From Rhodothermales bacterium (GTDB lineage Bacteria; Bacteroidota; Rhodothermia; Rhodothermales; VXPQ01): a DNA stretch of 64,000 nt. The notes beneath the pieces were generated by a model that was not told the DNA's origin, did no database searches, and saw only the letters and a list, made by a program, of their open reading frames with translations. This document shows positions 1-64,000 of this stretch, in pieces. The translations under genes were made by a program, and so were the position numbers. The stretch spans positions 2,782,406-2,846,405 of the forward strand of contig OZ252093.1 in NCBI GenBank assembly GCA_965248175.1, given 5' to 3'. Every line of letters begins with the position of its first letter. Positions within the stretch are counted from its first letter, which is position 1.

Positions 1-2803
1 CCGCACGGTCGAGAGCTTGGCGAACCCCGTCCCGGTATGCCTCGTTGGCTGGCAGAAACGACTTGTTCTTGAACCGCTCAAAAATATCCTCGGCCTGAGC
101 GATCTGATCTGAAGTGAGTGTGCGCGGGTCTAGGACCGTCAGACGGGGCAGCTGAGTGATCGTGAGAATCGCGCGGCCCTGCTGCTGTCGAGAGCCGATC
201 CACCAGAAGGAGAGAAGCCCCAAGGTGGTATTTGCCCACAAGACCAGAGGAAATGTCCACTCGTCTTGCTCTGGAATGAAATTGGGCCATGCTCGGCCGC
301 CAATCGCTTTATCTGGTGTGAGGCAGGCGGTGAGGCTTTGCGAATTGATTTGGAAATCGAGGTTAAAATGCAGTCGGGAGGCCACGCGATTCCAGACCTT
401 GACTGCATGATCGTCGCAGCCGGAACGCACCACACCTTCGCGATCGGGCGGAACAACCAAACCCCGTTCGCACTCGGCGTCGTGGCTCCACAGCGCCGGG
501 TATTGCGGCACCCCCTGAACGGGAATGATATCAAAGGGGCCTCGCGGCGATCCATTGCTATTCTTTCCGGAAATGTCGCGGTGATGAAATCCCCGCTTGC
601 CCAGAGAATCAAGGCAAGTTATAGACAGTCGGGCGGAATAGCCCCAAGGCAATCGGAGTATCCCTTCCGCTAAGCCAAGAGCGGTATCAGCAAGCGTGGT
701 TTCGCGGAGGAACGCGCAGCCGCCCTGGCTCAAAGGGGCACGAATGTACGTACCGATAATCTCGCAGTCACCCACGTAGAGCCGCCCTTGTCGATCCTGA
801 GACGTCAGCCGACGCACCGCCCGCGCCATTTCGAAAGCCTCCGTAAGACTGTCCGGCCGATGGGAGAGGTTAACAAACAGGGCCTCTCCACATTTAGAGT
901 CGCATCCAGAGCAACGCTTGGTGGCCACCACAAGAGCCTCGGCCATACCGGTATCGGCTGAAAAAGCCCGGTCCGTCTGGCCCCCATGGGCTGCAATGGT
1001 CAGCACAGTGAGATGCTCGTACTCGCGTTCCAGTAAACTTCGCGCATCTTCCCAGGAACTACCGCTCACAAATGCTGCTGGCAGTACGAGCGCAAGAACA
1101 CCGCCCGGTCTGGTCTTGACATGGGCAAGATCTATGAAATTAGAAGCCAGCCCGGCGTTGCCGTGACCAGCTATGCTTCCACTCTTCTTCAGCTTGGCGC
1201 ATATCCCCTTTAACCGAGCACCCATTTGTCGCTGCTCGTCTTTGCTCGTACTCAACCCGGCAAACGACGGTACCGGGACCGACCCCTCTATACTTTCGTG
1301 ATTACCCGGCCGGGTAAACGGAGGATTCATAATCACCAGATCAGCCGCTCCCCGGGGAAGAATCATGTCCTGACTCCAGTCGGTTTCCACATCCGCACCC
1401 GTGCCTTGCGCCCTCCGAACGCCGGTTCCGAACAGCGACGGTGCATCGTCATATTCAATCAGGTCAAGGGCACCCAAGGCCATGGCCTGCCGTTTTTCCT
1501 TGCTTTGCTGTCCGTAGGGCAGTGTGTGGACGCGGGTGCGCTCAAAGGTCGTACCCGGATGGGTACTCGACAGCATGGATGCGGTAAGATGCGTTGCGGC
1601 GGGCATAATATCGGCGGCAACGAGAACGCGCTCCATCATCTGCCTGTGCAACCCCTGATCGTCGCCGCCTGTTTGCCTATAGCGTAGCGTCAGAGCACGG
1701 TATGTGGCCGAGAGCAAGGTACCGGTGCCACAGGCAAGGTCGGCGAATTGGAGAGAGACAAGAGCGTTCGGATCGGACCAATCTGTTTCCGCATCGAGGC
1801 GAGACACCGCTAACTCAGCGAGCAGAGCCGCCGATGTCGGTAGGGTATAAAACGTGGCAAGAAACTTCCGGTCGGCAATGAGCCGCTGAAACATGCGCCC
1901 GGAGAGGTCATGCAAGGTCGTAGCCCCAAGACCCGCCAGATCGCTGGCTGCCTGAGCAAGACGGTTGAGCACCGCATTCGCCGTACCGGCGGGAATCGGC
2001 CTGAGCAGATCGGAAGCGATATGAAAGATCGGATAGTAATTGATGTGGTCAAGGATATGTTGCCAGCAGGCAAGCAAGCGACTCTTGTTTACATCGTTGG
2101 TACCGGAGCTGCGTAGTTCATCGACAGTGGATATCCCGTGCGCTTCAACGATAGCGGTATGAAAAACGAGCGCGTTGGCGACGATGGCCATGGCCATGCG
2201 CGAGGTCTGCTCGCCGTCCTCCTGGTGTAGGGACCGCGCCATTTTTTCCAGAGTGCGAGCGCCAGCCGTTTCGCGCAGTTTGCCGGCCGCCTCGCCGATA
2301 CTCTGTTCCAGAATATTCGTCCCCTCGGCGAGTAGCCGCTCGGACAGCGAGACATTTTCAATGCATCCCGCGAGATCGTTGACGCTTCCTGCAAGCCAGC
2401 CTGTGGCTGGCCAGCGCACGGCAGCGCCCGCTTCTTGTAGTGAGTACGTGCAATAGCGAAACTCGGCGGCTTCGATATGCTGCTCCAAATCTGCCTGCGG
2501 CGCCCCACTCAGTTCCAGCGGAATTTGCACAGCGATGGTCTGCTCGATCCGATCTCCTGTTTGTGACAGGAATTTGCCCAGACGCGCTTGCGCATCTGCT
2601 TCCACAGTATGTGCCGGTTCAAACTCCGTCTCCAGAACAACCGGGATACCGCCCGGCGGGCGAATAACTATGTCTGGACGAAGAGCGGACTCGCGAAAGA
2701 CATCCTGTTGCTCCACGCCGGTCCGGTCGCGCCACTGCGGATGCTTGCTCCGCAGCACGTTCAGTAACGGAACGTTGAAAGCGACTTCGTTGGTTTTAGG
2801 CAC
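1..2803 (-). CDS. Large gamma-class N6-adenine DNA methyltransferase. The C-terminus runs off the left window edge. Possibly a type IIG/IIL-like nuclease-methylase fusion.
   Basis: This gene is absent from the ORF track because it has no in-window stop codon. My own minus-strand translation is open from the TAA at 2833..2831 down to base 1 (about 934 codons). The first in-frame start candidate is GTG at 2803..2801. SAM motif I 'FADLACGTGTLLSA' lies at about 1720..1745. Catalytic motif IV 'LVIMNPPFTRPG' has NPPF encoded at 1327..1316. The N-terminal 'RPDIVIRPPGGIPVVLETEFEP' is a weak PD-(D/E)xK-like pattern. Confidence 0.8.
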   Translation of the reverse strand, partial: MPKTNEVAFNVPLLNVLRSKHPQWRDRTGVEQQDVFRESALRPDIVIRPPGGIPVVLETEFEPAHTVEADAQARLGKFLSQTGDRIEQTIAVQIPLELSGAPQADLEQHIEAAEFRYCTYSLQEAGAAVRWPATGWLAGSVNDLAGCIENVSLSERLLAEGTNILEQSIGEAAGKLRETAGARTLEKMARSLHQEDGEQTSRMAMAIVANALVFHTAIVEAHGISTVDELRSSGTNDVNKSRLLACWQHILDHINYYPIFHIASDLLRPIPAGTANAVLNRLAQAASDLAGLGATTLHDLSGRMFQRLIADRKFLATFYTLPTSAALLAELAVSRLDAETDWSDPNALVSLQFADLACGTGTLLSATYRALTLRYRQTGGDDQGLHRQMMERVLVAADIMPAATHLTASMLSSTHPGTTFERTRVHTLPYGQQSKEKRQAMALGALDLIEYDDAPSLFGTGVRRAQGTGADVETDWSQDMILPRGAADLVIMNPPFTRPGNHESIEGSVPVPSFAGLSTSKDEQRQMGARLKGICAKLKKSGSIAGHGNAGLASNFIDLAHVKTRPGGVLALVLPAAFVSGSSWEDARSLLEREYEHLTVLTIAAHGGQTDRAFSADTGMAEALVVATKRCSGCDSKCGEALFVNLSHRPDSLTEAFEMARAVRRLTSQDRQGRLYVGDCEIIGTYIRAPLSQGGCAFLRETTLADTALGLAEGILRLPWGYSARLSITCLDSLGKRGFHHRDISGKNSNGSPRGPFDIIPVQGVPQYPALWSHDAECERGLVVPPDREGVVRSGCDDHAVKVWNRVASRLHFNLDFQINSQSLTACLTPDKAIGGRAWPNFIPEQDEWTFPLVLWANTTLGLLSFWWIGSRQQQGRAILTITQLPRLTVLDPRTLTSDQIAQAEDIFERFKNKSFLPANEAYRDGVRQALDRA

Positions 2804-3220
2804 CGGGGTGTTCGGGCCGCCTCGACCCGGTTAGGAAATTGTTGTTTGCAGGATACGCTGTTGAGGGTGCGGTTGTCAAGCGAACGATATGGGGCGTTGT
2901 ATATGGAAATTGAAAAGGGACTTTCTGCTGGGTACGGGCCTGTTTTTCGGACATTCCGCATTTTTTGCCGCTTCACGCAGGCCCAGACAGAGCAGATTCC
3001 GCATCACTTCTTCGTTGAGGAAGGCCAACCGTGCAACCGGCACCATTACAGGACCGCACCTATATTCGGACAACATGCGGTCTGTAAAAAGCCCCCGGAT
3101 CCACCGTTAGACACGGACAAGGGGACCGGAGGAAAGGAAAACAGAGAGAGTTCTCTTTAATTGGAAAGATTTGGATGAGATGAGGATGTAATCTTCGCCA
3201 GGATCGGCTGGTCCATTTGA

Positions 3221-3472
3221 CTAACCGACATGTTGACCATGCGGTTTATAATTTAATACTCTACTGATATATTTTCCTCGCGACTGCCCCGGCGCGGTAA
3301 ACGCCTGCCAAACTTGAGGCGGACACGCAGAATACCGCCATTCAACGCCATCGTGAAAGCGTACATAAATCGTCTCAGTTTCCGGGTCATAGGCCTCGGC
3401 AACGATCCGGCTGGAACCGGTAACAGGAATCCACTCAATCATCTGTGACCTCGTAAGTTTCGCGACATTCAA
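3221..3472 (-). CDS. KTSC-domain small protein
   Basis: 'IEWIPVTGSSRIVAEAYDPETETIYVRFHDGVEWRYSACPPQVWQAFTAPGQSRGKYISRVL' fits the KTSC pattern (S-S-x-I..YD...L.V.F..G..Y.Y..VP..V...). The start is either TTG 3472 (4-nt overlap with the HerA stop) or ATG 3442 (26-nt spacer). Confidence 0.7.
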   Translation of the reverse strand: MNVAKLTRSQMIEWIPVTGSSRIVAEAYDPETETIYVRFHDGVEWRYSACPPQVWQAFTAPGQSRGKYISRVLNYKPHGQHVG

Positions 3473-5232
3473 TCATCCGCAACCTCATAAGTTCCACGCC
3501 ATGCTGTCAGGGCGGGACCAACATCCGGTACTAGAGGTTCTTGACGCCAAGGGGCCAGAGATGGATCGTCGGCAAGTGGCTTCGGGTTGGGTCTATCAAA
3601 GAGTACCCGGGCAGGCAGGATCATAGATTCTCCGCTAACTACTCCCTCACCGGTACGTAGCGATGGCAGAACAGCGGCCAAACCTGCAATTGCATCCGGT
3701 AGCGCCGCTCGAATTGTATTTTGATCCTCAGAGTTCGAAAGGCGCAGGGCCACCAAGGTTCCGCACTGTGCCAGAGCGGTGTCCGGTAGCTCCGTAGGGC
3801 GCTGGGTGACGAGCAAGAGCCCGACACCGTATTTCCTTCCCTCTCTTGCAATTCTATTCGCAGAATCACGAGTCAACATGCTTGCGCTGTCACCAAGGTA
3901 TCGGTGAGCTTCTTCCAATACTACGAGAACAGGGCTGGGGCGCCCAATGCCCGGTCCTCCCAAATTGCAACGGAGCGATATCTCAAAAATCAGATTAAGA
4001 ACGACACCGATCGCGAGATCGGCAGCAGCAGATGGAACTCCGCTGAAATCAAGCACTGATATGGGCCGAACGCCACCAAGCCAATCCTGCATTACTTTGA
4101 CCAACGGATCATCACCTTGCGGCTCACCCTTGGGCTCCTGAAAAAACCGAAGCTGTGGATCAAGAAGGCCGAGACGGAACATATCCGGCATGGTCCCATA
4201 GGTACCGTGAAACGGCCCCTTGTGCGGAGGCTCACTGCCAGGACCATAAGGTTTAAACGTCGCTGACCGCAACGTGTTTGCATCACCGGCGTTGGTCAGA
4301 CAAACAGTTGTCGGGTCCGCCTTGCTTTCGAGGGTCTCGTTGTTTTTGAAATCAAGTTGATGCCAAACCGCCCGAATATCAAACGGTACTGGCGTGTCGG
4401 CTGTAACAGCTGTCGGATCAAGTTTGAGCCAATCGGCAGCCTCTACAAACTTGCGACGAGCAGCAGTCACAAGTTCGGTATAGCGTCCCACGAATGTCGC
4501 ACTGCCCGATGATCCAGAAAAAATGTGCACAATGTCAGCCGCCGGGAGCGCCCAGAACGGGACACGTAACTGATCTCCACCTGTGGCAAGAACGCTTTTG
4601 ACAGAAGCATTACCCTCCAATGCTTGTGCGTACTCACCGTGCGGATCGATAACCACGATATTTGCCGCTTGCCACCCCCCCTCTACGAAGCTCTGCAATA
4701 AAGAAGCGACAACGCTGGTCTTCCCAGAGCCCGTAGAGCCAACGATGGCTGCGTGACGGACGACGAAGCGCGAGATATCCACACAAACTGGAACTTCCTC
4801 GGTAGCAGCTAGACGGCCCAGTCGCAGATTTTGATTGTCGGGGTGCGGGAATACCGACCTAAGCTGACTTGGCGTTGCGAAGTGTACAGGATCATCAAGG
4901 CCAGGATATGAACCCACACCGCGCTGGAAACGCTCCGTGCCGCGATCAATCTCACCAAGTAACTGAACTTGTAGCCAGCGCTCATCGTGTTGAACCGACT
5001 CCGCTGGTTTGATTGGACCAGAAAGTTCAGCAATGCCGACAAGGGAAACCGTGGCGACGAGGTCAACAAGGCCCTGAGGAATTCGAACGAGTGAGCCGAT
5101 CTGACCCACAGGTTGAAGGTGACCACGATAAATTGGTGCTGTCCCTGCGAGGTCAGGATCAAGTGCCACTGTAACAGTAGCCCCTAGAACATGACGTACT
5201 CTCCCAATACACGTTGGATCGCGCTCAGTCAT
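3469..5232 (-). CDS. herA: HerA-like (DUF87) ATPase, the HerA component of a SIR2-HerA defence pair
   Basis: 587 aa. There is an N-terminal HAS-barrel-like segment, Walker A 'VGSTGSGKTS' and Walker B-like 'VLVVLEEAHRY'. The start ATG at 5232 overlaps the SIR2 stop by 8 nt (ATGACTGA). Confidence 0.85.
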   Translation of the reverse strand: MTERDPTCIGRVRHVLGATVTVALDPDLAGTAPIYRGHLQPVGQIGSLVRIPQGLVDLVATVSLVGIAELSGPIKPAESVQHDERWLQVQLLGEIDRGTERFQRGVGSYPGLDDPVHFATPSQLRSVFPHPDNQNLRLGRLAATEEVPVCVDISRFVVRHAAIVGSTGSGKTSVVASLLQSFVEGGWQAANIVVIDPHGEYAQALEGNASVKSVLATGGDQLRVPFWALPAADIVHIFSGSSGSATFVGRYTELVTAARRKFVEAADWLKLDPTAVTADTPVPFDIRAVWHQLDFKNNETLESKADPTTVCLTNAGDANTLRSATFKPYGPGSEPPHKGPFHGTYGTMPDMFRLGLLDPQLRFFQEPKGEPQGDDPLVKVMQDWLGGVRPISVLDFSGVPSAAADLAIGVVLNLIFEISLRCNLGGPGIGRPSPVLVVLEEAHRYLGDSASMLTRDSANRIAREGRKYGVGLLLVTQRPTELPDTALAQCGTLVALRLSNSEDQNTIRAALPDAIAGLAAVLPSLRTGEGVVSGESMILPARVLFDRPNPKPLADDPSLAPWRQEPLVPDVGPALTAWRGTYEVADD

Positions 5233-6412
5233 ATTCCTTTCTGTTCACTTCCGTCCGAGACTCCCCAATAGCGTCCCTGAGCAACTCCTTCAAAACACCG
5301 TCACCGCTTTGTTCACGTGTCGTGCTTCGAGCCAAATATCTGGCAAGATTACAGAAGTTTCGGAGGGCAAACTGTTCATTCTCCCAAATATCCAGTGGCG
5401 CATTGTCCGGTTTATCCCAATCCGCACGGACACCGCCAATAATTGCCTCACGACCAGAGACCACTTGGATGTTAGGGATGGTAACTGCACGGTCAGCCAA
5501 TATATCCGGAATCTCCGAAAAGCAGAAGGCTATAAACTCGGAACGCTCGCGGCGCACTGCAGCATTGAAAATTTGCTCATTGAGATGTTCGTCACCGAAC
5601 GAATATCCAGAGATCAGCATAAGCGTCTCTGGCTGATAGAGTGCCCTTCTCAATCGGTCCTGAAGTACGACAAAGGGGACACGCCGCGATTCCTCGTACT
5701 TTGCATCAGACGGATAAATGGCCGCCGCAAGACCTTCAGGAACCGGGTGGCCTAGTCGGACAATTTGCCGGTCTCCTTTCCAAGACCAGTTCACGGAGCC
5801 GTGCAGTTTCCAAAGCCTGACGAAAAACGCAGGAACCACTTCAGCATCCGGTCCTGGCAATCCCTCGACCAGTTCCGTATGAAATCTGGCTTCCAGAGAT
5901 CCTACAAAACCATCGAAGTAGGGCACACGCATTTCCTCAAGAGCAGTCTCTAACAAAAGGTCATAGTTTACCGTGAATAATTCGACAGGTAGATGGTAAT
6001 TGGCGCGTGCTGCCCAGACGGCCAAACACATTGCGGCAGTTGGATCCACACCATCAACGCCATCAACTTTCAGCGCCCTGACAATCGCCTGACAGACAGC
6101 GGCATCCAATTTCTCCGCATCCCTCGCCGTCAGGTCATTCACTGTTTCTTCGCCGGAGATAAGTGCCGAAATGCGACGGAGGCGGCTTAACGCCGCCTCG
6201 AGGTTTCGGCCCGTTAGTTGGCGCTGGAAGGCGGCATGTTCGTCTTCTTGGATATCTTCCAGAACATACTGCTCAAGCGCCTTCACATCAGGTAGGCCAC
6301 ACGCCTTCCCAACCCCGGCACCTAGGAACGCACATACGTGACGAGACCGAGTAGCGAGCTTAGTGCCAAGAGACGTGACAAAACTCAATGGGTTGTGATC
6401 TGGCATGTGCAC
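5225..6412 (-). CDS. SIR2-family (SIR2_2) NADase-like protein, the SIR2 component of a SIR2-HerA defence pair
   Basis: 395 aa with 'FLGAGVGKACGLP', 'FTVNYDLLLE' and 'KLHGSVNW', which are the hallmark SIR2_2 motifs. It lies directly upstream of, and overlaps, herA. The start is GTG 6412 or ATG 6406. Confidence 0.85.
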   Translation of the reverse strand: MHMPDHNPLSFVTSLGTKLATRSRHVCAFLGAGVGKACGLPDVKALEQYVLEDIQEDEHAAFQRQLTGRNLEAALSRLRRISALISGEETVNDLTARDAEKLDAAVCQAIVRALKVDGVDGVDPTAAMCLAVWAARANYHLPVELFTVNYDLLLETALEEMRVPYFDGFVGSLEARFHTELVEGLPGPDAEVVPAFFVRLWKLHGSVNWSWKGDRQIVRLGHPVPEGLAAAIYPSDAKYEESRRVPFVVLQDRLRRALYQPETLMLISGYSFGDEHLNEQIFNAAVRRERSEFIAFCFSEIPDILADRAVTIPNIQVVSGREAIIGGVRADWDKPDNAPLDIWENEQFALRNFCNLARYLARSTTREQSGDGVLKELLRDAIGESRTEVNRKEYD

Positions 6413-6600
6413 TCTGCTGGCAAGAAGCGCCGGCTCATTGGTTCCTTACTGAATACATGTCCACCCGGCGGAAAGTAACTCACCGAACGAACGCTAAAGA
6501 ACATGGGTCAGTTTCGCATCGGACGATTCCTAGAGACGGTTTGTCCTGATTGGACAGATTTTTGCAAACCATTTCTCCATTACTATCATGCGTCACATCC

Positions 6601-8322
6601 TTACAACCCGAACAGTTTGGTTGCTTGTTTAACCAGATTCTCGGTTCTGGTTTTTATCTGTTCGACACCCCAACTTTGAGAATTAGCCAAATCTTCATTT
6701 ATACTTAGGCCATTTTTATATCCAACCCATCGGCCTTGTGCATCAGTACGATCCCGCTTTTCCTCAAAGCCCTTGTTTCCAAGAGCACTATTGAATCCGG
6801 AAATGGTCAGATTTCCCAGTTTGTGGACATACGTCTGTTGAGCCTCCTTCGCCTTGTGCTCATCCCCATCAGCGATCATGGTCATCCATGGTTGAGGTAT
6901 GTTTTCACCCTGTGGAAAGATATGCTCAATGGTCCAGACAGACCTTCCCTTTCCCCCAACGGCCCATAGGTCAACCCAAGTTTCTTTGGTCATTTCTTGT
7001 TCAGCCAAGGCACATAGAACAAATCGGGTGACACCTGAATTTTCCACGTAAATTGGCCCTTCCAATTTGCTCTGGAATATATCATCAGATGCAGATACAG
7101 CCACGAGTTCCTCCTTAATAGCCTGCGTAACAGCTATTCCATGCAGGCTACTTATTTTATCTATAATCGTCATGAAAAGTCGAGTTAAATCCCGTGTAGG
7201 CGGCGTGTCTGTGAGATTACGACGGACAAAGAAACGAACCAGAAACGCAACCGTCGAGGCTAATTGCTTGTTGTCCAGTTGCAAATCTTCCTTACGGACA
7301 AGCAGGTAAAGCATCAGCAGATAGGATGGCGCTCCTTGGATGCGTGCGAGATTCTTGAGCGGTATCTCAAGTCCGTTGAGGGCATCGTCCTGATTGCGAG
7401 AGAGAATCAATGAGTACTTTTGACCAGCGATGCCGATTTTTGTCAGGCAATCCTTGGCGTCATCGTTAATAAGCTTCTCGTATATCTGAATCAGGTTGGA
7501 TCGGGTAGCCACGGGCACCTTATACAACGCTTTCAGTTCATCCTTAAAAGCGTTGTAGTATTGGCGGAAGAAACGCTCCTGAGTGCCATAGTCATCGCCT
7601 AAGTAGTTCAGCAAGCGGTTCCAGCGCTCATAATAGTGATCCACCTTGCCGGACTCAATGGATTCCAGTCTTGCCAAGAGCTTGTTCTTGATCAGATCAA
7701 CCGCCGTTAATGGCATACCTCTATTGTTCAGCGATTCGAACAGGGTGTAGGCATCGGCATGACTCGCCACCTCAATTTTGACCAAGCAAGCATAGCTGAC
7801 CTTTTCCAGAAATTCCAGGATGGTCCCAAGCCCGTCGCCCCCCTCATCTGTCATTTCATTGATACGGCCCTGGAAATATCGGTAGGCACGGAAAATTTTG
7901 CGGTTCCCCGCATAAGCCGGACGATCGCTCCCACTGATAATCCCCGTCTCAGCAAGAACGGCCCGGTAATCATTCTGGTTGTTGTTCTGAATCTGTGGTA
8001 TCAGGCGGATCTGTTTATCGCCTTTCTTCAAAATCAGCTTACGCTTTAAGTTGGTTTGCTCGACAAGCTGTTCAGCATCCAAATTGGATTCATGGCTTTT
8101 CAAGGCATGATAGACCGAAGCAAAAAGCAGCGAGAGCGTCATCAGTCGCTGCTGGCCATCGACTAGTTCCAGTTTCTGAACCAATAGCGCGTCTTCCGAC
8201 TGATTGATACAGATAATCGAACCGAGGAAATAGCCGGGGTCGTTATCAAGAACATCGTCAAACAGGCTTTCCCACTGATTCTTCCCCCAAGTGTATTCGC
8301 GCTGGTATCGAGGGATTGTATA
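6601..8322 (-). pseudogene. GmrSD-like type IV restriction endonuclease (DUF262 N-terminal plus DUF1524/His-Me C-terminal). This is the body of the gene, separated from its first 21 codons by an IS insertion.
   Basis: The frame stays open upstream of the track's TTG 8184 and reads '...YTIPRYQREYTWGKNQWESLFDDVLDNDPGYFLGSIICI...LVDGQQRL' (DUF262 signature). No ATG/GTG/TTG start precedes it before the in-frame TGA at 8391..8389, inside the IS. The C-terminal 'WTIEHIFPQ...HKLGNLTISGFNSALGNK' is DUF1524-like. Confidence 0.85.
8315..8322. repeat. Target-site duplication (left copy)
   Basis: ATTGTATA lies immediately outside the left IR and is identical to 10898..10905. Confidence 0.9.
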
Positions 8323-8345
8323 GGGAATTATATACGAAAGTAACC
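8323..8345. repeat. Terminal inverted repeat (left) of the IS1595-family transposon
   Basis: GGGAATTATATACGAAAGTAACC is the exact reverse complement of 10875..10897. Confidence 0.9.
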
Positions 8346-8354
8346 GCTTTCGGA

Positions 8355-8564
8355 TCAGAGCATATCCTCCAACGGCGGCGGTTTTTTGTCATCGGGCGAT
8401 ACCGCACCCCGATCCTTCTTTATCGGCGTTACGATGCACTTCGCCAGTATCTCTGGCGTCGTGTCGATCTTCAAAACGCGCGTCTCCGGGCGACCTCGCT
8501 TTTTCGATTCGGGTTTGGGCTTTTTCGGTTTCATGGTCTTCGCCTTAGGTCTGATATTGTTCAC
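8355..8564 (-). CDS. Small lysine/proline-rich basic protein with an AT-hook-like 'KKRGRPE' core (function unknown)
   Basis: 69 aa from GTG 8564 (GTGA overlap with the endonuclease stop), or 59 aa from ATG 8534. It ends 9 bp from the left IR. No recognisable fold. Coding status is supported mainly by the stop/start overlap. Confidence 0.45.
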   Translation of the reverse strand: MNNIRPKAKTMKPKKPKPESKKRGRPETRVLKIDTTPEILAKCIVTPIKKDRGAVSPDDKKPPPLEDML

Positions 8565-9160
8565 TTACCCCTTTGCCGTCGTTCTCTCACGATCTCTTTC
8601 ATCAGCGTAAACGGTTCACTGTAGAATGGTGGTTCTAAGGGCCACGAAACAGGAACACTTGTCGCCAATAGGTGCATCCTCTGGTAATCCGAATACTTCC
8701 GATGTTTGGAACGCGGCAGATGCTCATTTCTGATAAATCCAAAGTGCCATTTATGGTCAAACTCAAAGAGATTAATCGCCAGTATATCGAATTTTCCTGC
8801 CAGCAGGCACGTTGTCTGCAACGTGGTTCCGTTGGGCAGTGTAACAGATCGTCGGTCGCTCGCATCGACTTGGCATCGTCCGAAATAGTCGCCGTTGTTA
8901 GTTCTCACCGAACGGGTTTGCAACGACTTCACCTCGACAATGATCGGTTGGCCTTGGTATTCGAAACTGAAGTCTGCTGGCCGTGATCTGTCGTGATCGT
9001 CGTATCGAATTAGTTTGTGAATTCGGGCATCTGAAAATACGGTGCGCTGTAACTTGTACTCAGCCAAAAACCCAATCAGTATCCCTCGGATGCTTGGACG
9101 CTCTGCAAGTACAACGTTCAAGTCATCGTAGGAAATACCCCAGTCTTCCAGAATTCCCAT
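8561..9160 (-). CDS. Type II restriction endonuclease (PD-(D/E)xK fold), cargo of the IS
   Basis: 199 aa. 'PADFSFEYQGQPIIVEVKS' gives a D...E-V-K catalytic pattern. The start overlaps the methyltransferase stop (TAATG at 9162..9158). Confidence 0.65.
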   Translation of the reverse strand: MGILEDWGISYDDLNVVLAERPSIRGILIGFLAEYKLQRTVFSDARIHKLIRYDDHDRSRPADFSFEYQGQPIIVEVKSLQTRSVRTNNGDYFGRCQVDASDRRSVTLPNGTTLQTTCLLAGKFDILAINLFEFDHKWHFGFIRNEHLPRSKHRKYSDYQRMHLLATSVPVSWPLEPPFYSEPFTLMKEIVRERRQRGK

Positions 9161-9873
9161 TATGGACAGCGGCGTCGCGGACTTCGCCCGTTGGTTTTGA
9201 TGAATACGAGAAAGTAAGAATGATTTTTCCTGGCGTGTTCCTGTCGAAGGATCCGACTGACGGCGGGTTTATTGGTGCGGACTAATACGAACAAGTCTTT
9301 TGCGTAGAACCCTATCGACTCGTATTCATTGATCAACTCGACATGTGTGAGATTTTGCAGATTGGCACTTACTTCATCTTGACACTTGACAATGAACACG
9401 CCAAAATCGCGCAGAACTCTAAACGCCTCGGCACCAGCCTTGAAATACAGGTCCAATACAGCCGCGTGATACTTCGGCACATTATCCTCGATGGTCTTTC
9501 CGTTCGAGTAGATTTCCCTAAATGCAGAATAACTGCCGCTGCCTGCTAAATGAGACTGCTTTTTGCGATACAGCCCCTCCATGTATGGGGGATCAAGTAC
9601 CACACAGTCGATTGAGCCGTCGTCGTAAGGCAAATCTCGGCAATCCACCCCCGTCTTTATATCGGTCGCAAGCAAGTTGTAATCGTCTGCGTTGACATTC
9701 TTCCAGAATATCCCCTTGCCGTAGGTTACGTCGGCAATCGTTGAACCAACAGGTACGTGCAAATCGAAGATTTTAGGAAACAGCGCATCGTTGCAGCCTA
9801 AATGTGCACTACATATAATATCGCTGGTAGCGATACCATCTGGAGATTTTCTTTGTACAGCCACACCCATCAT
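9160..9873 (-). CDS. DNA methyltransferase (N6-adenine or N4-cytosine, DPPY type), cargo of the IS
   Basis: 237 aa. Motif I-like '[12 protein letters not shown]' is followed by motif IV '[10 protein letters not shown]'. The start ATG overlaps the transposase stop (ATGA at 9873..9870). Confidence 0.8.
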
Positions 9874-10802
9874 GCAATCAGGTCAGCATACCGGAGGCGT
9901 TTCTGATCCATGCCCCGGACTATTGCCGACATTTGGTCAAGAGTATCAAGTCCGCGAATGTTGTGCCGACCGGAGAACTCGTTGATGTACCGATGGAGAT
10001 GCTTGACGCTCACGTGGTGGTAAACACCCGTGATTCCCCGTTTCAACGTCGCCCAAAAACTCTCGATACCGTTCGTGTGGACTCGTCCACGAACGTACTC
10101 GCTGGCACTGTGTTTGACCGTCTCGTGGGCGTAGAAGTGTTTCAAGCTCTTGTATGCCTTATGGTCATCCGTGAAGACCGTTTCGCCATGCTGGACGCTC
10201 TCATGCACGAAGCCAGCGAGAGTTTCACCCGGTTCATAGCCAAGTGGACGCGCCTTGATCTTGCCGCCTCGCTCCCTGGCTCCCATGACGGTAGCCTTAC
10301 CCACCGTTCCACGTCCGAACGACCGCTTGTGCGCGTGTTTATTCCGTTTCTTGCCACCCACATACGTTTCGTCTACCTCGACGGTACCGACGAAAAGAGG
10401 GGCGTTCTCCACGAAAGCCTCGCGGACACGCTGGATCAGGTGCCACGCGGCTTTCTGCGTGATACCCAATTCCCGGCTGATCTTCATACTCGACACGCCT
10501 TTCAGGTTGGTCGTTGCCATATAGGTAACGATTGCCCATGCCTGAAAGCCCAGTTTGCTCGACTCCATTACCGTGCCCTTCTTGACGGAGAAGTGCTTCC
10601 GGCAATCCTTGCAACGCAGTGGCATGGTCGGGTGGGTACTGCGAACGGCCCGCATGCAACCGCAGTGGGGGCAGACAGGACCATCAGGCCAGCGTTGCTT
10701 TTCAAACCAGCGTTCGGCTGTATCGTTGTCGGGAAACATACGAAGAAGTTGAACAATGGTCAAGCCGGTTCTTTCGGAACGTCCGGGTGCGCGTTGTGCC
10801 AT
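9870..10802 (-). CDS. IS1595-family transposase (N-terminal zinc ribbon plus DDE domain)
   Basis: 310 aa. Motifs are 'CPHCG...[22 protein letters not shown]', '[10 protein letters not shown]', '[10 protein letters not shown]' and '[14 protein letters not shown]'. It is homologous along its length to the second copy at 51962..52933. Confidence 0.9.
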
Positions 10803-10874
10803 TTTCTTGCCTGGTTGCTTTCTGATTACGGTTACTATAATACCACATAATAATCAAAAAGTCAAGTGAATAAT

Positions 10875-10897
10875 GGTTACTTTCGTATATAATTCCC
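10875..10897. repeat. Terminal inverted repeat (right) of the IS1595-family transposon
   Basis: GGTTACTTTCGTATATAATTCCC is the exact reverse complement of 8323..8345. Confidence 0.9.
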
Positions 10898-10905
10898 ATT
10901 GTATA
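10898..10905. repeat. Target-site duplication (right copy)
   Basis: ATTGTATA lies immediately outside the right IR. Confidence 0.9.
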
Positions 10906-10968
10906 TACCACATTCGCTTCGATGTCGAAGAGCTGAGAGATTGGATAGTTATTTACGGATTTAATCAT
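10898..10968 (-). pseudogene. Detached 5' fragment (start codon plus 23 codons) of the GmrSD-like gene
   Basis: ATG 10968..10966 reads 'MIKSVNNYPISQLFDIEANVVYT' and runs straight into the IS right end. It joins in frame to '...IPRYQREYTW' at 8314 once the IS and one TSD copy are removed (71 + 1714 nt = 1785 = 3 x 595). Confidence 0.85.
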
Positions 10969-11169
10969 ATAACACCTCAAGAGTGATATTTCTATAGTTT
11001 GCGACGGAATGCTTCTTTTTTCCCTGCCATGATGTCGATGAAATCGGTGTTCCACTAACCATCGAAAATGGGCGTATCCGCTAAAACTGTGTAAGCGAAC
11101 ATACCTAATATCTGAAGCGACCCCCATATCCTGCAAGACACCTCATTTAGGCAGGGTATCAAGCTCCCC

Positions 11170-11715
11170 CTACTCCACCTCCACTATCACCTCGATCTCC
11201 ACGGCGATGTTGTCCGGCAGCGAGCCCATGCCAATGGCCGATCGCGCATGGCGGCCTCTGTCGCCGAAGACCTCAACCATCAGGTCCGAAAAACCATTGA
11301 TGACCGCAGGATGGGCTCCGAATTCCGGGGAAGCGTTCACCATGCCCAATGCCTTGACGATGCGCCGGACGCGGCTCAGATCGCCCAGTTCGTCCTTCAT
11401 CGTGGAAATTAACTGGATTCCCACCAGACGGGCCGCCTCGTACCCTTCCTCGACGGACAAATCCGCACCGACCTTGCCGATCACCAGCGTCCCGTCAGGA
11501 CGCAACGGCCCTTTCCCGGACAGGTACAGCAGGTCCCCCGTTCGCACGGCGTTGACGTAATTGGCGACGGGCGAGGACGCCTTGCGCAGCGTAATGCCCA
11601 GTTCGGCGAGGCGCGCCTCCGGGTTGTAGCCCTGATCCTGCGCAGAAGAGGTTGTGGCGGAAAACGCCAGCACGAAGGGAACGATCATGGCAAATACCCT
11701 GTGTTTGGTCGGCAT
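11170..11715 (-). CDS. RidA/YjgF family protein with signal peptide
   Basis: 181 aa. The YjgF-like core is 'LLYLSGKGPLRPDGTLV...ARSAIGMGSLPDNIAVEIEVIVEV'. There is an N-terminal hydrophobic leader. Confidence 0.75.
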   Translation of the reverse strand: MPTKHRVFAMIVPFVLAFSATTSSAQDQGYNPEARLAELGITLRKASSPVANYVNAVRTGDLLYLSGKGPLRPDGTLVIGKVGADLSVEEGYEAARLVGIQLISTMKDELGDLSRVRRIVKALGMVNASPEFGAHPAVINGFSDLMVEVFGDRGRHARSAIGMGSLPDNIAVEIEVIVEVE

Positions 11716-11801
11716 GGATTTTTGAGTGTGTGCGCTATTCGGGAAGGGCGAACGCCAAGGGCTGTCGCCTGCAGCGGCGCGCCATGAACCGGCGAATAAG
11801 C

Positions 11802-13004
11802 CTACCCCTGCATCGCCTCCGCTTTATCGTCCAACTCGTCGAGCGTAAAGCGGACGCTGACGATATAGGGTTCCTGGCCTTCGTCCCAGTGACCGTAGGT
11901 CGTTAAGACGAAAACGCCGTCCGGAAGAACCTCCACACCGGGATAGGCGGTATCCCAGAGGTGTTTGTTGTCCATAAGGCGCACGCGGTACTGGCCTTCG
12001 CGCCCCTCGACAAGATCCTCGTAGGTACCTACCCAGCCGACCCAGTCGCCCTGTGTCGGAGTCTCGTGCGCTGTATCGCGGAAGGAGATAAAGAGGCGGC
12101 CATCGGGAGCATGCCTGGCCGTGTGCCGGTCTCCGGTGAGCGCGCCGGGCATTTCACGCGGTGCACTCCAGGTCTCGCCTTCATCGTCGGAAAAAATGAT
12201 GAACGAATTGAAGGTGCGGCTGTTCTCGCGCAGCAACACAGCCATCTGGTTCCCGTCGGGTGAACGAACGAGGCCGGGCTCGCACAAATGCGCCGTCGGA
12301 TGCGTAGCGATGACCTCCGGCGCGGACCACGTCAGGCCGCCGTCGCGAGAGAGCGTTTTGTAGACGTGGAAAACGCGCGAATCCTGCTGCTGATCCTCCG
12401 GGCCAATGAAACGCCCATCATCGTGAAAAAGCGCCATGTAATCCCCATTTTTCAGCCGCTCGACTGATCCCATTGCGACGATGCCGCCAAAGTCGCCTAT
12501 GGGTTCAAGCTCACTCCAGGCGAGGCCGTCGTCTTCGGAAACAGCCATACGGATTGGATGGAGACCCGAGAACAAGATCAGCCGCTTGACGCCGGTCGGA
12601 TCGACGACACGATGGATCGTAGGGACCTCGCGGGAAGTGGCCCAGCTATCGGGCACTGGCAGGCGATCGCTCCAGGTAAGGCCGCCGTCGGTGCTCCGTT
12701 TCATTACGATAGCGCCGCCGCCATGTCCTTGCGGGTAGACCGCGGTGATGGTCTGGCCATCTTCAAGCAGGACCGTTGTCGGGTGGCCGAGGTATTGCCC
12801 TTCTTGCTTGTCGACCACCACTTGCCGATGCGTCTCGTCGGCCAGATCGATCAGCGGGATCGTAAACCCGCGACGGACGGCTGCCCCTTCGGCGGGGGCG
12901 GTTATATCTTCGCCTTGCTGCGTACAGGAAAACAGGCCCAATAACAGAATAAAGGCTACAAGAAATGGCTGGCGATGGCTATGCATAGGCAGAACCTTCT
13001 TCAT
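11802..13004 (-). CDS. BNR-repeat sialidase-like glycosidase (lipoprotein)
   Basis: Four Asp-box repeats (STDGGLTW, SEDDGLAW, SRDGGLTW, SDDEGETW). Lipobox-like 'LLGLFSC'. Confidence 0.75.
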   Translation of the reverse strand: MKKVLPMHSHRQPFLVAFILLLGLFSCTQQGEDITAPAEGAAVRRGFTIPLIDLADETHRQVVVDKQEGQYLGHPTTVLLEDGQTITAVYPQGHGGGAIVMKRSTDGGLTWSDRLPVPDSWATSREVPTIHRVVDPTGVKRLILFSGLHPIRMAVSEDDGLAWSELEPIGDFGGIVAMGSVERLKNGDYMALFHDDGRFIGPEDQQQDSRVFHVYKTLSRDGGLTWSAPEVIATHPTAHLCEPGLVRSPDGNQMAVLLRENSRTFNSFIIFSDDEGETWSAPREMPGALTGDRHTARHAPDGRLFISFRDTAHETPTQGDWVGWVGTYEDLVEGREGQYRVRLMDNKHLWDTAYPGVEVLPDGVFVLTTYGHWDEGQEPYIVSVRFTLDELDDKAEAMQG

Positions 13005-14181
13005 CGGAAAAAGAATGCGCTTGCCCGGCGGCGTATTGCATCACGCCGTAGGTCCCGTTGGCCCGCCATTGCGGATGTTCGACCTCCAGTTCGGCGGCCC
13101 GCTCCAGCGAGACTTCCACCAGCGTATCGCTCTTGAGCGTGCGCAGGAGCGCCAGCGGCGCAGGAAAAGGACCCAGCGCTTCGCTCATGCTCGTTTCGAG
13201 CGGCCAGATGGCGTCGTTCGTCGCCCGGCGGTAGTTGGCGTCGCCCTTGCTGATCGCCAGCGTCGCCCCTTCGAGGACATGCTCGATATGGGGCGGCAAT
13301 TCCCAAAACCGCCCGTCCGTGTTCCAGAAATAATCCGCCTCCATGCGAAGACGACCCTCCTGCATGTATCCAGAAAGGCGGGTGGAAAGACCGGCGGCAG
13401 CCCCTCCCCGGGCAGTCATGGCCCGCAGCATGTCGTGAAGGTCTACGGGGATCACGTCGCTCACCAGTACGGGCAGCATCTTCACATGCAGCACGATCTC
13501 CGTGGCCAACCCCTCCGCAAGGAGCAGATCGGTCCACGCCAGATCCATGGCCTCTTCGGTCCCCGCATTGTCCATAATGATATGCCCGGAACCCGGAGGG
13601 CGTCCCAGCAATCCCGCCACGATCTCTTCCGAGCGGTCCGTCAGGAGGTGTTCGTCGGTCGCATACACGCCCTGCGCGGCCACGGTCATGATGCTCAGGT
13701 CGATGCGATTGCCCCACAACATGGCCTTCAGCATACGCGCAAGGCGCTCCGGAAGCGGGCCCTCGAAAGCCAGCACCTCCCCCAGCGTAGCCCACAACGC
13801 CTCGGAAGCCAATTCTTCCTGCTTGAAGGGCGCAAACGGATCCCTGCCCGATTCAAGAAACCCGGACGCCTCGACCATGAGGCGGTACACAAGCATTTCC
13901 GCAAACAGCCACTCCGTGCCCAGCCAGGTCTCCCCTTCATGCGGCACATACCGCGGCAGCCACAATGCATAATCGGGAGCCGGCGCCTCGAAAAGGCGTA
14001 GCGGCGCATTCCCGGCCACCTTGTCCCGGAGCCGTTTCAGCGCGTCCGCCGTGGTATCCGCGTACGCATTCCGGGCGATCGTGTCGTCGATGATCGAGGG
14101 CACCCGCACCCCCATGGAGCGATGCGCAAACGCATTGCTCGTATCGGTCCGCACCGGAGGCGGCAAATGGTCTCGTTGCAT
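12979..14181 (-). CDS. DUF89/ARMT1-family damage-control phosphatase
   Basis: 'IIMDNAGTEE' and 'KGDANYRR' motifs. I prefer the start at ATG 14181 (MQRDHLPPP), which removes the overlap with the symporter. Confidence 0.7.
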   Translation of the reverse strand: MQRDHLPPPVRTDTSNAFAHRSMGVRVPSIIDDTIARNAYADTTADALKRLRDKVAGNAPLRLFEAPAPDYALWLPRYVPHEGETWLGTEWLFAEMLVYRLMVEASGFLESGRDPFAPFKQEELASEALWATLGEVLAFEGPLPERLARMLKAMLWGNRIDLSIMTVAAQGVYATDEHLLTDRSEEIVAGLLGRPPGSGHIIMDNAGTEEAMDLAWTDLLLAEGLATEIVLHVKMLPVLVSDVIPVDLHDMLRAMTARGGAAAGLSTRLSGYMQEGRLRMEADYFWNTDGRFWELPPHIEHVLEGATLAISKGDANYRRATNDAIWPLETSMSEALGPFPAPLALLRTLKSDTLVEVSLERAAELEVEHPQWRANGTYGVMQYAAGQAHSFSDEEGSAYA

Positions 14182-14194
14182 GACGCGCCCGTAT

Positions 14195-15868
14195 TTACAG
14201 CCAGAAGCTGAAATACAGGTAGATGCAGAGCACCAATCCCAGTACCAGCACCGTACCCGCCACATCGAGCCAGCCCCAGGAAGAACGGGATTCGAGCTGT
14301 TCCTCAGCAGTGAGCGTTCCCCAGGTAAGGCCCTTCAGCTTGCCCAGCGCATCGGCGTTCTTCGCATAGGACAGCGTAATGACGAGGACGACACTGATGA
14401 GAAAGAGCACACCGGAGAAATAATACCCGTTGAAGGCGCCGATCCCGCCCAGAATGCCCGTCGGCTCCATTACGCCGCTCTGGACCAGCGTCTGGAGCGT
14501 AAGTTTCAGCATCCCCAGCACGAACCCGACGACCATCCCCCAGAACGCCCCGTGTCCGTTGATGCGCTTGCAGAAAATGCCCAGCAGGAACACGGCGGTA
14601 ATGGGCGGCGCCAGAAAACTCTGCACGTTCTGCAGGTAATCGTAGAGTCCCTCGTTGTTTTCCGAAATCACCTTCATGATCGGAATCCACAAGATGCCGA
14701 AAGCCACCACCACGCCGGTGGCGATCCGCCCGACCCGAATGAGCCGCGCCTCGGACGCACCCGGGCGCAGCTTCTCGTAGATATCGACGGTGAAGAGCGT
14801 AGCGCACGAGTTGAACAGGGACGCCAGCGAACTCATGAGCGCCGACAGCAAGCCGCCCACCACAAGCCCCCGCAGCCCCATCGGAAGCAGTTCCGCCACC
14901 ATGGTGGGAAACACCATATCGCCCATGACATTGCCCTCGGCGGACATCGGGATGGCAAGCAAACCCTTTTGGTGGAGCGCATACCCGATCATGCCCGGCA
15001 CGAGAAAGATGAACACGGGCCACACCTTCAGAAATCCCCCGAAAATGGCCCCGCGGCGCGCATCCGTCAGCGACCGGGCCGCAAGGGTGCGCTGGATGAT
15101 ATACTGATCGGTACACCAGTACCATATCCCGACAATGGGCGAGGCGATCATCACCGCCAGCCAGGGGAAATTCGGATCGGAATTGGGTCGCCAGAGCGCA
15201 AATTGTTTGGCGTTTTCGCCCACGATGGCCCGCAGCTCGTTCCATCCCCCGAGTTCGGACAACCCGAACATCGTGATAAACGCCGACCCCATGAGCAGAA
15301 GCACCGTTTGCAGCACTTCCGTGTATACAACGGCGCGCAGACCGCCGAAGATGGTGTAGACCCCCGTCAGCACCACCGTGACGAAGGCGCCGACCCAGAA
15401 TGCATTGTCCGGCGTGCCGAATGTGTCGGGCAGGAGCGTGCGGAATACGAGGGCGCCTGCGTAGACCGTGACGGACACCTTCGTAAACACATAGGCGACA
15501 AGGGAAACGATCGAAAGTACCCAGCGGGACCGGGCGTCGAACCGGCGTTCGAGGAATTCCGGCATGGTGAAAACGCCGGAGCGGTAGTAGAACGACACGA
15601 ACACCCAGGCCAGCAGGATCATGATCCAGGCATGCAACTCCCAGTGCGCCTGCGCCATCCCGTTCAGGGCGCCGCTTCCCGCAAGGCCCACAATATGTTC
15701 GGAGCCGATGTTCGAGGCGAATAGCGACGTGCCCACCACGACCCAACCGACATTGCGCCCGGCAAGGAAGTAATCTTTGGTGGTCTTTGTCTGGCGTGCG
15801 GACCACCACACGATCCAGACAACCACCATGAAGTAGGCAAATACGATAATCCAGTCAATGGGGGCCAT
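14195..15868 (-). CDS. Sodium:solute symporter family (SSF/SGLT-like) transporter
   Basis: Multi-pass membrane protein with 'DYFLAGRNVGWVVVGTSLFASNIGSEHIVGLAG'. The likely start is MAPIDWIIV at 15868. Confidence 0.85.
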   Translation of the reverse strand: MAPIDWIIVFAYFMVVVWIVWWSARQTKTTKDYFLAGRNVGWVVVGTSLFASNIGSEHIVGLAGSGALNGMAQAHWELHAWIMILLAWVFVSFYYRSGVFTMPEFLERRFDARSRWVLSIVSLVAYVFTKVSVTVYAGALVFRTLLPDTFGTPDNAFWVGAFVTVVLTGVYTIFGGLRAVVYTEVLQTVLLLMGSAFITMFGLSELGGWNELRAIVGENAKQFALWRPNSDPNFPWLAVMIASPIVGIWYWCTDQYIIQRTLAARSLTDARRGAIFGGFLKVWPVFIFLVPGMIGYALHQKGLLAIPMSAEGNVMGDMVFPTMVAELLPMGLRGLVVGGLLSALMSSLASLFNSCATLFTVDIYEKLRPGASEARLIRVGRIATGVVVAFGILWIPIMKVISENNEGLYDYLQNVQSFLAPPITAVFLLGIFCKRINGHGAFWGMVVGFVLGMLKLTLQTLVQSGVMEPTGILGGIGAFNGYYFSGVLFLISVVLVITLSYAKNADALGKLKGLTWGTLTAEEQLESRSSWGWLDVAGTVLVLGLVLCIYLYFSFWL

Positions 15869-15885
15869 GGTTTCGCGTCGATCTC

Positions 15886-17315
15886 TTATGCGTGATGATA
15901 CACTTCCCAATCCATGTACTTACCGAGCGCTTCGCGGACGGCTCCAGCCACGCGCGCGCGCGTGGCTGCCACATGGTGTTCAAATCCGGATTCGCACATA
16001 TACCGGAGCAATTCCTGCATGTTCGCCACCTCGAACACCCCGTACCCCCCGAAGGTTCGGAGTGTGTCCGACGTGAAGACGCCCTCTCCCACATAGGCGC
16101 GCATGCGGCCTTCCAGGTCGTCCGTGGTAATGCGGGCGAACGTGAACGCCCCGGGAGCGATCCGCCCCACAATGGTGCCGTACGTATTCTCCTTGCCGAC
16201 CACTCCGGCGATGATTTCCTGAAAATCCATGCGGTGCGCGTCCGACCCCTCGTCCACAAAGAAGGATTTGGGCAGGTTCGAGCAGTGGAATACGACCCCC
16301 TTGTTCGGATCGTCCCCGTAGTCATTGTTCCAGTCGAGGAGCGCTGCGGGCACGCGGGCCGCCTCCTGCAGCACATACATGCTCAGCGCCCCGACGATAT
16401 CCGCCTCGCAGGCGCTCGCCATGAGCCGGTCGCTCATCATGCTCATCGCCGTACAGGGCACCACCCCGTAGAACTCTTCCAGCGAGGTCCAGCACTGGAT
16501 AGCCGTCGCCGCAAGACCCTGGTCTTCCATGAACCGGTCGATGCACACACCCAGCTTCGCCATCTTCAACAGGCTCTCCCGGGGAATGCCGTCTATCCGC
16601 GTATAGGCGCGCATCGCCTCGATCTTGTCGGTGACGGGGACCTCGTCGTCGTCGAGGCGGCGGATCCATCCGAGCAGTTCGGACAGGTCGAGCGTTTCAA
16701 CGGAAATGCCAGCCTGTTCCAGCAGTTTTTCGCTGTAGCGCACCGTGTTGAATGCAGCGGGGCGAGCGCCGATCTGGCCCAGGCGCAGGTTCTTCAGCGA
16801 GCGCACGACGCGGCAGGTGGCCGCAAAGCGGCGCAGGTCCTCCGCAAACGCCTCGCTTGCGGGATCCATCGTATGCCGGCTGGTGAGCGAGAACGGGATA
16901 CCGTACTGACGCAGGTTGTTACAAGCCGATATCTTGCCGCAAAAACTGTCCCGGCGGCTCGTCAGCGACATGTCGGACTTCGAATCCGCAAAGGCATGCA
17001 TAAGGACAGGGCCCCGAGATCGGCCCAGCGCAGTACGTTCGCCACGGCCCGCTCGTCCCCGAAATTGGGCAGCGTGACAAGCACCCCGTTGATGTCGTCG
17101 CGGCGCGCACGAAACAGATCGGCGCACAGGCGCGCTTCTGCAAGCGTTTCCACCGCGCCGTTGTTCGTGGCCTCTTCGGGCGTGATCACGATGTGGATCC
17201 CCTCCTTCTCCAGCAAGGCTACAATCTGCCGGCGCCCGGTGGCGCACAGATGATCCGGAAAAAAGCCCCGGTTGCCGACGATAACGCCAAGCGTCACCGG
17301 ATTATCGTTCGTCAT
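15886..17315 (-). pseudogene. L-fucose/L-arabinose isomerase family protein, interrupted by a frameshift
   Basis: The N-terminal part (ORF 16962..17315, 'TLGVIVGNRGFFPDHL...NVLRWADLG') and the C-terminal part (frame of 15886..17247, 'PVLMHAFADSKSDMSLTSRRDSFCGKI...') are contiguous in sequence but lie in different frames. The switch falls at the GGGGCCC run at 17009..17015. Confidence 0.7.
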
Positions 17316-17459
17316 ATGCTCCCGTTCTTCGTATTTTCGATGCGGTGTCCGATGCGCACATATCCTGCGCCTGCCCCCCGAAGCAGGATCGTTTCCGCGA
17401 TCCCGCTACGTTCGCCCGCATAGAATAAACGACACGCACGGCAATCTTTCGTAACGATT

Positions 17460-18323
17460 ATGCAACATTCCTTATATGACCTTACGGGGCGCGTGGCCGT
17501 CGTCACAGGCGGATCGGGAGCGCTGGGATCAGCCTGCTGCCGGGGACTAGCCGAAGCGGGCGCCTCGGTGGTGATCCTGGCGCGCAACAAAAAGCGGGTC
17601 GAGGATGCGGCCCGGACGCTGGAAGAAGCCGGAGCGACGGCGGCGGCGGGCATCCCCGCGGACGTGCTGAAGAAAGATCAGCTTACGGCTGCCCGCGATC
17701 TCATCGTCGAACGCTTCGGACGGGTGGATATTCTCGTGAATGCCGCCGGGGGCAACATCAAGTCCGCTACGCTCAAGCCCGGAGATAGCATTTTCGACAT
17801 GCCGGAGACCGCTTTCCGGCAAGTGTTTGACCTCAACCTGATCGGAACCGTGCTGCCCACGCAGGTTTTCGGAGAGGTGATGGGAGTGGCCGAAAACAAA
17901 AACGACGCAACGGAAGAAGAAACGGATATCCCGTGCGCCGGCTCCATCGTCAACGTCTCCTCCATGGCGGCAGCCCGTGCGCTCACCCGGGTCGTGGGCT
18001 ATTCCGCAGCCAAGGCTTCCGTCGAGAATTTCACCCGGTGGATGGCCGTGGAGCTTGCCCGGATGTTCGGCGATGGACTCCGCGTGAATGCCATCGCGCC
18101 GGGTTTCTTCATTGGAGAACAGAACCGGGGCCTGCTCCTGAACGAAGACGGCTCGCTGACCGAGCGCGGCAGGCAAATCATCGACCATACGCCCATGGGG
18201 CGCTTCGGCGAGGTGAACGAACTCGCAGGAACGCTCGTCTGGCTGTGCAGCGATGCCTCACGGTTCGTGACCGGCGTGGTCGTGCCCGTGGACGGGGGAT
18301 TCGGCGCGTTCAGCGGGGTGTAG
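17460..18323 (+). CDS. SDR-family oxidoreductase
   Basis: 'VVTGGSGALG' Rossmann motif and 'YSAAKAS' catalytic Y-x3-K. Confidence 0.85.
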   Translation: MQHSLYDLTGRVAVVTGGSGALGSACCRGLAEAGASVVILARNKKRVEDAARTLEEAGATAAAGIPADVLKKDQLTAARDLIVERFGRVDILVNAAGGNIKSATLKPGDSIFDMPETAFRQVFDLNLIGTVLPTQVFGEVMGVAENKNDATEEETDIPCAGSIVNVSSMAAARALTRVVGYSAAKASVENFTRWMAVELARMFGDGLRVNAIAPGFFIGEQNRGLLLNEDGSLTERGRQIIDHTPMGRFGEVNELAGTLVWLCSDASRFVTGVVVPVDGGFGAFSGV

Positions 18324-18343
18324 CGGGAAATCCGGCCGCCAGG

Positions 18344-19210
18344 TTACGGATTGAGATCGCCCGTGTTGATGATCGGCTGCGTGCTCTTGTCAGCACAGAG
18401 TACGACCAGCAGGTTGCTCACCATGGCTGCCTTACGCTCCTCATCGAGCTCGACGATGCCCCGACTGGACAGAGCATCGAGCGCCATCTGCACCATGCTC
18501 ACGGCACCCTCCACAATCTGGCTCCGGGCATCAATGATGGCGCCCGCCTGTTGCCGCTGGAGCATTGCCGAGGCGATTTCCGGCGCATAGGCCAAGTGGT
18601 TGATCCGCGCCTCGATCACCTCTACCCCGGCCCTGTCGAGCCGATCCTGTATCTCCGCCTGTAACTTGTCGGCAATCTCGTCTGTGTTGCCCCGCAGCGA
18701 CAACTGTCCTTCCTCCTGCGTGTCGTAGGGATACCGGGTCGCGAGGTTACGCACCGCCGATTCGCTCTGGATGCGCACGAAATTGACGTAGTCGTTCACC
18801 TCGAAGGTGGCCACGGCGGTATCGACGACCCTCCAGACCACGACGGCCGCCATCTCGACAGGATTACCGTCGGTGTCGTTGACCTTGGAGCGTTCCGTCT
18901 CGAAGTTGCGCACCCGAACCGAGATGCGCTGCCTCGTATACAGCGGATTGGTGTACCGAAGCCCCGGCTCGCGGACGGTGGCGACGTAGTTGCCGAACAA
19001 CTGCAGCACCCGCGACTCGTTCGGGGCAACCGCGAACAGGCCCCGAAACAGGAAAAGAATGACCGGAAAACCCACGGCGGCAACCACGGTGAAGAATATG
19101 GCGTCGCGCTGCAAGCCGGATACGAACAGCGCAACATCCAGCGTGAGCCCGATCAGCAAAACAAACAGGACGAGCCAGCCGGAAGGCGCGGGCGACAATT
19201 TTTCTTGCAT
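18344..19210 (-). CDS. SPFH/Band-7 domain membrane protein
   Basis: 288 aa with two N-terminal transmembrane segments followed by an SPFH-like core. Confidence 0.65.
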   Translation of the reverse strand: MQEKLSPAPSGWLVLFVLLIGLTLDVALFVSGLQRDAIFFTVVAAVGFPVILFLFRGLFAVAPNESRVLQLFGNYVATVREPGLRYTNPLYTRQRISVRVRNFETERSKVNDTDGNPVEMAAVVVWRVVDTAVATFEVNDYVNFVRIQSESAVRNLATRYPYDTQEEGQLSLRGNTDEIADKLQAEIQDRLDRAGVEVIEARINHLAYAPEIASAMLQRQQAGAIIDARSQIVEGAVSMVQMALDALSSRGIVELDEERKAAMVSNLLVVLCADKSTQPIINTGDLNP

Positions 19211-19480
19211 GACAGTCGCGGAAATGGTGCGGAGAAAACGGAAATATCCCTTAACGGCACAACTACGGTAGATTTATACCGCGTTGCGTGCCGGTTTGCG
19301 CACGTAAAATACGCCTCAGGGGTTCGTTTGCCAAGAGATAGGCCGGGGCGCCTTTTCAGATAAGGAAAGGCCCAAGGAACACCTGCGAACAGGTAGAATG
19401 CCGCACGGTTACGATGCCCCGAAATGCGCAATGTGCCCAAGGCGTAAAAACGGAAGGCCTGGGGAGATACCCTGATCCCC

Positions 19481-22003
19481 TTACATCTGCATCCCCTGCA
19501 TTTCCTCTTCGTCTCCGCCGCCCTGTTCGTATTCACCGTTCTCGCGCTGCCGCTGCTGGCGTCCGAAGTTGTACGTCAGCGAAAGGTTGACCTGGCGGGC
19601 GTTGAAACTGCGGAACGTCTCCTGGTAGAACCGGGGCGTGTCGCGCGTCATGCTGTAATTCATCATATCGAACGGATCGCGGACCTGCAGGCTGAGGCTG
19701 GCCCGCTCGTTCAGCAACTGCTGGCGCGCCCCGATACTCACCCTCGACATCGAACCGATGCGGCCGTTTTCGATATTCATGGGCGCCCGGTAAAAATAGG
19801 AAAGCTGCACAGACAGCCCCTCCCGAACGCTGAGTGTGGTATTCCCGCGCGCCGACCAGCCCCAGGCGTCGTTGCCGAGACCACTCTCCACGTTGGACCC
19901 GTCCGTCTGCACCCTAAAAGCATTGAAACTGCCGAACGCATTCAGCCGGTTTGTCAGCCGCAACGTACCAATGGATTCGAAGCCCCACGAACTGCTCGAA
20001 TCGAAGTTTCGGAAGGTCGTGATCGATACTCCGCCGTCGTTAAGGAATTCATACCACTGGATTCGATTGATCGTCTTGCGATAATACGGGGTGAGCGTGA
20101 TGGAGACAGGGCCGGCGAAATGAATGTAACTACCCTCCATCGCATGCGTGTACTCCGGCTTGAGATACGGATTCCCTTCACGGCGAGAATACGGATCCAG
20201 GTTATCGTTGAAGGGATTCAGCGACCAGGTGCGCGGGCGATTGATGCGCTTGCTGTAGCTGAACTTGATCTGCTTCCAACTCGTCTCGGACCGGGACAAT
20301 TCCCAGGTCAGGAATGCACTCGGGAAGAAGCTGTTGTAATCGTTCTCGTACCGGTCGTTTGTTGTGGTCAGGTCGAAAGTCGTCCGCGCCTGTTCGTAGC
20401 GCAAACCAACCTGCGTGGCGAAAGGCCCGAAGGCTTGCTGCACGATGCCGAAGGCGGCCTGGATATTCTGCTGGTAATCGAATGTGTTTGTCTTGTGCGC
20501 ATCCGTCAGATACGCATTCAGGTCGTGATCGAACGTCTCAACCCCAAACCGGCTGTCCAGTAAATCGATAGACCCCTTGTACCCCGCCTCCAGCTTACCG
20601 TTGCCCAACGGGCGGACGTAATCCAACTGGAATGACCCCTCGCCGTTGTTCTCATCCTGCGTCGAACGCTGCATGAACGGATCGGCCTCAACACCCGGAA
20701 TACCCCCTCCGAAGCGAAGCCCATTCTCCGTATAGCTGTTCTTGTCGTCCTCCTTCTCTTTTTCGTACCGCACCTCGGCCTGCAGTTCGTGCGCCCCCGA
20801 CTCAATAATGCGCGAAAACGTCAGGCGGTAATCCTGATTCAAGTCCGACCGGTCTCCGATGCGCGTCCGGTCGTAACTGTTCATTTCCACCCGGTTCGCA
20901 TCAAGAATGCGATAGGCATTCAGCCCATCCTGATCCCCCCCGCGTACGCTCAGCCTCGTGGCCAGCGACAACACGTTCTTGTCGGTCATGTTGTAATCGG
21001 CGCTGACCCTGAGGTTATGCGAGTCGCGGCCGCTCTCGCCCCGATCGTCCTGGTCGATCACGGTCAGCGGATCGGCCACGCGATTTTCCTGGAGGCGGTC
21101 CCCCACCGAGTTGCGCACGCCGTGGCGCAACCCGTAGTTCACGAACGTGGAGAACTTGCCCGTTATAAAATTGAGCGAGCCCCCGGCATTGTAACTCTCC
21201 TGGGTACCGCCTCCGACCCTAATGCTTCCGCCGAGGCCGAGATTCTGGTCTTTGCGCAATACGATATTGAGGATACCGGACATGCCGTCGGGTTCGTACC
21301 TGGCCGACGGATTGGGTATGACCTCGACCCGGTCGATCGTACTCGCCGGCAATCCCTGCAGGAAGGTGATGAGCGCCTCCCCGGTCATGGACGTAGGACG
21401 GCCATTGAGGAGAATGGCCACGTTCTGGTTGCCCCGCAGACTGATATTGCCGTCAATATCCACTTCCACCGAAGGAATTTCCTCCAGCACCTGGCTGGCG
21501 TCACCTCCGGCGGACACCAGTTGATCCCTGGTGTTGTACACGGTCCGGTCGATGCCGACTTCCATGAACTCCCGGCGCTCCTCGACAATCACTTCATCCA
21601 GCATCTGCGCATCGGGCATCAATTCGACGGTTCCGAGATCTGCAATGAACGATCCCGGCAAAAGGGCCACATCCGAAATCTCCTCCGTGAGATACCCCAC
21701 AAAGCTGACCTGGACGTAATATCTTCCCGGGCGAAGCCCTTCGATCAGAAAAGCGCCGTCGGTGTCGCTGATCGCTCCGGTGGCAAGTGAAGAATCCCGT
21801 ACGCTCCACACGGCCACGGAAGCGGACGGAATGGATTCGCCCGTTTCTCCGTCGAGAATGCTTCCGGAAATTTCCGTCGAGGGCATCTGCCCTCTAGGCC
21901 TTTCGCCTCCCCCCCTGTTACCGTACTGCTGGGCATAAGCCGACTGCATAGGAGAGACGGCAAACAACAAACCGGCAGCGATGAGCATCGTGGAGCGTAG
22001 CAT
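19481..22003 (-). CDS. TonB-dependent receptor-like outer-membrane beta-barrel with CarboxypepD_reg domain
   Basis: Signal peptide 'MLRSTMLIAAGLLFAVSPMQSAYAQ' (the track start at 22057 is probably too long). 'GSILDGETGESIPSASVAV' is carboxypeptidase-regulatory-like. The C-terminus is a long beta-barrel region rich in aromatic residues. Confidence 0.8.
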   Translation of the reverse strand: MLRSTMLIAAGLLFAVSPMQSAYAQQYGNRGGGERPRGQMPSTEISGSILDGETGESIPSASVAVWSVRDSSLATGAISDTDGAFLIEGLRPGRYYVQVSFVGYLTEEISDVALLPGSFIADLGTVELMPDAQMLDEVIVEERREFMEVGIDRTVYNTRDQLVSAGGDASQVLEEIPSVEVDIDGNISLRGNQNVAILLNGRPTSMTGEALITFLQGLPASTIDRVEVIPNPSARYEPDGMSGILNIVLRKDQNLGLGGSIRVGGGTQESYNAGGSLNFITGKFSTFVNYGLRHGVRNSVGDRLQENRVADPLTVIDQDDRGESGRDSHNLRVSADYNMTDKNVLSLATRLSVRGGDQDGLNAYRILDANRVEMNSYDRTRIGDRSDLNQDYRLTFSRIIESGAHELQAEVRYEKEKEDDKNSYTENGLRFGGGIPGVEADPFMQRSTQDENNGEGSFQLDYVRPLGNGKLEAGYKGSIDLLDSRFGVETFDHDLNAYLTDAHKTNTFDYQQNIQAAFGIVQQAFGPFATQVGLRYEQARTTFDLTTTNDRYENDYNSFFPSAFLTWELSRSETSWKQIKFSYSKRINRPRTWSLNPFNDNLDPYSRREGNPYLKPEYTHAMEGSYIHFAGPVSITLTPYYRKTINRIQWYEFLNDGGVSITTFRNFDSSSSWGFESIGTLRLTNRLNAFGSFNAFRVQTDGSNVESGLGNDAWGWSARGNTTLSVREGLSVQLSYFYRAPMNIENGRIGSMSRVSIGARQQLLNERASLSLQVRDPFDMMNYSMTRDTPRFYQETFRSFNARQVNLSLTYNFGRQQRQRENGEYEQGGGDEEEMQGMQM

Positions 22004-22349
22004 AACAGCGATATCCTTTCGGGGGTGTATGAACTTGTTAAAAGGAACGCCGGACAACGCCTGCAGCCCGGGTTCCCGACAAGAAAATGTAAGAAGAACA
22101 CGTATAAGACCTGCAGAATGGGAAATTCATTCCATGAACATCCCAAGCATTTTTGAAACGCTCTCGCAGGCGATCTTGTTGCCTGCATGTATATCGGGGC
22201 GACGCACAAAAAGATGCGAGGCGCGCAAAAGCACGCCCCGCAGTCTTGAAGCATTGTTGGTGAGCCGGAAAAGCAGCAGGCACTTTTCAATCAACTACCG
22301 GCAACGTTACCCGGCCCCGGGCAAACGACAGCGGCGGTTCCGAAACGCA

Positions 22350-23102
22350 TCAGAGGCGAAGAAGGCGCCTGCTCATGGCGACACGGGAAGCGGCAGGATC
22401 GGCCTCCGGGTCCAAGTCCTCCAGGTCCAATTCGACATCGCGCTCCACTGGAGTATCACACAGCATGCCGGAAGTACCGCCCTCCACATCGATGTTGCCT
22501 CCGATGAGGAGACCCGCGTCGGGGTCTGAACCAAAACTGAGTTCAATCCGTACGTCGGTAGACAAGTCTACCTCGCACGCACCGGACCGGCCGCCCACTT
22601 CCCAATCCACCATGCCTGTCGTAGTGCTGACTGTCGTAGAGATGATACTCCCCGTACTGTCGGACTGCAACGCCGTAAAGGAAACCCTGCTTTGCAGGCG
22701 CACGCCGGACTCGCTGTCAAGCGTAAAGGTCACGTCATCCACAGTCATCACGCATCCCGAGGGAAACAGCAAAAGATCGGTATTCTCAGCGATTTCCTCT
22801 TCACCGGAAATATCGCTCATACTCGTACCCTGCAATCTGATGGAGCCTCCTCCAGAGCACGAGGCGACCGTATCTATCGCCATCTGGAGATCTTCATCGG
22901 TCGGCATTATATCCGAAACCGGCGGCTCCGCACTCTCAACCGCACTCTCCGGGTCCAGCACCCCGAAACCGGTGCTGATAGCTGTAAAGAGGGCATCGAC
23001 CTCCTGCTCTGTCAGCATATCTTCGGTATCCACACTGTCGCAGGCGGTCAACGCCGAAAACAGAAAAAGTATACAAACAAATACGCCGTAACGGGATAAC
23101 AT
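22350..23102 (-). CDS. Acidic lipoprotein, function unknown
   Basis: Lipobox 'FSALTACDS' after a hydrophobic leader. No recognisable domain. Confidence 0.5.
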   Translation of the reverse strand: MLSRYGVFVCILFLFSALTACDSVDTEDMLTEQEVDALFTAISTGFGVLDPESAVESAEPPVSDIMPTDEDLQMAIDTVASCSGGGSIRLQGTSMSDISGEEEIAENTDLLLFPSGCVMTVDDVTFTLDSESGVRLQSRVSFTALQSDSTGSIISTTVSTTTGMVDWEVGGRSGACEVDLSTDVRIELSFGSDPDAGLLIGGNIDVEGGTSGMLCDTPVERDVELDLEDLDPEADPAASRVAMSRRLLRL

Positions 23103-23261
23103 GGAGAGCCTCCATAGGGGTTGGGTGCATGATTCGATGCACAATAAGGCAAATACTGTGCCAAAATCCTACTCATTGCACCAATACTCACTTTAGAAAG
23201 TACGCGCAGGCTTCGGTATATTAGCCGCTCCGCACGATTTTTCCTTCGATCACCGGTCAAT

Positions 23262-24212
23262 ATGCCCTCGACGCCCTTCCGGCCGGCAAACGCCCCGACC
23301 CTGTATTTCATCGGCGTAACCACGAAGCAATCTTCCATCGTGCCCATCTTCCCGAAATGGGCCAGGCGCCTCGGACTGGACGATGCGCGCCTCGTGGGCG
23401 TGGACGTTCCGATCGGTGCAAGCCCGGATACCTACCGGGACATCGTGCGCTGCATCAAGAACGACCCGCTCTCGATGGGCGCACTGATCACCACCCACAA
23501 GATCGACCTTCTCGCGGCGAGCCGTGACCTGTTCGACGAACTGGACCCGTATGCGCACCTGCTCGGAGAAATTTCCTGCATTTCCAAGCAAGGCGAACAT
23601 CTCGTCGGCCATGCGAAAGACGCTGTGACGGGCCGCCGGGCGCTCGATGCGTTTCTTCCGGGCGGATACTGGAAAAAAACCGGCGCCGAAATCCTCTTCC
23701 TGGGAGCCGGCGGCGCTACCGTAGCAACCACGAGCTTGCTTCTGGCCGCCCCGAACGACGAACAGCCTGCTCGGATCACCGTGACGGATGTCGACGCCGG
23801 TCGGATACGCAGCATCCAGGCCGTGCACAACCAGGTGGAACACGACGCAAACGTACAGTACCTCCTCGTTGAGGATGCTACCGGTAACGACGAGGCGATG
23901 CAGGCCCTCCCTGCGCGCTCGGTGGTAATAAACGGTACGGGTATGGGCAAGGACCGTCCGGGCTCCCCGGTATCCGACAAGGCCGTCTTTCCTCAGGACG
24001 GCTATGCCTGGGATTACAATTACCGGGGCGATTTTATCTTCCTGAACCAGGCGGAGCAATGCCGCCGGGGGGTAAAGACAGTGGATGGCTGGACCTATTT
24101 CCTTTACGGATGGACCAGCATCATTGCCGAGGTGTTCGGGATCCCCATCCCGGAAGAAGGCCCGGAATTCGAGGCGCTCTCGGACATCGCCGCCGCATAC
24201 CGGCGCAGATGA
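23262..24212 (+). CDS. Shikimate/quinate dehydrogenase family protein
   Basis: 'YFIGVTTKQSSIVPIFPKW...MGALITTHKIDL' and 'FLGAGGATVA' NAD(P)-binding motif. Confidence 0.7.
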   Translation: MPSTPFRPANAPTLYFIGVTTKQSSIVPIFPKWARRLGLDDARLVGVDVPIGASPDTYRDIVRCIKNDPLSMGALITTHKIDLLAASRDLFDELDPYAHLLGEISCISKQGEHLVGHAKDAVTGRRALDAFLPGGYWKKTGAEILFLGAGGATVATTSLLLAAPNDEQPARITVTDVDAGRIRSIQAVHNQVEHDANVQYLLVEDATGNDEAMQALPARSVVINGTGMGKDRPGSPVSDKAVFPQDGYAWDYNYRGDFIFLNQAEQCRRGVKTVDGWTYFLYGWTSIIAEVFGIPIPEEGPEFEALSDIAAAYRRR

Positions 24213-24378
24213 CCTGTGGAGCAGGCGCGGGCCAGTAGGCAAAACCGCCTTTGTTGGTGCAAAAGCCCGAAAAACCGCGAAGGTTCGGCCACGCGTCTTC
24301 GATCAGTGGAGCGACCGGCGAAAGGCATGGGCGGCAAGCGGCTTCGGGGCACAGACGCGATCGCATGACAAGCAAAAT

Positions 24379-24394
24379 GTAACAAAGTTGTTAC
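24379..24394. promoter_or_regulatory. Perfect palindrome GTAACAA-AG-TTGTTAC upstream of the heptad-repeat gene (candidate operator)
   Basis: Two 7-bp arms with a 2-bp spacer, about 75 bp upstream of ATG 24469, followed by an AT-rich 'tatattat'. The function is inferred only. Confidence 0.3.
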
Positions 24395-24468
24395 CTCCTT
24401 AACGGACCCGTTTTTATCTCGTATATTATGCATAGCAAGCCGGGTTAACGAATCCTATAGAGAACGCA

Positions 24469-24810
24469 ATGGATGCAGACCTGAAAAAAGCCATCGACGG
24501 AATCGGCCAGCGATTCGACAGCATGGACCAGCGATTCGATGGCATCGACCAGCGACTCGACGGCATGGACCAGCGATTCGACGGAATCGACCAGCGATTC
24601 GACGGAATCGACCAGCAGTTCGACGACCTGAAAGACGAAGTATTAGCCGTGGAGGTACGGTTAAACAAACGCATCGACGACGTAGAAGACCGCTTGTCAT
24701 CCAAAATCGATGTCGTTGAATCACTGGCGCGAAAAATCGACCGATCTCTCGGAAACGTTTCGCAAATACCCGACAGGTTTATGCCTGTCCTGCCCGGCCC
24801 ATCGCAGTAA
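24469..24810 (+). CDS. Small coiled-coil-like protein built from (D-Q-R-F-D-G-I/M) heptad repeats
   Basis: 113 aa with an ATG start. It is followed by a good intrinsic terminator. The antisense frames are obvious shadows of the repeat. Confidence 0.6.
   Translation: MDADLKKAIDGIGQRFDSMDQRFDGIDQRLDGMDQRFDGIDQRFDGIDQQFDDLKDEVLAVEVRLNKRIDDVEDRLSSKIDVVESLARKIDRSLGNVSQIPDRFMPVLPGPSQ
24496..24621 (+). repeat. Tandem repeat, 6 x 21 nt, in frame
   Basis: Units start at 24496, 24517, 24538, 24559, 24580 and 24601. The consensus is gacggaatcgaccagcgattc. Confidence 0.9.
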
Positions 24811-24851
24811 GCGAATCAAGCGGAATAGCCGCATATCCCCCACCGTGTACA

Positions 24852-24888
24852 AGCCCCGTCCATCGAATCGGATCGGGGCTTTTCTGTT
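24852..24888 (+). terminator. Rho-independent terminator
   Basis: AGCCCCGTCC / GGA(T)CGGGGCT stem with an 8-nt loop, followed by TTTTCTGTT. Confidence 0.65.
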
Positions 24889-25278
24889 GCCGGGCAAAAA
24901 TACAAAGTTTACGTTTTTGGAGTTGCCCAGGGGAAACGGCAGTTTGACATCCCGGCGCTTTTAGATAGAATCCTCTTTATTCGACCAACATTGAGCGCAT
25001 TCTGCTCAAAAATCCAGGCTTATAATAATTCAGTAGCCGCATTGCATCCAAATCGCCCCGCTCCGCCACCGAAAAAAGACGTTCGTTTTTTTCTTTCTCG
25101 CATTCTGTCATTATTCCTTCACCTATGTATGTGCAAAACAGTGTGCAATTGCGCCGTTTTCATACCATCTTGTATTTACAATTGCCCGGCAATAATCGTA
25201 TTCGCCCATACTTCCCCCGTTCGCAACCGATATGTGATCGTTCCGCATCGACGACGCACCAAACACGCCCGCTTTCCC

Positions 25279-26307
25279 CTACCGCTCCACGCGCCCGGAA
25301 CCGGAACCCTTCGCCAGATTTTCGACCTCCTGCGCCGAGACGAGGTTGAAATCGCCCGGAATGGTCTGCTTGAGGCAGGAGGCCGCCACGGCAAACTCAA
25401 GCGCTTCCCGCGAATCGCTTTTCGTCAACAGGCCGGCAATCAGGCCCGCTGCAAACGCATCGCCGCCGCCTACACGATCTACAAGCCGGATCTCGTAGCG
25501 GGTTGAACGCTGCGGCTCGACGCATGCCCCGTCGTCGTGCAACAGGGCGCTCCAGCCGTTCATGGACGCCGAAAAACTCTCCCGCAGCGTAATCGCCACG
25601 GCACGAAATCCGTACTCTTTTTTGAGTTGCCGGGCAAGACCGAAATACGCTTCCTCGTCCAGTTCGGCAGCTTCCACATCGGACGCGCCTGCCCGGAAGC
25701 CGAGGCTGCGCTCAGCGTCCTCCTCGTTAGCGATGCATACGTCCACATACTCCATGAGGGGGCGCATCACGGCCTGCGCTTCTTTTTCCGTCCACAACTT
25801 GGCCCGGAAGTTCAGATCGCAGCTTATGGACGCACCAGCGCGGCGGGCTGCCCGGCAGGCTGCCTCAAGCATCCGACAAGGAGTCTCTCCGAGCGCCGGG
25901 GTGATGCCGGTCCAGTGGAACCACGCTGCGCCGTCGAACACGGCCTCCAGATCGACCTCGTCGGGCACAAGCGTCGTTACGGCGCTCCCGGCGCGGTCGT
26001 AGAGGACCTTGGACCCTCGCTGGCTCGCTCCCGTTTCGAGGAAATAAATGCCGAGACGGTCACCCCCGCGTACGATAAACCGGTCGGATACGCCGTAGCG
26101 CCGCAAGTCGTTGACGCAGGCTTGCCCGATCTCGTGCCCGGGAATTTTGGACAGGAAGAAACTGTCGAATCCGAAGCCGGCCAGCGCGACGGCCACATTG
26201 GCCTCCCCGCCCCCGAAGGACACATCCAGGGAAGGCGTTTGCACAAAACGCCCGTGTCCCGGAGGCGACAGCCGGAGCATGACTTCGCCGAACGTAACCG
26301 TTTTCAT
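25279..26307 (-). CDS. kdgK: 2-dehydro-3-deoxygluconokinase (PfkB sugar kinase)
   Basis: 'MKTVTFGEVMLRLSPPG' N-terminus and 'VDRVGGGDAFAAGLI' PfkB signature. The start was moved to ATG 26307. Confidence 0.8.
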   Translation of the reverse strand: MKTVTFGEVMLRLSPPGHGRFVQTPSLDVSFGGGEANVAVALAGFGFDSFFLSKIPGHEIGQACVNDLRRYGVSDRFIVRGGDRLGIYFLETGASQRGSKVLYDRAGSAVTTLVPDEVDLEAVFDGAAWFHWTGITPALGETPCRMLEAACRAARRAGASISCDLNFRAKLWTEKEAQAVMRPLMEYVDVCIANEEDAERSLGFRAGASDVEAAELDEEAYFGLARQLKKEYGFRAVAITLRESFSASMNGWSALLHDDGACVEPQRSTRYEIRLVDRVGGGDAFAAGLIAGLLTKSDSREALEFAVAASCLKQTIPGDFNLVSAQEVENLAKGSGSGRVER

Positions 26308-26332
26308 AACAAACCCGGACGTATTCCCTTGC

Positions 26333-27133
26333 CTACTCCAGTTCCCTGACCCAGATATTCCGAAAACGCACCGGGTGGTCGTGATCCTGCAAGGAAATCG
26401 GAAGCCGGTCGGCATGGGCCTCGTACGGCGGCCGCGACCGGTGCCCCGAAGGGCCGGTCATTTCCTCGTGGTTCTGCACCAGTACGCCGTTATGGAAAAC
26501 GGTCACAAAAGCTGGAGAAACGAGTGCGCCGTCTTCATCGAAACGGGGGCGGCGGAATACGATGTCATAGACATTCCACTCGCCCGGCGCGCTCATCGCG
26601 TTGACGAGCGGCGGATACTGGCCGTACAATGCAGCAGCCTGTCCATCGGGATACGTGTCGTTCTCGTAGGAATCCAGTACCTGCACCTCATAGGTCTCCA
26701 TCAGGAAAACGCCGCTGTTGCCACGATTCTGATCCTCGCCGTCGGGCGGCATGGGTGCAGACCACTCGACATGCAACTGCACGTCACCGAAGCCCTGCTT
26801 CGTTCGAATACCCCCGGTGCGGGGCTGCACCTCGAAATAACCGTCGGCCACCTTCCAGGGCGCCGGATCTCCGCTGAGGCTCTCCCAGGCGGACAATCCT
26901 TCCGGAGACGATGCGCCCCCGAAAAGAACGATGGCGTCGGAAGGGGCCTGTCCGGCCGCCTGATCCATGCTCGGTATCGCCGGGGAGACCACCATGGGCT
27001 GGGGCCGTTCCCGATCGTGTACATCCCAGTCCGCCGGGGTGCGGCTACCCTGTCCCTCGGTGTCCTGGCCAAGCGCCGGCGACGCAGCGAAAAGAACGGC
27101 GGCGATAAAAGGCATAATGCGTGTCATAGTCAA
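26333..27133 (-). CDS. DUF1080 (3-keto-disaccharide hydrolase-like) secreted protein
   Basis: Signal peptide, 'NSGVFLM' and C-terminal 'VRFRNIWVREL', which are typical of DUF1080. Confidence 0.7.
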   Translation of the reverse strand: MTMTRIMPFIAAVLFAASPALGQDTEGQGSRTPADWDVHDRERPQPMVVSPAIPSMDQAAGQAPSDAIVLFGGASSPEGLSAWESLSGDPAPWKVADGYFEVQPRTGGIRTKQGFGDVQLHVEWSAPMPPDGEDQNRGNSGVFLMETYEVQVLDSYENDTYPDGQAAALYGQYPPLVNAMSAPGEWNVYDIVFRRPRFDEDGALVSPAFVTVFHNGVLVQNHEEMTGPSGHRSRPPYEAHADRLPISLQDHDHPVRFRNIWVRELE

Positions 27134-29196
27134 GGAAGTATATGGAGTTGTAATCCGGCCAGGAATGCCCGACCGGGTGCGGGTTCATAGTAACGGCCTC
27201 CGAATGCATTGATCGACACGGAACCGCTGTACCGGACATTCAGCATATTGCGCACCTCGACAAACGGCGCAATGCGCACCGAACCGGCGGCAAATCCCTC
27301 GTGTCCGAGCGACGCGTCGAAAACAACGTATCCGTCGTTGACGGCCGTGTTGGCGTCATCCGTAAAATACTCGCTTACGGCTTCTGCTTCCACTGTGACC
27401 TGAAAGCTTCTCTGATCTGTCCGTACACGCCCGAAAAAACGCTGTTCGGGTACGCCCGGCAAGAAGTTTCCGTTCAAGTCCGCCTCCCGGAAAACAAAAC
27501 GACTCACGGCAGCGACAAAAGCCGCTTCCCAGCGAGGGTGCGGGATCCATTGCACGGCTCCCTCGATGCCCCGGTGCGTATTCTTGCCCGCATTCCGGAA
27601 AAAATCCCGCCCGAGCTCGTTTTCGAAGGAGATCAATCGCCCATCCACGTTCATGGAGAAAACAGCCGCATCCACGAACAGATGCGCCCCCAGCGCACCG
27701 CGCAGGCCAACTTCCACGCCTCTCGCGATCTGCGGATCGAGCGAAGGATTGAATCCACCCGTCAGGTCCGGGCGATTGACCAGTTCCGTGGTCGTAGGCG
27801 TCTCGAAGGCAGTGCCGTAGTTCGCAAACAGCAGCCATCCGCTTCCCCGCCAGGACACGCCCAGCATGGGGCTCCAGGCGCTAAAGAGCCGGTTGCCGGA
27901 TTGATCGCCATTGGTAAACAGGTGATCGTCCATTTCAAACCGCACCGTTCCATAGCGCAATCCGGCCAGCACCTGCACGTTTTGCACAGGCTGGAAGCCC
28001 CCATAGGCAAAGGCGCCTGCGGAAGCCACGTCTTCGACCTGATCCAATCCAATCTCATCGCCGGGAAGGCCACGTGCATTATTGAAATTCTTGCGAATAT
28101 CGTGCTGTAACGCCCCATCGGCTCCCACACCCCACCGGATCCGCCCCCGATCCCGCCGCAGCGCCGCCCGCATTCCCCCTGCCGTCCGGTCAAGATCGAT
28201 ATACGCAAAGGTCAAGGGATTATCGAGTTGCCGGCGTACGCCGTAACCGGTCAGGCGAAGCGTACCGATTCCGGCCTCCCGCTCGAACGCAGCGCCAGCC
28301 TGGGCATGAAGACTCTCCTTACCCGCGCGGGCTTCCACAAAGGCCGGGCGGGCCATAGAGGGGTCCGTCTCGAACTGTTCGCGCGTCAATGAGCCGGGAT
28401 GCTCGGTATCCTGCAAGGCAAGAGCAGCCATAACCCGAACGTGCGAGGAGGAGCCGGTTCGAAATCGGGCGGAGGCTCCGGCACGGCGGCGAACACCGGA
28501 GGAATATGCCCGGTAGCCGTCCTGTGTGTGATTCGACGCGTAAAACTGCACGGAATGCGGACCGAACGGCAGCAACCCGTCAACAAGGATCCGGCGCTGC
28601 CCGAAGGAACCGGCAAGCGCCTGCGCGCGCAAACGAGAAGCGGGACGAGCGCCTTCCGGCGCGGCAGCGCTCGACAGGAAAAGCACGGCTCCGGAACCGT
28701 TTCCCCAAAACAGGGAGGCGGGACTGCGCAAGAGTTCCGTGCGACGCAGGACGGAAGATTCCACTACGTCGAGCACCGTCTGCCCATCCGGCATCGTGAG
28801 CGGAATACCATCGAGCACAACCTGCATACCCCGCACGCCGAACGGAGCACGGGCGCCCATACCACGCACGGAGATACGCTCTCCAAGCGCAAAATGGCCA
28901 CGGTCGTTAATCCACGCACCGGGGAGCGAACGCAGAACGCGTTCCATAGAAAGTACGGAGCGCGGCAACGCGTCCGGGGAATTCGTCTCGACGGCAAGGG
29001 CGTATGGAGCCGATGCTGCGTTCGCCGTGCCCCGGACCGCCTCAACCGTCAATTCCGGCAGCGCCTGCCCCGGAAGAACCGGTACCGATAACGTGTCCTG
29101 AGCAACAACAATCCCCGGAAACAAGCAAGCCGCCGCCAGCCAGCACCGAACGGAAGACATGGTACACATCATGCGATGCGGGCGGTATGTACGCAC
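27130..29196 (-). CDS. TonB-dependent receptor
   Basis: Plug-region motifs 'GERISVRGMGARAPFGVRGMQVVLDGIPLTMPDGQ', a long beta-barrel and a C-terminal aromatic residue. Confidence 0.85.
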   Translation of the reverse strand: MRTYRPHRMMCTMSSVRCWLAAACLFPGIVVAQDTLSVPVLPGQALPELTVEAVRGTANAASAPYALAVETNSPDALPRSVLSMERVLRSLPGAWINDRGHFALGERISVRGMGARAPFGVRGMQVVLDGIPLTMPDGQTVLDVVESSVLRRTELLRSPASLFWGNGSGAVLFLSSAAAPEGARPASRLRAQALAGSFGQRRILVDGLLPFGPHSVQFYASNHTQDGYRAYSSGVRRRAGASARFRTGSSSHVRVMAALALQDTEHPGSLTREQFETDPSMARPAFVEARAGKESLHAQAGAAFEREAGIGTLRLTGYGVRRQLDNPLTFAYIDLDRTAGGMRAALRRDRGRIRWGVGADGALQHDIRKNFNNARGLPGDEIGLDQVEDVASAGAFAYGGFQPVQNVQVLAGLRYGTVRFEMDDHLFTNGDQSGNRLFSAWSPMLGVSWRGSGWLLFANYGTAFETPTTTELVNRPDLTGGFNPSLDPQIARGVEVGLRGALGAHLFVDAAVFSMNVDGRLISFENELGRDFFRNAGKNTHRGIEGAVQWIPHPRWEAAFVAAVSRFVFREADLNGNFLPGVPEQRFFGRVRTDQRSFQVTVEAEAVSEYFTDDANTAVNDGYVVFDASLGHEGFAAGSVRIAPFVEVRNMLNVRYSGSVSINAFGGRYYEPAPGRAFLAGLQLHILP

Positions 29197-29253
29197 CCGG
29201 CTCGTCCATAAAAATGGACCAGATCCGACTCGTACAGGAACCCCGGATATTTC

Positions 29254-29287
29254 CCGAAAATATGCAGCACGCCCCGTATGGGGTGCA
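29254..29287 (-). terminator. Candidate intrinsic terminator downstream of csp
   Basis: On the minus strand, GCACCCC-ATAC-GGGGCGTGC hairpin followed by TGCATATTTTC. It lies about 75 nt after the csp stop. Confidence 0.4.
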
Positions 29288-29361
29288 TGCCCAAAAGAAA
29301 CAGGAAAAATCCGACCGACAGGCGAAGCGCTGTCAACCGTTCTGAAATGCCCTAAAGCAGA

Positions 29362-29574
29362 TTACCCGCCCACACGCTCTACGCTCATGGCGCTGAGGCC
29401 TTTTGGCGTCTGCTCCACATCATATTCCACTTCTTCGCCGTCCCGCAATCCTTCGTCGTATCCGAGATTGGGTATATTGTTACGATGGACAAATACGTCC
29501 TTGCTACCGTCGTCCGGCGCGATAAAGCCAAAACCTTTATCTACGCTAAACCACTTTACTCTTCCCCGAGGCAT
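29362..29574 (-). CDS. Cold-shock protein (CSD)
   Basis: 'MPRGRVKWFSVDKGFGFIAPDDGSKDVFVH' contains the RNP1/RNP2 motifs. The start was moved to ATG 29574. Confidence 0.9.
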   Translation of the reverse strand: MPRGRVKWFSVDKGFGFIAPDDGSKDVFVHRNNIPNLGYDEGLRDGEEVEYDVEQTPKGLSAMSVERVGG

Positions 29575-29713
29575 GTTCTTTTTCCGTGTTCTAATGGCGC
29601 CGCAGCCTGTATATTTCAACGCGTTATGCGCAATACAGTATGTGCGGCAAGGTAAAATTACCCCCTGTGTACCCCGTTACAGGGTATGGGTTTCCTGAAT
29701 GGCCAGATAACCG

Positions 29714-30697
29714 TCATGTCGAGGTGTTCAGGGCGGCCTCAGGTGCGCTGTTCTGCAAAAACCAGTCCTCCATTACATCCATCCACACCGCCAGTCCCTG
29801 CCATGAGCCATAGGGCGCGTAGTGGCGGCGAATATCCGTATCCGTACCTCCGCCGAATTTCCGGGCAAACATCGACCGGGCTGCGGAATCGAGCGCAAGG
29901 TAGTCGAACCGCCCCAGCAGTTTCATGACTGCGCCGGCGGCGTACGGGCCGAATCCACTCAGGGAACGTATCTCTGCAAACAGGTCGGCAGAAGACATCT
30001 CCGTAGATAGCCATCCCTCTACGTCGACCCTTTCCTCCGCAATGCGGCAGGCCAGTTCGTGAAGGTATGCATTCCGATATCCGGCCCGTACATGATCGGC
30101 AAGCGCGTCGAGGGACAGATTCGCGATCGTTTCAGGCGAAGGAAATGCACCGGCATGCCCCAACTCGTTCAACCGCTGCGTCATCTGCCGCGTCATGGCC
30201 CAGGTCGTGTTGGTGGTGAGCAGCGTTTTCGCCAAATCTTCCCAAACCGTGGGCGCACGCAGTAGCCGCCCGGCCCTGTGCGCAAACACCCAGGCATAGC
30301 GCGGAACGCTCGCAAGCAGGGCATAAAAGGGGTCCAGATCCATTTCAAGGTTGAAAATGCGCCGGGGCACCTCTTGAAGATGCGCATGGACCGGAGGAGA
30401 AAGCGAAGCGTTCGCGGCATGCTTCGCCGCACCGGACTCATGCCACAGCGTCTCCTCGATGTGCACATGCAACCTTTCGCCGCAGGGCACGGCCCCGTCC
30501 TCGTCCCTATCCACCGTGAATGCAAGGCGGACAATGCGCCCGTCCGGGAGAGATTGGATGCGCCGCAGCCGCACATACTCCTCGTCGTGGCTGAATGGCG
30601 CCAGCTCGATCCAGCCATGGCTCAGAAGCGTCGACCGGAAACGAAACGAAGGAGGGCATTCGATGGTCAGTACAGGATCGCCGGATGGCATATTCAT
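29714..30697 (-). CDS. HhH-GPD DNA glycosylase (AlkA / 3-methyladenine glycosylase 2 family)
   Basis: 'LSGFGPYAAGAVMKLLGRFDYLALDSAA' helix-hairpin-helix with catalytic Asp. The start at ATG 30697 overlaps the upstream stop (ATGA). Confidence 0.7.
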   Translation of the reverse strand: MNMPSGDPVLTIECPPSFRFRSTLLSHGWIELAPFSHDEEYVRLRRIQSLPDGRIVRLAFTVDRDEDGAVPCGERLHVHIEETLWHESGAAKHAANASLSPPVHAHLQEVPRRIFNLEMDLDPFYALLASVPRYAWVFAHRAGRLLRAPTVWEDLAKTLLTTNTTWAMTRQMTQRLNELGHAGAFPSPETIANLSLDALADHVRAGYRNAYLHELACRIAEERVDVEGWLSTEMSSADLFAEIRSLSGFGPYAAGAVMKLLGRFDYLALDSAARSMFARKFGGGTDTDIRRHYAPYGSWQGLAVWMDVMEDWFLQNSAPEAALNTST

Positions 30698-31116
30698 TTC
30701 TCTGCAAGTCGTTCGGCGCGCACCAGTTTCTGCGCAATATCCACCGGGAGCGCGGCCCCTTCCGTAGCCAGCGCTTCCTCGTACAATACCCTGGCCCCGG
30801 CAGCACGGGCACGGGCTTCCGACAGCGATCCGAGTTGCGTCAGCAGATCGGCTTCCTCGCACAGCAAATCGGCGATAGCAAGCGCAAGGCCGTACTCGAA
30901 TCCGCGCGGGTACCGGCAAAGCGCAACCAGCTCGCGGGGCGACAGTTCGCCCACGGGGCGGGGAGAAAGATCGACCTCTCCGAACGCCTTACGCAGGTAC
31001 GCAAGGGCTTCTTCGTACCGTTCTTCGGACTTCAGTCGAAACGTCTGCGCCAGCACATGGAGCAGCACCCGAATGGCCTGCTCAATCTCCCGCATGATGA
31101 GATCGCGCTGGAACAT
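30694..31116 (-). CDS. Helical hypothetical protein
   Basis: 140 aa, translationally coupled to the glycosylase gene. No motif recognised. Confidence 0.45.
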   Translation of the reverse strand: MFQRDLIMREIEQAIRVLLHVLAQTFRLKSEERYEEALAYLRKAFGEVDLSPRPVGELSPRELVALCRYPRGFEYGLALAIADLLCEEADLLTQLGSLSEARARAAGARVLYEEALATEGAALPVDIAQKLVRAERLAEK

Positions 31117-31127
31117 GACCTGATACC

Positions 31128-33164
31128 TTATGAAGAACCGGGTAAAGAGAGGGCAGGCGGATCGGCATCAAAGGCGGCAGCGCCTCGCTCGAGAAATTCG
31201 GCGAATTCCGAAACCGATGCGGTGCCTGTATGCCTGTGCAGAAGAGTACCGGAATACGGATCCGCAATGACATAGGTCGGAAGCGCCACAGTGCCCGCCA
31301 ACGAAATCTGGTACTGCTGCAATGCCGGGCCGGTATCGCGTGCGTCGGTATAAAGGCGCAGCAGCACGAAATCGTTCCGAAGCAGGGACGCCACGGGTTC
31401 CTGGCGAAACACGCCGGTTTCCATCTGGCGGCAGTTTGCGCAAGTATACCCGGTGAAGTCGATGAACACGGGTTTGCGTACGCTTTGCGCCTGCTCGAAA
31501 GCCGCATCTATGTCCTCACTCCAGACCGGTTCATCGTCCCCGCGCCCTGAAAACACGCCGGCCCCGGCTTCCGTTGCTTGCGCCGGAGGAAGCCAGGCAT
31601 CGATCGTGGGCAACGGCGCTCCAAAAAGGCCCGGCAGCATATACAGGGAAATCCCCAGGAAAGCAGCAGCAAAAAGTAGCCGCCCGGCTCCGACGGGCTG
31701 GGACGCCGGCTCATGGGGCATCCGGATCTTGCCGAGCAGATAGAACCCGGCAAGCCCGAAAATCACCATGGCGAGGGCGATGGCCACAGGCCGCGATATC
31801 AACCCCCACCCCATAACAAGGTCCGCATTCGACAGAAACTTGAGGGCGGCGACAAGTTCCACGAAGCCCAGCGTGACCTGAATGCGATGCATCCAGGATC
31901 CCGCTCCGGGCAACGATTGCAGCGCCTTCGGGAACAGGGCGAACGCCACGAACGGCACGGCAAACGTAGCCGAGAAGACCACCATACCGATGACGGGATA
32001 CGTCCACTCGCCGGTCGCAGTGGCAACAGCGAGCAGCCCCCCTACGAACGGAACGGTGCACGAAAAATGCACCAGCGTCAGGGTCAGCCCCATGAAAAAT
32101 GTGCCCGTATACCCCGACCGTTCGTTGCCCTGACGATTGAAATAATTGACGAAACGGCCCGGCAGCGTCAATTCGAACATGCCGAGCAGCGAAAGCGCAA
32201 ACACGGCAAAGATCCCCCCGATGAAAAGATTGATCCAGGGATTGGCCGCAATGGTATGCGCCCCGGCAGCGCCCAGCAAGGAGGCAGCCAGTACGCCGAG
32301 CGCCGTGAAGGTAAGGATGATCGCCGCCCCGAAGGCCAGCGCCATACGAACCGATTCCGAACGCTTCGAAGCATGCCCCGAAAACCAGGAGACGGTCAGC
32401 GGGATCATGGGAAATACGCAGGGGGTCAGGAGAGAGGCGAGCCCGGCCCCGATCGCCAGCAGAATAAAGCGCCATAGCCCGCCGGCGTGTACATCGGCGC
32501 CATCAGCGGCGGCCGGATCAGGAGACACGACCGGAGGGACGCCCCCGGTCAAGTCGGGCACGGAGCGGAGCGAGTCGTTCCCCTCGTCCTCGACAGCCAT
32601 CCCGGCGCCGGATACGGAGCCTTGGGCAACACCACCTCCCCCGGTAACATGCACTACGGCCCGGAGCGGCGCCGGCGTGGGAGGTAGACACACCTCTTCG
32701 GTGCAAATCATGAACCGCACAACGCCGCTGAGTGTGCGATTTCCTGCGGGGGTATCCTCACCAACCCGGAATGGGGCGGCAAACCGGGCCTGCCCGGTGA
32801 AATAGCGAACCGTCGCGTCAAACCAGGGATCGTGCGCCTCGACGGGCGTACTCTGGCGCATCGGGCCTGTGAGCAACAGCCCCTCTTCTTCCCATGCAAA
32901 ATCGACGGCAAAACTCGGGCGCGGCGAATCAAGCGCGTACATCTTCCAGCCTTCCGAGATATCCGCCTCGATCACCGCCTCGAACGCCTCCCCGGAAGCA
33001 ACTTCTTCGGGAGCAACCGCCACCGTCCACGTCACATAGTCCGTAGCAGACAGGAAATCCTGTGCAAACGCTTGCGCACACACGAACCCTGTACACGGAA
33101 CAAGCGCAGCCAGCCAGCCTATGCGGGCGAGATACTGCACAAATCCAAAACCGTAGTGGCGCAA
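31128..33164 (-). CDS. dsbD: DsbD-family protein-disulfide reductase (N-terminal domain, transmembrane core, C-terminal thioredoxin)
   Basis: The transmembrane core has 'LTPCVFPMIPL'. The C-terminal thioredoxin-like motif is 'FTGYTCANCRQME'. Confidence 0.8.
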   Translation of the reverse strand: MRHYGFGFVQYLARIGWLAALVPCTGFVCAQAFAQDFLSATDYVTWTVAVAPEEVASGEAFEAVIEADISEGWKMYALDSPRPSFAVDFAWEEEGLLLTGPMRQSTPVEAHDPWFDATVRYFTGQARFAAPFRVGEDTPAGNRTLSGVVRFMICTEEVCLPPTPAPLRAVVHVTGGGGVAQGSVSGAGMAVEDEGNDSLRSVPDLTGGVPPVVSPDPAAADGADVHAGGLWRFILLAIGAGLASLLTPCVFPMIPLTVSWFSGHASKRSESVRMALAFGAAIILTFTALGVLAASLLGAAGAHTIAANPWINLFIGGIFAVFALSLLGMFELTLPGRFVNYFNRQGNERSGYTGTFFMGLTLTLVHFSCTVPFVGGLLAVATATGEWTYPVIGMVVFSATFAVPFVAFALFPKALQSLPGAGSWMHRIQVTLGFVELVAALKFLSNADLVMGWGLISRPVAIALAMVIFGLAGFYLLGKIRMPHEPASQPVGAGRLLFAAAFLGISLYMLPGLFGAPLPTIDAWLPPAQATEAGAGVFSGRGDDEPVWSEDIDAAFEQAQSVRKPVFIDFTGYTCANCRQMETGVFRQEPVASLLRNDFVLLRLYTDARDTGPALQQYQISLAGTVALPTYVIADPYSGTLLHRHTGTASVSEFAEFLERGAAAFDADPPALSLPGSS

Positions 33165-33225
33165 AACCGTACTGGGCTAAAACGATGCCGGGAGCGGGAC
33201 GGGCGCCCGGCGGATTCCGCCGCGC

Positions 33226-33678
33226 CTACGCTTCCGCTTCCGGAACCACCTCGACCTTGAGTTTGGCCGAGACTTCCTTGTGTACCTTCACGGTAGCCGT
33301 ATAGACGCCGAGCATGCGAATGTCCTCGTCGGGCTCGATATGTTTGCGGTCGATCCGGAACCCCTGCTGACCGAGCGCTTCCGCTATCTGCGTCGACGTG
33401 ACCGTCCCGAAAATCCGGTTTTCCTGTCCGACTTTCGCAGTAATGACCACTTTCGCAGCCTCCAGTTGCTCCTTTATGCGCTCCGCATCCCCAATCTCCT
33501 GGGCAATTTTCCTTGCGCGCTGGCGTGCGAGTTCTTTTTGATGACGAACCACGGAATCCGAAGCGATCACCGCCATACGGCCCGGAATCAGGTAATTGCG
33601 GCCATAGCCGTCCCGGACCGTCACGATATCTCCCTCGTGACCGAGGTTTTCCACGTCCTGCAGCAGTAAAAGCTTCAT
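33226..33678 (-). CDS. rplI: 50S ribosomal protein L9
   Basis: 'MKLLLLQDVENLGHEGDIVTVRDGYGRNYLIP'. Confidence 0.95.
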   Translation of the reverse strand: MKLLLLQDVENLGHEGDIVTVRDGYGRNYLIPGRMAVIASDSVVRHQKELARQRARKIAQEIGDAERIKEQLEAAKVVITAKVGQENRIFGTVTSTQIAEALGQQGFRIDRKHIEPDEDIRMLGVYTATVKVHKEVSAKLKVEVVPEAEA

Positions 33679-33693
33679 CGCGGTAGTTTCCTC

Positions 33694-33918
33694 CTATCGA
33701 ACATTATCTGCCACAAACGGCAGCATTGCAAGGTGACGGGCACGCTTTACCGCCCGAGTAAGCCTGCGCTGAAATTTCTGGGGGACTCCCGTGATGCGCC
33801 GGGGCATAATCTTGCCCTGCTCGTTGAGATAGCGCTTCAGGAACTCAATATCCTTGTAATCGACAAAATCGATGCGATCGGGTTCAAAACGGGGTTCGGT
33901 CATGGAATATCCTGTCAA
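33694..33918 (-). CDS. rpsR: 30S ribosomal protein S18
   Basis: '[30 protein letters not shown]...[10 protein letters not shown]'. Confidence 0.9.
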
Positions 33919-33945
33919 TGTGCTGAAATCTGCCGTCTGGAGGGG

Positions 33946-34566
33946 TTATGCCTTGTCGGCGGCCTGCTCGTCGGTGGCTTGCTCGTCGGCGGCTTTCTTG
34001 CTCGGGGCGGATGCCTCTACTTTCGTCTCCTCGGCAGGGGTCTCTGCTTTTTTCTCCTCGGCAGGGGCCTCTGCTTTTTTCTCCTCGGCAGGGGCCTCTG
34101 CTTTCTTCTCCTCGGCAGGGGCCTCTGCTTTTTTCTCCTCGGCAGGGGCCTCTGCTTTCTTCTCCTCGGCAGGGGCCTCTGCTTTCTTCTTCTCCTCCTC
34201 CTTCGAGGCAGCCAGGGATTCCGCCTGCTCGCGCGCCCTTTCCTTCTTGCGCTCCTCGTAGTGACGGAGCATGACGGCGTCCATTTTCAGCGTGAGGAAA
34301 CGAAGAATATCGTCCTCAAGGGTCAACACGCGTTCGAGGCGAGCGATCAGGTCGCCCTCCGCCTCGAAATAGACATTCACATAGTACCCGGTGCGCTTTT
34401 TGTCGATGGAATAGGCAAGGCGCTGCGACCCCCACTCATCCACTTCAATGATGTTGCCGCCCTCTTTCTCGATAAACTTCGTAACCCGGTTTACCAGACC
34501 CTTGATCTGGTCGTCGCCGAGTACGCTGTTGACGATATACGTAAATTCGTAGGTGTTTTTCGACAT
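33946..34566 (-). CDS. rpsF: 30S ribosomal protein S6 with a repeat-rich C-terminal extension
   Basis: 'MSKNTYEFTYIVNSVLGDDQIKGLV...GSQRLAYSI' starts at ATG 34566. The C-terminal tail is (AEAPAEEKK)n. Confidence 0.9.
   Translation of the reverse strand: MSKNTYEFTYIVNSVLGDDQIKGLVNRVTKFIEKEGGNIIEVDEWGSQRLAYSIDKKRTGYYVNVYFEAEGDLIARLERVLTLEDDILRFLTLKMDAVMLRHYEERKKERAREQAESLAASKEEEKKKAEAPAEEKKAEAPAEEKKAEAPAEEKKAEAPAEEKKAEAPAEEKKAETPAEETKVEASAPSKKAADEQATDEQAADKA
34027..34188. repeat. Tandem repeat, 6 x 27 nt, in frame within the rpsF 3' region
   Basis: Units start at 34027, 34054, 34081, 34108, 34135 and 34162. The plus-strand consensus is ctcctcggcaggggcctctgctttttt. Confidence 0.9.
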
Positions 34567-34792
34567 AGCTCCCTGTGGAATAAAATCACGCCCGCCGTCC
34601 TTGCGGCGAGCAGGGATTGTACCGATTCCCTTTCCCGTTCTGTTCTGCCTTCTGCGGATTGCGCCGCGTATTGCAGCGCGCAAACGGACAAAACAGGGAT
34701 ACGGCTAACGGAAAACCGCATTTAAAGCGTGGCATTATACGACCGGAACGAAACGACGTTCCCTGGCTTGCGAAACGGCTGCCAGTGTCTCT

Positions 34793-35383
34793 CTACTCTT
34801 TGGCCTTGTCTTCTTTCGGATCGTACAGCATACCGGTGCAAAGACACATCTTGCGCTCGGTACGCGTGAGCACATCGTAATTGGGACAGCTCTGGCACCC
34901 CTCCCAGAACACGTCGTCATCCGTCAACTCCGAAAACGTGACCGGCTTGTACCCGAGGTCAGAGTTTATCTTCATCACGGGCAAACTCGTCGTGATGCCG
35001 AATACCCGGGCCTCCGGGTATTTTTCGCGCGACAACTCGAAAATCCGTCTCTTTATCTTCTTCGCCAACCCCATCTTGCGAAAATCGGGGGCCACGATCA
35101 GCCCGGAATGGGCCACGTACTTCCCGTGGCTCCAGCTCTCGATATAGCAAAATCCGGCCAGGCGGTCGCCGGCCAGGGCAATGACTGCTTTGCCTTCTTC
35201 TATTCTCGCACGCACATACTCCGGGGTGCGCTGGGCGATGCCGGTGCCCCTGGCTGCTGCCGCCTTTTTGATAAGGCGGCTGATCGCAGGCGCATAGCGG
35301 ACATGTTCGCCCCGGGCCACCATGACGATCGCCTCCTCCATCACGTCGATCTCCTGTATCGGCGCAGGTTCCGGTAACTGCAT
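34793..35383 (-). CDS. GNAT-family N-acetyltransferase with a C-terminal Cys cluster
   Basis: 'IVAPDFRKMGLAKKI' acetyl-CoA-binding motif. C-terminal 'CQSCPNYDVL...CLCTG'. The start is uncertain (35383 or 35461). Confidence 0.7.
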   Translation of the reverse strand: MQLPEPAPIQEIDVMEEAIVMVARGEHVRYAPAISRLIKKAAAARGTGIAQRTPEYVRARIEEGKAVIALAGDRLAGFCYIESWSHGKYVAHSGLIVAPDFRKMGLAKKIKRRIFELSREKYPEARVFGITTSLPVMKINSDLGYKPVTFSELTDDDVFWEGCQSCPNYDVLTRTERKMCLCTGMLYDPKEDKAKE

Positions 35384-35486
35384 GGGTTGTATCGTTCGAA
35401 TAACGTTTTCGTAACGGACAGAACCAAAACAAACGAGAGAAGTACTTGATTGATCCTGCACCGGGCTATGTCACTGGGCTGGGCCG

Positions 35487-36575
35487 CTACGACCCGGAAG
35501 CAAAATCAGCCAACTGCTCCATATTGTCTGCGGTTTGCAGCGCAATAATAATCCCCTCGAGCGCCCCGTCTATCACTTTGTGGAGCGGATGATTCTTGTC
35601 GTCGCCTTCCAGGCGGTGATCGGTGACGCGGTCCTGGGGAAAATTATAGGTTCGTATCTTGGCCGAACGGTCACCGGACCCCACCATGGACCGGCGCACT
35701 TCGCTGCGCTCCGCCCTGCGTTTTTCCATTTCCTGCTCGTAGAGGCGCGAACGCAGCACCCGAAGCGCCTTGTCCTTGTTCTTGTGCTGGCTTTTTTCGT
35801 CCTGGCACGTCACGACAAGACCGGTGGGTACATGCGTGAGACGGACCGCCGAATCCGTCGTATTGACCGACTGCCCGCCGGGACCGCTCGAACGATAGAC
35901 ATCCACCTTGACATCGTTCGGGCCGAGGCGCACATCAATATCTTCCGCTTCCGGCAGCACGGCGACCGTGGCGGCGGACGTATGCAGGCGCCCGGAGGAT
36001 TCCGTAACCGGCACGCGCTGCACGCGATGCACGCCGCTCTCGAACTTCATGAACCCAAACGCATCTTCGCCCCGGACCGACAGCACGATTTCCTTGAAAC
36101 CACCCTTTGCGCCCGGAGACACATTCATCACTTCGACCTTCCAGCCCCGCCCCTCGGCGAATTTCTGATACATGCGGTACAGATCGCCGGCAAAAAGCCC
36201 TGCCTCGTCTCCGCCGGTTCCCGCACGAATTTCGAGGATCACATCCCGGGCGTCCTCAGGGGCTTTCGGAATCATTTTCAGGCGCAGATCGGCCTCGATG
36301 GCGGGCAAGTCGCCCTCGATGGTTTCCAATTCGGCGCGGGCCATATCCGCCAGTTCACCGACCGCTTCCTCTGCCAGCATGGCGCGTAAATCGTCCCGTT
36401 CCGAGGTCGTTCGCTCATACGCATCGATGGCCTGGACAAGCCCTTCGAGCGTCGTGCGTTCCTGTCCCAACTCCCGGAGGCGCTGTGGATCGGTGGCCAC
36501 ATCCCCCTGGGCCATCAGCCGGTTGATCTCCTCGAACCGATCTTTAATTTCCTGAAGTGCATCAAGACGAATCAT
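35487..36575 (-). CDS. prfA: Peptide chain release factor 1
   Basis: '[11 protein letters not shown]' GGQ motif and an RF-1-type domain order. Confidence 0.9.
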
Positions 36576-37624
36576 GGTCCCTGCGGCGCCTCAGGCAAAG
36601 CCGGCGCATCGCGAACCACCCGTCCGACCGCCTGCGCAATGAGCCGGATCTGCGCCATCAGATCAACGAATTGCTCGAAATAGAGCGATTGCGGCCCATC
36701 GCTCTTCGCCATGTCGGGATTCGGATGTATCTCCACCATGATGCCGTCGGCCCCGGCAGCCACCGCTGCGCGCGCCATCGGAATGACCTTGCCGCGTATG
36801 CCCGTGCCATGGCTTGGGTCGACAATAATCGGGAGATGGCTGCGCTTTTTGATCACCGGCACCGCAGACAGGTCCAACGTATTGCGGGTATATGTCTCGA
36901 ACGTGCGAATGCCACGCTCGCACAGCATTACGTGCGGGTTGCCTTCCGAAAGCACATACTCGGCGCTCATCAGCCATTCGCTGATCGTCGCCGAAGGACC
37001 GCGCTTCAGAAAGACGGGCTTCTGGAGTTTGCCGACCTCCTTCAGAAGCGGGAAATTCTGCATGTTGCGCGCGCCGATCTGCAAAACATCCGCATACCGG
37101 GCTACCAGTTCGATCTGACTAACCTCCATCACTTCGGTAATGGTCTTGAGGCCATGCCCGTCGGCGGCAGCGCGCAGCAATTTCAATCCCTCTTCCCCCA
37201 GGCCCTGGAAAGAATAGGGAGAGGTGCGCGGCTTGAACGCGCCGGCGCGTAAAAACGCCGCCCCACAGGCGGATACATGCGCCGCCGTATCTTCGATCTG
37301 CTGTTCGTCCTCGACTGAACAGGGACCGGCCATTACCACCAGCTCCTCGCCGCCTATACGCACGCCGCCCACGTCGATCACCGTATTTTCTTTCTTCCAG
37401 GACCGGCTGGCGAACTTGTACGGCTCGGTTACCCGATACACCTCTGCCACGCCCTCCATGACCCGGATATGCCGGGGGTCGAATTCGGGCTTCACGCCAA
37501 TGGCGCCCAGTACTGTCTGGTTCACCCCGCTGGAACGGTGTACGTCGAATCCGTATTCGTTCAGACGCTCGATAACGTCCTGAATCCGGCTTTCTTCCGC
37601 ATCTGGCCGAAAAACTACGATCAT
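36572..37624 (-). CDS. 3-deoxy-7-phosphoheptulonate (DAHP) synthase, type I-beta with N-terminal ferredoxin-like domain
   Basis: '[21 protein letters not shown]' regulatory domain, then 'VMAGPCSVE...[13 protein letters not shown]...DPSH'. Start at ATG 37624. Confidence 0.85.
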
Positions 37625-37829
37625 GGGAAGGAGTGGAATGATTGGTAAGCGTGCGATAGGGAAATCGGGTGAGCGAACGGGGCGCACCGCACGGGCCGGG
37701 GGCATCCGTTCTTATCCAACAGATAGCCGCCGTGCGCTATAAACGCCGCATAGCGTATGCCCGGTTTCATGGTGGCCTGTTCACGGACAAATTATGCGTC
37801 ACTCGCGGAATTCCGAGGGCAAGGTACTG

Positions 37830-38591
37830 TCACCGGTACCGTTCGAGCGTGAATTTCTCTCCCAGATACCGCTCACGCACTTCCGGGTCGTGGGCAAGGG
37901 TCTCGGCAGTGCCTTGTTTCAGAATACGTCCCTCGTAAAGCAAGCAGGCGCGATCCGTAATAGCAAGCGTCTCGTGCACGTTGTGGTCGGTAATGAGTAC
38001 GCCGATGCCGCGCGCCTTCAGGCCGGCCACCACGCCCTGGATATCTTCGACGGCGATGGGATCCACGCCGGCAAAGGGTTCGTCCAGCAAAAAGAATTTC
38101 GGCTCGATGGCCATGGCCCGGACAATCTCGGTGCGCCGCCGCTCTCCGCCCGACAAAGCATATCCTTTCGAGCGGCGCACGCGCTCAAGACCGAATTCGG
38201 CGATGAGCGTATCGACGCGGGCATGGCGCTCATCCCGCCCGATGCCCTGAAATTCGAGCACTGCATGCAGGTTATCCTCTACGGAGAGCCGCGAAAAGAT
38301 GGACGCTTCCTGGGCAAGGTAGCCGAGGCCCAGACGGGCCCGTTTGTACATCGGCATGGACGTAATGTCCTGTTCCCCCACATAAATCCGCCCTGCGTTG
38401 GGCCGAACCATCCCGACGATCATATGAAACGTGGTCGTTTTCCCGGCGCCGTTGGGGCCGAGCAGGCCCACGATCTCGCCCTGCGACACCTGGATGCTCA
38501 CGTCGTCCACCACGTTACGCTTCTTGTACCGCTTCGTGAGACACTCGGCGCGGAGCGTCACGGGGGCAGCAGGATCGCCGGAAAACGCCAT
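37830..38591 (-). CDS. lptB: LPS export ABC transporter ATP-binding protein
   Basis: Walker A 'GPNGAGKTT', signature 'LSGGERRR' and Walker B 'FFLLDEP'. Start moved to ATG 38591. Confidence 0.85.
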
Positions 38592-38596
38592 ACGGG

Positions 38597-40102
38597 TCAA
38601 TCCATTGGTTCCGGAAGCGAATCGGGGGCGTCGGAAGGTCGGAAACCATTGCCCCCTTGCCATTCGACGCGCTGGAGAAATTCCCGTTTCCATGGGCGCA
38701 GCTCGGGACGCCATACGAACCCCTCGAGCGAGAGCGAATCCGGCAGAATTTCCTCCGAATAATATACGCCTTCCGTGTCGCGGATCGCTTCGAGCCGGTC
38801 GATGTCTCCCTCGCGGAAATGGAGCAGAATGCGGTCTGCGGACATATGGACGGCCCCCTCGGGCAGACCGTCCTCGCTGGTTCTGAAATGAATGGCTTCG
38901 GCTTGCGGACCCGCCGAAAGCGTACGCAGGGAATCCCGCTCAAACGCAGCCGCAATCCGTTTGCCGCGCAACTGGTGGATCCGTTTCGTCGCCGAATCCG
39001 GACGGGCCGCAAAGGCGCTTCCCAGCACAAGCAGGGTTTCCACTTCTTCGCCGCCCCCCTCGACCTGCAACGTATCTCCGCTTACCTGATTGTCCTGGAA
39101 CCAGGCCAGAGGATTGCCGAAAAACCGGGATACGGTGCGCTGGATGTCTTCCCCGTCTTCGCCCACGGTGGTTATCCTGTCGTAGACCACCGAGTCTGCA
39201 ACGGCCGTAAGGTCGCCCTGCAGAACACGCACCGAGTCGACAGCCACGAGCCGCTCCAGCGAATCCCGCCGGAACAATTCGAGAATACGGGCGCGCACCA
39301 TCAACGTATCCGCGCCAGCACCGGTCGAATCTTCCCGGATCCGCAGCAACAGAGGATTGCCTTCCATACGGCTGTAGCCGGTGCTGTCTTCGTTGTACGC
39401 CCGGTCCCCGAAAAGCAGCGACCGGACGAGCTGTCGGTTTGCCCCGGCCTGACCGGTCGTATCGACGCGTTCGACGAACACGTTGCCGCGAGCAATCGAA
39501 ATATCCGTTTCCCGATGGTAGGTCACCGTGTCCGCCCGCAGCGACGCGTTGTCTTCCACCAGGACTACATCCCCGTAGAAATCGGCCCGCTTTTCGTCCG
39601 AAAGGTATTCCCCGGCCAGACTGGTCAGCACAGCGGCGCGATCGGTCAACGTGACGCCTTCCGAAAAACGGGCGCGTTTCGAGCGGGTGAAATACAAGCC
39701 CGAAGGCGCTTCGAGCAGCACGTCTCCATCGGAAAGACGTATGCCGCCGCGCGCATGGCCCGTCTTGTCACGACTGTTGTAAAGCACCGTGTCGGCACGC
39801 AGCGTATCGCCGCGCTCGATCACCAGCACATCTCCCGTGAAAAGGATTTCCCGGCGTTCCGGGAACTGCACGGCCCGGCTCGCCCGCAAGCGTGTATCCT
39901 CCTGCTGCAAGCGCACATTTCCGATGAGACGCCGGATGCGTTCGCCCTGCTCTTCACCACCTTCCAGCAAGTCGGCGCGAACATCCACCTCCTGCAAGCG
40001 GGTGGTGTCGGCTTCCTGCGCATATAACGGCAAGGCCGCGCCCGCACCAATGCACAGACCCACCACAAGACGACATACCATGCTTCCGGCGCCGTATTTC
40101 AT
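38597..40102 (-). CDS. OstA/LptA-family periplasmic protein (long, multi-repeat form)
   Basis: 501 aa with a signal peptide and repeated OstA-like beta-jellyroll strands ('[14 protein letters not shown]', '[15 protein letters not shown]'). It lies between lptC and lptB. Confidence 0.6.
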
Positions 40103-40683
40103 TCTTCGCGCACGGTCACCCGGCCTGTCATGCTCCGCAACGTATACTCGTCGAGACGCTCGTCCGCTTCCAGCGCATATCCCTGCACCTGTTCGTCAGG
40201 CGTCGAGATACGGACGAACCCGGGCATTCGAAGGGCCTCCTCGCGCTCGAACCAGACAAGATGCTCGCTCCACAGCACCTTGTCGCCCTGCGCACGGACC
40301 TCGACGTTTCCTACCGCCTCGAATCGCTTTTTATTGTCGAGAAGCGTAATCCGATCGGCGAAGACCGTAGCGGAGGAATCCCCGGCTTCATCGTAGAGCA
40401 GGACCGTCACGCGACCTCCGGTCGAGTCGTTCTGCAAGACAGTCCATGTGCTGTCCCCTGCTTCGAACGTCGCCATATGATCTGCGCGCATCTTCAAACG
40501 CGGACGCGAAGACGCATTTCCGGGAATCGTTTCCGTTACATAATACTCGGCGCCCCAGCTTTCCTGCACGGGATCCGCTTCGGAGCGAATGTCTTTCATG
40601 GCCGCGGGAGGGGCGGTCGTGCGGCCGCATGCCGCAAGCATGCCCGCGCACAGCAACAGAACAAGATTCAGACTGCAACGCAT
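40099..40683 (-). CDS. lptC: LptC-like LPS export protein (lipoprotein)
   Basis: 194 aa with lipobox 'MLAACG'. The position upstream of the OstA/lptB genes and a 4-nt overlap support the call. Confidence 0.55.
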   Translation of the reverse strand: MRCSLNLVLLLCAGMLAACGRTTAPPAAMKDIRSEADPVQESWGAEYYVTETIPGNASSRPRLKMRADHMATFEAGDSTWTVLQNDSTGGRVTVLLYDEAGDSSATVFADRITLLDNKKRFEAVGNVEVRAQGDKVLWSEHLVWFEREEALRMPGFVRISTPDEQVQGYALEADERLDEYTLRSMTGRVTVREE

Positions 40684-40899
40684 GGCATGGCGCGCCGACA
40701 GGAACGGGGAAGTGGTCCGGAGGATTTGGACAGTTCTTTACGCGCGCCGGTGCGATGGGTTCATGTTGCAAAGTTCGAGGCTCCTCACTTGTCAAGCGGG
40801 TTGTATTTCGTTATTCTCGATGCAGGGAGGCGAACGTTTACGAAATCTGTCCTGCTCATGAAGTAACCGGGGGCGCTCCCCACATCTTCACGGACCACC

Positions 40900-42690
40900 A
40901 TGGAGGGCCTTATGAGACATACGGCGAGTCTTGCGGCGGTGTTGTTGTCGGGTCTGTTGCTCATTCCCGCAGGTGCGCAGGGACAGTCTCATACCTCGGC
41001 CCCATCTTCCACGGCCCCGGCCTGGGTTGAGCATGCATGGGAGGAAGGGAGCAACGTTTTGCCCTATGCCATCGACGTAAACGATGAGAATGAGGTATAT
41101 GTAACCAAGGTAGTCCAGGACACCGTTTATCACTATTTTTATCAAGAAGTAGATTCTGTTGTCTACACACTAGGAAGCTTTATCTACGTACAAGGCAGTT
41201 TTATTGTCAGGTACGATGCCGACGGTTCGCTGCGCTGGGAGCGGGCAGGAAGCGCCCCCCGTAAGGAAACGAGATTGTTCAATACTTTTGTAGGATATGG
41301 CATAGCAGCCCGGGGCGATCGCATCTACACGAACGACGGGACGCCCCGTACGGGCAATGAGTACCATATCTCCCACGGCGGTATTATGATTAATACGTAT
41401 GCCGACGATGGAGACTCGCTCCAGACCATCTTTCTCGGGGAGTTCAGTGACAATCTTCAGTACCCACCCGCTGTGATCAATGGCCTGGGTCTCGATCGGG
41501 CCGGCAACATCTACATCGCTGGCATGTATAGCGGGATTACATACGGCAGGGACTCGCTCTTTTCCGCCCCGCACGCGCTTGTGGGTTTTCCTATAATTCC
41601 CATCGATGAGTTGGGCTATCCCGATATCTTTCTGGCCAGCTATACGCCTGAGGGCGCTATCCGATGGACCCGCCGCATGGGTGGCCCATACGCCGACCTG
41701 TTCGAGGGTCTTTTTACTGTCGATGATGACGGAAATACGTATCTCGGGGGCCAATTCCTGGACGGTGCTGTGTTCGGGGAAGGCCAGCCGAACGAGGTGA
41801 GATTTACACAAGAGGAAGTGCACTATGCTCTGGCGAGTTTTACCGCTGAGGGCGATCTGCGCTGGGTCCATACTCTGAGCGATCTGGGCATTGAAAGGTA
41901 CACGTTCTTATTCCATCGTCTTGCCGTCGATGCCGCTGGGCACCTCCTGATCGGCTGGCGGGGAACCCGCACAGGAGCCGCCTCAATCACAAAATTATCT
42001 CAGGATGGCGCCCTCCTGTGGGGCCAACAACTCCTGGCGGATAAGGTGCGCATCTCCAGCATCACGACAGATGCAATGGGCCATGTTTATGTGGGAGGCT
42101 CCTTTTCCGGCGGCTCTCTCCGACTCGGAGATACGGTGCTGCATCCCCCTGACCACGCACAGCCCCAGGAGGAAGATGGCTTCGTAGCGCACTATGACGC
42201 CGAAGGCAATCTGCGCTGGGCCGGGCACGTAACCGGAGCAGGAGAGCAAGACATCACTGCCATAGCAGTGGGTCCGTCAGGCGATCTCTATGTCACGGGC
42301 AAATTCGAAGGAACGCTTTACCTGGGGCCGGAGAAATTGGAGCACAGGGGCGCTGGCTCAAACATGTTTGTAGCGAAGTACGATGCCTCGACGATCACAG
42401 CGAGCGAGACCACCCCGGAACTCCCAAGCACTGCAACGCTGACATCGAACTACCCCAATCCCTTCACCCATTCGACGACAATCGAATACGCTTTGCCCGC
42501 GTCCGGTCGCGTACGCCTGAGCGTATTCGACATGCTGGGACGAGAGATAGCCACCCTCGTCGACGATATCCGGCATACGGGCAGGCACAACGCTGTTTTT
42601 GATGGCGCATCCTTGCCCAGCGGAACCTATCTCTACCGTCTCGAAGCCGCGGGGCAGGTACGTACGGGGCTGATGACGCTCATGAAGTGA
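40900..42690 (+). CDS. Secreted beta-propeller repeat protein with T9SS C-terminal sorting domain
   Basis: Signal peptide, repeated 'G.VYVGG.F.G' SBBP-like blades and C-terminal 'NYPNPFTHSTTIEYALPASGRVRLSVFDMLGREIATLVD...GTYLYRL'. Confidence 0.85.
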   Translation: MEGLMRHTASLAAVLLSGLLLIPAGAQGQSHTSAPSSTAPAWVEHAWEEGSNVLPYAIDVNDENEVYVTKVVQDTVYHYFYQEVDSVVYTLGSFIYVQGSFIVRYDADGSLRWERAGSAPRKETRLFNTFVGYGIAARGDRIYTNDGTPRTGNEYHISHGGIMINTYADDGDSLQTIFLGEFSDNLQYPPAVINGLGLDRAGNIYIAGMYSGITYGRDSLFSAPHALVGFPIIPIDELGYPDIFLASYTPEGAIRWTRRMGGPYADLFEGLFTVDDDGNTYLGGQFLDGAVFGEGQPNEVRFTQEEVHYALASFTAEGDLRWVHTLSDLGIERYTFLFHRLAVDAAGHLLIGWRGTRTGAASITKLSQDGALLWGQQLLADKVRISSITTDAMGHVYVGGSFSGGSLRLGDTVLHPPDHAQPQEEDGFVAHYDAEGNLRWAGHVTGAGEQDITAIAVGPSGDLYVTGKFEGTLYLGPEKLEHRGAGSNMFVAKYDASTITASETTPELPSTATLTSNYPNPFTHSTTIEYALPASGRVRLSVFDMLGREIATLVDDIRHTGRHNAVFDGASLPSGTYLYRLEAAGQVRTGLMTLMK

Positions 42691-44107
42691 GACCGCCCCC
42701 ACGCATCGCCTCGGCCCGCCGCTGAAGTTGGCTACGGTCCGGCTTGAAACCTGATCCGGCAAGATCGGCCGGCCATGGATAAAAAGCGTCGGGCGTCATG
42801 AACCGGGGGAGTACGGCTTCAACGGCGGCGCGTAGCCGGAACGCATTGATTTCCCCGTCCACCGTCTCGACAAAAGCCACCGGGCGCTGGTCGTATTCCT
42901 CGTCCTGCACGCCCACGACGACGACACGCTCGACCCCTTCCACACCCGCCAGAACGACCTCAATCTCCTCGGGCAGAATGTTCTCGCCGCCCGACACCAG
43001 CAGGTGATCCATGCGCCCCCGGACGATAAGCCACCCGGAAGCATCCAGCCGGCCCATGTCCCCCGTCGCGAACCATCCTTCCTCGTCAAAAGGACGCACA
43101 AGCTGATCCCCCGCAACATATCCGGCAAAGCGCGTGCGCCCCCGCACCATGATTTGTCCCCCTTCGTCGCACCGGAGTTCCCGCCAGAGCAACACCGGGC
43201 CCGATGTGCGCCAGGCCTCCGGCGCCGCGCCGGGAGGCGTGGCCGTCACTTGCGAAGCCATTTCCGTAAGGCCGTAGCTGGTATGTACAGGTATGCCGTG
43301 CCGTACGGCCTCGTCGATCAGGACCGGCGGTACAGCACCGCCCCCGAGCAACAGAGCCTTCTCCGGGTGCGCCTCCCCGGATTCCGCTTCGCGCAACAAC
43401 CGCCGGAGCTGGGTGGGCACCATGGAAGCATGGGTAACCTTCCGGACGGATTCGGCAATGGAGTCCGCCGGATCGGGCAATGCCACCGTGGCGGCGGCAA
43501 GCAGACAACGAAAAAGAATCGCAAGCCCCCCCATGTGCCAGAGCGGCAACGACAGGAGCCAGCGATCCCCGCAAACCAGCGGCATGTTGTCCTGCGCGCC
43601 CAGCGCACTGAAATAATGATTCCCGTACGTATGGAGCGCGGGACGGGCAGCGCCCGAAGACCCGGAAGTAAACACGATGGTGGCGGGAGCATCTTCGAAA
43701 AACGGCGGCGCGTTGCCAGGGTTTTCGTGCGGGCCCCGTTCAATCAGGTCTTTCGCCGCCACAGCCGTTCCAAGCGGCCGGTCGCTGACCGTAAGCGCGA
43801 CGCCCAGACTGCGGCATCGCTCGACGGTCGTAGCCTCCGGGAGGCGCATCGGGATCGGACAGGCTACCGCTCCAGCCCGTATTGCCGCAAGAAGCAAAAC
43901 CACCGCTTCCACGCTCCGGTCCATGACAAGCGCCACGCGCGCTCCCCCGCCCACCCCTTTTTCCGCCATGCGGCGGGCCGTCCCCGACACAAGGCTATTG
44001 AGTTCACTATACGACACCTCGACGCCGGGAGACGATAGCGCCGTTTCAAGGGGCGCCCGGAGCGCCGCCGTCGAAAGCAGGCAAGGAATATCCATGCGGC
44101 AGGACAA
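42680..44107 (-). CDS. menE: o-succinylbenzoate-CoA ligase (AMP-binding enzyme)
   Basis: 'IVFTSGSSGAARPA' AMP-binding motif, 'TGDMGRLD' and position in the men operon. Confidence 0.8.
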   Translation of the reverse strand: MSCRMDIPCLLSTAALRAPLETALSSPGVEVSYSELNSLVSGTARRMAEKGVGGGARVALVMDRSVEAVVLLLAAIRAGAVACPIPMRLPEATTVERCRSLGVALTVSDRPLGTAVAAKDLIERGPHENPGNAPPFFEDAPATIVFTSGSSGAARPALHTYGNHYFSALGAQDNMPLVCGDRWLLSLPLWHMGGLAILFRCLLAAATVALPDPADSIAESVRKVTHASMVPTQLRRLLREAESGEAHPEKALLLGGGAVPPVLIDEAVRHGIPVHTSYGLTEMASQVTATPPGAAPEAWRTSGPVLLWRELRCDEGGQIMVRGRTRFAGYVAGDQLVRPFDEEGWFATGDMGRLDASGWLIVRGRMDHLLVSGGENILPEEIEVVLAGVEGVERVVVVGVQDEEYDQRPVAFVETVDGEINAFRLRAAVEAVLPRFMTPDAFYPWPADLAGSGFKPDRSQLQRRAEAMRGGGLTS

Positions 44108-44111
44108 CCGG

Positions 44112-45050
44112 TTAGAAGATCCGTCCGAGACCGAAAAGCAGGCAGTATACGAGCAGAAGCCGCGATGTGGAACCCAAGAGAGGATTCAATACCGCGGGGT
44201 CACTCGTGGCGCGCAATGTCCGCATGTTGGCCAGCCCCCAGGGCGTTGCGAATAAAGCGATGAGCATCCACCAGATGCCGGCAAGCATCGCCGACACTAC
44301 GACCACTATGGCCGCTCCCGCCACGCATACGCCGTAGAGCGCCACGCCCGCACTACGCCCCCATCGCACCACCAGCGTTTTCTTCCCGGCGGCCCGGTCC
44401 TCCGCTATGTCGCGCGTATTGTTCACGAGCAGAATGGCCGTAGCGAGAAAACCCGCTCCCAACCCGGCCAGCGCAACCGGCCACGAAAATGCCAGCGCCT
44501 GCACATAGTGCGTCCCGGCCACGGCCACCGGACCGAAAAAGACCAGCACAAAAAGATCGGCAATGCCCAGGTACGCCAGCGAATAGCGCCCCGCCGAGTA
44601 GATCGCCCCGCACAAAATGGACGCCAGCCCGATGAACAGGAGAAGCCAGCCTCCGCGCACAACCAGGTACAGACCGGCCAGAAAAGCGATCAGAAAAGCA
44701 ATAGCCGCCGCGGTGCGGACAGCGCGGGGACTGGCCAGACCCGCCTGAGTGATGCGCATGGGCCCCTTTCGATCCGCCGTATCGGCACCCTGCGCGAAAT
44801 CCTGGTAATCGTTCGCATAGTTCGTACCCACCTGAATGAACACGGCAACGAGGAGTGCGCAGCACGCGGAAAGCGCATGAAATGCATCTTCCCCGAAGGC
44901 GAAGGCCGTCCCGAGCAGCACCGGGGCCACCGCGGCCCACAGCGTCTTCGGACGCGCCGCCCATATCCAGATCGTCCATTTAGGACATCCCTGTTTCAAT
45001 CGCATGGGAGACTGCCCGGCGGCGGAAGCGGATGTCGAGCGCGCGTTCAA
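44112..45050 (-). CDS. menA: 1,4-dihydroxy-2-naphthoate polyprenyltransferase
   Basis: UbiA-family membrane protein with '[12 protein letters not shown]' and '[17 protein letters not shown]'. Confidence 0.85.
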
Positions 45051-45874
45051 GGACGATACGGGAACTGCGAGAAGTCCGGCTTGCGCTTCTCATTGAAGGC
45101 GTTGCGCCCTTCCTGCCCTTCCTCTGTCATATAGAAAAGCAACGTGGCGTTCCCGGCCAGTTCCTGCAAGCCCGCCTGCCCGTCGCAATCGGCGTTTAAG
45201 CCGGCTTTCAGGCAACGAATGGCCATTTGCGAGTTCTGCAGAATCTCCCGGCACCAGCGCACGGTTTCCTCCTCCAGCCGATCCAGGGGTACGACGGTGT
45301 TGACCAGCCCCATCTCCAGCGCCTGACGAGCATCGTAGGGACGGCACAGATACCATATCTCGCGGGCCTTTTTCTGACCTACGATGCGGGCAAGATACGA
45401 GGCCCCGTACCCCCCGTCAAACGATCCCACCTTGGGCCCCGTCTGCATGAACCGGGCGTTTTCGGCGGCAATGGTAAGATCGCATAGCACATGCAGCACA
45501 TGGCCGCCGCCCACGGCCCAGCCGGCCACCATGGCAATGACAGGCTTCGGACAACTCCGTATCTCCCGCTGAAAATCAAGCACATTCAGCCGCATAACAC
45601 CCGTGCCTTCTTCCGTATACCCGGCGTCCCCGCGAATTTTCTGGTCCCCGCCGGAGCAGAAGGCTTCCGGCCCCTCGCCGGTAAGAATAATCACGCCGAT
45701 CTCATGGTCGTCGCGCGCATCCTGAAGCGCGTCGCGCATCTCTGTGACCGTAAGGGGGCGGAAGGCATTGCGTACTTCGGGGCGATTGATGGTGATCTTT
45801 GCGATCCCCTCCGCCTTGTGATACGTGATATCCCGGTAGGATTTCGCTGCTTGCCAGTCTATTGCAGGAGTCAT
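45047..45874 (-). CDS. menB: 1,4-dihydroxy-2-naphthoyl-CoA synthase
   Basis: Crotonase fold with 'AFCSGGDQK', '[17 protein letters not shown]' and '[11 protein letters not shown]'. Confidence 0.9.
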
Positions 45875-47847
45875 GGGTCAAGGTTGTTGGTAAACACGGG
45901 AACGGCGTCTGCAAACCGTTCGCAGATCAGGGCTTCAAGCCGCCGGTGCAGCTGCAGGTTTTCGGCGCGATCGGTCGTCACCTCGATCACCTGAGCGCTG
46001 CCGGACGCGAGCGCCCCGGCGTACGCTTCAGACAAGGCATCCATATCCCGAACGTGGTCGTAACCGAGGCCGAACATGTGCGCTGCGTGTTCGAAACGAT
46101 ACGGGTGCGGCGTCCCGAACATGGGCTCGAACGCCTCGCCGCAACGAGCTACGGGAAGAAACGAAAAAATACCTCCGCCGTGGTTGTTGATTACTACGAT
46201 AACGACCGGCTCCGGTGCAGACGCCGCCAGGGCCAGGCTGTTCAGGTCGTGCAGCAATCCGAGGTCACCCACCAGCAGAGTAACCGGCGCTCTGCGCCCG
46301 TACGCCAGTCCGACCGCCGTAGCCACGGCGCCGTCGATGCCGGAAGCGCCGCGATTGGCGGCTACGAACGGCGCCCTGCCGGCAGTATCCCCGAACATAT
46401 CCATGTCCCGGATCGGCATACTGCTTGCGAGCACGAGCGTGGCCTCGTCGGGCGTATGCCGCGAGAGAAACCGGGCCACAGCAGGCTCGGAAAGATCGCC
46501 CGGCATATGTTCGTCCATCATGCGGGCCACGGCTTCGGAGGCAGCCGCCCAACTCGCCGCCCAACTTGCCGGCCAGTCCGTGCTGCCAGTCTCCTCGCCC
46601 TCTCCTGGTCCCTTTTCCAGATGATCGATAACGGACAGACAGAAAGGCGCAATACCGGTTTCGATATACTCCGTTACGCAATGACCGGGGTCCATCCGGT
46701 CGGGAGATTCGCGCACCACCGCAAACAAGGCGGGACGCACATCGGCCAACCAGAAATTCAGCCGCGTCGATACGGTTGCACCGCCGAAATACAATACGGC
46801 GTCCGGCGCATGGGATGCCCGGAACGCTTCGCTCACCAGCGCCAGATCGTACCGCGAAGCCATCATGCCGCCGTCTTCCGCCACCCCGTCCGTATACCAA
46901 TCCGCAGACGATGCGCCCGAAAATCGGAGCTGCGAACACACATCGGGAAGCAGCGGCCAGCCCAGTTTGCCCGCCAGTCGCCGGACCGCATCGGCCTGGG
47001 TCCGGGTGTGGAGACGCCCGGCCACGACCAGCCCGCGTCTGGCCCGGCGCAGGTCCTGCGCAAGAACCTCCGATCGAGGTACATCGAAGAAATGCGTTAT
47101 AGGAGTTTTTGAAATGTCTGTGGCCGATTCAGGCCCGGAAATAGGAGTTTTTGAAATGTCCGCAGCCGATCCAAGCCCGGAAATAGGAGTTTTTGAAATG
47201 TCTGCGACCGAGCCGTACCGGGTATACGGGGTCTCCGAATCCCGCCATGCTTGCAGTCCGTTGAGATAGCCTGCGTGGCGTGGACCGTCCGGGCCGGGAA
47301 CCAGCGGCTCGCGGTACATCACGTTGAGATGAACCGGACCGGCAGGCATACGCGTTGACCGGTACACGGCCTGATCCGCCGTGGTAAGCACGACCGCCGG
47401 GTCGATAGCCGGATCCGGGGTGGGCAGGTCGAATTGCCACCGCACATAGTTCCCGAAAATCTTTACCTGATCGATGGTCTGATTGGCGCCGGTAGCTCGC
47501 AGTTCCGGGGGACGATCCGACGTAACGAGCAGCATTGGTACCGCGTCCATCGACGCTTCCACCACGGCGGGCATACCGTTTGCCACCGCCGTTCCGGAGG
47601 TCGTAATCCATGCGGCAGGGCGCCGGGTGGCGCGCCCGTACCCGAGAGCGCAGAACGCGGTACCCCGCTCGTCATAGTGCATGATGCACTGCGCCCGGGG
47701 ATGGGCAGCCACGGCAAGCGCCAGCGGAGCGCTCCGGGAGCCCGGTGCGATGCAGAACAGGCCGACGCCGGCGCGAATCAACTCTTCAACGAGAAGATCG
47801 GCCCATATCTGGTTGATGCCGGACGGTTCGGAATCGGTCATGTGCAT
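45871..47847 (-). CDS. menD: SEPHCHC synthase (ThDP-dependent), with an internal tandem-repeat insertion
   Basis: '[11 protein letters not shown]...[15 protein letters not shown]' and 'GASGIDG...[12 protein letters not shown]'. 658 aa, which is longer than the roughly 550-590 aa I recall as usual for MenD. Confidence 0.85.
47101..47213. repeat. Tandem repeat, 2.7 x 42 nt, in frame inside menD
   Basis: The unit aggagtttttgaaatgtctgtggccgattcaggcccggaaat occurs at 47101 and 47143, with a partial third copy from 47185. It encodes '([14 protein letters not shown])n'. Confidence 0.9.
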
Positions 47848-47915
47848 CGCTGCATTTCATCTGCCTGAAAATATAGCACACGGACCGGGGCGGTGCACCC
47901 GGTAAAAACCCCATC

Positions 47916-49379
47916 TCACTCCAGCACCCCCAGAATATCGCTGATCTTTTGTTCGATTTCTCTCCATTCGGAAGCCGGATCGGATCCCTCCACAATCCCG
48001 GCGCCGGCAAACAGAAACAAGGTGCGGTCCCGGACGAGACCGCACCGGAGCGCCACGGCAAACTCCGCTCCCTGAGGACCTATCCATCCTACCGGCCCCG
48101 CATACCAGCCCCGGTCGAAATCTTCCAGATCGCGGATGGCCGCCAGCGCGGGCTCGACAGGATATCCGCCCACGGCGGGCGTGGGATGGAGCGCCTCCAT
48201 GACATCGCTTCCGTGCACGGCGCGATTCAACAGGCCGCTGCTGCGCGAAACGAGATGCCACCTTCGGGCTTGCTGCAAGCCGGATGCCTCTTCGTCTATC
48301 CGAAATTCCTGACACAACGGATCGAGCACCTTGCGAATGCTCTCCCGCACGTAAGCATGCTCGCGCTGGTCCTTTGCACTGGCAAGCAACGAGGCCAGAG
48401 CCCGGGCGTCTTCGCCCTCCGTATCGCCCCGTACACAGGTACCGGCCACTGCTTCCGTTCGTATGTACCGCCCGCTGCGATGGAAAAGGCGCTCCGGGGT
48501 AGCCCCCACAAAGACAGCCCCGGGCTCGAACTGAAACCCGTAATGAAAACAATTCGGGGTGGCCTCCTGAAGCTTCTTCAGCAAGACGAAGGCGTCGAGC
48601 GATTCGGAAAAGGTCAGGACCGTACGGCGGGCGAGCACCACTTTTTCGAGATGGCGGCGCTGCTTTGCGAAAGCGTCCAAAGCCCATCCAACGCTCCGCT
48701 CCCAACCTGCCCGGTCCGGCTCGTCCGTGCGCGAAAGCAAAAGCGGCATGCGCCCGCCAGAAGCCGAGCCGGCCAAACGATCCGGAAACCGGAGTCGTTC
48801 GATATCGGACAGAACCGCTTCCTTGCGGGACAGATCGCGGGGCAAAATAAGGTTACACGCCAGCACGCCCCGGTCTTCGTTCCGCATATACACAAACCGG
48901 GGCAGCGTGAACAGGAACGTCGGGAAACCTTGCCAGACCTCGTCCGTGGGAGCACCCGGATCGAACCGAAATCCCCCGAAATAGCGCGCCCGGGCATCGC
49001 TTTTCGGCAACACGGCGTCGAGCTGCGCGCGTAGCGTGCCGTATCCTGCACCCGGACCGCCCACGCACCGGTCCGCCTCGCCGATCGCCGCCGTCACCAT
49101 ACTGTCCCGCCGCCCGTGCCAGTATATTTTCGGAAGCAGGTTCTGCGCCGCAAGCCACGCGGGCGCATCAAGCGGCGCCATCGGGACGATCAGGCGCACG
49201 ATGCGCCGTTCCCCGCCGCTGTCCCCTGCCTTGTGCAAGACATCCTCCACCCGGCGCGCAAGCATGCGTTGCACATGGCCGGGATCGTCGAGGATGTCGT
49301 CGGAAACAAGAATGTCTTGTTCGTCAAGCATGCGTGCGCCGTATCCGGCCGCCTCAGTCGATGCGCTGGTAATACGCAA
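47916..49379 (-). CDS. menF: Isochorismate synthase
   Basis: Chorismate-binding core 'ALHPTPAVGGYP...GWYAGPVGW...AGAGIV'. The start may be ATG 49331. Confidence 0.85.
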   Translation of the reverse strand: MRITSASTEAAGYGARMLDEQDILVSDDILDDPGHVQRMLARRVEDVLHKAGDSGGERRIVRLIVPMAPLDAPAWLAAQNLLPKIYWHGRRDSMVTAAIGEADRCVGGPGAGYGTLRAQLDAVLPKSDARARYFGGFRFDPGAPTDEVWQGFPTFLFTLPRFVYMRNEDRGVLACNLILPRDLSRKEAVLSDIERLRFPDRLAGSASGGRMPLLLSRTDEPDRAGWERSVGWALDAFAKQRRHLEKVVLARRTVLTFSESLDAFVLLKKLQEATPNCFHYGFQFEPGAVFVGATPERLFHRSGRYIRTEAVAGTCVRGDTEGEDARALASLLASAKDQREHAYVRESIRKVLDPLCQEFRIDEEASGLQQARRWHLVSRSSGLLNRAVHGSDVMEALHPTPAVGGYPVEPALAAIRDLEDFDRGWYAGPVGWIGPQGAEFAVALRCGLVRDRTLFLFAGAGIVEGSDPASEWREIEQKISDILGVLE

Positions 49380-50337
49380 GGCGCCGGGGAATCATCTCCA
49401 CATCTCGCAGCACGATACCGTCCGGCATCTCCAGATGCGGCTCCACATAGCCCGTGGTGTCCCTGCGGATATCGTCCCAGGAAACCGTTGCAAAAAAATC
49501 CATGGCCCGCCGGGCGTCCTGGTACTGCGACAACATGACCCGGTATCGCACTTCCACCGCCGACGGTTCGAGCGAAACGAGCTGGCGCGTGGAGGGCTGG
49601 CCTTGCACCGTCACGACTATTTCGCGGGTGTCCTCCGTAAACTCCTGCGAAATCGCCCGCAGCATCACGTCCTCCACATTCTTCTCCACAAGCCCCCCCA
49701 ACGTATCCACAAGCGCCAGGCGCACCTCGAAGGTGTCGCGCACTGCCTGGAACGTTTGTGCAACCGTGGGCCACTCAGTCAGGCTACTCACGACGGAAAC
49801 AGCTCCCGCTACAGCAACAGAATCGGGAAATGCCTCGGGCGGCGCCAGTAAATCGTACGTAGCGGGCGTTTCGAGCGTGATGTTTGCCCGGATGGGAAGA
49901 ATACGCACGATCCGCCGCTCCTTGAACAAATTGGCGACTGCCGGGGTGACGGACTGCACCTGCACCTCCGGCAGAAATTCCGAAACGACGTCAGTGATCT
50001 GCACTTGCGACTGCGCTGCGCTAATAGGAACGACCGGAGAACGTAGTCCGAGTCTGAGCAGGGTCCATCCCTCTCCGACAGCCTGCACACGCACCGTCTC
50101 CGGGGGATACTGCGAGAGCGCCTGATCTTCGGGGATATTGACCACCTCAAGAGGCAGTTCGATGGTCCTCGTGTGCGTCTCGCGCATGGTGAAGGTGAAC
50201 CAGAGGAGCATCGATATGAGAATCGATAGAGCAATTTCCACGGTGTGGCGGCGGGAACCCGCCTTCGCATGCCCGTCGAAGGGACGCGTCAAAAACGGAC
50301 GGACCGCAAGCGCCTGATGCAGACGCCGCCGGAGCAT
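49354..50337 (-). CDS. YbbR-domain (CdaR-like) protein
   Basis: An N-terminal transmembrane segment is followed by repeated YbbR-like 'V.V.G' beta modules. The 270-nt N-terminal extension in the track (to 50607) lies in a non-coding repeat, so the start is set at ATG 50337. Confidence 0.6.
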   Translation of the reverse strand: MLRRRLHQALAVRPFLTRPFDGHAKAGSRRHTVEIALSILISMLLWFTFTMRETHTRTIELPLEVVNIPEDQALSQYPPETVRVQAVGEGWTLLRLGLRSPVVPISAAQSQVQITDVVSEFLPEVQVQSVTPAVANLFKERRIVRILPIRANITLETPATYDLLAPPEAFPDSVAVAGAVSVVSSLTEWPTVAQTFQAVRDTFEVRLALVDTLGGLVEKNVEDVMLRAISQEFTEDTREIVVTVQGQPSTRQLVSLEPSAVEVRYRVMLSQYQDARRAMDFFATVSWDDIRRDTTGYVEPHLEMPDGIVLRDVEMIPRRLAYYQRID

Positions 50338-50560
50338 GATTTGCAGGGATTCCCTGCCTGATTCCGGATCGATTCGAGACACGGCAGACAACAACGTGGA
50401 AGGTCCGGCATTAGACGCACCCGGCGGCGGGTTTGTTCGATGCCGCCGAAACCCCGCTACGCTCCCAAAAAAATCCCGCCTAACCGGCGTCCGCCAGCAA
50501 CCCGGCCATCCGGCGCCGGAATGCGCCGTGTTCCATTGAGCGCGGAATCCGGGCGAGCTG
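50298..50560. repeat. Direct repeat copy 1 (ybbR leader plus first 13 codons)
   Basis: By eye it aligns with 53060..53299 at roughly 80-90% identity, with one indel of about 19 nt ('ccccgctacgctcccaaaaa' present only here). Confidence 0.85.
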
Positions 50561-50607
50561 TCGGATAAATACCAAACTAACTCATTATTTGGAAGGTCTT
50601 CCGCCAC

Positions 50608-51226
50608 CGCAGAGGTGGTTCGGGTTGATTGGACAGATTTTGGCGGAATTCAAGGTGTAATGTTGCGACCTTGTTCCGACTCAATCAACCGGACGAGACC
50701 CATGGCGAAGGGCTTTCTCTACCTCGTGGCCGTGATCGACTGGCACAGCCGCAAGGTACTGGCGCACCGGCTCTCGAACACGCTGGATGCCTCCTTCTGC
50801 GTCGAAGCGATGGAAGAAGCCATTGCCCGCTACGGCGCCCCGGAAGGCTTCAACACCGACCAGGGAGCGCAGTTTACTTCGGAAGTGTTCACGGGTGCGC
50901 TCAAGGCGCACGGCGTGCGCATCTCTATCTCTATGGACGGCAAAGGCCGCTGGCTCGACAACGTGTACGTGGAGCGCCTATGGCGCAGCCTCAAGCAGGA
51001 AGAGGTCTACCGGCATGCGTACGAGACGGTGGCCGAGGCCAGGAAGGGGATTGCAGACTACCTGCGTTACTTCAACGAAGAGCGTCCTCACCAGGGACTT
51101 GACAACCGAACCCCCGATGACGTATTATACAAACGAAAGCCGCTGCCCATAGCGGCATAACCCGACGCGGCGCTACACTTAAAAACGCGAAAAAAACTGT
51201 CCAGTTTTTTCGGACCATTTCTGGAC
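50608..51226 (+). mobile_element. Internally deleted IS3-family element (remnant)
   Basis: It contains only the C-terminal DDE/rve part of OrfB. The right end '...AAAAAACTGTCCAGTTTTTTCGGACCATTTCTGG' resembles IS3/IS911-type termini. The left boundary 'GGTGGTTCGGGTTGATTGGACAGATTTT' is a diverged inverted match. The exact ends are uncertain. Confidence 0.6.
50615..51160 (+). pseudogene. IS3-family transposase OrfB, C-terminal fragment
   Basis: 'PMAKGFLYLVAVIDWHSRKVLAHRLS...FNTDQGAQFTS...DNVYVERLWRSLKQEEVY...YNEERPHQGL' covers the D, D and E regions. OrfA and the N-terminal part of OrfB are missing. The sequence upstream of PMAKG is out of frame. Confidence 0.85.
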
Positions 51227-51951
51227 CGCAAGGACCTGAGGGGCCACAGGGACCGCAAGGACCTCCCGGGGTTTTGCCAACTTATATTACTATAAATAGA
51301 GATGCTAATGAATCATTTGAACCGTCCGGCATCACAATAGATGACGATTATAATTTCCTTATAGCAACAAAACTTATAACAGGGTATGGGCTGGACGATA
51401 GGGTATACATATATCCATATGCAAGAGTAGATTTTGTCAGCATCTTTTTTTTAACAGGCGTAGGAAACTTTAGAGGTTTAGATTGGCATAATGATATAGC
51501 ATATGCTTTGGGGGACGATCCAGACGACGTTCATAGATATGATATGTCTACCAATACACAACTGACTGTATATAACATACCTGACCCATACGACGATCCA
51601 AGAGGTATCGCTTTGTTATCAAACGGTAACGTATTGATAGTTGATGTGGTTTATAATAGATTGATGGAGTTTAATACAACAGGAACAATAATTGATAGTG
51701 ACGTACTACACATAAACAATAATAATGCGTCAGGTTTATCGGTAGATTCGAGTGGTAATAGATATGTTACAGATTCATCAGATGCTCTGATATATAAATA
51801 TAACAGTTCTAATGTATTCCAAAATACCATATCTTTACATTCAGAAAACACAAACCCACAAGGTATAAAAATTAAAGGCAACGTAATGCATGTATTAGAC
51901 ACTACATCAGATACATTAACAGATAGGATTTATTTTTACCTACTACCATAA
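51223..51951 (+). pseudogene. 5'-truncated collagen-like (G-X-Y) / NHL-type beta-propeller protein gene, low GC
   Basis: The frame is open from the IS3 end and reads 'GPQGPEGPQGPQGPPG', then NHL-like blades ('PRGIALLSNGNVLIVDVVYNRLMEF', 'ASGLSVDSSGNRYVTDSSDALIYKY'). The track starts it at TTG 51274. No credible native start or signal peptide is present. Confidence 0.6.
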
Positions 51952-51956
51952 ACGAA

Positions 51957-53009
51957 GGGAATTACCCGGAAAGGTTGACGACGCCCTGTTCGTTGCCTGC
52001 CACGAGCGTTCTGTATGGCAGGAGTTTCCCTGCCATTGCGTCTACTACACGGCCCATTTGCTCCAGCGTATCGAGATTTCTTATGCCTTGGCGACCTGCG
52101 AAGTCCGCCACGTAGCGGTGAAGGTGCTTGACGCTCATCTTGTGATAAACGCCCTTGTGCGCCCGCTTCAGCGTAGCCCAGAAGGATTCGATGCCGTTCG
52201 TGTGCGCCTGTCCGCGCACATACTCGGCTGCGCTATGTTTCACCGTTTCGAGATCGTAGATATATCGCAAGCCGCTATAAGCCTTGCTGTCGTCGGTATA
52301 AACCGTAGCGCCGAACGCCGCACGGTCAAGCACGAAGTTTTGCAGGGTTTCGCTTGTCGTATCCTCTACGACCTCTGCCTTGATCTTGCCCGTGGCCCGG
52401 TCCTTCACGCCAACGATGGCCGTCTTGCCAACCGGCCCGCGTCCGGCGTGGAGTTTCCTCGATGCGTGCTTGTTCGCTTCCCTGCCGCCCACGTAGGTTT
52501 CGTCTACCTCGACAGGCCCGCCGAACAGGTTGTCGTCGTTCTCTTCGAATGCCTTGCGGATGCGCTGGAGCAGATGCCAGGCCGTATACTGACCGATACC
52601 TATATCCCGATGCAGTTTCATGCTGGATATGCCCTTCAGGTTCGTCATATGCAGGTAAATGGCGTAAGCCCATTTGCGAAGCGGTAATTTCGACGCCTGC
52701 ATAACGGTGCCGACCTTGACGGAAAAGTAGGAGCGGCAGTCGGTGCACCAGTAAGGCATCTTTGCATGAGACGCTTCGCACGTCCTTGTACTCTTGCAGC
52801 GCGGGCAATGGCGACCATCCGGCCAGATACGCGCCTCGAACCATTTGCGGGCCGCTTCCTCGTCAGGAAACATGTCGGCCAGTTGCATCAGGGTTATGCC
52901 GTTGCGGTACGCTTTTCCAGGTGCTTTATACATGACCTGCTCCGTTTGTTCTAAATGATTGTAAGTTATGAACTTAAAGGGAAAATGTCAACCTTTGTCT
53001 GTAATTCCC
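51957..53009 (-). mobile_element. IS1595-family insertion sequence (simple, 1,053 bp)
   Basis: The IRs are GGGAATTACCCGGAAAGGTTGAC (51957..51979) and the reverse complement of GTCAACCTTTGTCTGTAATTCCC (52987..53009), matching at 19 of 23 positions. They are flanked by the 7-bp direct repeat AAACGAA (51950..51956 and 53010..53016). Confidence 0.85.
51962..52933 (-). CDS. IS1595-family transposase
   Basis: 323 aa. Motifs are 'CPRCKS...WCTDCRSYFSVKVGTVMQASKL', '[10 protein letters not shown]', 'VYTDDSKAY' and '[14 protein letters not shown]'. Confidence 0.9.
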   Translation of the reverse strand: MYKAPGKAYRNGITLMQLADMFPDEEAARKWFEARIWPDGRHCPRCKSTRTCEASHAKMPYWCTDCRSYFSVKVGTVMQASKLPLRKWAYAIYLHMTNLKGISSMKLHRDIGIGQYTAWHLLQRIRKAFEENDDNLFGGPVEVDETYVGGREANKHASRKLHAGRGPVGKTAIVGVKDRATGKIKAEVVEDTTSETLQNFVLDRAAFGATVYTDDSKAYSGLRYIYDLETVKHSAAEYVRGQAHTNGIESFWATLKRAHKGVYHKMSVKHLHRYVADFAGRQGIRNLDTLEQMGRVVDAMAGKLLPYRTLVAGNEQGVVNLSG

Positions 53010-53059
53010 AAACGAAATACAAAAAAGAACGCAAAAGGATGTACCCAGCGTGTTAGAGA

Positions 53060-53299
53060 GACGGCCCGCAAGGGTCCGATGCAGACGCCCCGGAGCGTGG
53101 TTTGCAGGGGTTCCCTGCCCGATTCCGAATCGATTTGAGACACGACAGACAACGACATGGAAGGTCCGGCATTAGACGCACCCCCCGGCGGGTTTGTTCG
53201 ACACCCCCGAAATCCCGGCTAACCGGCATCCGCCAGTAGCCCGGTCATCCGGCGCCGGAATGCACTGTGTTCCATCGAGCAGGGAATCCGGGCGACCTG
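53060..53299. repeat. Direct repeat copy 2 (decayed duplicate; the ybbR ATG is changed to ACG)
   Basis: It has the same orientation as copy 1. 'ggagcatgatttgcaggg' in copy 1 corresponds to 'ggagcgtggtttgcaggg' here. Confidence 0.85.
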
Positions 53300-53450
53300 G
53301 TACGATTGCAAAACGCTTCGTTCGCGTGGTAATGTCAAGTAAAACGTGTGGGGCAAACGTCGTTGCGGAATTCGTGGTTCGGTATCGTATTTTGGGCATG
53401 CCATGTTTTCGGGGAGGGGTCTTTGCCGGGTGGCTAAAAAACCACAGGAA

Positions 53451-54398
53451 ATGAAACACGCTATTATCGCTTACCCGCATTCGAACAATCTGGGGGACTG
53501 TATCCAGTCGCTGGTGATCCCCATGCTTTTTGAGGGCCAGTTCGCGGAAGTCGACAGGGAAAGCCTGCACAGCTATCGCGGGGAACATCTGCACCTGGTT
53601 TGCAATGGGTGGTTTATGGAAAATCCGGATCATTGGCCCCCATCCGACGATATCACGCCTCTTTTTATTTCCTTCCACATCAATCCCCAGGCAAGAAAAA
53701 AACTTACAAACACCCGAAACATTGCCTATCTCAAAAAATACGAGCCTATCGGCTGCAGGGACCTTTACACCCGGAAGTTGCTTGAGAACCATGGGGTACG
53801 GTGCTATTTTTCGGGTTGCCTGACCCTGTGTTACCGAAGAGAAATGTTTCCGGAATTGCCGGACCGGCGCCATGGTGTGCTGCTTGTAGGCGCACTGGAC
53901 AGACTAAAACCTGCCCTCTATCCCGGTACGACCCTGTTTGCAAGACTGGTCCAACTTGTGAAGTACCCGCTACGGTACCTCAAATACAGGGCGGCCAGCC
54001 GAAGACTTGAACGAAAGCTCGGCGAGCTGGGTGCGCCAGTGCGAAGAATATCCCAGATTGCCGGAATGACGGATGTCAGGAATGGCGACACAAGGCAGCT
54101 GGCGCTGGAACTGATCAGGCAAATTGCATCTGCCGAGCTGGTCGTCACCTCGCGCATTCACACGGCGCTGCCGGCAACTGCCCTGCAAACGCCCGTGCTG
54201 TTTCTCACCGATGGACTGGGCCACATCAATCACAGAAGTCGCATTGAAGGTCTTGACAAGTATTTTCCGAGTTGCACAACCCGAGATCTCGATGCACTAG
54301 ACCTGACGGAAATCAGGCCACTGGAAAAGCACCTCGAATTGTCCGGCCGACTGATGGTCCAGCTGAAGAAAGCCCTGGACCTCCGTCTCAGGGTTTAA
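53451..54398 (+). CDS. Polysaccharide pyruvyl transferase family protein
   Basis: 'MKHAIIAYPHSNNLGDCIQSL' N-terminus. ATG 53451 is preceded by 'aggaa'. The track's longer start lies in the repeat region. Confidence 0.7.
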   Translation: MKHAIIAYPHSNNLGDCIQSLVIPMLFEGQFAEVDRESLHSYRGEHLHLVCNGWFMENPDHWPPSDDITPLFISFHINPQARKKLTNTRNIAYLKKYEPIGCRDLYTRKLLENHGVRCYFSGCLTLCYRREMFPELPDRRHGVLLVGALDRLKPALYPGTTLFARLVQLVKYPLRYLKYRAASRRLERKLGELGAPVRRISQIAGMTDVRNGDTRQLALELIRQIASAELVVTSRIHTALPATALQTPVLFLTDGLGHINHRSRIEGLDKYFPSCTTRDLDALDLTEIRPLEKHLELSGRLMVQLKKALDLRLRV

Positions 54399-54556
54399 GC
54401 GTTTGGACCGGAGCATACCGGATGGCAAGGTCCAGAACGCCCGACGCTCCAGCAGGAGGATATGCCGCCAGTTCTTCCTCAAGGATGGCTGCGCCCTTCG
54501 AAGCGTCGTAGCGAACCTGCACGTTCCGCCCCATCATGCGATATGTGCACATTCGC

Positions 54557-55669
54557 TCAGCGGACATGACGGGCGTCTCTTGTCAGTTCAGCTAAAATGG
54601 CCAGCAGGTTCTCCCGGCGGCGATCCCGGTGAAAAAGGCGCTCGATGCGCGCACGGGCTACCGTGCGTAACGTCGGATCCGCTGCGCGCAAGGCCGCTCG
54701 AACCGTCTCGCTGACGGCGGCAGCACGCGGCTCGTCCACCAGAAAACCGGCCTCGCCAATACAATCCGGAATGCCGAAGACCCGGCTACCTACCGGCACG
54801 CATCCGCACAACATAGCCTCGCACAACACGTTCGGCAAGCCCTCCGCTCTCGACAACTGCACATACACCGACATCTCGTGGTACTGCGCCGGTAACTGCT
54901 CGCGCGGCACGGGCGGGATCATCTCGACGTTCGGGGGCGGATCATACCGTGCGGCGATCGCTTCCCGATTGCGTACGCCTACGACCCGGAAACGAACGTC
55001 CGGCATGAGGCGGGCCGCGTCGAACAACAAATCGATCCCTTTGCGCAGAAACGTGCGCCCCTCGTCGATGAGCCCGACCGTTCCCACAACCGGAGCACGC
55101 TCGCCGGGCCCTGCCAGCCATACCTCCGGATCGTAGCCCGTGGGAACGACGCGGATAGCTGCGGGCGTATCCGGCGCAAGCATGCGAAAGCCGTATTCCC
55201 GTTCTTCCGGCCCTTCCGAAAAACGGTTCTTCGACCGGACCAGCGACGACGATACGGGAAGCAGGGTATCCACCCGGCGAAACACCATGCGGGCAATCCG
55301 CCGGCGCCAGCCGGTCAGCGCCACGCCGTACCCCAACGAAGGCAATGAGATGGCATCGAAGCCCCCCACAACCGCCAGCACGGGCTTGCGAAAACAGCGG
55401 GCCGCCACGACCGGCAGCGCCAGGTGATAGTCGACGAACCAGCCATAGACAGCCACCGCCCCGGGAAGCTCCCGGAGCAGCCAGACCAGTTGTTTGCACA
55501 ACAGCCCCGCAAATGCAAACAGCCCCGGCTTTTTCGCACCCCCGAACTCGAACGGCACCACCTCATACGCTTCTTCGAGCACGCGTATATCCTCTCGGAC
55601 AAACGAGGCAGGACGGATATAAATGAAGAGTAATTTCGGCAGCATGACGTGCAACACAGGGTGCGGCAT
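54557..55669 (-). CDS. Glycosyltransferase family 4 (GT-B)
   Basis: C-terminal 'SRAEGLPNVLCEAMLCGCVPVGS' EX7E-type motif. Start ATG 55669 overlaps the wecB stop (TAATG). Confidence 0.75.
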   Translation of the reverse strand: MPHPVLHVMLPKLLFIYIRPASFVREDIRVLEEAYEVVPFEFGGAKKPGLFAFAGLLCKQLVWLLRELPGAVAVYGWFVDYHLALPVVAARCFRKPVLAVVGGFDAISLPSLGYGVALTGWRRRIARMVFRRVDTLLPVSSSLVRSKNRFSEGPEEREYGFRMLAPDTPAAIRVVPTGYDPEVWLAGPGERAPVVGTVGLIDEGRTFLRKGIDLLFDAARLMPDVRFRVVGVRNREAIAARYDPPPNVEMIPPVPREQLPAQYHEMSVYVQLSRAEGLPNVLCEAMLCGCVPVGSRVFGIPDCIGEAGFLVDEPRAAAVSETVRAALRAADPTLRTVARARIERLFHRDRRRENLLAILAELTRDARHVR

Positions 55670-56718
55670 TACCGGTTCGCAAGCAACGCGGCGATACGGG
55701 CGGCGGCGCCCGGTTCCCCGGCTTCGGGAGCGGGCGTCTCCGGACGCATCCGGGCGGCTTCCGCGATGCGGGCCGGGTCTGCGCCAGCCAGCCGGTTCCA
55801 GCCCCCCTCCAGCGTTTCCACCCACTCGGTTTCTTCGCGCAGGGTGATGCACGGCACGCCCAGCCATACGGATTCTTTTTGCAGCCCTCCCGAATCGGTC
55901 AGCACAGCGCGGGCGCAACGCACCAGCGTGAGCATGCGCAGGTAGCTCAGGGGGTCTGTAATCTCCACATTCTCCGGTACGGCAATCCCGGAAAGACGGG
56001 CTTGCGTCCTCGGATGCAGCGGGACCACGACAGGAGCATCCAGCCGTCCCAGCCCTTCGAAAATACCTGCCAGCCGTTCGGAATCGTCGGTGTTCCCCGC
56101 CCGATGCACCGTGGCGGCATAATACGCGCCAGGGCCATGCGTCGTTACGGACGACAGGGGCGCCCGCCGTCCGGCCGCCTCCGCAAAAAAGCGCGTTGCG
56201 TCCAGCATCACGTCGCCCGTCAGGTGTACGCCCTCCACGATTCCTTCGGCAGCAAGGTTACGGACCGACGTTTCCGTCGGACAACAGAGTACAGCGGCCA
56301 GCCGGTCGGTCACGACCCGGTTGATTTCCTCCGGCATGCGCCGGTTGAAGGAACGCAACCCGGCTTCGACATGAACCAGCGGAATACCCAGCTTGGCGGC
56401 AACCAGCGCGCCGGCCAGCGTACCGTTCGTATCGCCGTACACCATCAACCAATCGGGCAGCGGCCCCTGCATCAGCAGGGCTTCGAGGCGCATCATCGTC
56501 TCGCCGGTCTGCACGGCGTGGGTACCGGACCCCGTTCCGAGGTTCGCATCAGGATCGGGCAGGCCCAGTTCCTCGAAAAAAACGGCGCTCATTTCCGGAT
56601 CGTAATGCTGCCCGGTATGCACCAGCGTTTCCTGAATGCCAGCGTCCATGAGGGCGCGGCGCAGGGGAGCTGCCTTGACGAACTGGGGGCGAGCGCCGAC
56701 GACGGTTACAATATGCAT
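55669..56718 (-). CDS. wecB: UDP-N-acetylglucosamine 2-epimerase (non-hydrolysing)
   Basis: 'MHIVTVVGARPQFVKAAPL...LVHTGQHYD...VYGDTN...HVEAGLRS...TDSGGLQKE'. Confidence 0.9.
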   Translation of the reverse strand: MHIVTVVGARPQFVKAAPLRRALMDAGIQETLVHTGQHYDPEMSAVFFEELGLPDPDANLGTGSGTHAVQTGETMMRLEALLMQGPLPDWLMVYGDTNGTLAGALVAAKLGIPLVHVEAGLRSFNRRMPEEINRVVTDRLAAVLCCPTETSVRNLAAEGIVEGVHLTGDVMLDATRFFAEAAGRRAPLSSVTTHGPGAYYAATVHRAGNTDDSERLAGIFEGLGRLDAPVVVPLHPRTQARLSGIAVPENVEITDPLSYLRMLTLVRCARAVLTDSGGLQKESVWLGVPCITLREETEWVETLEGGWNRLAGADPARIAEAARMRPETPAPEAGEPGAAARIAALLANR

Positions 56719-56751
56719 GGCAGGCGCGCTATGCGCAGAGAGTACGTTTAT

Positions 56752-58065
56752 CTATCGCCGGTCGGAAAGGCTGGAAAGCAATGCTGCGAGTTGCCGGGTC
56801 TGTTCCCGGCGGCTGTACCGGGCGATCCGGTCCGCAGGCGCTCCTTGTATGGGGGAACCCGCGCGCCATGCTTCGTAGTGCGTACGCAAAAAGGCGCGCA
56901 CGCCATCCGCATCGTCGAAATCGAACATGCGCCCCGCGCCGGTTTCCTGCAAAATACGAGCGGCGTCTCCGTCCACAGGACCCAACGCCAGCACAGGGCG
57001 GCCCGATGCAAGGTATTCGTACAACTTGCCGGTCGGAATGCCCTCCGCTCCCTGCACCCGGTTGATACAAAGAAGCAGCAACGCGGCTTCACGCATCCGG
57101 TCGATGGCTGCCCGGTGAGGAACATACGGAAACGTGTCGAGACGCACACCAGCGCAGGAGGCAGACGCGAAAGCAAGCACGGCGGGATCGACATGCCCCG
57201 TGAACCGGAGTTGCAAGGCGGGGCAATCCGACACCACCTCCGGATCGGATAGGGCCTTCCAGAGCGCCTCCGGATTTCGGGACCGGTTCATATTTCCCAC
57301 ATGGGCCACCACAAACGAATCGCCGGAAACAGTGTGAGAGGATGTGCCTTCCTCGAAATCGGCCGGATCGAAACCGTTTTCGATCACCTCCGGCGGCGCA
57401 TACCCCCGCTGTACAAACCGGCGCTGCATGGACGCGCTCACGACGGCAAATCCGTCGGCGTTCCGCAGCACCCGTCGTTCAAGAAAGGCGTCAAGCGCTC
57501 GGGCAAGACCCGTCATCGGCAGTTCGGCCTGAAAATCGATCTCTGTCCAGGGGTCCCGGAAATCGACGAGCCAGGGCGTGCCGTGCGTACGCCGCAGCGC
57601 CAGCCCTGCAAAATGGGTAGAATGCGGCGGCCCCGTAGTAAGCACGGCATCGTATTTCTGTTTCATCAGCGCCCGGGCGCGCGTCGTGGCAAACGGGACC
57701 CAGCCGACCCGCGCATCCGGCAGGAACAGGTTGGCCCGGAGCCACCGCGCGAACCGGCGGCCGGGAGTCGTACCATCCTCCCCGGTAAACCCGACCGATA
57801 TAACCTCCTGTTTTTTCCGGCCAAGCAACCGGGCGTACAACGCATAGGGGTCCCATGCTCCGGTGCGTTCCACCAGCGTACCCTCCGGAATGTCCGCCAC
57901 CGAATCCGGATCGGGATCGGGCCAGGAGGCGCTCTCCGGACGCACGGTAAGCACGGTAGGGCGCCATCCGAATTCGGGCAGGTATTTCACGAATTTCAGG
58001 CTGCGCTGCACACCCGGCCCGCCCGACGGAGGAAAATAGTATGTGACGAAGAGGAGCCGCTTCAT
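56752..58065 (-). CDS. Glycosyltransferase family 4-like protein
   Basis: 'MKRLLFVTYYFPPSGGPGVQRSLKFVKYL' N-terminus and a GT-B C-terminal half. Confidence 0.7.
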   Translation of the reverse strand: MKRLLFVTYYFPPSGGPGVQRSLKFVKYLPEFGWRPTVLTVRPESASWPDPDPDSVADIPEGTLVERTGAWDPYALYARLLGRKKQEVISVGFTGEDGTTPGRRFARWLRANLFLPDARVGWVPFATTRARALMKQKYDAVLTTGPPHSTHFAGLALRRTHGTPWLVDFRDPWTEIDFQAELPMTGLARALDAFLERRVLRNADGFAVVSASMQRRFVQRGYAPPEVIENGFDPADFEEGTSSHTVSGDSFVVAHVGNMNRSRNPEALWKALSDPEVVSDCPALQLRFTGHVDPAVLAFASASCAGVRLDTFPYVPHRAAIDRMREAALLLLCINRVQGAEGIPTGKLYEYLASGRPVLALGPVDGDAARILQETGAGRMFDFDDADGVRAFLRTHYEAWRAGSPIQGAPADRIARYSRREQTRQLAALLSSLSDRR

Positions 58066-60611
58066 GCCCCTGATGCAGAGGAGCGAATCTGCCGGCGTCT
58101 GCGGCGCCAGCCCATCGCCAGCAACATAATAACGCCCCCATACACCAGCACCGTCGAACCGGCGCCTACCGCCACGCCAATACGATGCCGGGGCGGATCG
58201 AAGCGCAAGACCACCTCATGGACGCCCGCGGGAACCGGCACGCCGCGTAACAAATGATCGACCTGCAAAATGGAGGTCTCCTCGCCGCCGACCGTAGCCT
58301 CCCACCCGGCGGGGTAGAACACTTCACTGAGCACCAGCAACCGGGGAGCATCCGTCGCCACATCCAGCACGATTTCATGCGGCGACCAGGCCCGCATGCG
58401 GACGTTCGCCGTACTTCCCGAATCGACAGGAACCGGATCCATGTCGAGCGGGTCGTACAGAAGAGCCGTTCGGCGAAGATCGAACGCCGGATCGCGCAGA
58501 CGCGCCCATGCAGCGGGCGGATCGTTCGCCATCTCCACCTCGCCGACAAGCCAGGCCCGGGGCGGAACATCCATGTTTTCAAGCACCAAAAGACCGGTCT
58601 GTTCCCCCCGATAGACCGCATCCAGGCCGGGAAGCGGGGATGGGGAAATCACGTAGCGGACCCCGAGCAGATCCAGTGCGTTCTCGTTCGGCAAACGTGT
58701 GGCCGGATCTGCATACAACTCGTCGATATAGTCCTGCGCCAGACGAAGTTTCGCACCGTGGTACCCGCCGACGGATTCGTAATGGTAGGATGGACGGGCA
58801 TGCTGAAACGGGGTCCCTGTTTCAAGCGAAAGCACGCGGAAGCGCCCCGGACCGCCGGCGTTTTCCTGCTGCCCGAGAATGTAATTGTCCACGTCGTACG
58901 TGGGTATCTGCTCCTCAATGGCGCTCGAACGAACCAGATCGTCCTTGTTGAAATACCGCCTGCCGACGCCCCACAAGTCCACCACCACGAGCAAAACAAG
59001 GACGGCCTGCAACACCCATCGGGGCGCCTTACCCATCTGGAAAAGCAGAATCATGCCGCCTGCAAGCAGCAGAAAGAACAACGACCGCCGCATCTCGGAC
59101 CGGAATGTATCTTCCCGGAGAGCGCGCTGCTCATCAATGTAGCCGCGCACGTAGGGCGCCAGACGCGGATCGTTCGGAGAAATGTCCGGCTGCTGCGCGA
59201 GCAGCGCCTGCGTTACCTGCGCTTCCTCGCCGGTGCGCTCGAAATCGTAGAAGGCGCCGGGCAACAGCATGAGCACAAGTAGCAGCCCGGAAACGCCCCC
59301 GAATATCCACCGGAACGTGCGACGGGCGGCAGGATCGCCGCCGGGGCCCGTATCCCTGCCCAATCCGCGCAGCCCGAACGCAGCCAGGAGCGCCAGCGCA
59401 AATGCGGTAAGCGCCAACCAACTCTCAGGCACGCGAAAGGCATTGAACAGGGGGAAATGCTCGTACATGAAGCGATTCAGCAACGCAAAATGAGACCCCA
59501 GCGAAAACAGCGTGGCGAACAACGCCATGAGGGAAAGCACAAGCACGCCCCGATGTCTCCATTGCCTCACCGCAAACACCGCCAGCAACAACACGATCGG
59601 ACCCACATAGTGTGGCCCTGACGTAAACGGCTTCGGGCCCCAGTAGGTCGGACTGGCGCCCCCGTACGCATCTGCCGCAAGCAACGTAACCAGTTCCCCC
59701 CTGCCCTGGCTCCAGCCCATGGCATAGGCCCAGTCCAGGCCGGAGAGCGCCGCATCCACGGCCCCCCGGATGGTATACGTCTTGTACTCGAAATGGAGCA
59801 GATAGGGCTGCGCCACAAGCAGCAACCCCAGTACGCCGCCGAGCGCCAGCCAGGCGGTGGCCACGCCAAACGGCTTCCAGTCTTTCCGCATGCCGGCGTA
59901 CACGGCCTCGACCACCCACCAGACACCCAGCAGAAACGCTACGTAATACGTGATCTGTACATGCCCGCCCCGCAAATTGACGCCCAGCGCTATCGCAAAA
60001 AGCAGGGCGGACAACAAGCCCGGGCGCCGGAGCGCCGAGACAAACGCCAGCACCAGCCAGGGCGCAAAGCACAGGGTGATGAACCGCGAATTGTGCCCTG
60101 CTATCAGAATGAACGTCATGTAGGTGGTCAGGCCGTACGCAGCAGCGGCCAGCACCCCGGCAAAGCGGTCCTTCGTCAAAAAGAAGGCAAGAAAATAGGC
60201 GCCGAGCAGCAACACGAGAAAATGAGAAACCGGCCAGATCACTTTCCGGAGCAGCGCCGGAATATCGTCGAGTTGGGGCACCTTCTCGGCATAGGCGATC
60301 ATGTATCCGGGCATGCCGCCGAAGGCGTTCGGGGCCCATAGTGCCTGCCGGCCTGTCTCCTCCTTGTAATCGAGCATGTACTCCGCCATGGCGCGCCACC
60401 GCACCGTATCATCCCCGATCAGGGATCGGTCCGAGAACACGGCGGGGGCGAAAAACCCGAATGCGATGACAAACAGCACGCCGATACACACGATGTGCCG
60501 GGTGCGCCCGTCGAGACGATCCCAGAGCCCCGTTTCGTTCCGGTTCCGGATGTTCGCGGAAGAGGAGCCTCGCGCCGGGGTGGTTTTTTTTCTGCCTCGT
60601 GCTCGGGCCAT
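58062..60611 (-). CDS. YfhO-family polytopic membrane protein
   Basis: 849 aa with more than 10 transmembrane segments in the N-terminal two-thirds and a soluble C-terminal domain plus a terminal transmembrane segment. This layout and size are typical of YfhO. It overlaps the downstream GT gene by 4 nt. Confidence 0.6.
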   Translation of the reverse strand: MARARGRKKTTPARGSSSANIRNRNETGLWDRLDGRTRHIVCIGVLFVIAFGFFAPAVFSDRSLIGDDTVRWRAMAEYMLDYKEETGRQALWAPNAFGGMPGYMIAYAEKVPQLDDIPALLRKVIWPVSHFLVLLLGAYFLAFFLTKDRFAGVLAAAAYGLTTYMTFILIAGHNSRFITLCFAPWLVLAFVSALRRPGLLSALLFAIALGVNLRGGHVQITYYVAFLLGVWWVVEAVYAGMRKDWKPFGVATAWLALGGVLGLLLVAQPYLLHFEYKTYTIRGAVDAALSGLDWAYAMGWSQGRGELVTLLAADAYGGASPTYWGPKPFTSGPHYVGPIVLLLAVFAVRQWRHRGVLVLSLMALFATLFSLGSHFALLNRFMYEHFPLFNAFRVPESWLALTAFALALLAAFGLRGLGRDTGPGGDPAARRTFRWIFGGVSGLLLVLMLLPGAFYDFERTGEEAQVTQALLAQQPDISPNDPRLAPYVRGYIDEQRALREDTFRSEMRRSLFFLLLAGGMILLFQMGKAPRWVLQAVLVLLVVVDLWGVGRRYFNKDDLVRSSAIEEQIPTYDVDNYILGQQENAGGPGRFRVLSLETGTPFQHARPSYHYESVGGYHGAKLRLAQDYIDELYADPATRLPNENALDLLGVRYVISPSPLPGLDAVYRGEQTGLLVLENMDVPPRAWLVGEVEMANDPPAAWARLRDPAFDLRRTALLYDPLDMDPVPVDSGSTANVRMRAWSPHEIVLDVATDAPRLLVLSEVFYPAGWEATVGGEETSILQVDHLLRGVPVPAGVHEVVLRFDPPRHRIGVAVGAGSTVLVYGGVIMLLAMGWRRRRRQIRSSASGA

Positions 60612-60622
60612 AGCCGGATACG

Positions 60623-60910
60623 CTATTCGATTACTTTGGGAACACGAAAATACGCGGCGTCCGCATCAGGGGCTCCCTTGAGCGCCTCCTCGTGCGTGAT
60701 CCGCGCTATCTCCTTGTCTTCCCGGAACACGTTGCGCATATCCAGTACATGCGACATCGTCGGAACGCCGTCGGTGTCGAGTTCCTCCAGTTTTGCTACG
60801 TAATCGAGCACCTCGCTCATTTCTTTTGCAAGCCGCACTTCTTCCTCTTCGGTGAAGCGAAGCCGGGCAAGCGAAGCAATGTATCGTACCTGTTCTACCG
60901 TGACAGCCAT
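60623..60910 (-). CDS. gatC: Asp/Glu-tRNA amidotransferase subunit C
   Basis: 'MAVTVEQVRYIASLARLRFTEEEE...LEELDTDGVPTMSHV'. Start moved to ATG 60910. Confidence 0.85.
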   Translation of the reverse strand: MAVTVEQVRYIASLARLRFTEEEEVRLAKEMSEVLDYVAKLEELDTDGVPTMSHVLDMRNVFREDKEIARITHEEALKGAPDADAAYFRVPKVIE

Positions 60911-60936
60911 ATAATCGGACAGAGTGGGAAGAAATA

Positions 60937-61707
60937 TCATGCGGAAGCAGCAGCGAGGGGCCCTGCGAGGCGCTCGCGCACATACGCCATAAGACCAGGT
61001 ATGTCCCGTCGCGTCTTTCCTTCAAGGGAAATCGGCTCCCCGACGACCATGTGCAGCACGCCGCCGCGCAGGAGCCGCTTGCGTTCGTGCAGAAGCTTGT
61101 AGCCATCGACGATGGTTACGGGCGCCATCGGGACGCCCGCCTCCACCGCCAGGGCAAACCCGCCTTTGAGGAGCGGCTGAAGATGCGGCCCGTGCGAGCG
61201 GGTTCCCTCGGCGAACACAAGAACCGAATCGCCGCCGCGAATACGTTCACCGGCTTTACGCAGGCTCTGCAGGGCGCTCCTGGGAGCACTCCGGTCAATG
61301 AAGACCGACGCCGAGTTCCGTATGGCAAAACCCAGAAAAGGTACGCGGGCCAATTCCGTCTTGGCAAGAAACCCGAAGGAATATGGGAGTGCTGCACTCA
61401 ATGCAAGAATATCCAGCAAATTCTGGTGATTGCTTATAAATACGGTTGGGGCATCCCTGTCGATCCCGGCCCGGTCCGTGACATGCACCCGGATGCCGCT
61501 CAAGCCGAGGATGAGGCCACCCCACACACGCCCATTCCGCTTGAAATTACGCGCCGTTGGATAGACCTGATGGGTGACCAGTTGCACAAAGGCCACGACA
61601 ATGGTCCAGAGCGCCGCCACGATAATAAACCATATGAAATGCAGGCGGGCAGCCAGCGTAGCAAGCTTGCTCTCCGAGGCGGATCCTACGGGCGTTTGCC
61701 GGCTCAT
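60937..61707 (-). CDS. plsC: 1-acyl-sn-glycerol-3-phosphate acyltransferase
   Basis: 'FISNHQNLLDIL' H-x4-D motif and 'FAEGTRS'. The likely start is ATG 61707 (before the transmembrane segment). Confidence 0.8.
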   Translation of the reverse strand: MSRQTPVGSASESKLATLAARLHFIWFIIVAALWTIVVAFVQLVTHQVYPTARNFKRNGRVWGGLILGLSGIRVHVTDRAGIDRDAPTVFISNHQNLLDILALSAALPYSFGFLAKTELARVPFLGFAIRNSASVFIDRSAPRSALQSLRKAGERIRGGDSVLVFAEGTRSHGPHLQPLLKGGFALAVEAGVPMAPVTIVDGYKLLHERKRLLRGGVLHMVVGEPISLEGKTRRDIPGLMAYVRERLAGPLAAASA

Positions 61708-61971
61708 GGCGTTTTGAGGGCTGGGCTGTTTTGCGAATCCGGTCAGGTCGGGCAACAGGGAGTTTCCGGGTTGCACTCCGGCATAACCGTACAGTCGCTG
61801 CAAAAAATCATCCCGTAAAATATGGCCCGCGGCAACGCCGAACACAGCACGGCATAGCGCATCCTGGAAATAACGCCATGCGAATCGCGGCATGGCGTGT
61901 AACATACGGAACCGTCCATACGTATAGGATACGTATCAAGGGCAGCTTTTTTTCATCCTATCGCAAACGAC

Positions 61972-62301
61972 ATGCAGAACGATCTGAACGACCTGTCTCG
62001 GGAAACAATCCAGAAAATCAGGATCAAGGGCAATCAACTGATTGACAGGGTCCGCGAGGTAATCGAGGAAGGAAACGCACAGCGCATCCTGGTACAAAAG
62101 GGCGACCGAACCGTTATGGAATTCCCGCTGGTGCTCGGCGTCGGAGGCACGGTGGCGGCCATCATGCTGGCGCCTACCCTTGCGGCCATCGGTGCTTTCG
62201 CAGCGCTCGTCAGCGATATCCATGTCGTCATAGAACGGCGGGAAAGCGAATCCGTCGAGGAGAATCAAGAGGAATCTGTAGCGGAGACAAACGACGCCTG
62301 A
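61972..62301 (+). CDS. DUF4342-domain protein
   Basis: 'NAQRILVQKGDRTVMEFPLVLGVGGTVAAIMLAPTLAAIGAFAALV' is the typical DUF4342 pattern. Confidence 0.6.
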   Translation: MQNDLNDLSRETIQKIRIKGNQLIDRVREVIEEGNAQRILVQKGDRTVMEFPLVLGVGGTVAAIMLAPTLAAIGAFAALVSDIHVVIERRESESVEENQEESVAETNDA

Positions 62302-62379
62302 CCAACGAAACGTCCCGCGACGTCAATCGTAACGGCAGGCATCGATTCCGCCCTTTCCCTATTTCCGTGCGCCTTTCCC

Positions 62380-63357
62380 GTGTCGGAACGCCTCGTTACG
62401 TATCCGGATATTGAAGCGGCAGCCGAGCGCATTGCAGACATCGCGCGCCGCACGCCGGTCCATACGTCCTCCACGTTCGATAAACAGTTCGGGGCGCGCT
62501 TCTTCTTCAAGTGCGAACAATTCCAGCGCACCGGTTCCTTCAAGTTCCGCGGCGCCTGCAATGCCCTGTCCCTCCTGCCGGCAGATGAAAAAGAGCGGGG
62601 TGCGCTAACCTACTCGTCGGGCAACCATGCCCAGGCGCTGGCCCTTGCGGGCCGCCTGCTCGGCGTGCCCATCACGGTCGTCATGCCGTCCGATGCGCCC
62701 CGGATCAAGCTGGAGGCAACACGCGGCTACGGCGCCGACATCGTCCTGTACGACCGGGAACGCACCACGAGAGAGGCGCTTGCTGCAGAGATTGCCGGGG
62801 AGCGGGGCCTGTCCGTCATTCCGCCGTACGATCATCCCCATATTGTGGCCGGGCAGGGGACGAGTGCCCGGGAACTGATGGAGGAAGTCGAGGGCCTTGA
62901 CCTGCTCCTCGCAAGCTGCGGAGGGGGAGGATTGTTGTCCGGATCGGCCATCTCCGCAAGCGCCTTGCAGCCTGCATGCCGCGTAGCCGGTGTAGAGCCG
63001 GCGAATGCAGACGATGCGACCCGTTCTTTCCGGACCGGTACGCTGCATACGGTGCATAACCCCGATACGATCGCCGACGGCGCCCGGACCCCCTCGCTCG
63101 GCGCAACGACGTTCCCGCTTGTACGCACGTATGTGGACGCCATGTATACGGTCCGGGAAATCTCCATTGTGCGCGCCATGCACTTTCTGTGGCAGCGCAT
63201 GAACCTTGTCGTCGAGCCTACCGGCGCCTTGGCCGTCGCCTTGCTTTTCGAGGAAGATCGCCCGGCATTACCCGAACGGATCGGCATAATCATTAGTGGG
63301 GGCAATGTCGAACTCGCTGCCGCGGTGCGGCTGTTCGAGGCATTCGGCCTGGAGTGA
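62380..63357 (+). CDS. PLP-dependent serine/threonine dehydratase family (threo-3-hydroxyaspartate ammonia-lyase-like)
   Basis: 'QRTGSFKFRGA' PLP-lysine motif, 'SSGNHAQA' and 'GGGGLLSG'. GTG start. Confidence 0.8.
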   Translation: MSERLVTYPDIEAAAERIADIARRTPVHTSSTFDKQFGARFFFKCEQFQRTGSFKFRGACNALSLLPADEKERGALTYSSGNHAQALALAGRLLGVPITVVMPSDAPRIKLEATRGYGADIVLYDRERTTREALAAEIAGERGLSVIPPYDHPHIVAGQGTSARELMEEVEGLDLLLASCGGGGLLSGSAISASALQPACRVAGVEPANADDATRSFRTGTLHTVHNPDTIADGARTPSLGATTFPLVRTYVDAMYTVREISIVRAMHFLWQRMNLVVEPTGALAVALLFEEDRPALPERIGIIISGGNVELAAAVRLFEAFGLE

Positions 63358-63374
63358 TGGGGGTCATCTGAGCG

Positions 63375-63998
63375 TCAATACCGGACCGGACGGATAGGAT
63401 CGAACGATGCAGGCTGTGCCGCCTTGCCGACCCGGCGGTACGAGCGGTCGAAATAAACAAGGGGCCGCCTGCCTGCATCGGCTTCCCGGATATCCGTAAC
63501 GAGCCCTAATACGATGGAGTGGTCGCCGGCGTCGTACACCGCATGGCGAAGACACAGAAACACCACCATGGCCTCCGCAAGCACGGGTGCGCCATGGGCA
63601 TCCATGGTGTACTCAAGCGCGTCAAATTGCTCGGCGCCCGTCATGTCCGGAATAGCAAAGCGATCCGAGAGATGCGCCTGCCCTTCGTGCAGGACATGCA
63701 GGGCAAAACGATCAGCACGGGTCAGGAGATCATACATTCCTGCATCCCGGCTGATATTGAACGAAAGGAGCGGGGGCTGCAGCGAGGCGCTCGTAAACGA
63801 ACCGATCGTAATGCCGCGCATCTCCCCGTTGCCATCGGACGCCGTTACGGCGGACACCGGTGACGGCACCTGGCGCATGACGCGACGCAGCGCTTCCCCT
63901 TCCTCATAGGGCATATCCCGCTCTGCTCCAGGCATGTCCCGTTGTGTTCCAGGCACATCCCGCTCTGCTCCAGGCATGTCCCGCGGCGCTCCGGTCAT
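63375..63998 (-). CDS. Flavin reductase-like (FMN-binding split barrel) protein. The 5' end is repeat-rich and sits at the window edge.
   Basis: 'VPSPVSAVTA...GITIGSFTSASLQPPLLSFNI' is a flavin-reductase pattern. The true start may be ATG 63912 (MPYEEGE) or lie beyond the window. Confidence 0.7.
   Translation of the reverse strand: MTGAPRDMPGAERDVPGTQRDMPGAERDMPYEEGEALRRVMRQVPSPVSAVTASDGNGEMRGITIGSFTSASLQPPLLSFNISRDAGMYDLLTRADRFALHVLHEGQAHLSDRFAIPDMTGAEQFDALEYTMDAHGAPVLAEAMVVFLCLRHAVYDAGDHSIVLGLVTDIREADAGRRPLVYFDRSYRRVGKAAQPASFDPIRPVRY
63910..63993. repeat. Tandem repeat, 4 x 21 nt
   Basis: Units start at 63910, 63931, 63952 and 63973. The consensus is ggcatgtcccgctctgctcca, and the minus strand encodes (PGAERDM)n. 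Confidence 0.85.
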
Positions 63999-64000
63999 GT

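Follow-up and report, generated by a model that had tools for sequence, protein, structure and literature searches.

The segment at positions 3197–6412 of the window (the whole 64,000-nucleotide stretch of Rhodothermales DNA that was analysed) is, as a whole, very probably an anti-phage cassette of three genes, SIR2, HerA and KTSC, that moves horizontally and belongs to the Paenibacillus-type lineage of SIR2-HerA. Its third gene encodes on its own the KTSC module that makes up the distal HerA “arm” in Paenibacillus sp. 453MF, and the locus is a version of a known system in which one gene is split, not a carrier of a new component. The following features were assigned:

6412–5225, minus strand: SIR2 (SIR2_2), NADase-type effector of 395 aa with a GTG start (Pfam, PADLOC)

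5232–3469, minus strand: HerA-type hexameric ATPase of 587 aa (Pfam, PADLOC)

3443..3468, minus strand: HerA-KTSC spacer of 26 nt with a GAGG Shine-Dalgarno sequence

3442–3221, minus strand: KTSC-domain protein of 73 aa with an ATG start (Pfam KTSC, AF2, Foldseek, hhalign)

3197..6412, minus strand: full extent of the mobile three-gene cassette (blastn against L001, shared-gene comparison)

The SIR2 and HerA genes lie on the same strand and overlap by 8 nt. A preliminary description of this DNA had left two starts for the KTSC gene, a TTG codon and ATG 3442. The ATG is the better of the two, because a GAGG motif is found 6 nt upstream and the KTSC homologues are nearly all exactly 73 aa long; the TTG start was set aside, and a 26-nt gap therefore separates the HerA stop codon from the KTSC gene. 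Comparison with the closest relative, L001, by blastn shows 86% identity that is confined to window positions 3197–6406, and nucleotide homology stops 24 nt beyond the KTSC stop codon and at the SIR2 start. The only genes common to the loci are HerA, SIR2 and KTSC, and the real flanking genes recur in at most six of the 81 loci compared. A fourth conserved gene was considered and rejected, the other frequent families being shadow ORFs within SIR2 or HerA. Window positions 1–3200 were also considered as non-coding or RNA, a possibility rejected because an ORF there extends beyond the edge of the window and is at least 934 aa long. An Rfam scan of the whole window returned no match.

The SIR2 protein matches the Pfam family SIR2_2 (1.4e-12) and the PADLOC model SIR2 PDLC04093 (1.7e-105), where residues 5–368 of 395 are aligned to profile positions 4–389 of 395. 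Its catalytic motifs, GAG31, N149-Y-D151 and H204 (in KLHGS), are intact. HerA, which adjoins SIR2 and is co-oriented with it, matches Pfam DUF87 (2.9e-28) and HerA_C (8.4e-13) as well as the PADLOC model HerA PDLC04105 (1.1e-127, residues 3–580 of 587), and both its Walker A (GSTGSGKT, 165–172) and Walker B (VLVVLEEAH, 435–443) motifs are intact. The two proteins and their overlap are thus as the preliminary description had read them (a 395-aa SIR2_2 protein with its motifs, and a 587-aa HerA/DUF87 ATPase with Walker A and B). The SIR2 model, the HerA model and the catalytic motifs, which mark membership in the SIR2-HerA system of PADLOC-DB, were all found, and the matches of both models over nearly the full length in the PADLOC run uphold the proposed pairing; judged from its sequence, the locus is a predicted SIR2-HerA anti-phage defence pair. 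Phage defence by NAD+ depletion is known from the literature for the homologues of Paenibacillus, E. coli and S. aureus.

The window proteins score below the NCBIfam cutoffs, with 50.1 bits against 500 for SIR2 (SIR2_antiphage, NF042942), and 209.1 against 850 and 167.1 against 800 for HerA (HerA_antiphage, NF042943 and NF042944). The Paenibacillus HerA likewise remains below the HerA_antiphage cutoff, with 237.9 against 850. The closest solved structure to the window HerA is Paenibacillus 8wiv (1.8e-99, the next best being 1.8e-62), residues 6–580 being aligned to residues 11–602 of 696, and the closest to SIR2 is Paenibacillus 8w9l (7.3e-41, the next best being 2e-12). The window HerA ends 7 residues past the C-terminal brace motif (...LTAWRG) and is devoid of a fused KTSC module. 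In the alignment, the brace (...DP..W...WR) is kept in the window clade, in the short forms and in the fused forms.

The KTSC ORF matches Pfam KTSC PF13619 (7.4e-10) with a score of 38.8 bits, the cutoff being 25. Its AF2 model has a pLDDT of 93.2 and superimposes in Foldseek on the KTSC structures 7x8c and 4rgi with TM scores of 0.82–0.88 and an rmsd of 1.5 Å. The median pN of 0.27 lies well below the median pS of 0.81 (2850 pairs), and the ORF is therefore a real gene under purifying selection; between the window and L001 pN/pS is about 0.17. The most conserved residues, W45, F48, S54, R55, G56, I59 and L63, are located on the helix-linker-helix face, and W4, W35, C40 and W45 are invariant in the window KTSC subfamily. 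Stand-alone proteins of the Pfam KTSC family are widespread (507 representatives, nearly all of 70–160 aa). Generic KTSC families are present in phages, phrog_3292 being one example, and no phage-borne copy of the window KTSC subfamily was found in viral_contigs.

Conservation was analysed in 80 related loci, which span many bacterial phyla as well as haloarchaea. They come from Rhodothermales, Binatia, Acidobacteriota, Actinomycetota, Chloroflexota, Planctomycetota, Pseudomonadota, Natrinema and Natrialba, and the closest relatives of the window system are found in MAGs of Rhodothermales and Binatia. SIR2 is located upstream of HerA in all 80 loci and KTSC directly downstream of HerA, on the same strand, in 77, so the suggestion that KTSC might be a conserved third gene is borne out. 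The three exceptions are trivial, since KTSC is present wherever HerA is intact and the DNA downstream of it can be read; they are accounted for by a contig end, by a single in-frame stop (L072), which leaves a KTSC pseudogene beside apparently intact SIR2 and HerA genes, and by a disrupted HerA. In L101, HerA is broken by an IS and KTSC is retained. The HerA-KTSC junctions are for the most part overlaps of 4 nt (22 loci) or 8 nt (19 loci) or gaps of 1–13 nt; this spacing is the geometry of translational coupling.

HerA and KTSC co-diverge (r 0.61, a value reached by none of 2000 Mantel permutations), and KTSC also co-diverges with SIR2. Partial correlations that suggest a closer tie of KTSC to SIR2 than to HerA were set aside, as a protein of 73 aa makes them too noisy. 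Plasmids of Sphingomonas and Enterobacter, with a HerA identity of 33–36%, still carry the triad, and their KTSC is annotated by RefSeq; look-ups that started from KTSC had HerA upstream in four of four cases. No match to the Enterobacter-type triad was found at the DNA level in complete E. coli genomes. A Rhodococcus plasmid carries an orphan KTSC copy. In view of this copy and of the stop codon in L072, loss or independent existence of KTSC is possible.

The HerA of Paenibacillus sp. 453MF (P0241) contains a Pfam KTSC domain at residues 628–685 (E 3.3e-23), which are residues 634–691 in the PDB numbering, and there is no separate KTSC gene downstream of it. Among 120 listed relatives of this protein, 16 are 683–703 aa long and contain PF13619, and the rest are 600–642 aa long and lack it. 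Of the roughly 100 short forms two were checked, and in both a separate 69-aa KTSC gene follows. The AF2 model of the window KTSC matches the HerA chains of 8wld and 8wiv in Foldseek with TM scores of 0.77–0.82, a good match being restricted to chains in which about 630 residues or more are resolved, and hhalign relates the window KTSC to the fused HerA C-termini at 95.5%. The window KTSC and the fused Paenibacillus domain are homologous and share the same fold, although they are only about 24% identical. Neither phmmer with the window KTSC against the PDB, nor a KTSC profile against the PDB, nor pairwise BLASTP gave a match to the Paenibacillus HerA; the link is provided by the fold search, by Pfam on the full protein and by hhalign. 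The split point lies directly after the brace motif that is common to fused and split HerAs. In the fused form KTSC is attached via a flexible linker of ~27 aa, which is absent in the window. In the Paenibacillus HerA this linker has low AF2 confidence, but the KTSC part is resolved in several cryo-EM chains, indicating that it is docked. On a rough tree the fused and split states have interchanged about 10 times, and the split form is probably both commoner and ancestral. The preliminary description did not know KTSC as part of SIR2-HerA and, if it were conserved, took it for a third component that makes a new variant. Neither part of this is supported, as a known HerA already has the domain fused and the window gene separately encodes a module of the known “arm”.

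[quoted passage not shown] This arm (aa 576–696) is wrapped in trans around the RecA-like domain of its neighbour, and stabilisation of the split spiral is attributed to it; the trans contacts are ascribed “especially” to helices α19–20 (PMC11472057). By the AF2 model of the Paenibacillus HerA, helices α19–20 are either the brace helices, which are retained in the window HerA, or the two KTSC helices, depending on the counting rule; the count hinges on the inclusion of 3-residue helices and on the choice of the “α7-α8” loop.

By homology with the solved Paenibacillus complex, the window HerA would form a hexamer, with ring-shaped SIR2 oligomers docked on its N-terminal β-barrels. Formation of the complex would license the NADase and nuclease activities of SIR2 together with the ATPase and helicase activities of HerA, and the predicted outcome is an abortive-infection-type defence via NAD+ depletion. 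Since the free KTSC is translationally coupled to HerA, it is probably made in about the same number of copies as the HerA subunits. Its binding is most likely non-covalent and on the outer face of the HerA hexamer, at or near the RecA-like domain of the neighbouring subunit, which is where the cryo-EM structures place the arm. Candidate roles would be to stabilise the hexamer or its split-spiral state, or to bind a nucleic acid or a trigger; the part of a sensor, adaptor or regulator, put forward in the preliminary description, is likewise a candidate.

It is conceivable, if rather unlikely, that KTSC is instead an autonomous nucleic-acid-binding sensor or regulator and not a structural piece of HerA, the fusions reflecting functional linkage only. 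Such a protein could sense DNA ends or the DNA or RNA of a phage and signal to HerA, or it could autoregulate the operon. The Aravind group treats KTSC as DNA-binding (PMC9503650) and, in lysyl-tRNA synthetase, as a domain that binds RNA (PMC7824862), and the wide occurrence of KTSC as a stand-alone small protein, with generic families in phages, is in line with this function. The conserved helix-linker-helix face is also kept in KTSC proteins unrelated to HerA (4rgi, 7x8c), which fits a generic ligand-binding site. However, nucleic-acid binding by any KTSC protein is not documented in the searchable literature, and the repeated fusion with HerA, the strict 1:1 linkage and the translational coupling speak for a stoichiometric subunit and against a transcription factor. 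A sensor function is, moreover, compatible with KTSC as the separately encoded arm module, which could be subunit and binder at once. The small size of KTSC, its last place in the operon and its translational coupling, as in many toxin-antitoxin-like defence modules, would also suit an inhibitor or antitoxin-like brake that silences a toxic SIR2-HerA until infection, when the free protein would be released or degraded and the complex activated. The apo complex from Paenibacillus is described as autoinhibited or primed (PMC11472057), and the retention of KTSC in L101 beside the broken HerA agrees with a brake as well. Yet permanent fusion to the partner would be unusual for a labile antitoxin, while fused HerAs are frequent and the Paenibacillus system defends in its fused state (PMC11472057), and the KTSC pseudogene of L072 next to apparently intact SIR2 and HerA argues against a strict need for detoxification; a brake therefore seems quite improbable.

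It is hardly credible that KTSC is an unrelated hitch-hiker, or an ORF called in error, and plays no part in the system. PADLOC has no KTSC model and the published SIR2-HerA work deals with two genes, but KTSC accompanies the pair in nearly all loci, across phyla and domains and amid unrelated flanks, and it combines purifying selection and co-divergence with an above-threshold Pfam match, a confident fold and recurrent fusion to HerA. The data on conservation and fusion in effect refute a chance neighbour or mis-call.

It is also speculated, as a doubtful extension, that the free KTSC is a dissociable switch whose binding to HerA and release gate the transition from the split-spiral to the active state and the firing of the SIR2 NADase. 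Binding and release would perhaps be driven by phage DNA ends or by a phage protein. If this were true, stand-alone KTSC proteins of phages (e.g. phrog_3292) could counter this lineage as decoys or competitors, and KTSC would regulate HerA-type machines in general, acting in trans.

With KTSC as the stand-alone arm module of HerA, the system, so far modelled as two genes, encodes a third gene of 69–73 aa in most sampled loci of a large lineage, and clones of the two large genes alone would miss a module that is built into the Paenibacillus HerA. The family KTSC (PF13619) is widespread and has solved structures but no known function, and the HerA “arm” is the first concrete setting for its structure, open to inspection in the existing 8WIV and 8WLD coordinates. 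With both fused and split forms occurring in nature, the means to test the function of the arm are at hand. No new principle of defence follows from the finding.

The stand-alone KTSC proteins 4RGI (YPO2434 from Yersinia pestis) and 7X8C (from Methanolobus vulcani) belong to the same Pfam family and have the same fold as the window KTSC, but are only ~24% identical to it; unlike them, the window subfamily has its own invariant residues and a strict linkage to HerA. The link between HerA and KTSC is almost absent from the literature. The exception is a single sentence by Iyer, Burroughs, Anantharaman and Aravind in 2022 (PMC9503650, section 3.7.1), which includes KTSC-coupled variants among the conflict systems with HerA-like ATPases, on the basis of unpublished observations and with no data. 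Those variants are described with an endoDNase in place of the sirtuin, whereas the window has SIR2, and no connection to the Paenibacillus “arm domain” is drawn there. No example of a nuclease-HerA-KTSC locus was found, and the one DUF4297-HerA locus inspected had no KTSC annotated.

The E. coli SIR2-HerA, or Nezha (8J4U, 8SU9), and the S. aureus Sir2-HerA (8YHO/8YHX) follow the same general logic as the window system, in which a SIR2 NADase effector is docked on a HerA hexamer and acts by abortive infection (PMC11514289, PMC13434337). Both are far more distant from the window system, with E-values of 5.7e-28 and 3.8e-21 for HerA and of 2.6e-09 and 2e-12 for SIR2. The other SIR2-HerA lineages lack KTSC, none of the distant loci scanned or inspected having such a gene.

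The closest known system is the SIR2-HerA of Paenibacillus sp. 453MF (8WIV, 8W9L, 8WLD), for whose validation as a defence system PMC11472057 cites earlier work. It belongs to the same lineage, and its three modules and their order match those of the window system: SIR2 comes first, HerA with its β-barrel, RecA-like domain, helix bundle and C-terminal brace second, and KTSC last. The catalytic motifs are conserved in both, although the HerA cores are only about 33% identical and the hosts differ. While the window KTSC is encoded by a separate gene of 73 aa, the Paenibacillus KTSC is an integral part, residues 628–685, of a HerA protein of ~690 aa.

The cassette consists of three tightly packed open reading frames on the minus strand of the window, between positions 3221 and 6412:

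6412–5225, minus strand: SIR2, 395 aa; Pfam SIR2_2 (1.4e-12) and PADLOC PDLC04093 (1.7e-105, near end to end)
5232–3469, minus strand: HerA, 587 aa; Pfam DUF87 and HerA_C, and PADLOC PDLC04105 (1.1e-127, residues 3–580)
3442–3221, minus strand: KTSC, 73 aa; Pfam KTSC (38.8 bits against a threshold of 25)

The SIR2 protein carries the motifs GAG31, N149-Y-D151 and H204, HerA contains the Walker A motif GSTGSGKT and the Walker B motif VLVVLEEAH, and their genes overlap by 8 nt. The SIR2-HerA pair with its motifs and overlap, and the KTSC frame beside it, had been recognized in the preliminary description, and ORF, Pfam, PADLOC and motif checks agree with it in every detail. Two KTSC starts had been offered. 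The ATG at 3442, 26 nt after the HerA stop, is almost certainly the true one, judging from the GAGG located 6 nt upstream and from the homologues, nearly all of which are exactly 73 aa long; the TTG, which would overlap HerA by 4 nt, is disfavored on the same grounds. The window SIR2, the window HerA and the Paenibacillus HerA all miss the NCBI equivalog cutoffs for named antiphage SIR2/HerA families.

The case for KTSC as a conserved third gene of the window-type cassette is very strong. Scanning a single genome for each GTDB species yielded 80 loci with a HerA 51–91% identical to that of the window, the hosts being Rhodothermales, Binatia, Acidobacteriota, Actinomycetota, Chloroflexota, Planctomycetota, Gemmatimonadota, Alpha-, Beta- and Gammaproteobacteria, and the haloarchaea Natrinema and Natrialba. 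SIR2 is located upstream of HerA in all 80, and the recurrence of KTSC downstream, which had been left as a question, is found in 77, directly after HerA and on the same strand. In the other three, the contig ends inside HerA, KTSC has one in-frame stop, or HerA itself is disrupted. The overlap between the HerA stop and the KTSC start measures 4 nt in 22 loci and 8 nt in 19 loci, and in most others a gap of 1–13 nt separates the two, a spacing that reads as translational-coupling geometry. Purifying selection acts on KTSC (median pN 0.27 versus pS 0.81, the latter saturated; pN/pS ~0.17 between the window and its nearest relative, L001). Its pairwise distances track those of HerA (r 0.61, reached by none of 2000 Mantel permutations) and SIR2 (r 0.68), and therefore the triad has moved as one set, with no shuffling of its members.

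The cassette ends with these genes. Clustering of flank ORFs shows only SIR2, HerA and KTSC to be common to the loci, with no fourth conserved gene and with genuine flank genes recurring in 6 loci at most; the other frequent clusters were rejected as gene families, each being a shadow ORF inside SIR2 or HerA. Nucleotide homology between the window and its nearest relative (86%) extends from 3197 to 6406 and stops there. Look-ups that started from KTSC homologues instead of HerA gave the same picture in four of four cases. On two plasmids with a HerA identity of only 33–36%, one from Sphingomonas and one of type IncHI2 from Enterobacter hormaechei, the triad is still present, and RefSeq annotates a “KTSC domain-containing protein” in both. 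No KTSC was found in any frame at SIR2-HerA loci with HerA identity of 29% or less (Rhodovastum, Serratia, Piscirickettsia), and none is annotated in Klebsiella or Raoultella SIR2-HerA loci or in one DUF4297-HerA locus. KTSC is thus lineage-specific within SIR2-HerA.

Some individual loci have unusual forms. An orphan KTSC, 64% identical to that of the window, is present on a Rhodococcus qingshengii plasmid (L097, 4995–5213) with no SIR2 or HerA within 5 kb; it represents either what is left of a decayed cassette or a KTSC subfamily able to exist alone. Gene calling gives one 978-aa SIR2-HerA product on a metagenome contig (L098, 1572–4508), and separate, overlapping SIR2 and HerA genes on a near-identical contig (L099, 1580–4508); the long product reflects either a frameshift in the assembly or a true fusion. 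HerA is truncated in locus L077 (~7450–8100), where the sequence beyond encodes the Fic-like motif HPFADGNHR, and in L101 (2573–4491), which keeps KTSC, the 5' part of HerA has given way to a DDE transposase.

KTSC had been described as not known from SIR2-HerA and perhaps as a new third component, which is not supported: it is a known, structurally visualized but unnamed module of the archetype, separately encoded. In a Foldseek search of the PDB, the AlphaFold2 model of the window KTSC (pLDDT 93.2) matches best the orphan KTSC crystal structures 7X8C and 4RGI (TM 0.82–0.88) and next the HerA chains of Paenibacillus sp. 453MF (8WLD, 8WIV, 8WOF, 8WJ3; TM 0.77–0.82, rmsd 1.5–2.1 Å, ~72 columns), the latter match being good only for chains with at least about 630 resolved residues. 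The same system is the closest solved relative of the window HerA (1.8e-99) and SIR2 (7.3e-41). As deposited in the PDB, its HerA is 696 aa long. The 587-aa window HerA aligns with it as far as PDB residue 602 and has only 7 more residues beyond that point.

The Paenibacillus HerA sequence, rebuilt from the PDB alignment and used as a query, retrieved the native 690-aa protein P0241. Its precomputed domains include PF13619, scanning the protein directly with Pfam gives a full-length KTSC match at residues 628–685 (E 3.3e-23), and hhalign of the stand-alone KTSC alignment against fused C-termini (95.5% probability) matches window residues 4–63 to P0241 624–681. PDB numbering is database numbering plus 6, from the K173A/K167 correspondence, and therefore the KTSC domain comprises PDB residues 634–691. 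This is within the “unique C-terminal arm domain” (aa 576–696) of Liao et al. (PMC11472057), where the word KTSC does not appear. The window KTSC gene is the separately encoded counterpart of the distal domain of this arm.

The Paenibacillus locus encodes a 381-aa SIR2 and the 690-aa HerA-KTSC, with no separate KTSC gene. Among 120 listed relatives of this HerA (54–81% identical), 16 are 683–703 aa long with PF13619 and the remainder are 600–642 aa long without it; both short forms that were looked up are directly followed by a separate 69-aa KTSC gene. All forms share a C-terminal brace segment (...DP..W...WR). Short and window-clade HerAs end 4–30 residues past it, while in fused HerAs it is followed by a variable linker and KTSC. 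Fused forms are scattered among short ones in a rough neighbor-joining tree of the HerA core, on which parsimony places the split state at the root with approximately 10 changes. The direction suggested by these sequences is clear, namely a common split state and recurrent fusion.

By homology, the system would behave like the Paenibacillus complex (PMC11472057), with HerA as a hexamer in a split-spiral state and ring-shaped SIR2 oligomers docked on the HerA β-barrels via the SIR2 α1 helix. The Paenibacillus arm “wraps the neighbouring RecA-like domain” in trans and is credited with stabilization of the spiral, the main trans contacts being “α19-20 and their linker” (PMC11472057). In the P0241 AlphaFold2 model the arm consists of two short brace helices (587–596 and 602–606), a low-confidence linker (604–623) and the KTSC module. 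The module very likely packs against the hexamer, because a domain on such a tether would stay unresolved in cryo-EM unless docked. Judging from the model, α19-20 may correspond either to the pair of brace helices or to the helix pair of KTSC. The free window KTSC would bind the same HerA site non-covalently, and translational coupling suggests about one copy per HerA subunit. The most conserved residues of its subfamily (W45, F48, S54, R55, G56, I59 and L63) are positioned on a helix-linker-helix face that is also conserved in unrelated KTSC proteins. This conservation would fit either a protein-docking site or a nucleic-acid-binding site; KTSC has been called DNA- or RNA-binding by the Aravind group (PMC9503650, PMC7824862).

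The cassette is located in a low-GC island (~3000–11000; 45–57% GC versus ~60% around it), typical of a horizontally acquired defense island, which contains four defense-type modules and an IS. Its other features, and the ORF directly downstream of KTSC, are:

6601–10966: GmrSD-like type IV restriction gene, split by the IS insertion
8323–10897: IS1595-family element, 2575 bp, with perfect 23-nt terminal inverted repeats
10802–9870: transposase of the element
9873–9160: N6/N4 methyltransferase, passenger of the element
9160–8561, minus strand: 199-aa ORF, passenger of the element
2–2803, minus strand: methyltransferase/PglX-like ORF, at least 934 aa, cut off by the window edge

The element is flanked by the 8-bp target-site duplication TATACAAT, and the rejoined restriction gene halves restore a DUF262 motif, MIKSVNNYPISQLFDIEANVVY followed by TIPRYQREYTW. 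The 199-aa ORF abuts the methylase gene, base 9160 belonging both to its start codon and to the stop codon of the methylase. Pfam, PADLOC and NCBIfam gave no match for this ORF; it is a candidate for a novel restriction endonuclease partner. The disruption of a modification-dependent restriction enzyme by a methylase-bearing transposon looks like a resolved conflict between the two. The ORF of at least 934 aa has no Pfam match and only weak PADLOC matches (type II methyltransferase, mad2 and PglX models), and a 52%-identical homolog adjoins the triad on the opposite strand in Candidatus Multivorans (L028); it is probably another restriction-like defense gene outside the cassette.

At haloarchaeal loci (L103, a Natrinema zhouii plasmid, 5116–6093; also L051 and L052) the triad is directly followed by an ADP-ribosylglycohydrolase, annotated as two fragments of which the first overlaps KTSC. 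This is of interest in view of the proposal that SIR2 effectors ADP-ribosylate targets (PMC9503650). A large UvrD-helicase with a PD-(D/E)XK nuclease, or an SbcC/SbcD-like ATPase and exonuclease pair, recurs beside HerA cassettes of unrelated hosts (related loci L083, 6263–9761; L100, 4885–9222; L081, 6186–9830; L096, 4594–7371), and these are probably defense systems that neighbor the cassettes in shared islands.

Papers in the searchable literature consistently describe SIR2-HerA as consisting of two genes, and the scheme of E. coli Sir2-HerA types published in 2026 (PMC13434337) mentions neither KTSC nor a third gene. The only HerA-KTSC link found in this literature is one sentence of unpublished observations on variants with an endoDNase instead of a sirtuin (PMC9503650). 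What is new is the identification of the distal domain of the arm as KTSC, together with the split arrangement, which is shown to hold throughout the window's clade and seems to be more frequent overall than fusion. Two-gene annotations and constructs therefore omit the KTSC module. The window system is a SIR2-HerA of the Paenibacillus-type lineage; while in Paenibacillus sp. 453MF KTSC is fused to HerA, here it is a separate gene and the module is supplied in trans.

What the first reader, a model, noticed from the sequence alone, without database searches (positions are those of the whole stretch)
8315..10905. A 2.6-kb IS1595-family transposon carries a complete, translationally coupled type II R-M operon as cargo
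Seen directly: perfect 23-bp terminal inverted repeats (GGGAATTATATACGAAAGTAACC at 8323..8345 and its reverse complement at 10875..10897) are flanked by an exact 8-bp duplication (ATTGTATA). The element holds four same-strand ORFs chained by overlapping stop and start codons. These are transposase stop / methylase start (ATGA at 9873..9870), methylase stop / endonuclease start (TAATG at 9162..9158) and endonuclease stop / small-ORF start (GTGA at 8564..8561). There is therefore no room for a separate R-M promoter, and the R-M pair appears to be expressed as an extension of the transposase message. The simple IS1595 copy at 51957..53009 has related termini (GGGAATTA....AAAG.T.AC), which independently supports the assigned ends. 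From established knowledge, IS1595-family elements usually make 8-bp duplications, and most are about 1 kb with a single ORF. A copy that mobilises a whole R-M system behind a single IS transposase is unusual. It would give the IS an addiction module and give the R-M system a vehicle.
Basis: partly seen in the sequence, partly recalled or inferred. Interest (0 to 1): 0.82.

Follow-up and report, generated by a model that had tools for sequence, protein, structure and literature searches.

The report
IS1595 transposon carrying a restriction-modification operon
A 2.6-kb single-transposase insertion sequence that carries a DNA methylase and restriction nuclease pair has jumped into a bacterial defence gene, and its close relatives carry other restriction systems in the same slot; this type of element is already known, but the swappable cargo is a useful detail.

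Summary
Perfect 23-bp inverted repeats (8323-8345, 10875-10897) and an exact 8-bp duplication (ATTGTATA) bound four overlapping minus-strand genes. Removing the element and one duplicate restores a 594-aa GmrSD-like defence gene, so this is a clean, probably recent, transposition.

- **Genes.** In order: an IS1595 transposase, a DPPY amino-methyltransferase, a PD-(D/E)XK nuclease and a small basic protein (S).
- **Restriction-modification (R-M) pair.** The methylase and nuclease are neighbours in 80 of 81 genome loci from many phyla. I read them as a type II R-M pair. Its specificity is unknown.
- **Other copies.** IR-bounded copies with the same cargo occur in three unrelated genomes, and one has a perfect 8-bp duplication. 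Relics with a truncated transposase gene keep the R-M pair.
- **S is backbone.** S is not cargo: a cargo-free 1.2-kb relative also has it. The layout is IRL-tnp-[cargo]-S-IRR.
- **Cargo exchange.** A transposase 94% identical carries an unrelated BglII-family R-M system. Relatives at 72-79% carry TdeIII-type or EcoRI-methylase/HNH modules, and an element with matching ends carries a Panacea antitoxin module.
- **Weak point.** The "no room for a promoter" argument is invalid. Co-transcription is plausible but unproven.

Passenger-carrying IS1595 elements (tIS) and IR-bounded R-M units are already described, so this is a new member of a known kind. Interest is moderate.

The parts
8315..8322 (.). 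Target-site duplication, copy 1 (ATTGTATA)
   Evidence: Identical to 10898-10905. It is part of the codons Y-T-I of the restored GmrSD-like ORF.
8323..8345 (.). Terminal inverted repeat at the S-proximal end (IRR)
   Evidence: Perfect 23-bp reverse complement of 10875-10897. IRR-like ends (TATAATYCC motif) lie about 200-400 bp downstream of R in L003, L008, L011, L012, L016 and L034.
8355..8564 (-). S: small basic backbone protein with core KRGRPETRVLKIDTTPEILAKCIVTPIKK. The GTG start overlaps the R stop codon; an alternative ATG lies at 8534.
   Evidence: Also present after tnp in the cargo-free IS of L083 and after unrelated cargo in L084, L088 and L093. There are 11 homologous clusters, all 41-67 aa. 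Purifying selection: 7 synonymous against 2 non-synonymous codon differences versus L088. The start overlaps the upstream stop codon in L008, L011, L084 and L088.
8561..9160 (-). R: 199-aa PD-(D/E)XK-fold nuclease, the putative type II restriction endonuclease
   Evidence: No Pfam or NCBIfam hit. The AlphaFold model has pLDDT 93.9. Foldseek matches I-Ssp6803I (E 5e-5), Hjc resolvases, R.SwaI and the Eco15I N-terminal domain. D63 and K78 are invariant and E76 is nearly so. A homologue is named 'restriction endonuclease' by NCBI, and two homologues carry an N-terminal HTH_3 domain.
9160..9873 (-). M: 237-aa DNA amino-methyltransferase (DPPY at residues 94-97; D-x-T-x-G-x-G at 48-54)
   Evidence: PF01555 N6_N4_Mtase at 28.4 bits against a 26.7-bit cut-off. 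PADLOC MTase_II. Invariant motifs in 47 homologues. The fold matches class I SAM methyltransferases including Trm11. Adjacent to an R homologue in 80 of 81 loci.
9870..10802 (-). tnp: 310-aa IS1595-family transposase (Zn ribbon plus DDE domain; D144, D212/213, E247, K254 by reading)
   Evidence: Pfam DDE_Tnp_IS1595 at 1.6e-38 and Zn_ribbon_IS1595 at 9e-11; NCBIfam transpos_IS1595 at 1.9e-50. It is 94% identical to the transposase of the BglII-type tIS in L088.
8539..9869 (-). Exchangeable cargo cassette (M, R and the first codons of S), bounded by comparison with the nearest backbone
   Evidence: DNA homology to L088 (89.8%) stops at the tnp stop codon (window 9870) and resumes at about 8538 inside S. 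The sequence between has no match. GC is 47.5% for M and 48.2% for R, against 55.9% for tnp and 58.6% for the window.
10837..10865 (-). Sigma-70-like promoter candidate for tnp (TTGACT, 17 nt, TATTAT, with TG), followed by a second AGTAACC motif
   Evidence: Consensus scan gives 10 of 12 matches. The CTTGACTTT...TATTAT...AGTAACCGTAATCA block is conserved upstream of tnp in L084, L087, L088 and L090. Function is inferred, not shown.
10875..10897 (.). Terminal inverted repeat at the tnp-proximal end (IRL)
   Evidence: Near-identical IRLs occur in L083, L085, L087, L088, L092 and L008.
10898..10905 (.). Target-site duplication, copy 2 (ATTGTATA)
6601..8322 (-). C-terminal 571 codons of the disrupted target gene (GmrSD-like, DUF262/DUF1524)
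   Evidence: The restored ORF hits GmrSD_N at 3e-37 and GmrSD_C at 5e-16. It also hits PADLOC Orf5, HEC-06 and mREase_IV.
10898..10968 (-). N-terminal 23 codons of the same disrupted gene (MIKSVNNYPISQLFDIEANVVYT)
   Evidence: In-frame fusion after in-silico excision.

Best explanation
The element is a transporter insertion sequence (tIS) of the IS1595 family, in the subgroup with GGGnATTAT ends. Its layout is IRL, promoter, tnp, cargo, S, IRR. One DDE transposase recognises the 23-bp ends and moves the whole 2,575-bp unit, making an 8-bp duplication. Here it landed in, and inactivated, a GmrSD-like nuclease gene in a defence island.

The cargo is a two-gene type II restriction-modification operon: a DPPY amino-methyltransferase followed by a PD-(D/E)XK endonuclease. 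It sits exactly between the tnp stop codon and the small conserved backbone gene S. All four genes are chained by 1- or 4-nt stop/start overlaps. The most likely expression route is therefore one polycistronic message from the conserved promoter inside IRL, with M translated before R. This last part is inferred.

The R-M pair probably benefits the element in two ways, both inferred. It would penalise loss of the element (post-segregational killing), and it would restrict foreign DNA. The element in turn gives the R-M pair mobility.

In this IS lineage the slot between tnp and S is a cargo site whose contents have been exchanged repeatedly. I infer that this happened by recombination within the conserved tnp and S/IRR flanks.
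For: **Shown: the unit transposed as a whole**
- Perfect IRs, an exact 8-bp TSD and restoration of the GmrSD-like ORF on excision.
- Transposase family assignment.

**Shown: the cargo is a methylase and a nuclease that travel together**
- Methyltransferase family hit and conserved motifs.
- Nuclease fold and conserved D...ExK residues.
- M and R are linked in 80 of 81 loci, collinear in close relatives and convergent in distant ones.

**Shown: independent copies of the same unit**
- L011: perfect TSD GTCACGAT, and excision restores a 638-aa OLD-family nuclease.
- L008: 7 of 8 TSD positions match.
- L012: perfect 24-bp IRs.

**Shown: S belongs to the backbone**
- It follows tnp in the cargo-free IS of L083 and follows unrelated cargo in other relatives.

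**Shown: cargo exchange**
- A transposase 94% identical carries an N6_N4 methylase plus a BglII-family nuclease (L088/L089).
- A 74% relative carries an SPPY methylase plus a TdeIII-family nuclease, with perfect TSD CTTCGTTT (L093).
- Relatives at 74% and 72% carry an EcoRI-like methylase plus a GmrSD_N protein, which also has an HNH domain in L084; the L087 contig ends inside that gene (L084, L087).
- An element with matching ends carries a SocA/Panacea module, with perfect TSD AATGGAAG (L092).
- The window-type R-M also sits behind transposases that are only about 54% identical.

**Shown: compact operon layout across the family**
- The first cargo gene overlaps or abuts the tnp stop codon in the window, L008, L084, L087, L088, L090 and L093.
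- The promoter-like block upstream of tnp is conserved.
Against: - No transcript or activity data exist for any step.
- The Pfam hit for M is only just above threshold, and its structural model is mediocre (pLDDT 70).
- R has no sequence match to any characterised restriction enzyme, and no recognition site could be inferred.
- Relic loci L001, L002, L003, L004 and L016 keep uninterrupted M and R reading frames although tnp is 5'-truncated, and L002 and L003 show no IRL. This suggests M-R can be expressed without the tnp promoter.
- The window's tnp 3' end holds no sigma-70-like site, but a weak one lies inside M upstream of R (9247 to 9220).
- The host's promoter type is unknown.
- L012 has no recognisable TSD, and in L011 the methylase reads DPPC instead of DPPY.
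Confidence: 0.8

Rival explanations
1. Same element, different expression. M and R are driven mainly by their own promoter embedded in the 3' part of tnp, and possibly one for R inside M. Expression of the R-M pair would then be uncoupled from the tightly repressed transposase message, and the overlaps would only reflect compaction.
For: - Relic loci retain the last 30-180 codons of tnp immediately upstream of uninterrupted M and R reading frames (L001, L002, L003, L004, L016).
- A weak sigma-70-like site lies inside M, about 60 nt upstream of R.
- From established knowledge, internal promoters inside the upstream gene are known for R-M operons such as EcoRI.
Against: - No sigma-70-like site was found in the window's tnp 3' end.
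- The first cargo gene overlaps or abuts the tnp stop codon whatever the cargo is. That is what translational coupling to tnp predicts.
- The relics may simply be young.
Confidence: 0.3
2. The methylase and nuclease pair is not a classical restriction-modification system. It could be an orphan regulatory methylase with an unrelated nuclease, or a toxin-antitoxin-like or other defence pair.
For: - R has no Pfam, NCBIfam, PADLOC or PDB sequence hit.
- Its best fold match is a homing endonuclease, and Holliday-junction resolvases follow.
- The M hit is marginal.
- The same slot holds a Panacea antitoxin module in L092.
Against: - Linkage with the methylase is near-universal in both collinear and convergent arrangements across many phyla.
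- The catalytic D...ExK residues are conserved.
- Some homologues carry an N-terminal helix-turn-helix domain, reminiscent of R-M controller proteins.
- Sister elements carry recognised BglII-family and TdeIII-family restriction enzymes in the same position.
Confidence: 0.1
3. The cargo is not mobilised by the IS. An ordinary IS inserted next to a resident chromosomal R-M operon, and the distal inverted repeat is a solo end or a coincidence.
For: Free-standing M-R operons without any IS trace exist, for example L005, L007 and L010.
Against: - The perfect IRs and the TSD bracket all four genes, and excising exactly that span restores the target ORF.
- The same bracketing recurs in L008, L011 and L012.
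- The IR sequence occurs nowhere else in the window.
Confidence: 0.02

Closest known systems
Transporter IS (tIS) of the IS1595 family, ISNwi1-like subgroup (Siguier, Gagnevin and Chandler 2009, Res Microbiol 160:232; definition quoted in the TnCentral preprint)
   Same: - A single DDE_Tnp_IS1595 transposase with an N-terminal zinc ribbon.
- Short terminal IRs beginning GGGnATTAT.
- An 8-bp duplication.
- Passenger genes inside the IRs, downstream of tnp.
- A size within the range I recall for passenger-carrying ISNwi1-group members (1.75-4.75 kb; from memory of ISfinder, not checked here).
   Different: - I could not read the 2009 paper, so I do not know whether complete R-M operons, the small S gene or cargo exchange were described there.
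- Furuta et al. 2010 cite it among reports of R-M systems or solitary M genes flanked by IS elements.
Transposon-like R-M units bounded by inverted repeats with 8-bp duplications (Furuta, Abe and Kobayashi 2010, NAR 38:2428, PMC2853133)
   Same: - The N. gonorrhoeae unit has perfect 26-bp IRs, an 8-bp TSD and three genes, including an R-M homologue and a transposase-like gene (COG3677).
- The X. oryzae type II R-M has 65-bp IRs and an 8-bp TSD.
- The concept is the same: an R-M system as the payload of a minimal IR-bounded element.
   Different: - Those units carry a type IIG or S-subunit system, or no transposase at all.
- Their authors could not say what moved them.
- Here the transposase is intact and assigned to a family, the insertion is verified by a restored ORF, and a lineage with exchangeable cargo is visible.
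IS-linked or composite-transposon movement of R-M systems (Takahashi et al. 2011, PLoS One, PMC3031569)
   Same: An R-M system relocated through insertion-sequence activity.
   Different: That case involves plasmid integration or cointegration mediated by resident IS copies. It is not an R-M operon built into a single IS between its own ends.
Defence-system cargo of Tn7-like transposons (the mBio 2021 cargo-gene study, PMC8649781)
   Same: Transposons carrying R-M and other defence modules as variable cargo, and landing in or forming defence islands.
   Different: Tn7-like elements are large, have several transposition genes and choose specific targets. This is a one-transposase element of 2.6 kb.

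Membership tests
IS1595 family insertion sequence or tIS | Transposase with a DDE_Tnp_IS1595 (ISXO2-like) catalytic domain and an N-terminal zinc ribbon | tested here: met
   PF12762 at 1.6e-38 (132.6 bits), PF12760 at 9e-11 and NF033547 at 1.9e-50.
IS1595 family insertion sequence or tIS | Short terminal inverted repeats. The subgroup consensus ggnnatTAT for ISNwi1 is from my memory of ISfinder. | tested here: met
   Perfect 23-bp IRs starting GGGAATTAT. The consensus itself was not checked against ISfinder.
IS1595 family insertion sequence or tIS | 8-bp target-site duplication | tested here: met
   ATTGTATA on both sides, and excision restores the ORF. Perfect 8-bp TSDs also occur in L011, L092 and L093.
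IS1595 family insertion sequence or tIS | tIS criterion: passenger genes unrelated to transposition lie inside the IRs | tested here: met
   M and R lie between tnp and S inside the IRs. The definition is quoted.
IS1595 family insertion sequence or tIS | Transposition activity of the unit | not testable with these tools
   Indirect evidence only: intact tnp, perfect ends, the restored target gene, and a related tIS found in two contexts (L085 and L086; L088 and L089).
Type II restriction-modification system | Separate DNA methyltransferase with a SAM-binding motif and a catalytic (D/S)PPY motif | tested here: met
   PF01555 above the gathering score (28.4 against 26.7 bits). DPPY and D-x-T-x-G-x-G are invariant in 47 homologues. 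The fold matches class I SAM methyltransferases.
Type II restriction-modification system | Separate endonuclease with a nuclease catalytic core | tested here: met
   PD-(D/E)XK fold (model pLDDT 93.9; Foldseek). D63, E76 and K78 are conserved.
Type II restriction-modification system | Conserved genetic linkage of M and R | tested here: met
   80 of 81 loci, in collinear and convergent arrangements.
Type II restriction-modification system | Sequence-specific cleavage that is blocked by the cognate methylation, and a defined recognition site | not testable with these tools
   No REBASE access and no methylome data. Palindrome depletion in the window was uninformative.
Composite (compound) transposon | Cargo flanked by two complete IS copies | tested here: not met
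   There is only one tnp, and the IR sequence occurs exactly twice, at the two ends.

The most novel reading that the evidence does not exclude
This IS1595 sub-lineage (transposases at least about 72% identical, ends GGGRATTATATACNAAAGTAACC) may be a dedicated shuttle for addiction and defence cassettes.

- **Fixed slot.** The slot lies between the tnp stop codon and a previously unnoticed backbone gene S, a roughly 45-aa basic protein with an AT-hook-like RGRP core.
- **Interchangeable cargo.** It accepts at least four unrelated R-M pairs, and an element with matching ends carries a Panacea antitoxin module. In each resolved methylase-led case the first cargo gene overlaps or abuts the tnp stop codon.
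- **Possible role of S.** S, or the transposase, might bind the repeated AGTAACC motif that overlaps the promoter. That would tie expression of the restriction system to transposase autoregulation.
- **Possible benefit of the insertion site.** Landing in modification-dependent or other nuclease defence genes (GmrSD-like here, OLD-family in L011) might be selected because it removes a host system that conflicts with the incoming methylase.
Probability: 0.35. Interest if true: 0.7.

Novelty: new member of a known kind. Interest (0 to 1): 0.55.

Why it matters
- **A very small vehicle.** One transposase gene and two 23-bp ends can move a complete restriction-modification system between distant phyla. 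The hosts named in the records span Alpha- and Gammaproteobacteria, Dehalococcoidia, Acidobacteria and others.
- **A test case for selfish R-M systems.** Relics in which the transposase decays while the R-M pair stays uninterrupted fit the idea that such cargo resists loss.
- **Exchangeable cargo.** A nearly identical backbone carrying an unrelated R-M system points to modular exchange at a defined slot. That could be used to discover new restriction enzymes. The 199-aa nuclease family here matches none of the Pfam, NCBIfam, PADLOC or PDB-sequence libraries searched.
- **Annotation.** Gene callers would label these genes as separate chromosomal genes and miss the element and its small S gene.

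Tried and rejected
- **Sequence searches for R and S.** Pfam, NCBIfam, PADLOC and PDB sequence searches found nothing for either.
- **Source contig.** The window's genome is not among the species representatives scanned.
- **Recognition site.** Palindrome under-representation in the 64-kb window gave only generic signals (CTAG 0.30, CTCGAG 0.17, AGCT 0.50). Nothing is attributable to this system.
- **IR pattern scans.** No hits in viral contigs and one in JGI metagenomes (L092).
- **Rfam.** No RNA family in 8200-11000.
- **IRs in relic loci.** L001, L002, L003, L004 and L016 have no left end. L003, L016 and L034 keep the right end.
- **L084 left end.** The only candidate pair (19 of 22 matches) falls inside the cargo and was not accepted.
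- **L094 and L095.** Transposases of 70% and 69% identity; their ends could not be found, so their cargo is unresolved.
- **Siguier et al. 2009 and the 2014 FEMS review.** Neither is held in the library. I therefore could not check what passenger genes were already reported for ISNwi1-type tIS.
- **Failed and faulty scripts.** One script returned nothing and was repeated. In one search the ORF picker took the wrong frame for the L008 methylase, so I use the tblastn value (75%) instead.

Full report
**1.

The sequence between 8315 and 10905 is as described.
- The repeat finder returns a perfect 23-nt inverted pair at 8323-8345 and 10875-10897. With up to three mismatches allowed, these are the only two occurrences in 64 kb, against none in 100 shuffles.
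- ATTGTATA flanks the pair on both sides.
- Four minus-strand ORFs fill the interval: 9870-10802, 9160-9873, 8561-9160 and 8355-8564.

The strongest check is functional. Removing 8323-10905 joins the flanks into one 594-aa reading frame. That frame carries GmrSD_N (3e-37) and GmrSD_C (5e-16) domains and matches PADLOC models Orf5, HEC-06 and mREase_IV. The element therefore inserted as one piece into a defence gene. The perfect ends and duplication suggest the insertion is recent.

**2. What the genes are**

- **tnp (310 aa).** An IS1595-family transposase: DDE_Tnp_IS1595 at 1.6e-38, Zn_ribbon_IS1595 at 9e-11 and NCBIfam transpos_IS1595 at 1.9e-50.
- **M (237 aa).** It passes Pfam N6_N4_Mtase narrowly (28.4 against 26.7 bits). 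In 47 homologues the DPPY motif and an upstream D-x-T-x-G-x-G motif are invariant. Its model (pLDDT 70) matches class I SAM methyltransferases, including the DPPY-bearing Trm11.
- **R (199 aa).** It has no sequence-family hit. Its model is confident (pLDDT 93.9). Foldseek places it among PD-(D/E)XK nucleases: I-Ssp6803I at E 5e-5, then Hjc resolvases, R.SwaI and the Eco15I N-terminal domain. D63 and K78 are invariant and E76 is nearly so, which gives the D...ExK signature.
- **M-R linkage.** In 82 related loci, 81 of them outside the window's own genome, an M homologue lies next to the R homologue in 80. Closer relatives are collinear (M then R). Distant ones (R 45-53% identical) are convergent.
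- **Other pointers.** Two R homologues carry an N-terminal HTH_3 domain, and one is named "restriction endonuclease" by NCBI.

I conclude that this is a type II R-M pair of unknown specificity. That rests on fold, motifs and linkage, not on activity.

**3. The unit recurs elsewhere**

Three unrelated genomes hold IR-bounded tnp-M-R-S units.
- **L008** (a Gammaproteobacteria MAG): ends GGGGATTATATACGAAAGTCACC, with 7 of 8 flank positions duplicated.
- **L012** (Dehalococcoidia): perfect 24-bp IRs and no clear duplication.
- **L011** (Paracoccaceae): perfect 8-bp duplication GTCACGAT. Excising the L011 copy restores a 638-aa OLD-family ATPase-nuclease (AAA_15 plus OLD-like TOPRIM). This is a second verified whole-unit insertion, again into a defence-type gene.

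Five further loci (L001, L002, L003, L004, L016) keep uninterrupted M and R reading frames (single alignment segments) behind only the last 30-180 codons of tnp. L003, L016 and L034 also keep the right-hand end. These look like decayed copies in which the R-M pair outlived the transposase.

**4. The fourth ORF is backbone, not cargo**

The small ORF after R is conserved at the protein level: WIN ...KRGRPETRVLKIDTTPEILAKCIVTPIKK; L011 ...GRRPTRVIKLDATPEEAARAMF.
- An exhaustive profile-free search finds 11 clusters, all 41-67 aa.
- The cargo-free 1.23-kb IS in L083 has a transposase 81% identical and ends GGGGATTATATACCAAAGTAACC. It encodes the same peptide directly after tnp.
- Codon comparison shows purifying selection: 7 synonymous against 2 non-synonymous differences versus L088, and 8 against 2 versus L083.
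- In L008, L011, L084 and L088 its ATG overlaps the upstream stop codon (ATGA).

The layout is therefore IRL-tnp-[cargo]-S-IRR. The function of S is unknown. Its RGRP core resembles an AT-hook, and the ends are AT-rich, so I guess at a DNA-binding accessory or regulatory role.

**5. The slot exchanges cargo**

I looked up the nearest transposases to see what follows them.

| Locus | Transposase identity to window | What follows tnp |
|---|---|---|
| L088/L089 | 94% aa, 89.8% nt | 301-aa N6_N4 methylase, BglII-family endonuclease (PF09195, 6e-35), then S |
| L083 | 81% | no cargo; S only |
| L090/L091 | 79% | overlapping N6_N4 methylase; contig ends |
| L085/L086 | 75% | 2.4 kb of unknown genes; seen in two different contexts |
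| L093 | 74% | SPPY methylase, TdeIII-family endonuclease, S; perfect duplication CTTCGTTT |
| L084, L087 | 74%, 72% | EcoRI-like methylase, then a GmrSD_N protein (with an HNH domain in L084; L087 contig ends within it) |
| L092 | found by IR pattern | SocA/Panacea antitoxin-domain gene with a partner, S-like ORF; perfect duplication AATGGAAG |

- DNA homology between the window and L088 stops at the tnp stop codon and resumes inside S.
- Conversely, the window's M-R type sits behind transposases only about 54% identical in L008, L011 and L012.
- M and R are 47.5% and 48.2% GC, against 55.9% for tnp and 58.6% for the window.

Cargo and backbone therefore have different histories. The mechanism of exchange is not shown. 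Recombination in the conserved flanks is my inference.

**6. Expression**

That does not follow, because promoters often lie inside upstream coding sequence.

Evidence for a single message:
- A sigma-70-like site (TTGACT, 17 nt, TATTAT, with TG) lies just inside IRL.
- That site is conserved, together with a second AGTAACC motif, in five relatives.
- In the window and six relatives with methylase-led cargo, the first cargo gene overlaps or abuts the tnp stop codon.

Evidence for an additional internal promoter:
- The relics keep uninterrupted M and R reading frames although tnp is truncated.
- A weak site lies inside M upstream of R.

I rate co-transcription as likely and exclusive dependence on the tnp promoter as unproven.

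**7. Comparison with what is known**

[quoted passage not shown] 2009, which I could not read).
- Furuta et al. 2010 described R-M units bounded by inverted repeats with 8-bp duplications. One, in N. gonorrhoeae, includes a transposase-like gene. They cite the IS1595 paper among reports of IS-flanked R-M or M genes.
- Six full-text searches on these topics found no description of an IS1595 lineage with an exchangeable R-M slot or of the S gene.

The element passes every testable membership feature for an IS1595 tIS and for a type II R-M system. Activity could not be tested. It fails the test for a composite transposon.

**8. Verdict**

- The element is a new member of a known kind.
- The added value lies in the lineage-level pattern (fixed slot, interchangeable R-M and toxin-antitoxin-like cargo, conserved S, insertions in defence genes). 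This pattern is only sampled here, with about ten backbones, and needs a census.
- Interest is 0.55.

Noticed in passing
window 3469-8322 and 10898-10968: The element sits in a defence island. HerA (3469-5232, PADLOC 1e-127) and SIR2 (5225-6412, 2e-105) form an overlapping pair directly downstream of the disrupted GmrSD-like gene. The island is lower in GC (about 51%) than the rest of the window (about 59-60%).
   Followed up: partly
window 51957-53009: A second, cargo-free IS1595-family element of 1,053 bp. Its transposase is 55% identical to the tIS transposase, and its ends match at 19 of 23 positions. The flanks share 7 bp (AAACGAA). It has no S gene, because tnp runs into the end repeat.
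   Followed up: partly
L011 3046-6814: A copy of the same tnp-M-R-S unit in a Paracoccaceae MAG, inserted into an OLD-family nuclease gene. It holds a nested IS630-like DDE_3 gene between tnp and M. Its methylase reads DPPC instead of DPPY while R looks intact.
   Followed up: partly
L088 123-3845 and L089 1-3112: A 3.7-kb sister tIS with a BglII-family R-M system. It has an extra 0.6 kb (a 76-aa ORF) between IRL and the promoter, and a 141-aa ORF after S. L088's left flank and L089's right flank share TTCATTTG, but L088's own right flank differs. This suggests two copies or a rearrangement.
   Followed up: partly
L084 4001-7213 and L087 235-2652: Sister elements pair an EcoRI-like adenine methylase with a GmrSD_N (DUF262) protein, which also carries an HNH domain in L084. 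This is an unusual partner for a methylase, because that domain family is mostly known from modification-dependent enzymes. L084 lies on a circular 100-kb contig that also carries a phage-type integrase gene.
   Followed up: no
L092 7012-9554: A 2.54-kb element with the same ends and a perfect duplication (AATGGAAG). It carries a SocA/Panacea antitoxin-domain gene with a partner and an S-like ORF (ATPEAVAKKILITPPKKAGEWKY). Its tnp is frameshifted. From the look of the disrupted ORF, which I did not test, it may have inserted into another IS1595-type transposase gene.
   Followed up: partly
L085 3918-7317 and L086 3918-7315: The same 3.4-kb tIS with 2.4 kb of uncharacterised cargo sits in two contexts. 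One is between chromosome-type biosynthetic genes. The other is on a circular 37-kb contig that carries a terminase-like gene.
   Followed up: no
P0115 and P0116 (homologues of the 199-aa nuclease): Two R homologues (268 and 291 aa) carry an N-terminal HTH_3/HTH_31 domain, as if a controller-type regulator were fused to the nuclease.
   Followed up: no
L026-L082 (distant M-R loci): In homologues with R 45-53% identical, the gene order switches from collinear M then R to convergent R against M. None of these has an adjacent IS1595 transposase.
   Followed up: no
record titles of L003-L082: Several hosts of this R-M family carry names that I recognise as sponge-associated lineages (Poribacteria, Porifericomitales, Porisulfidus). 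That reading is from my own knowledge, and the habitat was not checked. The window's own genome (a 2.98-Mb contig in NCBI and ENA) could not be named.
   Followed up: no

What the first reader, a model, noticed from the sequence alone, without database searches (positions are those of the whole stretch)
6601..10968. The R-M-carrying IS has split a GmrSD-like type IV restriction gene, and the ancestral ORF can be rebuilt exactly
Seen directly: the DUF262 signature '...YTIPRYQREYTW...DGQQRL' at 8314 and downstream has no usable start codon. The missing N-terminus 'MIKSVNNYPISQLFDIEANVVYT' sits on the other side of the IS (10968..10898). Deleting 8323..10897 plus one TSD copy joins them in frame as '...VVYT|IPRYQREYTW...', giving 71 + 1714 = 1785 nt (594 codons plus the stop). 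No other lesions are visible, so the insertion looks recent. Inference: GmrSD/DUF262-DUF1524 enzymes are modification-dependent nucleases. A newly arriving methyltransferase can be lethal in their presence. An insertion that knocks out the type IV gene while delivering the methylase would resolve that conflict in one step, or would be strongly selected afterwards. This would be a concrete example of one defence system displacing another through a mobile element.
Basis: partly seen in the sequence, partly recalled or inferred. Interest (0 to 1): 0.8.

Follow-up and report, generated by a model that had tools for sequence, protein, structure and literature searches.

The report
Restriction-carrying jumping gene splits defence gene
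A 2.6-kb insertion sequence that carries its own NruI/Sbo13I-type restriction-modification genes has cleanly split a GmrSD-family nuclease gene in a bacterial defence island. The event is real and exactly reversible on paper, but nothing found here shows that a methylation conflict drove it.

Summary
Window 8323-10897 is a 2,575-bp IS1595-family transporter IS with perfect 23-bp inverted repeats and an 8-bp target duplication. Removing it restores a 594-aa DUF262/DUF1524 (GmrSD-family) ORF that aligns without gaps across the junction with intact 598-aa homologues.

The cargo is now identified as an NruI/Sbo13I-family Type IIP restriction-modification pair. The methylase is 65% identical to M.Sbo13I and the nuclease 44% identical to R.Sbo13I. 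The nuclease has a PD-(D/E)XK fold.

A transposase about 90% identical at the nucleotide level carries a BglII-like pair in exactly the same slot. More distant relatives with the same repeats carry a methylase-HNH fusion.

The adaptive story is not supported:
- The closest intact GmrSD homologues (80% identity) sit inside BREX operons beside the PglX methyltransferase (adenine-specific in characterised BREX systems).
- The same restriction-modification pair lies 0.9 kb from an intact DUF262 nuclease gene in another genome.
- No related IS copy examined sits in a type IV gene.
- No characterised GmrSD-family enzyme is known to target m6A or m4C (my own knowledge).

Chance insertion into a dispensable, AT-richer defence-island gene is the simpler reading. 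This is a new member of a known kind.

The parts
8323..10897 (-). Complete IS1595-family transporter IS (tIS), 2,575 bp. All four ORFs are co-directional with the interrupted gene.
   Evidence: Perfect 23-bp terminal inverted repeats, flanking 8-bp target duplication, IS1595 transposase.
10875..10897 (-). Left inverted repeat (transposase-proximal end), GGGAATTATATACGAAAGTAACC
   Evidence: The identical 23-mer ends related elements in 11 loci of Dehalococcoidia, Chloroflexota and Rhodothermales MAGs.
8323..8345 (+). Right inverted repeat
10898..10905 (-). Target-site duplication, copy 1 (TATACAAT on the minus strand)
   Evidence: Read directly.
8315..8322 (-). Target-site duplication, copy 2 (TATACAAT on the minus strand)
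   Evidence: Read directly.
10837..10865 (-). Sigma-70-like promoter inside the IS left end (TTGACT, 17 nt, TATTAT, with TG before the -10 hexamer), upstream of tnp
   Evidence: Consensus scan. The same sequence block is kept in the related IS of L028/L029. This is a consensus match only.
9870..10802 (-). Transposase, 310 aa: N-terminal zinc ribbon plus IS1595 DDE domain
   Evidence: Pfam PF12760 and PF12762. NCBIfam NF033547 at 171.7 bits against a cut-off of 75. Best plasmid hits are at most 45% identical, so this is a new IS.
9160..9873 (-). DNA methyltransferase, 237 aa, M.NruI/M.Sbo13I family (SAM-binding motif before DPPY). Its start overlaps the tnp stop (ATGA).
   Evidence: Pfam N6_N4_Mtase just above cut-off. 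65% identity to M.Sbo13I of pSB13. Family description in PMC2890505.
8561..9160 (-). Type IIP restriction endonuclease, 199 aa, R.NruI/R.Sbo13I family, PD-(D/E)XK fold. Its start overlaps the methylase stop by 1 nt.
   Evidence: 44% identity to R.Sbo13I. AlphaFold model with pLDDT 93. Foldseek top hits are all PD-(D/E)XK nucleases: I-Ssp6803I, Hjc, RecU, R.SwaI, HincII. In the alignment D62 is invariant, and D53, E75 and K77 are at least 90% conserved. It lies beside a homologous methylase in every context examined.
8355..8534 (-). Small basic ORF, 59 aa from ATG 8534 (69 aa from GTG 8564), with core RGRPETRVLKIDTTPEILAKCIVTPIKK. It belongs to the IS backbone rather than the cargo. Function unknown.
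   Evidence: About 80% nucleotide identity to the equivalent position in L028/L029, although the restriction-modification cargo there is different. Weaker matches in L019 and L008. No Pfam, NCBIfam or PADLOC hit.
8539..9869 (-). Exchangeable cargo slot: the segment that differs between this IS and its about 90%-identical relative. It holds exactly the methylase and nuclease genes.
   Evidence: blastn of the IS against L028/L029. IS positions 30-1028 are 89.8% identical and positions 2360-2482 are 79.7% identical, with nothing in between.
10898..10968 (-). 5' fragment of the GmrSD-family gene: codons 1-23 plus 2 nt (MIKSVNNYPISQLFDIEANVVYT)
6601..8314 (-). 3' fragment of the GmrSD-family gene: third base of codon 24 to the stop. 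It keeps DGQQR and the DUF1524 TIEHIFP...GNL motifs.
   Evidence: Called as a 527-aa product from TTG 8184 in public annotation (P0001).
5225..6412 (-). SIR2-like defence protein (neighbour; forms a SIR2-HerA pair with the next gene)
   Evidence: Pfam SIR2_2. PADLOC SIR2 E = 1.7e-105.
3469..5232 (-). HerA-like ATPase (neighbour; partner of the SIR2-like gene)
   Evidence: Pfam DUF87 and HerA_C. PADLOC HerA E = 1.1e-127.

Best explanation
**Shown**
An autonomous IS1595-family transporter IS transposed into codon 24 of a GmrSD-family (DUF262-DUF1524) nuclease gene. It made the family's usual 8-bp target duplication. Its order is: left repeat, promoter-like site, transposase, methylase, nuclease, small basic ORF, right repeat.

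The gene lies in a low-GC SIR2-HerA defence island of a Rhodothermales-like bacterium. It is inactivated, because only a product lacking the first 67 residues could be made.

The cargo is a complete NruI/Sbo13I-family Type IIP restriction-modification pair. It is wired as one operon with the transposase: the tnp stop overlaps the methylase start, and the methylase stop overlaps the nuclease start.

The cargo sits in a slot that holds other restriction-modification modules in close relatives:
- a BglII-like pair behind a transposase gene about 90% identical at the nucleotide level;
- a methylase-HNH fusion in Chloroflexota elements with the same repeats.

**Inferred**
- The restriction-modification pair gives the host a new restriction barrier.
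- It gives the IS a selectable, addictive passenger, because its loss would expose unmethylated sites to the nuclease.
- Having the methylase first in the operon favours protection before cutting.
- The landing site is most simply explained by tolerance of insertions in dispensable, AT-richer, horizontally acquired defence-island DNA. Selection from a methylation conflict is not needed.
For: **Structure.** Repeats, duplication and reconstruction. Domains. Colinearity with intact homologues.

**Cargo identity.**, with PMC2890505. Nuclease fold and motifs. The methylase and nuclease genes lie side by side in 8 other loci.

**Cargo exchange.** L028/L029 share the tnp gene at 89.8% and the small-ORF block at 79.7% nucleotide identity, and have repeats with 1-2 mismatches. 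They carry an SPPY-type methylase and a BglII-like nuclease instead. Methylase-HNH cargo occurs in L008, L012/L011 and L007/L009.

**Neutral placement.**
- Island GC is 45-56% against about 60% for the host.
- AT-rich octamers are 2.6-fold enriched in the target gene.
- Three of the four target duplications found for elements with this inverted repeat (the window IS, L004, L008, L012/L011) are AT-rich: TATACAAT, TTTGCAAA and ATACTAAT, against CTTCCGAG.
- Relatives land in or beside other defence genes (Hachiman, DUF262, SLFN-like) and in ordinary loci.

**Against a conflict.** The closest intact homologues sit in BREX operons beside PglX. An intact pair of the same family lies beside an intact DUF262/DUF1524 gene in L014.
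Against: - No uninterrupted allele from a close relative was recovered, so the time and the population frequency of the insertion are unknown.
- One independent metagenome contig (L001) starts 4 nt inside the target duplication next to the IS. This suggests the insertion is shared between samples and may be fixed, which fits either drift or selection.
- The recognition site and the methylated base of this pair are not known.
- The substrate of this GmrSD subfamily is not known, so a conflict cannot be excluded.
- The sample of related insertion sites is small (about 8), and the AT-rich target bias is modest.
- In its BREX-embedded homologues the nuclease is always paired with a 940-aa AAA_15 ATPase that is absent here. 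The gene may therefore already have been a non-functional orphan.
Confidence: 0.8

Rival explanations
1. Conflict resolution. The IS-borne methylase creates m6A or m4C marks that the resident GmrSD-like nuclease attacks. Only cells in which the incoming element had disrupted the nuclease gene survived, or the disrupted allele was strongly selected afterwards.
For: - The insertion does remove the only GmrSD-family gene seen in the island while delivering a methylase.
- The principle is experimentally established for other pairs: the PcaRCI pair against PcaRCII (PMC8989522) and McrBC against incoming methylases (PMC2993543, title and abstract only).
- The insertion appears to be shared by a second sample.
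Against: - 9 of 9 contexts of the closest intact homologues are BREX operons with the PglX methyltransferase immediately upstream.
- The same restriction-modification family sits next to an intact DUF262/DUF1524 gene in L014.
- None of the other related IS copies interrupts a type IV gene.
- As far as I know, characterised GmrSD-family enzymes target hmC, glucosyl-hmC or 5mC, or sense phosphorothioate, not m6A or m4C.
- There is no informative sequence link to any characterised member.
Confidence: 0.1
2. The GmrSD-like gene was already a dead or useless orphan. It had been separated from the AAA_15 ATPase partner that accompanies all its closest homologues, so the insertion is neutral.
For: - In 9 of 9 homologue contexts the gene follows a roughly 940-aa AAA_15/SMC_N ATPase with a gap of under 10 nt.
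- In the window the upstream neighbour is a RidA/YjgF-like gene 200 bp away, and no ATPase is present.
Against: - Both halves of the ORF are free of stops and frameshifts, and all conserved motifs are kept. This argues against long neutral decay.
- As far as I know, single-gene GmrSD-family systems such as BrxU and GmrSD fusions work alone.
Confidence: 0.15
3. Assembly artefact: the IS was placed inside the gene by misassembly of a repeat.
For: The source is a metagenome-derived long contig. A second contig from another sample breaks within a few nucleotides of the IS edge.
Against: - A perfect 8-bp duplication directly outside perfect inverted repeats, with an exact in-frame rejoining, is the signature of transposition and not of a chimeric join.
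- The IS repeat occurs only at these two positions in the window.
Confidence: 0.01

Closest known systems
Transporter IS (tIS) of the IS1595 family, e.g. tISCpe8 and MTnSag1 (lincomycin resistance)
   Same: An IS1595-type transposase with a zinc ribbon, short terminal inverted repeats and a target duplication on insertion (8 bp here). Passenger genes lie inside the repeats, downstream of tnp (features here).
   Different: The cargo here is a complete Type II restriction-modification pair plus a conserved small basic ORF, not an antibiotic-resistance or mobilisation gene. The transposase is at most 45% identical to plasmid-borne IS1595 transposases. The cargo slot holds different restriction-modification modules in close relatives.
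Transposon-like restriction-modification units with inverted repeats and 8-bp target duplications (Furuta, Abe and Kobayashi 2010, PMC2853133)
   Same: Restriction-modification genes bounded by inverted repeats and inserted with an 8-bp duplication. One Neisseria unit holds a degenerate transposase-like gene, and the allelic site holds IS1016. That paper also cites the IS1595 family paper for IS-linked restriction-modification and solitary methylase genes.
   Different: Here the transposase is intact and operon-linked to the methylase. The target is a defence gene, and a sister element shows cassette exchange.
NruI / Sbo13I Type IIP restriction-modification systems (TCG^CGA; Zhu et al. 2010, PMC2890505)
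   Same: The methylase is 65% and the nuclease 44% identical to the Sbo13I proteins of plasmid pSB13. The methylase has the gamma-like motif order with DPPY. The nuclease has the DD/PD...EVK catalytic motif and an N-terminus ([15 protein letters not shown]) close to that of NruI (MGFLEDWDLSYDEIN).
   Different: The genes here are co-directional and overlapping with no controller gene. In NruI and Sbo13I they are in opposite orientation, and Sbo13I has a C gene. The carrier is an IS rather than a small plasmid. The recognition site and methylated base were not determined here.
GmrSD-family type IV enzymes (GmrSD, BrxU, SspE)
   Same: An N-terminal DUF262 domain with DGQQR and a C-terminal DUF1524 His-Me nuclease domain. 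The closest homologues are embedded in BREX loci. From my own knowledge, BrxU is also BREX-embedded.
   Different: Only remote sequence similarity to solved members (SspE E = 0.004, and BrxU not detected). The best PADLOC models are 'Orf5' and HEC-06. The homologues are paired with an AAA_15 ATPase. The substrate is unknown.
PcaRCI restriction-modification pair against the PcaRCII methyl-dependent nuclease (Birkholz et al. 2022, PMC8989522)
   Same: A mobile restriction-modification system arrives in a genome that already encodes a nuclease of a modification-dependent family, and the resident nuclease ends up switched off.
   Different: In that study the conflict was demonstrated, and it is resolved by promoter methylation. 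Here the nuclease gene is physically interrupted by the carrier element, and no conflict has been shown.

Membership tests
IS1595-family insertion sequence / transporter IS | Transposase with an N-terminal zinc ribbon and an IS1595 (ISXO2-like) DDE domain | tested here: met
   PF12760 E = 9e-11 and PF12762 E = 1.6e-38. NF033547 at 171.7 bits against a cut-off of 75.
IS1595-family insertion sequence / transporter IS | Terminal inverted repeats | tested here: met
   23/23 complementary, none expected by chance.
IS1595-family insertion sequence / transporter IS | 8-bp target-site duplication | tested here: met
   TATACAAT on both sides. Relatives also show 8-bp duplications.
IS1595-family insertion sequence / transporter IS | Passenger genes unrelated to transposition located inside the repeats (definition of a tIS) | tested here: met
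   The methylase, the nuclease and the small ORF lie between tnp and the right repeat.
IS1595-family insertion sequence / transporter IS | Demonstrated mobility (an empty site, or copies at other sites) | tested here: inconclusive
   No identical second copy and no empty site were found. Relatives about 90% identical lie at other sites with their own duplication. The rebuilt target matches intact homologues.
GmrSD-family type IV restriction enzyme (DUF262-DUF1524) | N-terminal DUF262/GmrSD_N domain with the DGQQR motif | tested here: met
   PF03235 E = 3e-37 over residues 11-237. LVDGQQRL is present.
GmrSD-family type IV restriction enzyme (DUF262-DUF1524) | C-terminal DUF1524/GmrSD_C His-Me finger nuclease domain | tested here: met
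   PF07510 E = 5e-16 over residues 433-586. TIEHIFPQ and HKLGNLT are invariant among the seven aligned sequences (this protein and six homologues).
GmrSD-family type IV restriction enzyme (DUF262-DUF1524) | Cleaves DNA only when it carries a base modification | not testable with these tools
   No informative similarity to a characterised enzyme. Needs biochemistry.
GmrSD-family type IV restriction enzyme (DUF262-DUF1524) | Intact, expressible gene | tested here: not met
   The gene is interrupted after 71 nt. The first downstream in-frame start gives a product lacking 67 residues.
NruI/Sbo13I Type IIP restriction-modification system | Methylase of the M.NruI/M.Sbo13I subgroup (gamma-like motif order, motif IV DPPY) | tested here: met
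   65% identity over 222 residues to the pSB13 methylase. The ADVTYGKG motif precedes LDPPY in the sequence. Family definition in PMC2890505.
NruI/Sbo13I Type IIP restriction-modification system | Nuclease homologous to R.NruI/R.Sbo13I with the DD/PD-X21-EVK catalytic motif | tested here: met
   44% identity over 191 residues. YDDHDR...VEVK is conserved. PD-(D/E)XK fold matches.
NruI/Sbo13I Type IIP restriction-modification system | Recognition of TCGCGA with blunt cleavage, and protective methylation of that site | not testable with these tools
   TCGCGA is not notably avoided (11 observed against 15.1 expected in 64 kb) and is absent from the IS. This is uninformative for a recent arrival.
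Epigenetic conflict between an incoming methylase and a resident modification-dependent nuclease | The resident nuclease attacks DNA carrying the mark made by the incoming methylase | not testable with these tools
   The circumstantial evidence points the other way: BREX/PglX co-residence and an intact pair of the same family beside an intact DUF262 gene in L014.

The most novel reading that the evidence does not exclude
This clade of IS1595 transporter ISs (termini starting GGGAATTA) may be a dedicated shuttle for restriction-modification modules. It would have an exchangeable cargo slot that is translationally coupled to the transposase. Its insertion into the GmrSD-like gene would have been selected because m6A or m4C written by the cargo methylase turns the chromosome into a substrate of that nuclease. 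One transposition event would then both install a new defence system and delete the incompatible resident one.
Probability: 0.1. Interest if true: 0.75.

Novelty: new member of a known kind. Interest (0 to 1): 0.4.

Why it matters
**What the case provides.** It is a clean, fully resolved example of a defence system travelling inside a minimal transposable element and landing in another defence gene. The ancestral gene can be recovered exactly, so a methylase against type IV test can be built directly from sequence.

**The finding of wider use.** The same IS backbone carries interchangeable restriction-modification cassettes: an NruI-like pair, a BglII-like pair and a methylase-HNH fusion. This points to a simple route by which restriction systems move and swap between genomes and within defence islands.

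**Why interest stays moderate.**
- Transporter ISs, mobile restriction-modification units and methylase/type IV conflicts are all already described.
- The specific conflict proposed here has no support so far.

Tried and rejected
1. **Exact-match scans.** Scans of the JGI metagenome collection for the 23-nt repeat and for the 24-nt empty site both returned nothing. I could therefore make no insertion-site survey and recover no uninterrupted allele from that source.
2. **Look-ups of flanking proteins.** Exact look-ups of the RidA-like and HerA ORFs, meant to reach sister strains, found nothing on record. This is probably because gene callers chose other start codons or because the source genome is not indexed.
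3. **Co-occurrence in E. coli.** I tested complete E. coli genomes for both the Sbo13I-like pair and the BREX-type GmrSD homologue. The counts were 1 genome and 0 genomes, which is uninformative.
4. **TCGCGA avoidance in the window.** The observed/expected ratio is 0.73, ranked 30th of 64 palindromes, so there is no signal.
5. **Library scans of ORF199.** Direct Pfam, NCBIfam, PADLOC and PDB sequence searches gave no hits. Identification needed a plasmid tblastn, the literature and a structure model.
7. **Rfam, tRNA and tandem-repeat scans around the locus.** These found nothing relevant.
8. **Repeat-only loci.** L005 and L010 hold solo or rearranged ends with no transposase and were not pursued. 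L003 was listed in the same scan and not pursued; tblastn with the transposase found no match in any of the three.
9. **Assembly artefact.** I considered and rejected this, because the repeats and the duplication are the signature of transposition.

Full report
**1. The observation**

Read on the minus strand, window 6400-11300 shows an ATG at 10968 followed by 71 nt of coding sequence (MIKSVNNYPISQLFDIEANVVYT). It is followed directly by GGGAATTATATACGAAAGTAACC. The reverse complement of that 23-mer lies at 8323-8345, and the pair is 100% complementary. The 23-mer occurs nowhere else in the window at up to 3 mismatches, and no match occurred in 100 shuffles.

The octamer TATACAAT lies directly outside both repeats, at 10898-10905 and 8315-8322. 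Removing 8323-10897 and one octamer joins 71 nt to 1,714 nt. The result is 1,785 nt: an uninterrupted ORF of 594 codons plus a stop.

**2. The interrupted gene**

The rebuilt protein has full-length GmrSD_N (DUF262, E = 3e-37) and GmrSD_C (DUF1524, E = 5e-16) domains. Its best PADLOC models are 'Orf5' and HEC-06. SspE and the type IV model score much lower.

A search of 5.8 billion proteins returned the publicly called 527-aa truncated product (P0001). It also returned a large set of intact 598-aa homologues at about 80% identity from many phyla. Six of them align with the rebuilt protein without any gap at the junction, and the DGQQR and TIEHIFP...GNL motifs are kept. The reconstruction is therefore right, although no uninterrupted allele of this exact lineage was found.

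Downstream of the IS the first in-frame start is TTG at 8184. Any product would lack 67 residues, including the IPRYQREYTW motif.

The neighbouring genes are a SIR2-like gene and a HerA-like gene (PADLOC E = 1.7e-105 and 1.1e-127) and a KTSC-domain ORF. This block has 45-56% GC, against about 60% beyond 11.5 kb. It is a horizontally acquired defence island.

The host carries T9SS-sorted proteins and TonB-dependent receptors. Its MenD is closest, among named sequences, to Rhodothermales MAGs.

**3. The inserted element**

All four ORFs run in the same direction as the interrupted gene.
- Transposase: 310 aa, with the IS1595 zinc ribbon and DDE domain, and above the NCBIfam IS1595 cut-off. Plasmid-borne IS1595 transposases are at most 45% identical, so this is a new IS of that family.
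- Methylase: 237 aa. It passes the Pfam N6_N4_Mtase threshold only narrowly.
- ORF199: no match in Pfam, NCBIfam, PADLOC or PDB sequences.
- A small basic ORF of 59-69 aa with no library match.

The link that identified the cargo came from a tblastn against plasmids. The methylase and ORF199 match adjacent genes on Shigella boydii pSB13, at 65% and 44% identity. pSB13 is a 5.4-kb mobilisable plasmid of Shigella boydii. It matches the 5.4-kb resident plasmid of S. boydii C13 from which the Sbo13I system was cloned.

Zhu et al. describe NruI and Sbo13I as TCG^CGA isoschizomers. They describe their methylases as a gamma-like subgroup with DPPY in motif IV, and their nucleases as having a PD/DD-X21-EVK site. 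M.NruI makes m6A and M.Sbo13I probably makes m4C (PMC2890505). The N-terminus of ORF199 ([15 protein letters not shown]) resembles that of NruI (MGFLEDWDLSYDEIN).

Independent support comes from three results:
- An alignment of 35 homologues shows that D62 is invariant. D53, E75 and K77 are conserved in at least 90% of the sequences.
- An AlphaFold model has pLDDT 93.
- The best Foldseek hits in the PDB are all PD-(D/E)XK nucleases: I-Ssp6803I, Hjc, RecU, R.SwaI and HincII.

ORF199 homologues lie beside a homologous methylase in every context examined. Two are fused to an HTH domain, which recalls controller proteins.

**4. Architecture and relatives**

The tnp stop overlaps the methylase start (ATGA), and the methylase stop overlaps the nuclease start. 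A promoter-like site (TTGACT, 17 nt, TATTAT) lies just inside the left repeat. No terminator-like site on the minus strand separates the last ORF from the right end.

The exact 23-mer repeat ends elements in 11 loci of Dehalococcoidia, Chloroflexota and Rhodothermales MAGs. Their transposases are only 48-56% identical, and the elements bounded on both sides have 8-bp duplications. Their cargo is a methylase-HNH fusion, or in L004 a small membrane protein.

The 90%-identity cluster of the transposase holds a 317-aa member found on two contigs, L028 and L029. These elements compare with the window IS as follows:

| Segment of the window IS | Match in L028/L029 |
|---|---|
| Positions 30-1028 (tnp) | 89.8% nucleotide identity |
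| Positions 2360-2482 (start of the small basic ORF) | 79.7% nucleotide identity |
| Terminal repeats | 1-2 mismatches |
| Segment in between | Unrelated: a 301-aa SPPY methylase and a BglII-family nuclease (PF09195, E = 6e-35) |

The exchanged segment matches the methylase and nuclease genes to within a few nucleotides. The small basic ORF (core RGRPETRVLKIDxTPExLAKCIVTPIKK) belongs to the backbone.

Other relatives carry the NruI-like pair:
- L013: an intact but divergent IS with 32-bp repeats that also start GGGAATTA.
- L014 and L019: decayed copies with transposase remnants.
- L015-L018: the pair without a transposase.

A cargo-less sister IS lies in the same window at 51957-53009. It is 1,053 bp long and its transposase is 55% identical.

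**5. Why it landed there**

Several results bear on that idea.

(a) The closest intact homologues all lie inside type 1 BREX operons, in 8 of 8 places for P0020 and 1 of 1 for P0002. The order is BrxC, PglX, a 940-aa AAA_15 ATPase, the GmrSD homologue, a 776-784-aa protein with no Pfam match in the position of PglZ (an assignment made from gene order, from my own knowledge of BREX), and BrxL. In characterised BREX systems PglX is an N6-adenine methyltransferase that marks the host chromosome (my own knowledge). This subfamily therefore appears to coexist with adenine methylation.

(b) In L014, intact methylase and nuclease genes of the same family lie 0.9 kb from an intact DUF262/DUF1524 gene of another subfamily.

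(c) The other insertion sites of the clade are varied:
- seven codons before the stop of a Hachiman HamB-like helicase gene, with duplication TTCATTTG;
- beside an SLFN/AlbA-like gene;
- between efflux and sulfotransferase genes;
- inside a glycine-reductase operon;
- in DNA without recognisable genes.

None is in a type IV gene. Several are in defence islands.

(d) Three of the four target duplications of elements with this repeat are AT-rich. AT-rich octamers are 2.6-fold enriched in the target gene relative to its length.

(e) As far as I know, characterised GmrSD-family enzymes act on hmC, glucosyl-hmC or 5mC, or sense phosphorothioate. This protein has only remote similarity to any solved member.

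Taken together, the simpler reading is a chance insertion that was tolerated in dispensable, AT-richer island DNA. The conflict reading is not excluded, because neither the methylated motif nor the nuclease's substrate is known. I put it at about 0.1.

A further possibility is that the nuclease gene was already an orphan, since the ATPase partner seen in all close homologues is absent here. The lesion-free ORF argues against long disuse.

**6. Mechanism, with what is shown and what is inferred**

Shown:
- transposition with an 8-bp duplication, and inactivation of the target gene;
- cargo identity by homology and by fold;
- operon-like gene overlaps;
- cassette difference between near-identical backbones.

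Inferred:
- The restriction-modification pair is active and recognises TCGCGA or a related site.
- Methylase-first expression protects the chromosome on arrival.
- The pair benefits the IS as an addictive and selectable passenger.
- Cassette exchange happens by recombination at the conserved flanks.

**7. Comparison with what is known**

- Transporter ISs are an accepted class, so far restricted to the IS1595 and IS66 families (TnCentral preprint). tISCpe8 and MTnSag1 are the studied IS1595 examples.
- Furuta et al. 2010 described restriction-modification units bounded by inverted repeats with 8-bp duplications. They also cited the IS1595 family paper for IS-linked restriction-modification and solitary methylase genes.
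- Conflict between incoming methylases and methyl-dependent nucleases, and its resolution, is documented (PMC8989522; PMC2993543).

This locus is therefore a new member of known kinds. Two features are worth recording: a defence gene is the target, and the restriction-modification cassette is interchangeable.

**8. Verdict**

Novelty: new member of a known kind. Interest: 0.4.

Noticed in passing
window 51957-53009: A second, cargo-less IS1595-family IS of 1,053 bp. Its repeats are GGGAATTACCCGGAAAGGTTGAC (19 of 23 complementary), its flanking direct repeat is AAACGAA, and its 323-aa transposase is 55% identical to that of the restriction-modification-carrying IS.
   Followed up: partly
window 51250-51950 and 50615-51160: A patch of 34-38% GC holds an NHL-repeat ORF (51274-51951) directly beside the second IS. 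An IS3-type rve integrase fragment lies at 50615-51160, with a 44-nt imperfect inverted match at 53029-53072. This looks like nested or decayed mobile DNA.
   Followed up: no
window 1-3220: About 3.2 kb at 56-60% GC has no ORF longer than 157 aa on either strand. It also has no tRNA, no Rfam family at gathering score and no tandem or CRISPR-like repeats. It adjoins the KTSC/HerA end of the defence island and is unexplained.
   Followed up: partly
L020-L027 and L032, positions about 5170-9797: The closest intact GmrSD homologues always follow a roughly 940-aa AAA_15/SMC_N ATPase gene, with a gap of under 10 nt. The two-gene module sits between pglX and the 776-784-aa gene in the pglZ position of type 1 BREX operons. 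Near-identical copies occur in Nitrosomonas, Oleidesulfovibrio, Syntrophotalea, Klebsiella and Limisphaerales, so the module is very mobile.
   Followed up: partly
L028 1-3112 and L029 123-3845: A sister tIS of 3,723 bp carries a BglII-like restriction-modification pair, a 141-aa ORF and a 76-aa ORF. It is inserted 7 codons before the stop of a Hachiman HamB-like helicase gene. The left flank of L029 and the right flank of L028 share the duplication TTCATTTG, while the right flank of L029 differs. This suggests recombination between copies or a chimeric low-coverage contig.
   Followed up: partly
L015 4937-5193: A GC-rich array of imperfect direct repeats (about six units at 35-37-bp spacing) lies directly upstream of the transposase-less NruI-like methylase-nuclease pair.
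   Followed up: no
L001 position about 135 (equivalent to window about 8187): The independent metagenome contig of the same locus differs by a 1-nt deletion (gcgctatggttc against gcgctattggttc). It also starts 4 nt inside the target duplication. Coverage is only 2x, so the deletion is probably a read error.
   Followed up: no
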